Origin: an uncultured bacterium
GTDB taxonomy: Bacteria; CAIJMQ01
Direction: 5' to 3'
DNA length: 26,881 nucleotides
Assembly (NCBI GenBank): GCA_964573245.1
Contig: CAZNJA010000015.1
Span: 1 to 26,881 of the forward strand
Below the pieces are notes generated by a model. That model did no database searches. It worked only from the letters and a program-made list of their open reading frames with translations, and was not told where the DNA came from. The translations under genes were made by a program, and so were the position numbers. This document shows, in pieces, positions 1 to 26,881 of this stretch (the first letter of the stretch is position 1; every line of letters starts with the position of its first letter).

Positions 1-54
1 CGCCCCTTCCTCCTTCGCCAAGGCTTCGGAGGATAAATCGGGGCTCGCAATGAC
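1..54. repeat. Partial REP-like palindromic element ending CTCGCAATGAC, with a nested TCCTCC-TTCGCCAAGGCTTC-GGAGGA hairpin
   Basis: GCCCC(2-6)/GGGGC(40-44) arms enclose a second hairpin at 8-33; lies downstream of the minus-strand protease; cut by the window edge. Confidence 0.55.
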
Positions 55-86
55 AGGGGAAGGGAATTCCTTTGTAAAAAAAATTC

Positions 87-1202
87 CTATCCCATTTTTA
101 TCGGATTGGGCATAAAAGTTAGGATAAAGATAATTACTGCTATTAAAGCTAATATTTTCTCCTGTTTCCCTATGGGCGCAAGTTCGTTCATAGCGCCGGG
201 GTTTCCTCCTTTAGAAAGAAAAAATCCGATTAATCCCCAAACGAACCAACCGGGCCAGACAGGATAACCGAAAAATCCTAATGAACCTATCGTGAGCATA
301 ATGCTACATATAAATAAAGAAAGACGCAAATGGTTTCTGCTGCCGAGTATTGCTCTTGCGATATGTCCTCCGTCGAGTTGCCCCACGGGAATAAGGTTTA
401 AAAACGTTACGAATAATCCAACCCATCCGGCAAGAGCAAGCGGATGAAAAAGTATGCCGCTGTTTTCGGGAACGGTTAGGGTTATATTTGTTAACAGGAG
501 CATAAGAATGGATTGTCCGAAAATTATTCCGCCTTCTTTCATCGGAGCGATATCTACTAAAAACGAAAGTTTAAGCCCTGTTATCAACACAATGATACTG
601 AAGAAAAATCCTACAAGAGGCCCTGCTATGCCGAGCTGAATTTGCGAATTTTTATCGGGCATTGGCGAGCGTATTTTTATTACCGCGCCTAATGTTCCCA
701 AAGGCATTATAAACGGAGGAACAGGGATGAAAAAAGGTCCGTCTGCCGGAACATGGTTTTTTATTGATAAAATTTTATGTCCCAATTCGTGGCTTCCCAA
801 AACAAGAAGAAGCCCTACGGAAAAAGATAATGCTCCGAACCATATATTGCTCATATAACCTTCTTTGACCAAGCCATAAGAAAAAAAGTATCCCGCCATA
901 GTCGTGGTAATAAAAGTCAAAAAGAAAAGAAGTATGAGGAAACTTTTTTTTGCGGGTTTTGTCTGCGGAATTTTAGCCAGAATGCAGATATTTTTTTCTT
1001 TGTCTTTTCTTAAGAAAGGATAAAAATTTTCCGTTTCGAAATCTTTTCTTACGATATCGAAATCGTTTAACAGATGACTAAACGAAAAAGAAAACATTCT
1101 TGGGTGGGATATGAGTTGCACATCTGCAAAATGTTTTTTGATAATGGGAACCACGCCACCTGTGGCGAAATCGGCGTTTATTGTGTTCGATGAATTATTC
1201 AT
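87..1202 (-). CDS. Site-2 (M50 family) intramembrane zinc metalloprotease
   Basis: HELGH zinc motif, AGP motif, NLIPVGQLDGGH motif, multiple TM segments. Start placed at 1202 (ATGA overlap with helicase stop, GGAG upstream); ORF extends to 1214. Confidence 0.9.
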   Translation of the reverse strand: MNNSSNTINADFATGGVVPIIKKHFADVQLISHPRMFSFSFSHLLNDFDIVRKDFETENFYPFLRKDKEKNICILAKIPQTKPAKKSFLILLFFLTFITTTMAGYFFSYGLVKEGYMSNIWFGALSFSVGLLLVLGSHELGHKILSIKNHVPADGPFFIPVPPFIMPLGTLGAVIKIRSPMPDKNSQIQLGIAGPLVGFFFSIIVLITGLKLSFLVDIAPMKEGGIIFGQSILMLLLTNITLTVPENSGILFHPLALAGWVGLFVTFLNLIPVGQLDGGHIARAILGSRNHLRLSLFICSIMLTIGSLGFFGYPVWPGWFVWGLIGFFLSKGGNPGAMNELAPIGKQEKILALIAVIIFILTFMPNPIKMG

Positions 1203-3163
1203 TTTAGGCTCCATTGCTCGTATGCTCCTTCATCTACTTCACTTAAAAACGATGAGGGGCTATTTTGCGTCCAGGGAGAGTTACTCCTCATGGAAACGAT
1301 AGGGTAGGTCAGGTAAAGTTGGTCTTTTGCTCTTGTCAGGGCGACATAAAACAGCCGTCTTTCTTCTTCTCTTTCTTCGGCGTTTTCCGCTTTGTACGAC
1401 GGGAAATATCCTTCCACTACGGAGATTATAAAAACCACTTTCCATTCCAGCCCTTTTGCTTGATGAACAGTAGAAAGGATAAGCCCTTTTTCTCCACCTT
1501 TCAAATTGGACATATCTTCCGCTCGGAGTCCTCCCATCAAAGCAAGTTCCGATACAAATGATTCACAGGATGAATATGTTTTCGCAAATCTTGCAAGTTG
1601 CTGAATATCTTCCAATCTTCTTTCCCAGTCCGTATAAGTCGTTTCCAGATATGTAAGATAAGTATCCTTTAATATAATTTGTATCATTGAGGAAGGGTCT
1701 AAATTAAGTTTTGCGTTATCGAGTTTTTTGAGTAGATTAATAAAACGAGTAAATCCGCTTTCAGCGAGTTTAGGCATTTCTATCTTTTGAGCAGTTAGAT
1801 TAAGTGGTTTTTCACTGTTGATTATTTTGTCGTATATTTTATTTGCTGTGGCTTCACCGATTTTGGGAATGTGTTTCAAAAGCCGCATCCATGAAATTTG
1901 GTCTTTTTTATTTTCTATTATTCTCATATATGAAAGAATATCTTTCATATGCGCCTGCTCGAAAAATCTTAAGCCTGACCTTGTCCAGAAAGGTATCCCT
2001 CTTTTTGTTAGTTCCATTTGAAGTTCCATTGAGTGAAAATGCGCTCTGTAAAGAACGGCGATATCCGACAAACTGATGCCTTCTTCGTAAAGTTCAAAAA
2101 CTCTTTGCGCGATAAAAGATGCTTGCTGATAAACATCTATAGTAGGGACTACTATCGGATTTATTCCGTCTTTTCTTTTTGGAATAAGCGCTTTTTTGAA
2201 TTTATGGTGGGCGGACGAAATTATATAATTTGCGAAATTCAAGATATGCGGCGTGGAGCGATAGTTTGTATCTACCGTAAATATTTTCGCATCGGGATAT
2301 TTTTTGGGAAATTCTAAAATATTTTCATATCTTGCGCCTCTGAAAGAATAAATTGATTGGAAATCATCTCCCACAACCATCAGATTTTTCCAGTGCGAAG
2401 CCAGAAGATCTAGGATTTCGGATTGCAGAAGGTTTGTGTCCTGATATTCGTCCACAAGTATATATCTAAAAGCTTTAGAATAATTTTCTCTTACTGTTTG
2501 GTCTTCGCTTAAAAGAAAGAGAAGTTTTTCGAGCAAGTCATCAAAATCGAGTGCATTTATATCTTTTTTCTTTTTCTCGTATTTTTTGAAAATTTTTTGG
2601 ATGTCTTGCGAAAATTCATCCATATGAGGATATTTTTTTTCTATTACTCTTCTTACATGTTCGCGTGTATTTATCGAAAGGCCCAGAATATTCTGAAGCA
2701 CGCCGACTTTTGGAAATAGTTTGCCCGTTTGTTTAGGGATTACTTCTTGCCTGCATATATTCAGAAGGTCTTGCGAATCGCTGTTGTCCAAAATAGTATA
2801 GTCGGATTTAAAACCTATTTTTGCGGCGTGTTTTCTCAAAATCAAATTGCCTATATGATGAAAAGTGCCTCCGCGTAATTTTGCAATATCCGTATTTATC
2901 AATTCACAGGCGCGTTGCAACATTTCTCTTGCGGCTTTTTGAGTGAAGGTGACAAGGAGAATGTTTTCGGCGGAAACGCCTTTTTCCGTAAGATATGCGA
3001 CCCTTGAGGTAACAACTCTTGTTTTTCCACTTCCTGCACCCGCGATTACCATGCAGGGACCGTCTTCAGCTGTCACCGCTTTAAGTTGTTGCGGGTTCAA
3101 CTCTTTCAAGTAATCTCCACTTGATGTAATCTTTTTAGAGGATTGAAGAATATATTCGGGCAT
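1199..3163 (-). CDS. UvrD/PcrA/Rep family SF1 ATP-dependent DNA helicase
   Basis: AGAGSGKT Walker A, TFT, GTFH, LVDEYQDTN, VGDDFQSIYSFRGA, NYRST, STVHQAKGLEW, EERRLFYVALTRAK. Confidence 0.95.
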   Translation of the reverse strand: MPEYILQSSKKITSSGDYLKELNPQQLKAVTAEDGPCMVIAGAGSGKTRVVTSRVAYLTEKGVSAENILLVTFTQKAAREMLQRACELINTDIAKLRGGTFHHIGNLILRKHAAKIGFKSDYTILDNSDSQDLLNICRQEVIPKQTGKLFPKVGVLQNILGLSINTREHVRRVIEKKYPHMDEFSQDIQKIFKKYEKKKKDINALDFDDLLEKLLFLLSEDQTVRENYSKAFRYILVDEYQDTNLLQSEILDLLASHWKNLMVVGDDFQSIYSFRGARYENILEFPKKYPDAKIFTVDTNYRSTPHILNFANYIISSAHHKFKKALIPKRKDGINPIVVPTIDVYQQASFIAQRVFELYEEGISLSDIAVLYRAHFHSMELQMELTKRGIPFWTRSGLRFFEQAHMKDILSYMRIIENKKDQISWMRLLKHIPKIGEATANKIYDKIINSEKPLNLTAQKIEMPKLAESGFTRFINLLKKLDNAKLNLDPSSMIQIILKDTYLTYLETTYTDWERRLEDIQQLARFAKTYSSCESFVSELALMGGLRAEDMSNLKGGEKGLILSTVHQAKGLEWKVVFIISVVEGYFPSYKAENAEEREEERRLFYVALTRAKDQLYLTYPIVSMRSNSPWTQNSPSSFLSEVDEGAYEQWSLK

Positions 3164-3171
3164 AAAATAAT

Positions 3172-3275
3172 AATAACCAAGATATAAGAAACAATAACCA
3201 AACGATTTTTTAATGTTTTTATTTGGATATTCTTATTTGGCCATTTGTATCTTGTTTCTTGGTGTTTGGTTATTG
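3172..3275. repeat. Intergenic hairpin of inverted 7-nt tandem repeats (AATAACC/AAGAAAC type)
   Basis: AATAACC AAGATAT AAGAAAC AATAACC ... TGTATCTT GTTTCTT GGTGTTT GGTTATT. Confidence 0.75.
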
Positions 3276-3282
3276 AAAAAAT

Positions 3283-3540
3283 TTATTCCTGTATTATTTT
3301 GTAAACTAAATCGTGAATTCTTACTCGTTCTTTCAGTTTTATGGCTATATCATCGCCTTTTTCACCTTTTTCAACAGGTGCGTTGTCTATCTGCATTGAA
3401 TCGATAAGTTGAGTAAAGTCGGTCGTATGCCCCTTTAAATGTATTGTATCCCCCAGTTTCAGTTCTTTTTCAAGTTCTATCACGCCTGCGGGTATGTGTG
3501 GGATAAATTGGGTGATTTTGCCTATTTGTTCTTCTTTCAT
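3283..3540 (-). CDS. Small beta-barrel protein, translation elongation factor-like / U32 peptidase C-terminal-like
   Basis: IGKITQF..AGVIEL..L..GDTIHLKGHTTDF.Q.IDSMQID..GDDIAIK...RVR..D.VYK pattern; SD AGGAGGTG 9 nt before ATG at 3540. Confidence 0.75.
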   Translation of the reverse strand: MKEEQIGKITQFIPHIPAGVIELEKELKLGDTIHLKGHTTDFTQLIDSMQIDNAPVEKGEKGDDIAIKLKERVRIHDLVYKIIQE

Positions 3541-3607
3541 AGTTTTTGTCACCTCCTTTTTTCAAAAAATAGTACCGGTTTATTCTTCCCTTAGGACAAA
3601 AAAATTA

Positions 3608-3616
3608 TGTTATAAT
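3608..3616 (+). promoter_or_regulatory. Putative extended -10 promoter for the murB-fts operon
   Basis: TGTTATAAT in the divergent intergenic region, about 100 nt upstream of murB. Confidence 0.45.
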
Positions 3617-3713
3617 TTCAAACGGTTTATTTAGCGAATGATTTTATCATACATGCATATTTGTTGCACGAGCAGGTAGGCGAATTTGTGTTTTTTGTTC
3701 AAAGAGAAACAAT

Positions 3714-4640
3714 ATGGGCACAGTGCTAAGGAATAGACCCGCACATCAATGTATTGGTGTGAAGGGTAAACCCAATCTTGCTTCAAGCAGAGTAGAGAAA
3801 AGTGTTCCTCTTGCGCAATACACTACATTTGCAGTTGGCGGCAATGCGGATTATTTCTGCCTTGTTCGTTCAAAAAACGATTTAAAGAACCTTATTGTAT
3901 GGTGTAAAGAAAATAATATCTCCTTTTTAGTAATAGGAAACGGAAGCAATCTTTTAGTGAAAGATATAGGATTTAAAGGACTGGCGATTAAATTGGGCGA
4001 CTGTTTCAAGAAAGTGTCTTATTCGAATAAAACGATTACTGCCGGAGCCGCAGTTTCTCTTTCTGTTCTTTTGCAAAAAGCGAAAAACTGTTCTTTGGGA
4101 GGTTTAGAGCCGCTCGCGGGAGTTCCCGGAACAGTTGCAGGCGCTGTAATTACTAATGCCGGGACATCTCACGGAGAAATGAAAGATGTGGTTTCTAAGT
4201 TGGTTGTAATGGATTTGCAAGGTGAAAGAATAATTGAAAAAAAACAAATTGGGTTTTCTTATAGAAAAAGCGATATAGACCCGCAAAAGGAAATAATAAC
4301 GGAAGTTGAATTTTCCCTGTTTGGAAAAGACGGGAGCAAAATAGGCGAAGATATGCAAGATTACCTTAAGCAGCGGAAAAAATGCCAGCCTTGGAATCTA
4401 AAGTCTGCAGGATGTGTGTTTAAAAATCCGCAGGAAGGTCCTGCGGCTAAGTTTATCGAAGAAGCAGGATTAAAGGGATTTGTCAAAGGCGGTGCGGAAG
4501 TTTCTCGGCTTCATGCCAATTTTATAATAAATACCGGCACAGCGACTTCAAGTGATATTTTGGAACTGATAAAGATTATTCAGAAAAAAATCCAGGAAAA
4601 ATTTGGTATATTTTTGAAACCGGAGATAAAAATTGTTTAA
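3714..4640 (+). CDS. murB: UDP-N-acetylenolpyruvoylglucosamine reductase
   Basis: TTFAVGG, IGNGSNLL, GLEPLAGVPGTVAGAVITNAG, FSYRKS, SAGCVFKNP, HANFIIN, PEIKI; start uncertain. Confidence 0.95.
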   Translation: MGTVLRNRPAHQCIGVKGKPNLASSRVEKSVPLAQYTTFAVGGNADYFCLVRSKNDLKNLIVWCKENNISFLVIGNGSNLLVKDIGFKGLAIKLGDCFKKVSYSNKTITAGAAVSLSVLLQKAKNCSLGGLEPLAGVPGTVAGAVITNAGTSHGEMKDVVSKLVVMDLQGERIIEKKQIGFSYRKSDIDPQKEIITEVEFSLFGKDGSKIGEDMQDYLKQRKKCQPWNLKSAGCVFKNPQEGPAAKFIEEAGLKGFVKGGAEVSRLHANFIINTGTATSSDILELIKIIQKKIQEKFGIFLKPEIKIV

Positions 4641-5343
4641 AAAGAATGCTCTCTTTTTACCGTTGTTGAAAAAAATCGGCAGGGTACTCGCAGTAAGCCT
4701 TTTTGCGGCTATAGTAATCCTCTATATTTTTATAGGGTCCGATTTATTTCTTATCAAAGAAGTAAAAGTCCTAAATTCGGAATTGATAAATAAAATAAGT
4801 CTATCCCGGTTTGAAAACAAAAATATTTTTCTCGTTAAATTGAACGCTTTGATGGAAAAAGCAGATAAAATCCCAGAAATCAAATCCATAGTATTTACAA
4901 AAAAATTGCCTCATAAATTGGTGCTTGAAGTTGAAGAATATACACCTTGCGCGCTTTTTAAAGAGGATATAAACTTAGCTGTGTCGAAGGAGGGAGTAGT
5001 TTTCCCTTTCAGAGGAAATATAGATGATACTTATCCTTTATTGGTTTATGGAGGACAAAACAATAAGAAAGACCTAATTTTGGGCGACTCGCGCATAGAA
5101 CTCGAAAGAGCCATAAACACATATCTTTCTATAAAAGACGTAGTTCCCGTGCAAACCATAAAAGTAATATCGCAGACAGAAGTCTTCTTTTATACTAAAA
5201 ACACAAAAACGGAAATTAGAATGAATAGCAAAAAATGCGAACAACAGGCGTATTATCTGACAGTTTTAATGGAAAATTTGCCTTCAAAGAATGTAGAATA
5301 TATGGATTTTAGGTTTGGAGAAGATATACCGGTAAAACCGTGA
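4633..5343 (+). CDS. ftsQ: Cell division protein FtsQ/DivIB
   Basis: Single N-terminal TM, POTRA-like segment (KKLPHKLVLEVEE), C-terminal YMDFRF; between murB and ftsA. Confidence 0.8.
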   Translation: MFKKNALFLPLLKKIGRVLAVSLFAAIVILYIFIGSDLFLIKEVKVLNSELINKISLSRFENKNIFLVKLNALMEKADKIPEIKSIVFTKKLPHKLVLEVEEYTPCALFKEDINLAVSKEGVVFPFRGNIDDTYPLLVYGGQNNKKDLILGDSRIELERAINTYLSIKDVVPVQTIKVISQTEVFFYTKNTKTEIRMNSKKCEQQAYYLTVLMENLPSKNVEYMDFRFGEDIPVKP

Positions 5344-5352
5344 GTTACTAAT

Positions 5353-5442
5353 CGGATATTTGATGCTAGATGCTGGATACTTGTAGAAACTGACGAAAAG
5401 AATTTAGTAACGAGAATCTAGTATCAAGAATCAAGCATCCAG
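5353..5442. repeat. Intergenic hairpin of inverted 7-nt tandem repeats (GATACT/AGTATC family)
   Basis: GGATATT TGATGCT AGATGCT GGATACT ... AGAATCT AGTATCA AGAATCA AGCATCC. Confidence 0.85.
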
Positions 5443-5456
5443 AGTTATTTTAAAAT

Positions 5457-6683
5457 ATGGAAAACAAAAATTTAATCACTGCTATTGATTTTGGCAGTAG
5501 TAAAATCACTGTGGCTGTAGGCAGTTTTAAAGACGGAGAAATCAACCTTAAAGGTTATGAAGTTGAACAATCTGTTGGTATTAGGGCAGGAGTTGTGGTT
5601 GATTTAAAAGCTACCAGCGAGTCTATCAGCAAAATAATTCAAAAAGTGGAAAATGAAGCGAAAATCGAAATATCTTCCGTATTTGTCGGCATTTCGGGGC
5701 AACATATTCATTCAGCCAATAGTGAAGGCAAAATATCTATCTCAACTGACCAGGAAGAAATTGGTGTTCAACATCTAAAAGAAGTTATTTCTAGGGCTAA
5801 ATCGAATCCTTCGTCTTTAGGATTAGAAACATTGCATGTCCTTCCTTCAGAATTTATTTTGGATGATACCGAAGGGATTAGAAACCCAATCGGGCTTTTT
5901 GGTAAAGAACTAAAAGTGAAATTAACTTCGGTAATGGGGCTAACGACGGCGATTCAGAATGCAATAAGATGTGTAAATTTGGTGGGATTGGATGTGGAAC
6001 AAGTTGTTGTAAATACAATTGCTGTGGGAGAAACGATTCTTTATCCCGAAGAGAAGAATTTGGGTGTGGGTCTGATAGATTTGGGTGCGCATTTAACCGA
6101 TGTTGCAATTTACAAAGGGGAATACCCCTCTTATTTATCATCGCTTCCCTATGGGGGAGAAAATTTGTCCCGAGAAATAGCGACAAGACTTCATATTTCA
6201 TTGAAAGAAGCCGAAGAAATCAAGAAAAAACATGGCGTTTGCTTAAGATATTTATTAGACGATGCTAACGAAGAAATAAATTTTGACAAGATACAGTCAA
6301 AAAAAATAAGCAAGTTGGAATTAGCTGAAATAATAGAAGAGAAGAGTGAAATGTTGGTTTTACACATATTTAAAAGAATAGAAAATTTTATTCCTTTCCT
6401 GGGCTCGGGATTTGTGCTTACCGGCGGGACGTCAAATCTTGCAGGGTTGAAGGAAGTTATAGAACAGAGAACAAATTTGCCTGTTAGGATAGGTGGAATT
6501 AGAAGTAGCTTGCTTGCCGAATCTGAGCAAGCAAGCAGATTGAATGAATATGCTGTGTCGTTGGGGCTCATTGCTTGCGGAGAACGTTTTAGAGATAAAG
6601 GGAAATATTTCCCGTGGGAAAGGGAAACCATTTATGATAAAACAATAGGCAGAGTCGTAAATTGGTTTAAAAATTTCTTTTAA
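5457..6683 (+). CDS. ftsA: Cell division protein FtsA
   Basis: IDFGSSK actin-like phosphate loop, GIRAGVVVD, NPIGLFG, EEKNLGVGLIDLG, LTGGTSNL, C-terminal amphipathic VVNWFKNFF. Confidence 0.95.
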   Translation: MENKNLITAIDFGSSKITVAVGSFKDGEINLKGYEVEQSVGIRAGVVVDLKATSESISKIIQKVENEAKIEISSVFVGISGQHIHSANSEGKISISTDQEEIGVQHLKEVISRAKSNPSSLGLETLHVLPSEFILDDTEGIRNPIGLFGKELKVKLTSVMGLTTAIQNAIRCVNLVGLDVEQVVVNTIAVGETILYPEEKNLGVGLIDLGAHLTDVAIYKGEYPSYLSSLPYGGENLSREIATRLHISLKEAEEIKKKHGVCLRYLLDDANEEINFDKIQSKKISKLELAEIIEEKSEMLVLHIFKRIENFIPFLGSGFVLTGGTSNLAGLKEVIEQRTNLPVRIGGIRSSLLAESEQASRLNEYAVSLGLIACGERFRDKGKYFPWERETIYDKTIGRVVNWFKNFF

Positions 6684-6702
6684 TCGGGACATAGTTTTAT
6701 TG

Positions 6703-6786
6703 CTCGGCGGAGTATCGGGGAAATATCCCTGCTCGCAAAAGATTGGTAGGCGGGGAAGAAATTTTCCCGATGTCTCATGTTGCGGG
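6703..6786. repeat. Palindromic element between ftsA and ftsZ, inverted homologue of 20452-20536
   Basis: ATCGGGGAAAT..ATTTTCCCGAT stem; both ends align with the reverse complement of 20452-20536. Confidence 0.7.
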
Positions 6787-6809
6787 ATTTATCAAAGAAA
6801 CAATATTGC

Positions 6810-6818
6810 TGTTATAAT
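6810..6818 (+). promoter_or_regulatory. Putative extended -10 promoter upstream of ftsZ
   Basis: TGTTATAAT 25 nt upstream of the ftsZ ATG. Confidence 0.45.
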
Positions 6819-6843
6819 CTCAATGAGTGTTATTTAATAAGAA

Positions 6844-7887
6844 ATGTTTAAAATAGATAATAGAACCAATGGGAAATCCGCTTTAAATGTAAAGGTTTTT
6901 GGCGTAGGCGGAGCTGGTGGGAATATTGTAAATTTGGCGGCAAGAGATGCTTTTTCAGGTATAGAATTTATTAGTGTTAATACGGATTCTCAAGCACTGA
7001 AAGCTTCGCTGGCTCCTATAAAAATAGAGTTAGGCACGTATGCAACCAAAGGAGAAGGCACGGGCGGCAATTTAGACGCTGGGAAGAGAGCTTGTGAAGA
7101 ACAGAGGGAAGAAATAGTACAAGTGTTAAAAGGAGCACATCTTGTTTTCGTTGTGGCGGGGATGGGCGGAGGTACGGGAACCGGCGCATCTCCTGTTATT
7201 TCGGAAATCGCTCACGGGCTCGGAATAATGACTATTGCTATTGTGTCTCTCCCGTTTTCTTTCGAAGGCAAAAAGAAAAAGGTGAAAGCGTTAAGGGGCA
7301 AAGAAGATTTAAAAAGAAACGTGGATGCTTTGATTGCCATAGAAAATGACAAATTGTTCGTAAATTTTACCGAAGGTTTATCACTGTCTGAAAGTTTCAA
7401 TAAAGCAAACGGGATTTTTGCGGAAATTATAGAGTGCCTTTCTTCTCATTTAATAAATCCCGGAATTGTAAATATGGATATGGCGGCGTTTAGAAAAGTG
7501 ATAGAAGGCGGCAGAGAAATTGTTTTGGCCATCGGCGAAGCAGAAGGCGAAAATAGGGTTTTGTCCGCCATAGATGCGGCGGCTAATTCTCCATGGCTTG
7601 AAAAAAATAGTTTCAAGAAACTGAAAAGAGTTTTAATAAGTGTTATGGGCGGAGAAGATTTGAATTTTAGGGAAGTAAGCCAAGTTGTGGAGATGATTAA
7701 TCATAGGATTCATCCCGACGCGTATATTACATTCGGAGCTTTTTCTTTGCCCAGATATAACAACAAACTCAAAGTGATTGTTGTCGGAGACACGTCTGTT
7801 GCCGAACACGTCCAGGATTTTAAGGAAGAAACAACGGTTTCATCAACAAAGAAAAGCGAGGGAGGTCCTTTCTTATGGAAAGAATAG
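6844..7887 (+). CDS. ftsZ: Cell division protein FtsZ (divergent)
   Basis: GVGGAGGN, NTDSQAL, tubulin signature GMGGGTGTG, PFSFEG; follows ftsA; T7 loop atypical (NMDMAA). Confidence 0.93.
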   Translation: MFKIDNRTNGKSALNVKVFGVGGAGGNIVNLAARDAFSGIEFISVNTDSQALKASLAPIKIELGTYATKGEGTGGNLDAGKRACEEQREEIVQVLKGAHLVFVVAGMGGGTGTGASPVISEIAHGLGIMTIAIVSLPFSFEGKKKKVKALRGKEDLKRNVDALIAIENDKLFVNFTEGLSLSESFNKANGIFAEIIECLSSHLINPGIVNMDMAAFRKVIEGGREIVLAIGEAEGENRVLSAIDAAANSPWLEKNSFKKLKRVLISVMGGEDLNFREVSQVVEMINHRIHPDAYITFGAFSLPRYNNKLKVIVVGDTSVAEHVQDFKEETTVSSTKKSEGGPFLWKE

Positions 7888-9122
7888 ACAACGAAGAAAT
7901 AAAAAATGTAGATGCGGAAGTCTGGGATTGGATTGACAAAGAGCAAATGCGTGAAAGGGAAACAATAAATTTGATAGCGTCGGAAAATTTTGCTTCTTTA
8001 CCCGTTCTTTTGGCTCAGGGTTCGGTTTTAACAAATAAGTATGCGGAGGGATATCCTTTTTCACGATATTACGGCGGTTGCCAGTTTATCGATAGAATAG
8101 AAAAAATAGCGGTTGAAAGGACAAAAAAACTATTTAATTGCGAACATGCTAATGTTCAGCCGCATTCCGGCTCTGGGGCGAATATGGCGGTTTATTTTTC
8201 ATCGCTTAAAACCGGAGACGCAATCTTGGGTATGGATTTACGTTCGGGCGGACACCTTACTCACGGCAGCAATGTAAGTTTTTCAGGTAAGTTTTATAGA
8301 GCGTATTCTTATGGCGTAAACCCAAAAACTGAAAAGATTGATTTTAACGTTGTTGAAGATTTGGCGAAAAAATATAACCCCAAATTGATTATATGCGGTT
8401 ATTCAGCATATCCCAGACAAGTGGATTTCAAATCTTTCTCTGAAATTGCTTCAAAGGTCGGAGCGTATCTTTTAGCCGATATTGCGCATATCGCAGGTTT
8501 TGTCGCGGCAGGACTTCATCCTTCTCCGCATCCTTTTACCGATTTCACAACAACGACCACGCATAAAACATTAAGAGGCCCTCGCGGCGGAATAGTAATG
8601 TGCAAGGAAAAATTTGCTAAAAAAATAGATTCCACCGTATTTCCGGGAATTCAGGGTGGCCCTCTTATGCATGTTATTGCGGCAAAAGCAATCGCGCTTA
8701 AATTGGCTTCTACAAACGAATTTAAAGAATATCAGAGAGAAGTCCTTTCCAACGCAAAGGTCATGGCTGCAGCGTTGCAAAAATTGGGTTACAGGATTGT
8801 TTCCGGTGGAACGGATACCCATATTGTCCTTGTGGATTTGCGGTCTAAGGGAATAAATGGCAAAGAGGCGGAAGAAATATTGGGAAAGGTTAATATCTGC
8901 GTAAACAAAAACACTATTCCTTTTGACCCGCTTCCCGCTAATTTAACTTCGGGTATCAGATTAGGAACGCCTTCGGTAACGACTCAGGGCATGGGAGAAA
9001 AAGAAATTGAACTTGTTGCCTCGTTCATTCATAGTGCTTTAACAAACAGGAACGATGAGAAAAAACTTGAGTCAATACGGGAAGAAGTAAAAACTCTGTG
9101 CAGACAATTCCCGCCGTATTAA
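7875..9122 (+). CDS. glyA: Serine hydroxymethyltransferase
   Basis: LIASEN, NKYAEGYP..RYYGGC, NVQPHSG, GGHLTHG, TTTTHKTLRGPRGG (PLP Lys), FPGIQGGP, SGIRLGT. Confidence 0.98.
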   Translation: MERIDNEEIKNVDAEVWDWIDKEQMRERETINLIASENFASLPVLLAQGSVLTNKYAEGYPFSRYYGGCQFIDRIEKIAVERTKKLFNCEHANVQPHSGSGANMAVYFSSLKTGDAILGMDLRSGGHLTHGSNVSFSGKFYRAYSYGVNPKTEKIDFNVVEDLAKKYNPKLIICGYSAYPRQVDFKSFSEIASKVGAYLLADIAHIAGFVAAGLHPSPHPFTDFTTTTTHKTLRGPRGGIVMCKEKFAKKIDSTVFPGIQGGPLMHVIAAKAIALKLASTNEFKEYQREVLSNAKVMAAALQKLGYRIVSGGTDTHIVLVDLRSKGINGKEAEEILGKVNICVNKNTIPFDPLPANLTSGIRLGTPSVTTQGMGEKEIELVASFIHSALTNRNDEKKLESIREEVKTLCRQFPPY

Positions 9123-9256
9123 AGAAAGACTATAGACTAAATATTCAACATTTTTCCGATACGGGGATAAATGTTTAACCTATCTGGGCCAAATTACTTC
9201 AATAAAATTGAAAGTTAAAACACTTGAAGCTAAAGATACTAAAAAGGAAAATTGAT

Positions 9257-11721
<2,465 letters not shown>

Positions 11722-11730
11722 GGTTTACCA

Positions 11731-11775
11731 TTCAAAATTTCAAATTTAAGATTTAGAATTTTAATATTTAATTTT
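11731..11775. repeat. Short degenerate AT-rich inverted 7-nt repeat tract
   Basis: TTCAAAA TTTCAAA TTTAAG / TTTAGAA TTTTAAT ATTTAAT between tgt and yajC. Confidence 0.4.
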
Positions 11776-11792
11776 TATTAAAGGGGGGTTAA

Positions 11793-12098
11793 ATGGAAAC
11801 ATTATATGCAATGGCAGGCGGGGCAGGCGAGGGTGGACTCGGAGGTTTGAGTGCATTCCTTCCTTTTATTCTTATTTTCGGCATATTTTATTTTTTGGTT
11901 ATTATGCCTCAACGTAAAAAGGACCAAGAGCATAAAAAAATGCTGGAGTCTTTAAAAAGAGGAGACAAAATAATCACTAACGGTGGCATCTATGGCAGGA
12001 TAACTGACATAAAAGAAAATAAATTCATCATTGAGATTGCAAAAGGAGTGGAAATAGACATTTTAAAAAGCGCTGTTGGGAATAAAGCTAAAGAATAA
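11793..12098 (+). CDS. yajC: Preprotein translocase subunit YajC
   Basis: FYFLVIMPQRK, LKRGDKIITNGGIYG; position in tgt-yajC-secD-secF. Confidence 0.95.
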   Translation: METLYAMAGGAGEGGLGGLSAFLPFILIFGIFYFLVIMPQRKKDQEHKKMLESLKRGDKIITNGGIYGRITDIKENKFIIEIAKGVEIDILKSAVGNKAKE

Positions 12099-12102
12099 AA
12101 AG

Positions 12103-12174
12103 CGGTTATCGAAAAAAAGAATACGGTTATCGGTTTTCGTAGTAACGATAACCTAAAACCGAACACCAAAAACC
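12103..12174. repeat. Intergenic hairpin of inverted 7-nt repeats (CGGTTAT family)
   Basis: CGGTTAT CGGTTTT CG ... CG ATAACCT AAAACCG AACACCA AAAACC. Confidence 0.75.
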
Positions 12175-12189
12175 TGATTTTATAAAAAT

Positions 12190-13647
12190 ATGAATAACAG
12201 AAGTTTGCTTTATCGATTAATATTGGTAGTAATTGTCTGTGGACTTGCTTTCTGGAGTATGTATCCGCCTCAAGAGAAAATAAACAGAGGACTCGACCTG
12301 CAGGGTGGAATACATATGGTCTTGGGCGCGAATCTTGATAAAGTTCCCACTATGAATATGACTGAGGAAGGTTTGCAGGCAAAGACATTGGAAGAACTGC
12401 GAACATTGTCCGGACAGTTGGGAACGGATTACAGAGATAAAAACAAAGACCGTCTTGTTCAAGAAATCCTTCAAGTTCAGAAAAACAGAAGAAAACAAGC
12501 AGTTGATAGGGCTCTGGAAATCATAAAAAACAGAATAGACGAGTTCGGCGTTGTAGAACCGCAAATACAAAAACAAGGCGCAGACCAAATTGCGGTGCAA
12601 CTTCCCGGGGTGGTTGATACCGAAGAAGCGTTAGAAGTAGTTAGCAAGGTTGCACATTTGGAGTTTAAATTAGTTGAAGCGGACAAAAATTACAATTCCG
12701 ATTTAATAGAAAAGGCAAAAAAAGGAGAAATTCCACCGAATTTGGAACTTAAATATTTGATGGATGAGGATACAGGAAAGCCGGCCGAAGCGTTATTGCT
12801 GCATAAAGAAGTGTCTCTTACAGGCGAGTATCTTACCAATGCATATGTCGGTTTTGGCTGTTTGGGTATGCCTGAAGTTGATTTGCAGTTTGTTAGTAGA
12901 GGAGCGCGGATTTTTTCAAGGTTGACAGGCGAGAATGTGAATAAGAGATTGGCAATTCTTCTTGACGGTAAAGTTCGTTCTGCTCCGAATATAAACGAAA
13001 AAATTTCGGAAGGGAGAGCGAGAATTAGCGGTAGTTTTGATATGGACGAAGCAAGCAGATTGGCTTCGATACTTAGGGCAGGCGCTTTGCCTGTTCCAAT
13101 AGAGGTGTTATCGATTATGAGAGTGGGACCGACGCTTGGCGAAGATTCAATAAGACAAGGATTCAGGGCTGCTGTTTTTGGGATTATATTGGTGGTTTTA
13201 TTTATGACTGTCTATTACGCATTTTCGGGTGCGATTGCGAATTTCGCGCTTTTTTTATGTATGCTTTTGGTTTTGGGGGCATTGGCGGGACTTCGCGCTA
13301 CTTTGACTTTGCCGGGAATTGCCGGATTGGTTTTGACTATAGGAATGAGCGTGGATGCTAATGTCTTAGTATTCGAAAGAATAAGAGAAGAACTTGCCAA
13401 GAACAAGACAATTCGAGCCTCGGTAGATGCGGGTTATAATAAAGCGCTTATTACTATTGTCGACGCGAATGTTACAACGCTTATTTCTGCTTTGGTCCTG
13501 TTCTATTTCGGCACAGGTCCGATAAAAGGTTTTGCGGTTGTTTTATCTATCGGAATAATTGCGAGCATGTTTACCGCTTTGGTTGTTACAAAACTAATTT
13601 TTGATTATTTGATATACGTGAGAAAAATAAATAGATTGAGTATATGA
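12190..13647 (+). CDS. secD: Protein translocase subunit SecD
   Basis: GLDLQGG, RIDEFGVVEP, LRAGALP, VGPTLG, TLTLPGIAG, GMSVDANVLVFERIREE, DANVTT. Confidence 0.97.
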   Translation: MNNRSLLYRLILVVIVCGLAFWSMYPPQEKINRGLDLQGGIHMVLGANLDKVPTMNMTEEGLQAKTLEELRTLSGQLGTDYRDKNKDRLVQEILQVQKNRRKQAVDRALEIIKNRIDEFGVVEPQIQKQGADQIAVQLPGVVDTEEALEVVSKVAHLEFKLVEADKNYNSDLIEKAKKGEIPPNLELKYLMDEDTGKPAEALLLHKEVSLTGEYLTNAYVGFGCLGMPEVDLQFVSRGARIFSRLTGENVNKRLAILLDGKVRSAPNINEKISEGRARISGSFDMDEASRLASILRAGALPVPIEVLSIMRVGPTLGEDSIRQGFRAAVFGIILVVLFMTVYYAFSGAIANFALFLCMLLVLGALAGLRATLTLPGIAGLVLTIGMSVDANVLVFERIREELAKNKTIRASVDAGYNKALITIVDANVTTLISALVLFYFGTGPIKGFAVVLSIGIIASMFTALVVTKLIFDYLIYVRKINRLSI

Positions 13648-13660
13648 AACGATATAATAA

Positions 13661-13742
13661 CGGTTATCGGTTATCGGTGTTCGGTTTTCGCAAAGAGTCT
13701 TTAACGCAAACCGCAAACCGTCTTCTTTTTTTCCGAAAACCG
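13661..13742. repeat. Intergenic hairpin of inverted 7-nt repeats (CGGTTAT family)
   Basis: CGGTTAT CGGTTAT CGGTGTT CGGTTTT CG ... CG CAAACCG CAAACCG .. AAAACCG. Confidence 0.8.
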
Positions 13743-13771
13743 TCTGTTGTCTTTAGTCTGGAGTTACAATT

Positions 13772-14659
13772 ATGAAATTCTTAAGAGACACGAACATAGA
13801 TTTTATGAAATATAGGAAGTTCGCTTTTATTGCGTCTTCTATTTTTGTTCTTATTGGTCTTATCAGTTTCTTTTTAAGAGGCGAAGCAAACTTCGGTATT
13901 GATTTCACCGGCGGGACGCTGGTCAGATATAGATTCGCAGAAGCGATAAATACGGGCGATGTGAGAAATTCTTTATCTGAAGCAGGACTTGAAAAAAGCA
14001 CTATCCAGTCTTATGACAACGGGGAAGGGATCCTTATAAAAACAGCCGGCGAAGCAAGAAAGGAGATTCAAAAAATTATCAACGATAAGTTTTCATCTTT
14101 TTCCCCGGTTGTGGAAGAAGAAATCTCGATAGGTCCTGTGGTCGGCAATCTTTTAAAAAGGCAGGCGCTTATCGCTGTGTTTTTTGCTCTAATCGGTATC
14201 CTTATATATACAGCGTGGAGATTTAAATTCGTATTCGGAGTTTCTGCGGTGATTTGTCTTTTTCATGATGTGTTGTTTACTGTCGGAGTATTTTCGTTGA
14301 CACGAAGAGAAATTTCCCTTTCAGTTATTGCCGCTTTCTTAACTATCGTGGGATATTCCTTGAACGATACTATAGTTGTGTTTGACAGGATAAGGGAAAA
14401 CATGAAACTTCATCATAGACATCCTAACATTCCCGAAATAATCAATGCCTCCATTAACCAAACCCTTTCCAGAACAATCATCACTTCTGGCACTACGCTT
14501 ATTCCTGTTCTCGCGTTGTTATTTTTAGGCGGCCAGGTGATAAAAGATTTCGCTTTTGCTTTGATGGTAGGAATAGTGGTGGGAACATATTCGACCATCT
14601 ATATCGCTTCCCCGCTTGTTATAGAGTTGAGCAAATTCTTAAAAACCAAAATCCGCTAA
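13772..14659 (+). CDS. secF: Protein translocase subunit SecF
   Basis: GIDFTGG, IGPVVG, HD, GYSLNDTIVVFDRIREN, QTLSRTIITS, GTYST. Confidence 0.97.
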   Translation: MKFLRDTNIDFMKYRKFAFIASSIFVLIGLISFFLRGEANFGIDFTGGTLVRYRFAEAINTGDVRNSLSEAGLEKSTIQSYDNGEGILIKTAGEARKEIQKIINDKFSSFSPVVEEEISIGPVVGNLLKRQALIAVFFALIGILIYTAWRFKFVFGVSAVICLFHDVLFTVGVFSLTRREISLSVIAAFLTIVGYSLNDTIVVFDRIRENMKLHHRHPNIPEIINASINQTLSRTIITSGTTLIPVLALLFLGGQVIKDFAFALMVGIVVGTYSTIYIASPLVIELSKFLKTKIR

Positions 14660-15256
14660 TTTTTTCATTTCATCCATAACTCTGTCAGAAAACTCTTTGT
14701 ATAGGTCTTTTTTATCTTTGTTTCCCGAGTCCTTGAAATACAGCGGTTTGCCGAATGCAAGCGAAATCTTATGAGTGGTAATCCATTTTTTGTCTCTAGG
14801 GAGCGCCTGTCCGCTGCCTTTTATCAAAACCGGTATTACGGGGACATTTGCCTTGGCGGCTATGAGTCCAACTCCTCTTTCTCCTTCTGATATAGTGCCC
14901 GCGGGACTTCTTGTTCCTTCCGGAAAAAGCAATAATACTTTACCTTTCTTTAAAATTTCCAGAGATTTTTTAAAAGCGCCGATTTGCAACTGTTCTCTTG
15001 AAATCGGTATCGTATTTAATCTTTTTATAATCCAGGAGAAAAAACCAAGTTGAAACAACTCTTCTCTTGCCAAAAAATAAATCTGTCTGGGTGATGCTGT
15101 ACCCGCTATTGCAGGGTCAAGATAACTCTCGTGATGCGCCGCCAAAATCACACCGCCTTTTTGTGGAATGTTCTCTTTGCCTTTTACTTCCCATCTGAAA
15201 AGTATCTTAAAAATGGGCCTAAGCACAATATGCGCAACAGCGTAAAGTATGTTCAT
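14639..15256 (-). CDS. plsC: 1-acyl-sn-glycerol-3-phosphate acyltransferase
   Basis: HESYLD (HX4D), FPEGTRS, VPVIPV; 3' end overlaps secF. Confidence 0.9.
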   Translation of the reverse strand: MNILYAVAHIVLRPIFKILFRWEVKGKENIPQKGGVILAAHHESYLDPAIAGTASPRQIYFLAREELFQLGFFSWIIKRLNTIPISREQLQIGAFKKSLEILKKGKVLLLFPEGTRSPAGTISEGERGVGLIAAKANVPVIPVLIKGSGQALPRDKKWITTHKISLAFGKPLYFKDSGNKDKKDLYKEFSDRVMDEMKKLADFGF

Positions 15257-15267
15257 AACACTACCTT

Positions 15268-15393
15268 TGGATACTAGATACTTGATTCTGGATTCTCGTT
15301 AATAAATTCTCTTTCAGTTGTTTCTACGAGTATCCAGTATTTTTTATTTGTTTTATTAGTTACTAGTATCCGGTATCTAGAATCTAGCATCCA
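15268..15393. repeat. Intergenic hairpin of inverted 7-nt repeats (GATACT/AGTATC family), inverted homologue of 5353-5442
   Basis: GGATACT AGATACT TGATTCT GGATTCT ... AGTATCC .. AGTATCC GGTATCT AGAATCT AGCATCC. Confidence 0.85.
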
Positions 15394-15403
15394 TTTGTTT
15401 TAG

Positions 15404-16801
15404 CTATTTTCCTATACAAAACCTTGCAAAAATCCTGTCCAGTATATCATCCTCAACCGTTTCGCCTAAAATCTTTTTAAACGAATTCAGAGATTCTTTC
15501 AAGTCAACGGCAATAAACTCTTCGCTTAAATCTTTGCTTGAGGTCTCCAAACTCTTTGCAAGCCCTTCATAAGCGCTTTTTAGAGCTTCTCTGCTTCTGG
15601 CGTTTACCATAATGGTACTTTCACCCATTTTTACACCACCCTCAAGCACTATTTTCTTGATAAACTTCTTAATCGAATCAATGCCTTTCCCTTTCAGCGC
15701 CGATATCTTCAAAACCTTTTTATTCCCGATTAAACTTTGAAGCTTACTTTTTGATATTTTCTCAGGCAGGTCAACCTTATTGATAAGGCAAATCATCTTT
15801 TTATGTTTTATTATTTTAACAATATCCCTGTCTTGGCTTGATAAAGCTTTTGTCCCGTCAACCATAAATAACACAAGGTCTGCATTTGCCAAATATTCTT
15901 CAACTTTTTTCAGCGCGGCTTTATCAATTATATCCTCTATTTTCTTAAACCCTGCAGTATCAACTATTTTTACGGGTATCCCGCCGATATTAATCCATTC
16001 CTCAATAATATCCCGCGTTGTTCCGGGAATGTGCGTGACTATTGCCCTTTCCTTCCCTACCAAACGGTTAAGTAAAGTGGACTTGCCGACATTGGTTTTC
16101 CCTATTAAAAGCACCAACACGCCGTCCCGCAAAACTTCACCTTCCCTGCTTTGCTTCATTAATTTTTCGGTTTCGGATTTAAGTTTCTTTATCCTTTTTG
16201 TGAATTCGTTCTTCTTTATGGTATCAATATCCTCTTCGGGAAAATCCAGCCCCGCTTCAATAAAAGTTAATATCTCCAGAGTTTCATCTTTTAATTCTTT
16301 TATCTTTTCGGAAAACGCACCTTTAAGTTGCGACATTGCCGACTTAAGAGCAAGTTCCGTTTTCGCTTCCACGATATTTATTACAGCTTCGGCTTGAGCC
16401 AAATCGAGCCTTCCGTTTAGGAACGCTCTTTTTGTGAATTCACCAGGTTCTGCAAGTCGTGCACCGCATCCAAGCACCGCATCAAGTATTCTCCTAAGCG
16501 GTAATATTCCCCCGTGACAGTTTATCTCCGCAATATCCTCTCTTGTATAACTCTTCGGCTTCCTCATAATAGAAAGAATTACCTCATCTAAGATTTCTTT
16601 ATTTCGGATAATATGTCCATAATGAATAGTATATGAAGGAAGTTTTGAAGGAGGAACGCCGTTTTTACCTTTGAATAACTTATCCGCAATCGCGAGCGCC
16701 TTATCTCCTGATAAGCGGACTATTCCTATTCCGCCTTCGCCAAGAGGAGTTGATATTGCGGCAATCGTATCGCTTTTGGCTAATGTGAATTTAGTTTTCA
16801 T
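15404..16801 (-). CDS. mnmE: tRNA modification GTPase MnmE (TrmE)
   Basis: DTIAAISTP, PKSYTRED, GEFTKRAFLNG, GKTNVGKS, GTTRD, DTAG, NKVD, C-terminal FCIGK. Confidence 0.98.
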   Translation of the reverse strand: MKTKFTLAKSDTIAAISTPLGEGGIGIVRLSGDKALAIADKLFKGKNGVPPSKLPSYTIHYGHIIRNKEILDEVILSIMRKPKSYTREDIAEINCHGGILPLRRILDAVLGCGARLAEPGEFTKRAFLNGRLDLAQAEAVINIVEAKTELALKSAMSQLKGAFSEKIKELKDETLEILTFIEAGLDFPEEDIDTIKKNEFTKRIKKLKSETEKLMKQSREGEVLRDGVLVLLIGKTNVGKSTLLNRLVGKERAIVTHIPGTTRDIIEEWINIGGIPVKIVDTAGFKKIEDIIDKAALKKVEEYLANADLVLFMVDGTKALSSQDRDIVKIIKHKKMICLINKVDLPEKISKSKLQSLIGNKKVLKISALKGKGIDSIKKFIKKIVLEGGVKMGESTIMVNARSREALKSAYEGLAKSLETSSKDLSEEFIAVDLKESLNSFKKILGETVEDDILDRIFARFCIGK

Positions 16802-16830
16802 ATACTTTAACTAAAAAGATTGTGTTGCTC

Positions 16831-16860
16831 GGATTCTAGATACTTGATACTAGATTCTAG
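16831..16860. repeat. Downstream 7-nt repeat arm of the four-helix-bundle element
   Basis: GGATTCT AGATACT TGATACT AGATTCT AG; contains the gene's TAG stop (16850-16852). Confidence 0.85.
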
Positions 16861-17233
16861 TTTTATGTAACAAATCTACAGATTTAATAAAATTGTTTAT
16901 CATTTTACCAAGATATTTATACTCCATGCAGAGATGTTTATATTTTTCTTTATTAATTAATGATCTAGTTTCGTATAAAGTGTCTAAATGGTCTATAGTT
17001 TCATCGCAGGAAGCTAAAGCGTAGATGAGGAATTTTATAAATTCTTGTTTATATCTGCGTCTTCCAAAACCTTCAACTATATTGCCTCTAATAGATTTGC
17101 TTGACCTTCTTATTTGACTGCCTTCTTCATACATCTCAAATTTCGGAAATTTTAGACTAATCTCGTGAATTTCTTTGGCTAATGTCCGTGCTTTCTTATA
17201 AATATCCAAATCCCTATAACTCTTATACGCCAT
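16850..17233 (-). CDS. Four helix bundle protein (23S rRNA IVS protein family, Avd-like fold)
   Basis: [58 protein letters not shown]. Confidence 0.92.
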
Positions 17234-17249
17234 TTTTTTATCTTTTATT

Positions 17250-17418
17250 AGTATCTACGAGTATCTGGTATCCAGAATCTAGTATCAGTTCTTCTTTTAC
17301 TAGTATCCAGCATCAGTTTTTAGTCTTTCTATCTTCTACGAGTATCTAGAATCAAGAATCTAGTATCGTTTTCGTTTTTTATCTTCTACTAGTATCTGGA
17401 ATCTGGTATCTAGCATCA
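17250..17418. repeat. Upstream 7-nt repeat arms of the four-helix-bundle element (four blocks)
   Basis: Blocks of AGTATCT/GGTATCC/AGAATCT/AGCATCA separated by pyrimidine-rich spacers; complementary to 16831-16860; overlaps the cmk stop. Confidence 0.85.
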
Positions 17419-18117
17419 AGCTTTCTCATTTATTATAGATATTACTTTCTCTATCACTTCCTCTATTGTCATCCCCGTGGTATTGACAGGGATGGCGTCC
17501 TCCGCTTTCTTCAGCGGCGCGATTTCTCTTGTGAAATCCTTATTATCTCTTTCTTTTATATCCTGCTTAATTTTTTCAAGTTCGCTTTCCATCCCTTTAT
17601 TCTTCTCCTCAATCCATCTTCTTTTTGCCCGTTCTTCAATTGATGCATCAAGATAAAACTTATAAGGCGCATTGGGAAATACAACCGTTCCTATATCCCT
17701 GCCCTCTACAACGATTCCGCCATCTGAACCGACCTGCCTCTGCATCTTTTTCATCTTATTGCGTACCTCTTTGTTCTTACACACCCACCATATATTATTA
17801 GTCACTTCTTCAGTCCGTATCTTATCGGTTACTTCTTCTCCGTCCACCCAAAGCCTCATCCCCTTCTTATCATCCCCGCCCGCCAAATCTTGTTGGGAGG
17901 GTTTTTTCACTATTAAAATTGTTTCCTTTACCATTTCAATCAGTCTCTTTTTGTCTTTTTCCGTTATACCTTCCGTTAGCGCCTTCAAAGTCATTGCCCG
18001 ATACATTGCGCCGGTGTCCAAATACAAAAACCCCAAGCGTTTGGCAACCTCTTTTGCAACGGTTGTCTTTCCAGCTCCCGCAGGCCCGTCAATCGTGATA
18101 ATAGTGTTCTTTTTCAT
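17416..18117 (-). CDS. cmk: Cytidylate kinase
   Basis: ITIDGPAGAGKTT, YLDTGAMYRA, VVEGRDIGTVVFP, RDNKD..R..APL; SD AAGGAG. Confidence 0.97.
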   Translation of the reverse strand: MKKNTIITIDGPAGAGKTTVAKEVAKRLGFLYLDTGAMYRAMTLKALTEGITEKDKKRLIEMVKETILIVKKPSQQDLAGGDDKKGMRLWVDGEEVTDKIRTEEVTNNIWWVCKNKEVRNKMKKMQRQVGSDGGIVVEGRDIGTVVFPNAPYKFYLDASIEERAKRRWIEEKNKGMESELEKIKQDIKERDNKDFTREIAPLKKAEDAIPVNTTGMTIEEVIEKVISIINEKA

Positions 18118-18225
18118 TATGCTCCTTGGTTTGACTTATTGTTGTTTAAGAGCTTATATTATACAGGAAAAGGGGGGAGGTAGGGAGTAGGTTGTACTTT
18201 TTTAAACTAGTTAATTGTTAGAAGT

Positions 18226-18246
18226 AAATAAAAACGGTCAGGTCTT
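18226..18246 (+). repeat. Junction motif, copy 1: AAATAAAAACGGTCAGGTCTT
   Basis: 20/21 identical to 21166-21186; related to 18511, 19830, 20416, 22653, 25900. Confidence 0.75.
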
Positions 18247-18247
18247 C

Positions 18248-18331
18248 CCCCGCAGATTTGTTAAAGCAAATCTAGACGCGGGGACAAGCGCATAGTTTTA
18301 CTCACCATGTTCGTAAAACTGGCAATGGGGG
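18248..18331. repeat. Two tandem bulged hairpins of the CCCCRYAG..CT-N4-RYGGGG family
   Basis: CCCCGCAG ATTTG..CAAAT CT AGAC GCGGGG (18248-18283) and CATAG TTTTAC..GTAAAA CT GGCA ATGGGG (18291-18330). Confidence 0.7.
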
Positions 18332-18363
18332 TAATTAAAACGTGGTTTTAATTAGGAGGGGAT

Positions 18364-18516
18364 ATGAAAAAGAACAAAATTATCGGCGTACTGCTACTGG
18401 TTTTAGCGGTTGCTACGATTACGGGCATGATTATTAACAAGGATGCCTTTTGGACTATTTATAATTGGGCAGTAATAATATTTTCTGTGGTAAGCGGAAT
18501 TGTTTTGTTAAAATAA
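18364..18516 (+). CDS. 50-aa two-helix membrane peptide, copy 1 (not in ORF track)
   Basis: GGAGG SD; MKKNKIIGVLLLVLAVATITGMIINKDAFWTIYNWAVIIFSVVSGIVLLK; intact paralogue at 20570-20722. Confidence 0.8.
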   Translation: MKKNKIIGVLLLVLAVATITGMIINKDAFWTIYNWAVIIFSVVSGIVLLK

Positions 18517-18557
18517 AAAGTGTTAGGGCTTGAAATGAAATTTGGTTTTCGTATGAT
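18511..18557 (+). promoter_or_regulatory. Junction motif copy (AAATAAAAAGTGTTAGGGCTT) continuing into a putative sigma70 promoter
   Basis: 18/21 match to 21166-21186; TTGAAA(18530)-16 nt-TATGAT(18552). Confidence 0.5.
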
Positions 18558-18574
18558 TGGGAGAAAGGTAGAGA

Positions 18575-19819
18575 ATGAAAAAAAAGATTTTTATTTTAGT
18601 TTTAGTTGTATTTGGGATTGCTTTGCTCTTTATTGCTAATAAATTCCTCAATAAGAATATTGGTAATTATAATTTACCAACTCCGACAGAAAAATTCAAA
18701 ACAGGTGAAGAAATAAGTTTTAAGTTGAGTGAAAAGGAAAATCTCGAGTTTGTTTGGGTAGAAGCTTTACAAATGTGGGTTGGCAAATATGAGACAACTT
18801 TAGGACAATATGAGGTTTTTAATCAGGGTGTTGCTCACTCTGGTTGGAAAACATATATAGACGAAAAATATATCAATAAATCTTTGAGTGCTGAGGAACA
18901 AAAACAAATGAGGCAACATCCTGTTTTGATGATAGGTTGGAATGAAGCTAAAACGTATTGTAAGGAACTTAATAAAAGATTTATAAATTATTTGCCCAAA
19001 GGTTATATTTTCCGTCTCCCAGTAGAGAAGGAATGGGAAACTTTTGCTCGGTGTGGTGATAATCGCTTATATCCTTGGGGTAATGAATGGCCACCTAAAC
19101 CAATGGCTGATGGTGTATCGCCCAATCTTGATGGCAATAGAATATATTGCGCAAAACCATGGGAATGCAATAGTTTTGTTACTTGGTATGAAGATGGTTG
19201 GAAAACTTCATGTCCGGTGCAAAAAAGCGGAATGAATGAGTGGGGTATTTATGGAGTTGCAGGAAATGCGGAAGAATGGTGTGAGGATTGGTATAAAGGA
19301 AAAGTATACAGAGAAAATAGACTGCGTTTATTAAAAGGAAGTACTTGGAGAACAGATAATAGACCGTATTTTTGTAAAATTTCCTATAGAGGTGCTGTGG
19401 AAACGAGTTCTTGGTATGTCCCCGTGCTATCTTGGTTTAATAACAAAGTTAAGAAAAACCGTGGTCATTCAGTAACAGGAATTCGGGTGGTTATAGGGAA
19501 AAAATATATAGTAGGAGAAAAGGTAGCGAATGTAAAAGAAACAAAAATAACACTTGAGGGTAAAGCTTTAATCAACCTTATCAGAACATGTGAAAGGTTA
19601 TATTTTGCCGAAAATAAGGGTTACTATACAGATAAATGGGAAGATATAAGCGGAGCTGTAGATATGTCAGGGAACAAATATTTCATAACACATCCTAAAC
19701 TCACCGTGTCTGGAGAAGGGAAATCTGCCACATTCACTGCTACTGTCACAGGTTCAGGGAAGGCGGAAGGAATTAGTGTAAGTATAGATCAGAACGGGAA
19801 TATAACTGTGACGAAATAA
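18575..19819 (+). CDS. Membrane-anchored FGE-sulfatase/SUMF1 (C-type lectin fold) domain protein with a C-terminal pilin-like domain
   Basis: N-terminal TM; GKYETT..QY, HPV..IGWNEAK.YC, FRLP.EKEWE, YPWG, NEWGIYGVAGNAEEWCEDW, GIRVV. Confidence 0.8.
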   Translation: MKKKIFILVLVVFGIALLFIANKFLNKNIGNYNLPTPTEKFKTGEEISFKLSEKENLEFVWVEALQMWVGKYETTLGQYEVFNQGVAHSGWKTYIDEKYINKSLSAEEQKQMRQHPVLMIGWNEAKTYCKELNKRFINYLPKGYIFRLPVEKEWETFARCGDNRLYPWGNEWPPKPMADGVSPNLDGNRIYCAKPWECNSFVTWYEDGWKTSCPVQKSGMNEWGIYGVAGNAEEWCEDWYKGKVYRENRLRLLKGSTWRTDNRPYFCKISYRGAVETSSWYVPVLSWFNNKVKKNRGHSVTGIRVVIGKKYIVGEKVANVKETKITLEGKALINLIRTCERLYFAENKGYYTDKWEDISGAVDMSGNKYFITHPKLTVSGEGKSATFTATVTGSGKAEGISVSIDQNGNITVTK

Positions 19820-19841
19820 CTAAGGAGACTAAAAACGGTCA

Positions 19842-19957
19842 CCCTCCACAGTTTTGCTTGTGCCCTTAGAAATCGCGGATGTGATTTCAAGGACTTTAGT
19901 CCCGGGAATTCTTCAAGTTCCACGGGGCAAAATTGGATAAGGGGACTTTGGGTTTTG
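19842..19957. repeat. Large multibranch member of the bulged-hairpin family, followed by GGGGACTTTGGGTTTTG
   Basis: CCACAG TTTTGC ... GCAAAA TT GGAT AAGGGG; 17-nt tail identical to 21734-21750. Confidence 0.65.
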
Positions 19958-20004
19958 AAATGATACAAATTTGGTTTTCGTATAATTGATAGGAGATAAA
20001 TTAA

Positions 20005-20421
20005 ATGAGAAAAGTTCTATTCATAACACTTTTAGTTATTTTTCTATGTGGTTGTGGCGAAAGCCCTGTAAACAATACTTCAAATTCAATTTTTGTGATT
20101 GCCCCATATAATTATGTTGGTGCATGGGTTTTTGATGATGCAAGTCGGGGCTTAACACGAGAACCATTTGTTGCAGGGATTCCCGGGATAATAGATAAGT
20201 TAGTAGAAGATATACCAGAGGCAGAGAAGGGTTTTCGTCTTTACTTTTCAGCGCAGCCGTTTCCTGACCATACTCACACACTTGTATGGATACGAGGGGA
20301 TTCTACTGGTAATTGGTATGAATGCCCTCAATACGAAATGGAAGGGTGGCTATGCCCTGCTATGTTTAAGTATTTTAATGAAGCACCCAAGGTTATATAC
20401 TTTAAAGCTGAAAAGAAATAA
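20005..20421 (+). CDS. DUF6717-like protein with a predicted lipoprotein signal
   Basis: NSIFVIAPY...WVFDD...GL.REPFVAG, FSAQPFP, GNWY, EGWLCPAMFKYF; N-terminal FLCGC lipobox-like sequence. Confidence 0.7.
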   Translation: MRKVLFITLLVIFLCGCGESPVNNTSNSIFVIAPYNYVGAWVFDDASRGLTREPFVAGIPGIIDKLVEDIPEAEKGFRLYFSAQPFPDHTHTLVWIRGDSTGNWYECPQYEMEGWLCPAMFKYFNEAPKVIYFKAEKK

Positions 20422-20438
20422 AAACAGTCCCAAATCTT
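20416..20438 (+). repeat. Junction motif variant AAATAAAAACAGTCCCAAATCTT
   Basis: 23/23 identical to 22653-22675; contains the TAA stop of the upstream gene. Confidence 0.8.
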
Positions 20439-20451
20439 GAAAAGGAATGGA

Positions 20452-20536
20452 CCTCGCATCGTAAGACGTCGGGAAAATTTTGAAGAAATTTCTGAAAAAT
20501 TTCCTGAATAGATATTTTCCTCGATACTCTGCGGGG
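20452..20536. repeat. Palindromic element; reverse complement begins CCCCGCAG
   Basis: CCTCGCA..TCGGGAAAAT..ATTTTCCTCGA..TGCGGGG; homologous to 6703-6786 in inverted orientation. Confidence 0.7.
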
Positions 20537-20569
20537 TAATTTAAACGCGGTTTAAATTAGGAGGTTAAT

Positions 20570-20722
20570 ATGAAGAAGAACAAAGTTATTGGCGTACTGC
20601 TACTGGTTTTAGCGGTTGCTACGATTGGGGGCATGATTATTGACAATGATATCTTTTGGACTATTTATAATTGGGCAGTAATAGTACTTTCTGTGATAGG
20701 CGGTATTGTTTTATTGAAATAA
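20570..20722 (+). CDS. 50-aa two-helix membrane peptide, copy 2 (not in ORF track)
   Basis: GGAGG SD; MKKNKVIGVLLLVLAVATIGGMIIDNDIFWTIYNWAVIVLSVIGGIVLLK; 41/50 aa identical to copy 1. Confidence 0.8.
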   Translation: MKKNKVIGVLLLVLAVATIGGMIIDNDIFWTIYNWAVIVLSVIGGIVLLK

Positions 20723-20726
20723 AATT

Positions 20727-21167
20727 ATGATAAATGAATTTATGCAAGCGGCTATAGAAGAAGCTAAAAAAGGATTAAGTGAGGGAGGGATACCCATAGG
20801 TGCCGTTATTGTTTACGGCGGGAAGATAATCGGACGGGGGCATAACAGGCGTGTGCAGAAAGGAAGCGCTATTTTGCACGCCGAGATGGATGCTTTTGAA
20901 AACGCAAAGCGCCGGCCGGTATCAGTGTATAGAGAGTGCGTTTTATATACTACGCTTTCACCATGCCCGATGTGTTCGGGCGCCATAATATTGTATGGTA
21001 TCAAGCGGATTGTTATCGGCGAGAATAAGACGTTTATGGGAGACGAAGAATATCTGGGGTCAAAAGGTGTAAATGTGGAAGTGTTACAGGATGAAACGTG
21101 CATAGCGATGATGCGAAAATTTATCAGCGAAAATCCAAAGCTTTGGAACGAGGATATAGGAGTTTAA
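20727..21167 (+). CDS. Zinc-dependent nucleoside/cytosine deaminase
   Basis: EGGIPIGAV, GHNRRVQ, HAE, LSPCPMC, WNEDIG (yeast-type cytosine deaminase-like). Confidence 0.9.
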   Translation: MINEFMQAAIEEAKKGLSEGGIPIGAVIVYGGKIIGRGHNRRVQKGSAILHAEMDAFENAKRRPVSVYRECVLYTTLSPCPMCSGAIILYGIKRIVIGENKTFMGDEEYLGSKGVNVEVLQDETCIAMMRKFISENPKLWNEDIGV

Positions 21168-21186
21168 ATAAAAAGGGTCAGGTCTT
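21166..21186 (+). repeat. Junction motif copy AAATAAAAAGGGTCAGGTCTT
   Basis: Overlaps the deaminase stop; 20/21 identical to 18226-18246. Confidence 0.75.
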
Positions 21187-21189
21187 GTT

Positions 21190-21678
21190 ATGATTGAGAG
21201 AAGGAAAGAAAGTGAAGTGAAAATATGGATTTTCTTTGTGCTTTTTCTGCTCTATAACATTATCAGCGGGGTTATTTTTTGCTTTACATCAGGTGGATGG
21301 ACAGTGTTATCCGTCTTATCTTTTGTGGGGAATGGCTATCTTTTAATTACAGTTATAGTGTTCATAAGAATATTAATCTTGCAAATATCTAACAGGCGGT
21401 ATATCTCCATTCCCAAAAGAAAACTCTGCATTTTAGCTGTGCTTCAAATACTTGCGATACTATTTAATTATGGAGATTGTGGAGACACATCAGGTAGTTA
21501 TAGTTTTTTCGAAAGGATATTAGGCATAAATGGATGGACTGCGTGTAAAGAACCCCTTTTGGGGGTATTGGCAATTCCTATCTCAATAAGCTTTTTTACA
21601 ATATATTTTCTGTTTCTGATTTATGTTTTATTTTTGATATTGTTGTTCAAAGCAAGAAAAACAGAGTCCAAAACTTAA
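21190..21678 (+). CDS. Hypothetical membrane protein with about 4 TM segments
   Basis: Four hydrophobic segments and a GDCGD loop motif; true start may be GTG at 21217. Confidence 0.65.
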   Translation: MIERRKESEVKIWIFFVLFLLYNIISGVIFCFTSGGWTVLSVLSFVGNGYLLITVIVFIRILILQISNRRYISIPKRKLCILAVLQILAILFNYGDCGDTSGSYSFFERILGINGWTACKEPLLGVLAIPISISFFTIYFLFLIYVLFLILLFKARKTESKT

Positions 21679-21688
21679 TATTTAACAC

Positions 21689-21750
21689 CCCCACAGTCCG
21701 CCTCGCCAAACTTTGGCGGGCGAGACTAGACGCGGGGACTTTGGGTTTTG
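21689..21750. repeat. Bulged hairpin with a nested CGCCAAA-C-TTTGGCG palindrome
   Basis: CCCCACAG TCCGCC ... GGCGAGA CT AGAC GCGGGG ACTTTGGGTTTTG. Confidence 0.75.
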
Positions 21751-21778
21751 GATAATTAAAAGCGGAGGAAGGTGCATT

Positions 21779-22651
21779 ATGAATAGATTTATTCAATTGG
21801 CAATCGCGTTTTTATTCGTAACAGCGGTACTGATGTTTGGATGTATTCTTCCGTCATTTGCCGCTGATTTGCAAGTGTTCTCCAATGCGAAATTGATAAA
21901 TAATCCAGCGAATGACGGAGACAGCTTTCTTGTAGAAGCTAATGGAAAATCTTTACATATTTGCCTTTACTTTGTTGATTGTCCCGAAAGTTCTGCCAAC
22001 TCTGATGCCGATGCCCAGCGGGTCCGAGAACAGACGCGTTATTTCGGATTGTCTGATGTATCGCGTACCATCCATTTTGGTAAAGAAGCAAAAGCTTTTA
22101 CCGAACACGCTCTTGCACAACCTTTTACTATTTATACGGCTTTCGCGAATACCTTGGGAAGGTCATCTGTAGGCCGAGTATATGGGTTTATTACTACCTG
22201 TGACGGAAAAGATTTGGCGAGTCTACTCGTTAAAAATGGTTTTGCCCGTGCTTACGAAACGGGTAGGCAGACACCTGATGGATTATCGCGCGACGAAATG
22301 AGCGCTAGATTTCGGGATTTTGAGGTTTCGGCGATATTAAAACGTGTTGGCATTTGGTCACAGAGCGACCCGGATAGGATTGCCGAACTTCGCGCTAAAC
22401 AACGCAACGAAGAACAGGAATTAGATGAATTAAAAGAACAAATTAAAGAATCTTTATCTCCCAAGAGTCCACTTGACCTGAATACTGCTAATAAAAAAGA
22501 ACTTATGTCTGTTAAAGGAATTGGTCCTGTTCTTGCCGAAAGAATTATAGCCGCTCGTCCCTATAAAACCGTGGACGCTTTACTGAAGGTAAGAGGAATC
22601 GGCCCTAAAAATCTTGAAAAGTTTCGTCCTTATTTTATAATAGGCAAATAA
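21779..22651 (+). CDS. Secreted thermonuclease (SNase)-fold protein with a C-terminal ComEA-type helix-hairpin-helix domain
   Basis: Signal peptide; NDGDSF, LYFVDCPE, GRVYG, LLVKNGFAR; LDLNTA..EL..VKGIGPVLAERII..RPY..L.KVRGIG; SD GGAGG. Confidence 0.85.
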   Translation: MNRFIQLAIAFLFVTAVLMFGCILPSFAADLQVFSNAKLINNPANDGDSFLVEANGKSLHICLYFVDCPESSANSDADAQRVREQTRYFGLSDVSRTIHFGKEAKAFTEHALAQPFTIYTAFANTLGRSSVGRVYGFITTCDGKDLASLLVKNGFARAYETGRQTPDGLSRDEMSARFRDFEVSAILKRVGIWSQSDPDRIAELRAKQRNEEQELDELKEQIKESLSPKSPLDLNTANKKELMSVKGIGPVLAERIIAARPYKTVDALLKVRGIGPKNLEKFRPYFIIGK

Positions 22652-22652
22652 T

Positions 22653-22675
22653 AAATAAAAACAGTCCCAAATCTT
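22653..22675 (+). repeat. Junction motif variant AAATAAAAACAGTCCCAAATCTT
   Basis: Identical to 20416-20438; starts immediately after the nuclease stop. Confidence 0.8.
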
Positions 22676-22694
22676 AAAAAAGGAGGGAAATAGA

Positions 22695-22895
22695 ATGAGC
22701 AAAGTTGAAAAGTTGGTGAATGTCGGCACTCCATTTTTATTCGGTATGGTTCTTATTTTTGGCGGGCTGATTATGGGAAAGAATCCCGAAAAGATATTAT
22801 ATGCATTGATGGCAATCTGCACGGGTTTTATTTGTCTGTCTATCGCTTCAGTATGTTCAATTTTAGTAAGGATTTTAGAAAATAAAAAGGACTGA
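22695..22895 (+). CDS. Small 2-TM hypothetical protein
   Basis: Strong SD AGGAGG; two hydrophobic segments. Confidence 0.7.
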   Translation: MSKVEKLVNVGTPFLFGMVLIFGGLIMGKNPEKILYALMAICTGFICLSIASVCSILVRILENKKD

Positions 22896-22910
22896 AAAGG
22901 GAGGTGTTTT

Positions 22911-23153
22911 ATGACGATTGATGTTATAAAGCAGGTGTTTTTTTGGTGTTTTGTTATTAATATGGGTATGCTTTTGTGGTGGTTTCTGGCTATCATATTA
23001 ATGCATGATTTTGTTTACAGAATGCATAGTAAGTGGTTCAAGATGTCTGTGGAAAAGTTTGATTCTATTCATTATTTGGGGATGGCTATTTTTAAGATAC
23101 TTATATTTGTCTTCAATCTTGTTCCATACATTGCATTAAGTATTGTTAGATAA
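22911..23153 (+). CDS. DUF6868-like small membrane protein
   Basis: FFWCFVINMGMLLWW...H.KWFKMS.EKFDSIHY.GMA.FKI....FNLVPYIAL; SD GGAGG. Confidence 0.8.
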   Translation: MTIDVIKQVFFWCFVINMGMLLWWFLAIILMHDFVYRMHSKWFKMSVEKFDSIHYLGMAIFKILIFVFNLVPYIALSIVR

Positions 23154-23168
23154 AATAAAATACCTAAC

Positions 23169-23212
23169 CCCCATAGTCCGCCATAAATACAAGGGCGAGA
23201 CTAAATATGGGG
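23169..23212. repeat. Bulged hairpin, close relative of 21689-21737
   Basis: CCCCATAG TCCGCC ... GGCGAGA CT AAAT ATGGGG. Confidence 0.75.
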
Positions 23213-23258
23213 TAAACGCAGATTTGGTTTTTATAAAATTGAAAGCTGGGAGGAGAAA

Positions 23259-25235
23259 ATGGCAAAAGAAAAAAACTTTGTTCGGATTTTCAAAACAGTA
23301 CAGGAATTGAAGTATGGAGCAAAATTCTACAAAGCTGATTTACATTTTCATACTCCTGCTTCTGAAGATGCACGGGGCAAAAACCGCTACAATTTCAATC
23401 CATACAAAGTAAAATATCCAACGAAAAAAAGAGGTTCTGATTATCGTAAAGCGGTAGAGGAGATACAGAAAAAGATTTTGGCTGATGCACGTAAAATTGC
23501 ATCGGATATAGTGCGCCGCTTTATTGAAGTAAATCTGTCAGTAGTTGCTGTTACCGACCACAATGGAATCGGGACGATTTGGAATGATGATGAATCCGGT
23601 AAGAGATTAATGGATTTAGCCGCTCCTACTTGGTATGAACTTATTGACGATGAGGCGCAGAAAATCAACGATAATGCTGGTAAGAAAGTGTTAACCATTT
23701 TACCCGGGACCGAAATTAGCACGACCGGAATTCATATTTTAGCTATTTTTCCGCCGCAAAGTCCTAGAAGAAAAATTCATTTCATAATCTGTGACCTCTT
23801 GAATGAAGTGGGCTTTGCTATTGATGATTGGGGTAAAAATCCCAAAGTTGGGACAGTGAGCCCATTTAACACAATTAGTCTTATTGTTAAGAAGGGAGGT
23901 GTTCCAATACTGGCGCATATTGATGGCAGCGACCAGGCAATTTTGAGATTATATAGAATAAATAGCGGTGCAATGAAGAATGTGCTTCTCCATAAGCAAT
24001 TATCTGCTGTTGAGATAGTAAAGCCGTCACGTTTTACAAAAAAAGATAATAAGTTGAAAAAACCACTTAAAGACTGGATGGATGCATTGCGATTGAAAGA
24101 AGGATTATCGCCCCTTGCTTTTTTTCAGGGTTCTGATGCACATGATATTCCCACTATTGCTAAGAGGCATACATATATCAAGATGACCGAGCCGTCTTTT
24201 TCGGGTGTTAAGACGGCAATTAAAATGCCTTCTTCTCGACTTAGAATTTCCGGCGTAGATACATCGCAGTTTGAAGGATTATACATTCACAGCTTTGCAG
24301 TAAATAATCCGTTCTTTGGTAAGCAGATTGTGAGGTTTAATCGTCATGCGAATTGTGTTGCTGGTAACAAAGGTGCGGGAAAATCGTATGCTTTCAATTT
24401 GATGCAAGCAGTCACCGATACCAACCTGCCTAATGTTGAGGGGGAAGTAACTCTTTTGCTTGAGAAGATAAAGAATGGAACATCACAATTTTATGCATTT
24501 TCGCGTAGTGAGAAAGGAGGCAGTGGCAGGTTATATCTGCTAAATCGCAAAACAGGTTCAGCCCAAAAAATTGGTTTGGAAAAAGCAGATGAGTTGCACA
24601 TAAGACCAAAATTTTATGATCCAGAGAGAATGGAAGGTATAGTTTCTTCAAAGGAAGAATTAAATGCTTTTTTGATTAAACATTTTGGGAAGCCCTCAGT
24701 GAATAATATCAATTGTTTTAATAGTATGTTTTCAATTCCAAATTTTTTGAAAGAGCAAAATACTCCTTTGTTTGTACTTGAATCAAATCAAGAGGGGTAC
24801 AATCTCTCTGTTAATGCTCAGTGGCATATTAACAAAATGAAAACGAGGGATTTCTTTACCCTGAACAAAAGCCTGCGAAGGACTGTGTTGATGTGTGTAA
24901 TTATAATTATCAGTGAGTTTGGTCCAGTTATCATCGATGCACCAGAAGAGCATTTTGATAATGAGGATATTGCAAATTTTCTTGTGCCTATAATCAAAAG
25001 ATATAAAGATTACCGACAAGTAATTCTATTTACTAATAATCCATTATTGGCTGTTAATACAGACCCCGACAATTATATTCTGTTGAGAACTCAAGGAGAA
25101 AAATTTAAAAATTTGGTGTCTGGTTTTGCTATTGATGATGAACAACAAAAGACTCAGCTGTTAAATATAATGGAAGGGAATCTATATTCTTTCAATAAAC
25201 GTGCTGAGAAATATGAAAGCAGTGATGAATTATAA
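23259..25235 (+). CDS. PHP-domain phosphoesterase fused to an ABC/SMC-type ATPase (TrlF/Ppl-like)
   Basis: DLHFHTP, VTDHN, GTEI...HIL, AHID, GSDAH; Walker A GNKGAGKS; Walker B PVIIDAPEEHFDN; C-terminal MEG...F.KR..KY. Confidence 0.8.
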   Translation: MAKEKNFVRIFKTVQELKYGAKFYKADLHFHTPASEDARGKNRYNFNPYKVKYPTKKRGSDYRKAVEEIQKKILADARKIASDIVRRFIEVNLSVVAVTDHNGIGTIWNDDESGKRLMDLAAPTWYELIDDEAQKINDNAGKKVLTILPGTEISTTGIHILAIFPPQSPRRKIHFIICDLLNEVGFAIDDWGKNPKVGTVSPFNTISLIVKKGGVPILAHIDGSDQAILRLYRINSGAMKNVLLHKQLSAVEIVKPSRFTKKDNKLKKPLKDWMDALRLKEGLSPLAFFQGSDAHDIPTIAKRHTYIKMTEPSFSGVKTAIKMPSSRLRISGVDTSQFEGLYIHSFAVNNPFFGKQIVRFNRHANCVAGNKGAGKSYAFNLMQAVTDTNLPNVEGEVTLLLEKIKNGTSQFYAFSRSEKGGSGRLYLLNRKTGSAQKIGLEKADELHIRPKFYDPERMEGIVSSKEELNAFLIKHFGKPSVNNINCFNSMFSIPNFLKEQNTPLFVLESNQEGYNLSVNAQWHINKMKTRDFFTLNKSLRRTVLMCVIIIISEFGPVIIDAPEEHFDNEDIANFLVPIIKRYKDYRQVILFTNNPLLAVNTDPDNYILLRTQGEKFKNLVSGFAIDDEQQKTQLLNIMEGNLYSFNKRAEKYESSDEL

Positions 25236-25320
25236 TAATTTGTACAGAAGAAGACTTGTAAAGACTAAAAGGTGCAGGCAAATTCATTTTTTGTGTAATT
25301 GAAAAAGAAAAGGGGGAGAC

Positions 25321-25878
25321 ATGAAGATATTCAGAAATATAGGTTCGCTGGCTTTTGTGCTTGGCTTGTTCGTTGTAGTGTTTGCGGGGGTCCCTTGGCA
25401 TGTAATAGTTTTCGATGACCCGGTTGTGCCATTGTGGCTGAGGACAGCTATTTTCTGTCTTCTTGGAGGCATCCTTTTAGTTCTGTTAACAGTGGCTCTT
25501 GAACAGAGAAAATACAAAACATTAGGGAAGGGGCCATTGTCCGGTGAATCCGGCGGCAAGGTTATGCTTTTGAATTCCGAAGAAGTACCTGACCGCAAAG
25601 CGCAGCAAGTTCTCGGGCTTGTTCAGGGACATACTGTGTTCGCTATCTGGCTTGGAAAGGATTTATCTGCGATGATAAGGCTTATTCTTGGCGGAGAATT
25701 AACCGAATACACAGAGATGATGGGAAAAGCCCGGACAATGGCAACTAATAGGATGGTTGCCCAAGCGTCTAAAATGGGAGCGGATGCAGTAATAAATGTC
25801 CGTTATATGACTACCAGTGTTGTGGGAAGTGCGGCTGAACTTTTGGTTTATGGAACAGCTGTCAAGCTAAGCAAATAG
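25321..25878 (+). CDS. YbjQ/UPF0145 (putative heavy-metal-binding) domain protein with 2 N-terminal TMs
   Basis: LGLVQG, GGELTEYTEMM.KAR..A..RM..A..MGADAVINVRY, ELLVYGTAVK. Confidence 0.88.
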   Translation: MKIFRNIGSLAFVLGLFVVVFAGVPWHVIVFDDPVVPLWLRTAIFCLLGGILLVLLTVALEQRKYKTLGKGPLSGESGGKVMLLNSEEVPDRKAQQVLGLVQGHTVFAIWLGKDLSAMIRLILGGELTEYTEMMGKARTMATNRMVAQASKMGADAVINVRYMTTSVVGSAAELLVYGTAVKLSK

Positions 25879-25989
25879 GTTTTGATATCTGTTGGCTGCA
25901 AAAGGTCAGGCCTTTAAATGACACATGACCCTTGTTGGATGAAAAAATTAACGAAATTATGAAATTTCGGATAAATCGGAGGATAGGAA

Positions 25990-26202
25990 ATGTCAATAAA
26001 AATTGATTATGAAAAATGTTGTTGGAAAGACGGCAAATGCACGTCTTGTGAATGCGGCGGGGAATGTGATGGTTGTGTTAGCGCCTGTCCGGTTGACGCG
26101 CTGGAACGGAAAATGAAATTGGAATATGATGAGGAAGCGTGCACTGATTGCGGGGCGTGTGTTGACGCCTGCGAACACAAAGCAATTACGTTGATTGAAT
26201 AA
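25990..26202 (+). CDS. Cys-rich 4Fe-4S dicluster ferredoxin
   Basis: CDGCVSACP and CTDCGACVDAC motifs; SD GGAGG. Confidence 0.88.
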   Translation: MSIKIDYEKCCWKDGKCTSCECGGECDGCVSACPVDALERKMKLEYDEEACTDCGACVDACEHKAITLIE

Positions 26203-26218
26203 TTGGAGGGGAATTAGT

Positions 26219-26716
26219 ATGAAAAAAACTCTTGTAATATTAATGTTGGGGATTTTTATCGCTTTACAATGTGGGTGTGTTAATGAAAAGAGCTATCTGG
26301 AGGGTGACGTATGGACCCTGGTTGATTCAATAAGCAAAGAGTCGAGAGAAGCGTTTTTGGCAGGTGATATTGATAAAGCAATGGAATGTTATTGCGAAGA
26401 TGTCGTAGTAATGTCTGATTTTCATATAACGGTAAAAGGCAAGTCTAAACTTAAATACATGTTGAAGAGTATCGAATCAACGGATATGAGGTTTAAATCG
26501 CTTGAGTCGGAAAGTATTGAAGTGCAACGCAGTGGTGATTTTGTTTATGAAACCGGGAGGTTTAGCCAGACCGAGGTTATGACGGATTCAGATGAGCTTT
26601 TGGAACAAACCGGGAAATATTTAACGATTTGGAGAGAAGGGGCCGATGGAAAGCTGAAGATAGCTGTCGAAGTATATAGTAATAACGAAAATCCTGTTAA
26701 AAAGGGGAATGCTTAA
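26219..26716 (+). CDS. DUF4440/SnoaL (NTF2-like) domain lipoprotein
   Basis: MKK + hydrophobic + QCGC; AFLAGD..Y.ED.V, SGDFVYETG, GKYLTIWR...DG.LKI; SD GGAGG. Confidence 0.8.
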   Translation: MKKTLVILMLGIFIALQCGCVNEKSYLEGDVWTLVDSISKESREAFLAGDIDKAMECYCEDVVVMSDFHITVKGKSKLKYMLKSIESTDMRFKSLESESIEVQRSGDFVYETGRFSQTEVMTDSDELLEQTGKYLTIWREGADGKLKIAVEVYSNNENPVKKGNA

Positions 26717-26792
26717 TTCATATATCCATATTTTTGACTTCTAATCGGTTTCTGTAGTAAAGTAAAAATCAACAAATTATAGGAGACCTTAA

Positions 26793-26881
26793 ATGAAAAT
26801 GGAGTTAAAAAAGAATTGTGCTTATTCTTTACTTGTCCCTACAAGTATGGGTGTTCGCCTTATTCCCGTTGATAGACAGCC
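26793..26881 (+). CDS. Truncated N-terminus, possibly of a PfkB-family sugar kinase
   Basis: SD AGGAG; MKMELKKNCAYSLLVPTSMGVRLIPVDRQ, open to the window edge; product recalled from the PTSMGVR motif only. Confidence 0.45.
   Translation, partial: MKMELKKNCAYSLLVPTSMGVRLIPVDRQ

Follow-up and report, generated by a model that had tools for sequence, protein, structure and literature searches.

The gene lying between cmk and mnmE in a 26,881-nt stretch of Omnitrophota DNA (hereafter the window) is best explained as one copy of a transposase-free mobile cassette, consisting of a promoterless PF05635 gene bounded by inverted, subfamily-specific heptamer arrays; we give this reading a probability of about 0.7. 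The cassette would have inserted co-directionally at the cmk-mnmE junction and would be read through from the host operon; the stop codons of cmk and of the cargo fall within its arms or are overlapped by them. Cargo-free copies of the same two ends would survive, as short hairpins, in numerous spacers between genes. Such a cassette would be equivalent in kind to the ORF-bearing intervening sequence (IVS) of 23S rRNA, but located in mRNA operons. The large PF05635 family has no known function and is familiar mostly from the ORF of 23S rRNA IVSs and from the Avd fold, and Ralph and McClelland are said, in PMC4990558, to have proposed in 1993 that the IVS is a mobile element. The anatomy of the locus, the boundaries of the unit and its presence, absence or replacement at conserved junctions can be read directly from the DNA. 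Together with the wider survey they give the family a defined genetic architecture across phyla: inverted subfamily-specific heptamers, gene-less derivatives and co-directional insertion at housekeeping operon junctions. The old conjecture of a mobile IVS whose ORF serves its mobility is in this way turned into testable predictions on binding specificity and mobility. The interpretation of an earlier note on this DNA, which had taken the gene and its arms for an IVS-like insertion unit that may be excised or processed as RNA, is supported in part.

Anatomy of the proposed cmk-mnmE cassette

The cargo gene occupies 16850-17233 on the minus strand and encodes a protein of 127 aa, a putative four-helix bundle by family, that matches PF05635 (E 2.1e-29, 102.3 bits; cut-off 33.8) and TIGR02436 (E 2.2e-30, 105.1 bits; cut-off 24). 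Its sequence also matches two solved chains, 2gsc_A (E 1e-5) and 2rld_A (E 0.01), from entries with five chains each. Judged by dN/dS (0.04-0.09 in three ortholog pairs), the protein is under purifying selection. The two host genes lie on the same strand: cmk, encoding cytidylate kinase (17416-18117; PF02224, E 1.2e-72), upstream, and mnmE (15404-16801; identified by ORF and profile searches) downstream, so the gene sits where the earlier note had placed it.

Both flanks of the cargo carry arrays of the heptamer GATNCTN, usually four units or 28 nt long, with the upstream arrays oriented opposite to the downstream one. The earlier note had counted four upstream blocks; three are full, four-unit arms, and the fourth, at 17300-17314, holds only about two units. 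The outermost arm (17390-17417) and the second arm (17340-17367, without mismatches) are both followed inward by GTAGAAGATA, and the second belongs to a tandem repeat, about 50 nt long, of the left end. The innermost arm (17259-17286) is followed by a sequence beginning GTAGATACTAAT and then by the start codon at 17233. All of these upstream arms, including the partial one, are on the minus strand. The downstream arm, four units at 16832-16859 on the plus strand, reads NAGNATC on the coding strand and, as had been claimed, supplies the stop codon of the cargo: the TAG at 16850-16852 lies inside it. At the other end, the TGA stop of cmk (17416-17418) overlaps the outermost upstream arm. Three consecutive GATNCTN units with at most one mismatch matched 15 times in the window, against 0.00 expected from 100 dinucleotide-preserving shuffles. 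Between the two sides, 16845-16858 is perfectly complementary to 17274-17287 over 14 nt and 16832-16844 to 17341-17353 over 13 nt, and a further stretch of 43 nt is complementary at 72%. As in an IVS, the ORF is therefore enclosed by complementary termini, here 28-nt arms, able to form a stem of about 28 bp. When a 606-nt transcript was folded, the MFE and centroid structures agreed in pairing the outermost upstream arm with the downstream arm and placing the ORF in the loop, as predicted, with a whole-molecule z of only -1.92 (20 shuffles).

We found no sigma-70-like promoter upstream of the cargo gene on its strand, promoter and terminator counts were no higher than in shuffles, and a terminator scan revealed no terminator-like sites at the arms. 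The unit of gene plus arms encodes no transposase, as the earlier note had stated, and no Rfam family, rRNA included, matched within 14500-18300 up to an E of 1. Both joints between cassette and host are bridged by contigs from four DNA runs. Two read joints considered as possible excisions (16853>17381 and 16858>17334) were rejected: their sides are only 20-24 nt and the intervening letters match the loop of another copy. A third, 15311>17634 (side 24), likewise derives from another repeat copy, with no excision at the locus.

Gene-less hairpins and the pairing of the arms

The 1.46-Mb genome contains 59 GATNCTN arrays, 41 of them with exactly four units; a shuffled genome contains none. Inverted pairs of these arrays were always convergent (21, against 0 divergent) and form 21 gene-less hairpins, dispersed in intergenic spacers and mostly 7-38 nt away from the flanking ORFs. 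The empty copies that had been suspected near 5353 and 15268 proved to be two real members of this set: one at 5355-5439 with a 15-nt loop, between two plus-strand ORFs, and one at 15270-15391 with a 66-nt loop, in the mnmE-plsC spacer. Both fold more strongly than shuffled sequences (z -3.6 to -6.3). At the same mnmE-plsC junction, the congener G001 holds a PF05635 cassette of another arm family. Neighbouring spacers with arrays account for a further observation: secD (12190-13647) and other housekeeping genes also lie between same-family arrays, carried by the spacers next to them. A strict Watson-Crick hairpin finder (score at least 16) returned only 19 hairpins and missed the heptamer family because its arms are imperfect.

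The ends are asymmetric and common to gene-bearing and gene-less copies: the left end is an arm followed by GTAGAA or GTAAAA, the right end an arm followed by GTTAAT, and the polarity of these ends in the hairpins is that of the gene-bearing unit. GTAGA occurs within 9 nt after 15 of the 59 arms, in 14 cases exactly as GTAGAA. Where polarity could be scored, gene-less copies were co-polar with the flanking operon in 8 cases versus 1 (p 0.039, for end classes that were set after inspecting the data). The hairpins keep both termini of the gene-bearing element without its gene, in the manner of MITEs, and so resemble internally deleted derivatives; they may be footprints or derivatives that spread independently. 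The earlier note's wording, that the unit leaves empty copies, presupposes one direction of change.

The arms might in principle be conserved as RNA stems. In the gene-less hairpins, however, the variable heptamer positions pair at 30 of 156, which is below the chance expectation of 0.34, and in 19 gene-bearing units they pair at a frequency of 0.480 versus 0.481 expected. The conserved feature is the set of fixed heptamer positions and not base pairing, and the arms are not selected for pairing. These values, with no compensatory change among them, weigh against an RNA-level, IVS-like reading in which the arms form a dsRNA stem and an RNase III cut excises the ORF loop from the polycistronic transcript. 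The folding of the transcript with its ORF in the loop and the better-than-shuffled folding of the gene-less hairpins fit this scheme, as does the Coxiella IVS, in which, according to the available part of the report (PMC4990558), a 28-bp terminal stem around an ORF of the PF05635 family is cut by RNase III; the arms here also measure 28 nt. We nevertheless consider it unlikely, since the enzyme itself was not found: PF14622 had no match in the window's own genome (93% complete), TIGR02191 had none in that genome or in four related ones (G000-G004), and a signature-motif pattern of our own making had no six-frame match. RNA excision is thus unsupported in this lineage. Fold strength shows no bias towards the transcribed strand (5 vs 5, an uninformative split), and nothing at the locus matches Rfam.

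Probable movement among relatives and generality across phyla

The cassette reading is carried further by comparison with related genomes, which are not independent of one another; most of the sequences used are MAG or metagenome contigs. The earlier note had proposed comparing the cmk-mnmE junction, and it does differ among congeners: the two genes abut in G004, an empty hairpin of a CGGTTAT family separates them in G001, and in G002 and G003 the junction holds a PF05635 gene only 25% identical to ours, with other arms. Conversely, one cassette type can be found at different places in two species. A paralog in the window's own genome (C46) and a cassette in G001 encode proteins that are 89% identical and have the same arms, one at hypC-hypD and the other at mnmE-plsC. 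DNA homology between these two loci begins and ends at the arms, so that gene and arms constitute a unit, as had been inferred from the window. The further idea that such units settle at operon junctions also held: relatives of the cmk-mnmE cassette occur at ilvB-ilvN, etfA-acd, fabD..fabF and argH-thiL-like junctions. PF05635 genes are not syntenic among the congeners: of 14 copies in relatives, 11 lack a close counterpart. By eye, the two insertion sites that were compared showed no sign of a target-site duplication.

G001 has 41 matches to three GATNCTN units, yet none of its five PF05635 genes is a close homolog of the window's protein, and one of its GATNCTN-armed units carries a 267-aa ORF of no Pfam family. 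Arrays can therefore persist, and carry cargo, without the cognate protein. Cargo is in fact varied, a GxxExxY gene being found in similar arms as well as the 267-aa ORF.

This variety would also suit trans-mobilisation by a REP-type Y1/HUH transposase, in which the arms and their GTAG tag are REP-like ends, a RAYT-like enzyme is encoded elsewhere and the gene is passive cargo. The 15 arms followed by GTAGA, 14 of them by exactly GTAGAA, recall GTAG-tagged REPs, which are thought to be moved by RAYTs and which in inverted orientation flank RAYT genes, as described in the accessible part of PMC3733652; the genome also has a single Y1_Tnp match, at 32.7 bits. We regard this explanation as improbable. 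The lone Y1_Tnp-like ORF (436 aa, C12), which lies elsewhere in the genome, looks inactive by eye, seeming to have neither a histidine pair nor a tyrosine where the HUH and catalytic motifs would place them; the different motifs of the cassettes within one genome would need several enzymes, of which none was found; and the motif tracks the subfamily of the cargo protein.

The association between cassette genes and arms is visible within the genome itself. Ranked by flank complementarity (an ungapped score) among 1269 ORFs, four of its six PF05635 genes come 9th, 12th, 14th and 18th (p 4e-7), and each of the four has its own heptamer. Arms are weak at one of the two others (C25) and absent at the second (C64), which is syntenic with its G003 ortholog. 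An alternative ranking by RNAduplex put the paralogs at ranks 44-997; it was dropped because GC effects and extended interior loops made it too noisy. The genome's six small GIY-YIG genes were also checked as further cargo, and they have no heptamer arms.

To gauge generality we used two samples, gathered with single-protein queries: 77 loci from named genomes of many phyla (sample 1) and 74 metagenome loci of relatives of the window's protein (sample 2). In sample 1, 47 of the 77 loci reached a score of at least 12, compared with 16 of 376 permuted pairs (p 1e-29), and 30 fell below it. At lag 7, identity reached 0.44 on the upstream side and 0.42 on the downstream side, where the background is 0.26-0.28. 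The gene was co-oriented with both neighbours at 57 of the 77 loci and antisense to both at a single one, again in keeping with insertion at operon junctions. Five CPR genomes contain TAGGCNN arrays both as gene-sized and as short pairs, while controls gave 0. In sample 2, GATNCTN arms were present on both sides at 19 of 22 loci with at least 69% protein identity to ours, at 3 of 15 with 58-68%, and at 1 of 37 with 50-57%; loci without them have other period-7 motifs, and the protein's close relatives occupy several distinct junctions. Inverted period-7 arms, which the earlier note had suggested looking for in other family members, were thus recovered in the genome itself, in its relatives and in both samples: in general, PF05635 genes across many phyla are flanked by complementary period-7 arrays. 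As far as these sequence comparisons reach, the heptamer motif follows the protein subfamily and not the host. This link could reflect plain co-inheritance of the unit instead of recognition.

These results largely refute coincidence, that is, ordinary intergenic repeats (REP-like terminators or stabilisers) into whose spacers small acquired genes happened to land. Such a reading could appeal to a general excess of period 7 in the genome (241 arrays, where periods 6 and 8 have 52 and 80) and to housekeeping genes such as secD that are flanked by same-family arrays. It is hardly tenable beside four of six paralogs among the top 18 of 1269 ORFs, an association that recurs in two independent cross-phylum samples, motifs that track protein subfamily across hosts and differ between paralogs of one genome, homology of transposed copies that stops at the arms, small GIY-YIG genes of the same genome without arms, and arms without terminator-like sites.

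Known systems and possible roles of the arrays

Among the closest known systems is the 23S rRNA IVS of Leptospira and Coxiella, whose ORF (S23p) belongs to the same family. Both have an ORF inside terminal inverted repeats (a 28-bp stem in Coxiella, 28-nt arms here), no transposase and a sporadic distribution. Unlike the IVS, the cassette lies between the protein-coding genes cmk and mnmE and not in rRNA helices 9, 25 or 45; its arms are degenerate heptamer arrays whose variable positions do not pair above chance; it has many gene-less copies; and RNase III was not found in its lineage. PF05635-family genes have been met outside this setting before: 23S_rRNA_IVP genes are wedged in CRISPR-cas operons, for example between cmr3 and cmr2 (18 genes; PMC3936711), and CPR bacteria have family members in insertions of their 16S and 23S rRNA (PMC11270868). 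In the available portions of these two reports the gene is taken to have a cas-associated function or merely listed, and neither heptamer arms nor gene-less derivatives are mentioned. If the cassette reading is right, both cases would be insertions of the same cassette, and PF05635 genes within cas, ilv, fab and other operons would be reinterpreted as insertions and not as members of the pathway; genome annotation and the prediction of function by guilt by association would call for matching caution. We found no prior description of the heptamer-armed architecture in the largely non-subscription literature covered.

In organisation the cassette is also like REPIN/REP-RAYT systems. There too, judging from the accessible parts of PMC3733652 and PMC3116915, a single gene lies between inverted short repeats that are also dispersed as intergenic hairpin pairs, the pairs mostly separate genes that run in the same direction, every gene subfamily is matched by a repeat family of its own and a GTAG-like tag marks one end (the tag in PMC3733652). 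The differences are that the flanked gene here belongs to PF05635, a four-helix-bundle family that lacks a nuclease or HUH fold, where RAYT systems have a Y1 transposase, that the repeats are tandem heptamer arrays and not one palindrome, and that PF05635 genes are non-syntenic among congeners whereas RAYTs, in the part of bioRxiv 2022.05.22.493013 at hand, are mostly vertically inherited.

A role for the protein is suggested by Avd, the DGR accessory protein. The 127-aa protein is a distant sequence relative of it (model NF033474, E 2.8e-4), with a score of 21.1 bits that is far under the 80-bit cut-off, and its neighbours are cmk and mnmE, with no adjacent reverse transcriptase. Avd, according to the accessible text of bioRxiv 2023.10.23.563531, forms a positively charged barrel of five subunits and binds a structured RNA element, and the solved relatives of the window's protein, 2gsc and 2rld, have five chains as well. 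Since the motif follows the subfamily, the fixed positions are conserved, PF05635 proteins form pentameric barrels and the relative Avd binds RNA, we infer that the arrays would be recognised or bound by the protein encoded between them. Its action on the ends, at the DNA or the RNA level, would maintain the unit, regulate it or move it, and the gene-less copies would be served in trans.

A stronger version, which we hold only tentatively and think less probable than not, is that PF05635 proteins are sequence-specific readers of tandem heptamers, with a unit particular to each subfamily, and that the inverted arrays are used to copy, protect or move the unit while hairpins are served in trans. 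One 7-nt unit would plausibly contact each subunit of a ring oligomer, in the way that TRAP reads spaced triplets. If so, the family would form an autonomous/non-autonomous system comparable to REPIN-RAYT, with a four-helix bundle that is not a nuclease in charge, the 30-year-old 'IVS protein' would gain a function, and sequence-specific reading would make these proteins a new, naturally diversified family of programmable nucleic-acid binders.

Cyanobacterial STRRs are intergenic tandem heptamer repeats, and an origin for such STRR-like excess would also follow from heptamer reading; more generally, the cassettes may have given rise to some of the surplus of heptamer repeats that has long been noted between bacterial genes. 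Unlike STRRs and the TAACTGA repeats of Beggiatoaceae, the arrays described here are inverted pairs with defined ends and a motif tied to a protein subfamily. The TAACTGA repeats are tandem 7-nt intergenic direct repeats, often by start codons, with stops in three frames; a role in translational regulation has been proposed for them and possible mobility discussed, and the available part of that report makes no link to PF05635 genes or to gene-enclosing inverted pairs (PMC4679880).

Period 7 itself might be selected for another reason, the heptamer acting as a translational insulator: a stop-containing unit places stops in all three frames and prevents fusion proteins at gene ends. The stops of cmk and of the cargo do lie in arms, sense-strand TAG is enriched upstream (2.92 per 70 nt versus 0.61 in a coding control) with its complement enriched downstream, and 69% of the units in the window's genome have A or T at position 7, which would give TAG or TGA at the unit boundary; the accessible part of PMC4679880 makes the same point for TAACTGA repeats. 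Three-frame stops are thus partly supported as a reason for the period, but as the whole explanation of the arrays we find them very improbable. Among 288 units from close relatives of the cassette, 57% have C at position 7 and only 25% have A or T, so that most units are stop-free, yet the period and the fixed positions persist; and in one arm family of G002 and G003 the period, judged by eye, is 10.

The cassette at cmk-mnmE and its paralogs

On the minus strand of the window, the source genome (G000; 1.46 Mb in 110 contigs, of which the window is C15; 38.4% GC, 93% complete) carries cmk (17416-18117), a 127-aa ORF (16850-17233), mnmE (15404-16801) and an acyltransferase gene (14639-15256), in this order. 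Among named records, a Candidatus Omnitrophota MAG comes nearest to G000. The ORF matches PF05635 (E = 2.1e-29) and TIGR02436, 'four helix bundle protein' (E = 2.2e-30), and is enclosed by tandem arrays of the heptamer GATNCTN. The downstream array (16832-16859, four units) holds the TAG stop of the ORF, as the earlier note had claimed. Upstream, in opposite orientation, lie three arrays of four units each (17259-17286, 17340-17367 and 17390-17417), the outermost overlapping the cmk stop codon, and a two-unit remnant (17300-17314); of the four upstream blocks described before, three are full and one is partial. Three consecutive units, with at most one mismatch, occur 15 times in the window against an expectation of 0.00. 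The foldable transcript proposed earlier was borne out in that the outermost upstream arm is predicted to pair with the downstream arm, though the z-score of the whole molecule is only -1.92. In four public DNA runs, contigs span the two cassette/host joints with no differences, showing that the arrangement is not an assembly artefact. The suspected 'empty copies' (5353 and 15268) correspond to gene-less hairpins at 5355-5439 and 15270-15391. At 15258-15413, one contig in run X2, from a strain that diverges slightly, bypasses the hairpin region between mnmE and the acyltransferase gene or has other sequence in its place (side 93 nt).

G000 carries six PF05635 copies. For each of the 1269 ORFs of at least 90 aa, the upstream 100 nt were scored for complementarity, without gaps, to a 100-nt stretch that spans and follows the stop; the six copies ranked 9, 12, 14, 18, 120 and 927 (p = 4e-7 for at least four within the top 18). 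Period-7 inverted arms, which the earlier note had suggested seeking in the other family members, accompany four of the six, and their units differ: GATNCTN, CGGTTAT-like, AGAATTA-like and AAATTCC-like. Arms are weak in the copy on contig C25, and none were seen in the flanks of that on C64. Tandem Repeats Finder counts for this genome are 241 arrays at period 7, 52 at period 6 and 80 at period 8. Besides the 59 GATNCTN arrays there are unrelated heptamer families: CGGTTNN (14 arrays; 22 in the cross-genome count), AAGNATT (7) and CAAATNN (8). CGGTTAT-type arrays also flank secD (12190-13647), at 13661-13720 and upstream of 12190; the complementarity of these flanks, 18, is the second-highest in the genome, and arrays of the same family lie in neighbouring spacers too.

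Junctions in related genomes

Comparison of the cmk-mnmE junction, where an IVS-like mobile element had been proposed, gave a different state in different relatives. The two genes abut in G004, of the same family. The congener G001, whose cmk is 82% identical, has an empty hairpin of ~110 nt belonging to the CGGTTAT family at this place. Two other congeners, G002 and G003, have another PF05635 gene (E = 1e-18) after cmk; its product is just 25% identical to the window's protein, where mnmE is 82-86% identical. The arms of this gene differ from the window's and have, by eye, a period of 10. A conserved leader of ~30 nt (window 16802-16831 and locus L005) and a longer mnmE N-terminus are found in G000 and G002, directly downstream of the differing cassettes, and are absent from G001 and G004, which suggests cassette replacement at one inherited site.

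There are 5, 4, 5, 0 and 0 PF05635 genes in G001 to G005, respectively, and by eye 11 or 12 of the 14 in G001-G003 lie between complementary arrays whose unit differs from gene to gene. Close cross-genome orthologs number only three pairs, at 89, 88 and 77% identity, the last being the arm-less, syntenic one. Synonymous divergence in these pairs is already 0.6-1.6 and dN/dS is 0.086, 0.044 and 0.087, ratios which indicate that the cassette proteins are under purifying selection. In the 89% pair, the G000 cassette sits between a HypC-family gene and its neighbour, the G001 cassette between mnmE and the acyltransferase gene; DNA similarity begins at the left arm and stops at the right arm, with unrelated sequence on either side. 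We regard this pair as decisive. The G000 counterpart of the G001 site is the empty GATNCTN hairpin at 15270-15391.

Two further junctions deserve mention. In G003 (locus L041, contig C65) the mnmE-acyltransferase block downstream of the cassette is inverted relative to G000 with one breakpoint at the cassette; rearrangements may therefore arise by way of the inverted arms. Where G001 has one of its PF05635 cassettes, G000 has a GxxExxY gene (C103:751-1119; TIGR04256, E = 3e-38) with complementary flanking repeats of its own, TGATTACAC-like; this gene may represent a second family of cargo for such elements.

Heptamer arms beyond close relatives

Species-representative genomes were scanned with the protein of the C46 copy. 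This gave 80 loci, from Omnitrophota, Patescibacteria/CPR, Bacteroidota, Nitrospirota, Desulfobacterota, Ignavibacteria, Clostridia, Planctomycetota, Verrucomicrobia and others; three too near contig ends were dropped, and those with mis-called short ORFs were retained. An arm score of at least 12 was found at 47 of the 77 remaining loci, compared with 16 of 376 permuted upstream/downstream pairs (p = 1e-29). Mean flank self-identity over the 77 loci has sharp peaks at lag 7 (0.44 upstream, 0.42 downstream) and lag 14 (0.39 and 0.38) above a background of 0.26-0.28; a coding control is flat. Both neighbours share the orientation of the gene at 57 of the 77 loci and both are antisense at one (p = 4e-16). 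Each of five CPR genomes (0.5-1 Mb) has 6-37 matches to three TAGGCNN units (control, 0), paired at two sizes: ~380 nt apart, which is gene-sized, and 20-60 nt apart.

A second scan queried metagenomes with the protein encoded in the window and found 80 loci (52-78% identity), six of them too close to contig ends to score. At 69% identity or above, 19 of 22 loci combine GATNCTN arrays upstream with NAGNATC arrays downstream; this falls to 3 of 15 loci (58-68%) and 1 of 37 (50-57%; p = 2e-11). In more distant relatives the period-7 unit is another one, for example GTTGCTN, GGTGCTG, GTTGCGR, GATACCR and GATATTA. The close relatives occupy differing, Pfam-confirmed housekeeping junctions: acetolactate synthase large/small subunit (7 loci), EtfA/acyl-CoA dehydrogenase (5), FabD..FabF, and argininosuccinate lyase/AIRS-family kinase. 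The architecture is real, non-random and general. Arrays are 3-30 units long with a mode of 4, and they grow and shrink in the manner of microsatellites: three metagenome contigs (L136, L137 and L138) that share one cassette at ilvB-ilvN have 30, 11 and 30 upstream units.

What the arms may be for

Arrays of at least three GATNCTN units number 59 in G000, 41 of them with exactly four, and 0 in a shuffled genome. Twenty-one convergent pairs (GATNCTN arm, 14-66 nt loop, NAGNATC arm) were found and no divergent pair in G000; paired arrays occupy intergenic spacers, mostly 7-38 nt from the adjoining ORFs. Hairpin ends are asymmetric, with GTAGAA or GTAAAA inward of one arm and GTTAAT or GTTAAA inward of the other. 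The gene-bearing unit has the first type of end upstream (three times, in a ~50-nt tandem repeat) and the second downstream, and since both kinds of end are shared, the gene-less hairpins resemble derivatives of it that lost their interior. Among hairpins whose polarity can be called and whose two neighbouring genes are co-oriented, eight match the direction of transcription and one opposes it (p = 0.039, with end classes set after the data were seen).

Positions 1, 2, 3, 5 and 6 of the heptamer are fixed in every unit of both arms across loci whose proteins are 70-78% identical, frequencies that are partly circular as array detection demanded these positions. Of 156 comparisons of the two variable positions between paired units in the 21 hairpins, 30 are complementary, below the 0.34 expected from base composition (p = 6e-5); in 19 gene-bearing metagenome units complementarity is at chance (0.480 vs 0.481). 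A constraint on structure alone would permit compensatory drift, and a host factor would yield one motif per genome; neither pattern is seen. Instead, the motif differs among paralogs of one genome and is held by one protein subfamily across hosts and junctions. As it tracks protein subfamily rather than host or pairing, we infer that the arrays are recognition sites of the cassette's own protein, our preferred but tentative mechanism (probability roughly 0.3-0.4). Solved relatives (2gsc, 2rld) are five-chain entries, and Avd, a distant relative, forms a pentameric barrel and binds a structured RNA (bioRxiv 2023.10.23.563531).

A rival model is excision of the cassette RNA by RNase III, as in rRNA intervening sequences: the 428-nt IVS of Coxiella has a 28-bp terminal stem in which RNase III cuts (PMC4990558). 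In this organism that is improbable. PF14622 has no match in G000, TIGR02191 has none in the five genomes G000-G004 (81-96% complete), and an RNase III signature-motif pattern has no six-frame match in G000. Hairpin stability shows no strand bias, no Rfam family was found at the locus, and the arms have no promoter- or terminator-like sites. A missing RNase III gene would be unusual for bacteria, if true in closed genomes.

The Coxiella IVS ORF, S23p, is apparently not made in vivo, and PMC4990558 names Ralph and McClelland 1993 as the source of the idea that such an IVS is a mobile element, with the ORF serving its mobility. PF05635 genes are also reported in cas operons (PMC3936711) and CPR rRNA insertions (PMC11270868). 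Heptamer repeats of TAACTGA, giving stops in three frames (PMC4679880), and REPs with a GTAG tag and their RAYTs (PMC3733652) have been described; in the main text of openly accessible articles we found no prior link of PF05635 to heptamer arms. The reading that best fits this stretch is a mobile cassette that encodes no transposase and is related to the ORF-bearing intervening sequences of rRNA. The arms of this cassette are inverted arrays of a subfamily-specific heptamer, which its own protein may recognise, and gene-less derivatives of it exist.

The idea of recognition by a cognate protein has its limits. Matches to three GATNCTN units number 71, 41, 1, 6 and 4 in G000-G004, and despite its 41, G001 has no close homolog of the window's protein among its five PF05635 genes. 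One G001 unit (L125, C11:340400-341950) encloses within GATNCTN arms a 267-aa ORF (446-1249) without a Pfam family; its left end is GTAGAAAC, as in other GATNCTN units, and the TAG stop lies within the right arm. CGGTTNN arrays number 22 in G000 and 16 in G001, both of which have the cognate gene, and 1, 3 and 0 in the other genomes; these genomes are kin, so the match is not independent evidence. The sole Y1-transposase-like ORF of G000 (C12:23859-25169, 436 aa; N-terminal Y1_Tnp-like domain, 32.7 bits) looks inactive by eye, having neither the histidine pair nor the catalytic tyrosine, and has a hydrophobic segment and a long C-terminal extension. Finally, two small GIY-YIG ORFs (C1:10059-10331 and C14:13250-13456) appear by eye to lie inside or beside tRNA-like sequence, with direct repeats of such sequence around the first and tRNA halves seeming to flank the second; these could be intron-type homing endonuclease genes.

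Follow-up and report, generated by a model that had tools for sequence, protein, structure and literature searches.

Integron arrays, sedentary chromosomal integrons and CALINs included, are co-oriented series of mostly small, unrelated genes read from a promoter at the head, in which a repeated site lies at or over the stop codons and content varies with boundaries at that site. The locus described here is alike in these respects, but it has neither IntI nor attC, its junction motif (M) is 21-26 nt long, unfolded and present in two length variants, backbone genes are interleaved with the accessory ones, and no reshuffling of order was seen. Genomic-island att hot spots, built by tandem accretion, likewise hold variable segments between direct repeats of 20-90 nt, and on one metagenome contig (L037) an integrase gene lies next to the repeat; here, however, the segments are single-gene (0.4-1.5 kb) and have no integrase of their own, no tRNA genes that could be the target of the array were found, and the flanks are several different repeat sequences. 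What the locus has of an island is direct repeats of M and, in the congener G001, an 89-nt repeat, the integrase being seen only in the partial contig L037.

The REP-containing BIMEs of E. coli and the NIMEs and minimal mobile elements of Neisseria are mosaic intergenic repeats, and here too the spacers are assembled from a few reusable modules (M1, M2, hairpins and a promoter-like module) and gene content varies between conserved flanks; however, M is confined to one locus, and neither the genome studied here (G000) nor G001 has a cognate RAYT. Dispersal as short imperfect palindromes, which marks REP elements, is true of the hairpins (H) and not of M. The pdif modules of Acinetobacter plasmids are Xer-dependent and bounded by 28-nt XerC-spacer-XerD dyads of alternating orientation; common to both are discrete gene modules bounded by short sites and a housekeeping Xer that would act in trans, whereas all 27 aligned copies of M lie in one direct orientation and no 11-6-11 dyad is visible.

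The Omnitrophota, which are abundant and uncultured, have small genomes, and to our knowledge their gene exchange is barely known; no description of such an array was found in the parts of the literature that were accessible. The window, that is the whole stretch of 26,881 nucleotides that was analysed (contig CAZNJA010000015.1), comes from a Candidatus Omnitrophota metagenome-assembled genome of 1.46 Mb. The array occupies 18.2-26.9 kb, adjoins the housekeeping gene cmk, from which its predicted strong head promoter diverges, and runs as consecutive co-oriented ORFs from 18364 to the window end (Table 1). The ORF list and the mutually unrelated Pfam matches bear out the earlier claim of 14 successive + strand genes of unrelated function, and the motif-delimited array is thus confirmed as real. 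Its cargo includes a methylase-nuclease fusion, a Ppl/TrlF-like ATPase, nucleases and many ORFans.

Table 1. Features of the array and its junctions (positions in the window)
Feature	Position	Strand	Basis
Predicted head promoter S (TTGACT-18-TATATT), reads into array	18131..18160	+	consensus match
M1 at array head (AAATAAAAACGGTCAGGTCTT)	18226..18246	+	motif search, alignment
Bulged hairpin H, directly after M1	18247..18285	+	DNA fold, z = -3.6
Second hairpin (CATAGTTTTAC...) and 32-nt 5'-UTR hairpin module	18288..18359	+	repeat comparison, fold
sp1, 50-aa TM peptide, paralogue of sp2	18364..18516	+	ORF list, Pfam, self-comparison
Degenerate M1 (AAATAAAAAGTGTTAGGGCTT), contains sp1 stop codon	18511..18531	+	alignment, repeat comparison
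FGE-sulfatase-domain protein, 414 aa	18575..19819	+	Pfam
Partial M (GACTAAAAACGGTCA)	19826..19842	+	motif inspection
Compound REP-like hairpin element	19838..19946	+	DNA fold, repeat comparison
DUF6717 protein, common to G003	20005..20421	+	Pfam, genome comparison
M2 (AAATAAAAACAGTCCCAAATCTT), contains stop codon	20416..20438	+	motif search, alignment
Hairpin-rich spacer	20439..20559	+	comparison, DNA fold
sp2 and CDA-fold deaminase	20570..21167	+	Pfam, genome comparison
M1; homology with all three congeners stops here	21166..21186	+	motif search, comparison
TM162 (162-aa TM protein), hairpin 21689-21745, SNase+HHH nuclease	21190..22651	+	Pfam, DNA fold
M2; G001 homology block begins 3 nt later	22653..22675	+	motif search, comparison
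66-aa TM protein (sTM66) and DUF6868, common to G001	22695..23153	+	Pfam, genome comparison
Bulged hairpin 23169-23212 and promoter-like module 23219-23245	23169..23245	+	fold, repeat comparison
TrlF/Ppl-like PHP+AAA ATPase, 658 aa	23259..25235	+	profile matches below family cut-offs
Degenerate M (ACTAAAAGGTGCAGGCAAATTC) and promoter-like module	25259..25305	+	motif inspection, repeat comparison
TM and YbjQ-domain protein	25321..25878	+	Pfam
Degenerate M1 (AAAAGGTCAGGCCTT)	25896..25914	+	alignment
4Fe-4S ferredoxin (common to G002, G003) and DUF4440 protein	25990..26716	+	Pfam, comparison
Start of conserved ORF (359 aa in G003), cut by contig end	26793..26881	+	comparison

Several of these genes have a narrow distribution. 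Of the 414-aa protein only the C-terminal ~90 aa matched in the four relatives, where the FGE part was not found; searches of 4/4 family genomes gave no homologue of the SNase or of the PHP-ATPase, and the TM162 and SNase segment is specific to G000, while the deaminase occurs in 4/4 genomes of the genus (in G002 without sp). One unit is duplicated, as had been claimed: 18362-18518 and 20568-20724 are 90% identical, and the 32-nt hairpin module upstream, repeated before sp2, is 91% identical. Metagenome contigs (L046, L038) that are 100% identical to the window, and possibly come from the same sample as the genome, span the junctions at 20416, 21166 and 22653.

The motif consists of an A-rich stretch and the core (C/G)(A/G)GTC(AGG or CCAAA)TCTT, lies on or just 3' of a stop codon, and has two forms, M1 and M2, whose middle parts are unequal in length by 2 nt. 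A search for AAATAAAAASRGTC with at most one mismatch gave four matches (18226, 20416, 21166 and 22653), all on the + strand, where 0.23 were expected and 0/100 shuffles reached four. A fifth site named in the preliminary description, at 18511, proved to be a degenerate copy, and the degenerate forms that it placed near 19830, 25266 and 25900 were located at 19826, 25259 and 25896. Four of the five named sites contain or abut the upstream TAA, as it had stated (18514-16, 20419-21, 21165-67 and 22649-51); M1 at 18226 has no + strand gene upstream. Counting the head, there are 14 junctions in the window, with four strict and four degenerate copies; inspection of the window found no M at the 3' ends of the ferredoxin, DUF6868 and TM162 genes. 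The suggestion that the array is decaying is unneeded, because several junctions carry hairpin or promoter modules instead of M.

Rather than being equally common after core genes, the motif is restricted to this locus: 4/5 exact copies in the genome lie in the array and the fifth lies within a 1279-aa ORF, and perfect copies of the A-rich stretch plus core again number five genome-wide, four of them here and one on contig C40. Similarly, 4/4 exact M2 13-mers of G001 are on a single 593-kb contig, no more than 2.6 kb from the homologous locus; across the genome contigs searched, the 19-mer of the motif was found in 13 stretches, with more than one copy only in that contig. M2 is also conserved, with 14 copies over four species and two metagenome lineages, 9/14 of them perfect across AACAGTCCCAAATCTT.

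Comparison with three congeneric species, in which ORFs are longest-ORF picks rather than gene predictions, contrasts a fixed core with a variable array. Core genes are collinear over the 18 kb upstream, at 71-85% identity, whereas array content differs in every congener, M is kept and only three to four units are shared (sp-deaminase, DUF6717, sTM66-DUF6868 and ferredoxin). Next to the deaminase comes M1 in all four genomes, and beyond M1 a gene that is different in each. Homology blocks stop 0-7 nt from the TCTT end of M, a count that reuses the same few junctions across genome pairs and amounts to ~7 independent junction types. Where it runs through the motif, the deaminase block stops 0 to +7 nt from the M1 end, and in the remaining comparisons it stops within the first 9 nt of the motif. 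Blocks start at the M2 end +5 (sp-deaminase) and +1 (ATPase) in G001, at the M2 end +3 (sTM66) in G000, and at the M1 end +1/+2 (ferredoxin) in G002. G001 has four M2 copies with three single-gene segments between them, and G001 and G002 share a GGDEF+SBP module at 97.5% identity (deaminase 90%).

Breakpoints within a population agree. A co-occurring strain is without TM162 and SNase, with breakpoints at two motif copies; on a contig of run X2, 21170 is joined to 22695, so that 1524 nt are skipped, with 57 other letters between. There is a loose end at 20415, the base preceding M2, and in a co-occurring strain 20441 is joined to 18362, with nine letters between. Breakpoints therefore coincide with M in both kinds of comparison, although between genes they necessarily fall near it because the spacers are very short (22 nt at 21168-21189). 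No shuffling of shared units was seen, all being collinear across the genomes compared, so that differential loss from a larger ancestor is possible; neither an excised circle or circular form nor a legible pair of empty and filled sites was obtained.

We consider, with a probability of about one half, that recombination at short direct repeats, of which M is the commonest, brings units into and out of a hypervariable array of accessory genes. Beyond cmk, this genus carries a one-directional array with a predicted head promoter, in which accessory genes that differ by species stand between a few conserved backbone genes (deaminase, DUF6868, ferredoxin). On this reading, recombination at direct-repeat modules in the tiny intergenic spacers would add or remove gene units, with the TCTT end of the unstructured M as the unit boundary and, we infer, M as the crossover point. 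Two routes are about evenly balanced: homology-driven exchange between repeated modules, by excision between direct repeats and then Campbell-type re-insertion, and a site-specific recombinase acting in trans. Other direct repeats flank variable units as well, namely one of ~190 nt with sp, a hairpin+M2 block of 89 nt (96.6% identical, flanking one gene in G001) and a promoter copy of ~40 nt. Since the repeats that flank units are thus unequal (21-190 nt), homology-driven exchange fits as well as a site-specific system.

The sharper sub-case, in which a dedicated trans-acting recombinase recognises M and capture is integron-like with a simple, unfolded site, is possible, though we would not call it probable. 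It accords with a boundary fixed after TCTT, with M2 being near-invariant across lineages against a 15-29% divergence of the flanking DNA, and with the integron logic of a head promoter and co-oriented genes; the promoter S sequence also heads the array in G001 (two copies), G002 and G003. Candidate enzymes would be the resident XerC/D or the family of the L037 tyrosine integrase, which lies with its N-terminus 175 nt downstream of an exact M2 and hairpin and has full-length relatives of 384 aa with PF00589 (P0003 is 94% identical over 66 aa). However, a search with the 66-aa fragment found no homologue in 9/9 genomes of the class, there is no M close to the nearest genomic relatives of this integrase (L055-L057), and the arrays have no other DNA in common with L037. 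A single-site enzyme does not predict flanking repeats of other sequence and length, and M1 and M2 are unequal in length at mid-motif. Still more tentatively, M2, written (A)AAAACAGTCCCAAATCTT(A/G)A, might be the recombination site of an undescribed gene-capture system that would resemble an integron in its head promoter and in units of one gene that each end in the site, but with a short unfolded site and with either candidate enzyme acting in trans. If true, ultra-small Omnitrophota genomes could swap accessory and defence genes, and a compact promoter-driven slot for accessory genes would stand beside integrons as a second, independent answer to the same problem. As a PCR or bait sequence, the motif would also allow the lineage's accessory gene pool to be retrieved from metagenomes.

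A true integron remnant (CALIN) with very divergent attC sites is close to refuted, despite the cassette-like layout and an M1 core, GTCAGGT, that matches 6/7 positions of GTTRRRY (the attC consensus as quoted in the preliminary description; one relative has GTTGGGT). M with its flanks does not fold as DNA (z = 0.27 and -1.04), no inverse-core partner was seen by eye in the flanking sequence, and an Rfam search gave nothing above threshold. The window holds no integrase gene. Phage_integrase matches in the genome lie on C13, C42 and C40; the only two full PF00589 tyrosine recombinases pass XerD/XerC cut-offs, and they reach 140.5 and 136.3 bits with the integron-integrase model TIGR02249, whose cut-off is 265. 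Both Xer-type genes recur in the congeners, together with others that are not near M, and no recombinase adjoins M in G000-G003. The earlier judgement that there is no attC and no integron integrase therefore holds, as does its picture of a variable, non-integron array with breakpoints at the motif; its recombinase or HUH transposase acting in trans did not gain the same support, no active HUH enzyme or recombinase being found beside M in G000 or G001.

Alternatively, M could be an expression signal kept by selection, whether an RNA element of the 3' end or the 5'-UTR, a site of processing, or the operator of a regulator that is specific to this locus and acts on its long operon, with genes gained and lost by unrelated means and the breakpoint coincidence due to the tiny spacers. 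M is always sense-oriented at stop codons, with the next RBS or ATG 4-45 nt further on, and the array spacers have no intrinsic terminators, so that M could plausibly punctuate a polycistronic RNA. The M2 at 22653 begins 12 nt after the end of a strong promoter-like site (11/12) and would thus be at an mRNA 5' end; the 3' end of the degenerate M1 at 18511 overlaps a promoter-like site (18530-18557) and doubles as its -35 box; and M1 after the deaminase has drifted between species, like a loosely constrained signal. On the other hand, the motif is restricted to one locus (4/5 copies in the genome), placement relative to promoters and RBS varies between copies, M has no fold, and the same sequence of 21-26 nt follows unrelated, species-specific genes that were necessarily acquired separately. 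We regard this account as unlikely.

Less likely again is that M is debris, or a preferred target, of the REP/MITE-like hairpin repeats of the genus, the array being a tolerant zone. Hairpins with CCCC..YAG...CTR..GGGG ends, dispersed genome-wide, lie directly 3' of M at at least four places (18246 in the window, G002, L042 and L037), one dispersed unit (AGTCCCGGAAATCC...) has a left arm that is similar to the M2 core, and M1-like sequence precedes GC hairpins on C26, C40 and C48. HUH/Y1 matches comprise four proteins in G002, three of them RAYT-like with intact HUH, and an IS200-like TnpA in an IS200/IS605 pair in G003. Against this, M is non-palindromic and locus-specific, unlike the hairpins, a simple pattern search found no H hairpins beside the RAYT-like genes of G002, and M is perfect in G000, which has only a 436-aa protein with a Y1_Tnp-like domain without H-U-H, and in G001, which has no match. 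Should M be no more than repeat debris or a signal for expression, this would still be a clean example of a plasticity zone abutting a fully collinear core.

The bulged hairpins noted earlier at other junctions are confirmed, the folds at 18226-18290, 21684-21748 and 23160-23218 having z = -3.6, -3.4 and -4.1; in all three the 3' arm carries a bulge of 4 nt. On the main reading, such REP/MITE-like elements also insert directly 3' of M, in addition to the recombination at direct repeats. Copies of the compound REP-like element are dispersed in G000 and its relatives, and the hairpin-rich spacer at 20439..20559 is absent from G001 and from a co-occurring strain.

The window is contig C15 of genome G000 (1.46 Mb in 110 contigs), a congener of which, G001, is listed as a Candidatus Omnitrophota MAG. 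Beyond cmk, the last of a run of core genes (see table), 14 ORFs, all on the + strand, extend from 18364 to the contig end, and their Pfam families are unrelated or absent; one product, of 658 aa, resembles the TrlF/Ppl-type PHP+AAA ATPases with scores below the curated cut-offs. The preliminary description had proposed a cassette-like array of co-oriented, unrelated genes with a stop-anchored motif, and this is confirmed: none of the outcomes that it named as refuting it was obtained, and the string AAATAAAAASRGTC occurs four times in the window against an expected 0.23. The locus resembles a cassette array: its units are co-oriented, each has a repeat at its 3′ end, and a promoter stands at the head. 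It may also be likened to BIME/NIME repeats and pdif modules. No terminator-like site was found in the array spacers and no tRNA gene at the locus, and an Rfam scan of 17000–26881 at E up to 5 gave just four snoRNA/miRNA matches, all at chance level and well short of the gathering scores. Literature listings and the opening lines of abstracts mention no such arrays in Omnitrophota.

The motif, M, has two forms, M1 and M2. Specifically, AAATAAAAASRGTC occurs five times in the whole of G000, four of these copies being in the array rather than after core genes, and the fifth lies within a 1279-aa ORF on contig C19. A relaxed scan of the genome, requiring an A-rich lead and allowing up to two substitutions, returned 20 sites, where mononucleotide shuffles averaged 6.6; the perfect copies were the four of the array and a single one on contig C40, with no others. 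M is unfolded (z = 0.27 and −1.04), whereas hairpins at other array junctions do fold and have a 4-nt bulge in common. Moreover, the two full tyrosine recombinases of G000 both exceed the XerD/XerC cut-offs and both fail the integron-integrase model. Thus the two defining parts of an integron, integrase and folded attC, fail in this array, as the absence of both in the preliminary description had implied.

Three congeneric species, G001 to G003, carry the array locus. The upstream 18 kb core is collinear on the 593-kb contig of G001 at 71–85% identity, but the array is not conserved likewise and differs in content between species, so that gene order is not fixed among the relatives (ORFs of the relatives are longest-ORF picks, not gene predictions). 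The relative order of those units that are shared is the same in all genomes compared. The SNase, PHP-ATPase and FGE domain of the window were not found in the four other family genomes; the cmk neighbourhoods of G005 to G007 have no array, and the contig of G004 stops at cmk.

Features of the window and of related sequences
Feature	Coordinates	Detail
Core genes	1–18117	M50 peptidase, UvrD, murB, ftsQ/A/Z, glyA, tgt, yajC, secD/F, plsC-like, mnmE, IVP protein, cmk
23S rRNA-intervening-sequence protein (IVP) gene	16850–17233 (−)	between mnmE and cmk
Sigma-70-like promoter	18131–18160	TTGACT-18-TATATT; divergent from cmk, directed into array
M1	18226, 21166	A-rich + GGTCAGGTCTT
M1, degenerate	18511, 25896	
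M2	20416, 22653	A-rich + CAGTCCCAAATCTT
Best promoter match of region	22614–22641 (+)	TTGAAA-16-TATAAT, 11/12, within SNase 3′ end; predicted transcription start about at the M2 copy preceding the 66-aa TM protein gene (sTM66)
G000 contig C19 locus	C19:11091–16737	1279-aa ORF, then ORFs of 185, 320 and 91 aa; a putative Cas12a-cas4-cas1-cas2 locus, judged from N-terminal sequence
G000 Y1_Tnp match, contig C12	L015:1429–2739	436-aa protein
G000 MITE-like elements, examples	C3:26779–26915, C5:31325–31395	
Head promoter copies flanking G001 GGDEF+SBP pair	L011, reverse complement 1855–1895, 4900–4940	one on either side
G001 array		GGDEF+SBP pair (other strand), methylase-Mrr fusion, two zinc-ribbon ORFs, AAA_14-DUF4143 ATPase
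G001 array, further genes		sp-deaminase, beta-lactamase-family protein, sTM66, DUF6868, CNNM
G002 array		four other ORFs, GGDEF+SBP pair as in G001, deaminase without sp, ferredoxin, two ORFans
G003 array		five ORFans, DUF6717, sp, NYN protein, sp-deaminase, HMA, DUF3795
G003, separate contig		ferredoxin, 563-aa ORF, gene that the window end cuts off

M is present at the array locus in all three congeners, and with two metagenome contigs included the copies come to 13 of M1 type and 14 of M2 type. All four exact AGTCCCAAATCTT sites of G001 are within 2.6 kb of the locus, with one gene between each pair, and the extended M1 form CAGGTCTTGMAATGA is also nearly confined to it; exact GGTCAGGTCTT sites elsewhere in G001–G003 mostly have no A-rich lead, a single site passing this filter among six regions inspected. 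Over AACAGTCCCAAATCTT, nine of the 14 M2 copies have no mismatch, although the flanking DNA has diverged by 15–29%, and the M1 following the CDA-fold deaminase, at an orthologous position, has drifted between species. Outside the genus the M2 19-mer was found only singly, in genome contigs and metagenomes. Of 17 metagenome stretches with this 19-mer, one (L032) belongs to the G001 population, two (L038, L046) match the window exactly, and two (L042, L037) are informative relatives; in the other 12 array similarity was limited to the motif, and they were treated as chance. Viral contigs gave no match to an M2 18-mer and four to an M1-extended 18-mer (28–56% GC, without the motif's flanking features), which were taken as chance. 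The orientation of M at the locus is that of the genes. A main rival reading, which we regard as unlikely, makes M an expression signal of this operon; that M is in general a sigma-70 −35/UP element was rejected because several copies are within 4–20 nt of the start codon that follows.

When the arrays were compared in pairs by blastn, the deaminase block ended at offsets of 0 to +7 nt relative to the end of M1 if the alignment passed through the motif, and within the first 9 nt of the motif in the remaining comparisons; what follows is the gene for a 162-aa TM protein (TM162), a beta-lactamase-family gene, an HMA gene or ferredoxin. Block starts fall at M2 +5 nt for sp-deaminase (sp being a 50-aa TM peptide) and M2 +1 nt for the ATPase, both in G001, at M2 +3 nt for sTM66 in G000, and at M1 +1–2 nt for ferredoxin in G002. 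The strain-level comparison used Logan contigs from four salt-marsh runs, aligned to the region, and left out stretches of runs X3 and X4 without contig cover. A contig of run X2 (95% and 91% identity on its sides) joins 21170 to 22695 with 57 nt between, skipping TM162 and SNase (1524 nt), and its edges are therefore in M1 and just after M2. A second joint links 20441 to 18362 through TGGAGGTTA and equals the G001-type junction M2-RBS-sp, by which the hairpin-rich spacer of 122 nt that follows M2 is shown to be an insertion. There is also a loose end beginning at 20415, one base ahead of M2. Breakpoints thus fall at the motif, as had been anticipated, but about seven independent junction types underlie the block-end comparisons, each used more than once, and the spacers are short, so that the agreement is an indication and not proof.

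We put the probability that M is the actual crossover point at about 0.5, with an approximately even split between two routes. Homology-driven exchange among several repeat modules would place the crossover at M, or alternatively a site-specific recombinase would act there in trans. Several repeats do lie at the joints, and the direct repeats that flank the variable units differ in kind. The sp gene and its 5′ module (~190 nt, 90%) flank FGE-DUF6717 in G000 and an NYN gene in G003, and an 89-nt block of hairpin and M2 (96.6%) stands on both sides of one zinc-ribbon gene in G001. A 3-kb module of a GGDEF+GAF sensor and a solute-binding protein (SBP) is found on the opposite strand in G001 and G002; the pairs (L011 and L013) are 97.2–97.5% identical, the deaminase 90%, which suggests that this module was exchanged recently. 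Immediately 3′ of M, at 18246 and in G002, L042 and L037, there are hairpins with the pattern CCCC(N)YAG-stem-loop-stem-CTR(N)GGGG, which are members of dispersed families. The other main rival reading, that M is a target or debris of hairpin repeats, we consider quite improbable.

For a recombinase acting in trans at M, the single link is L037, a metagenome contig of 1115 nt with a TM gene, an exact M2, a hairpin, 175 nt and then the N-terminal 66 residues of a protein whose full-length relatives are ~384 aa and carry PF00589. With the 66-aa fragment as query, no homologue was found in nine genomes of the class; its closest relatives in genomes lack M, and among viral contigs the integrase query had one match, at 28% identity. 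No M lies near the integrases of G003 (C39, C7) and G004 (C28). The single Y1_Tnp match in G000 is a protein without an H-U-H motif, G001 has no match, and the RAYT-like proteins with HUH in G002 and the IS200/IS605 pair in G003 are not linked to M. The matches to IS91-type Y2 transposases were all sub-threshold, in two of five genomes.

The Y1_Tnp-matching protein of G000 begins with its Y1_Tnp-like domain, to which are joined a TM segment and a C-terminal domain also present in the neighbouring 202-aa protein. Beside the array, an IVP-like ORF also adjoins cmk in G003, where the order of mnmE and plsC differs, and G001 has no IVP gene between cmk and mnmE, the two being ~110 nt apart. Residues 317–413 of the FGE-domain protein (window 18575–19819), its C-terminal ~90 aa, form the core of several small ORFs of 129–163 aa found in all five family genomes. 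Finally, G000 contains a genome-wide MITE-like family with terminal inverted repeats CCCCGTTAGAGAT...ATCTCTAACGGGG, comprising 32 paired elements of 50–151 nt and 85 repeat ends, none of them on C15, with centres that are variable and often hairpin-rich.
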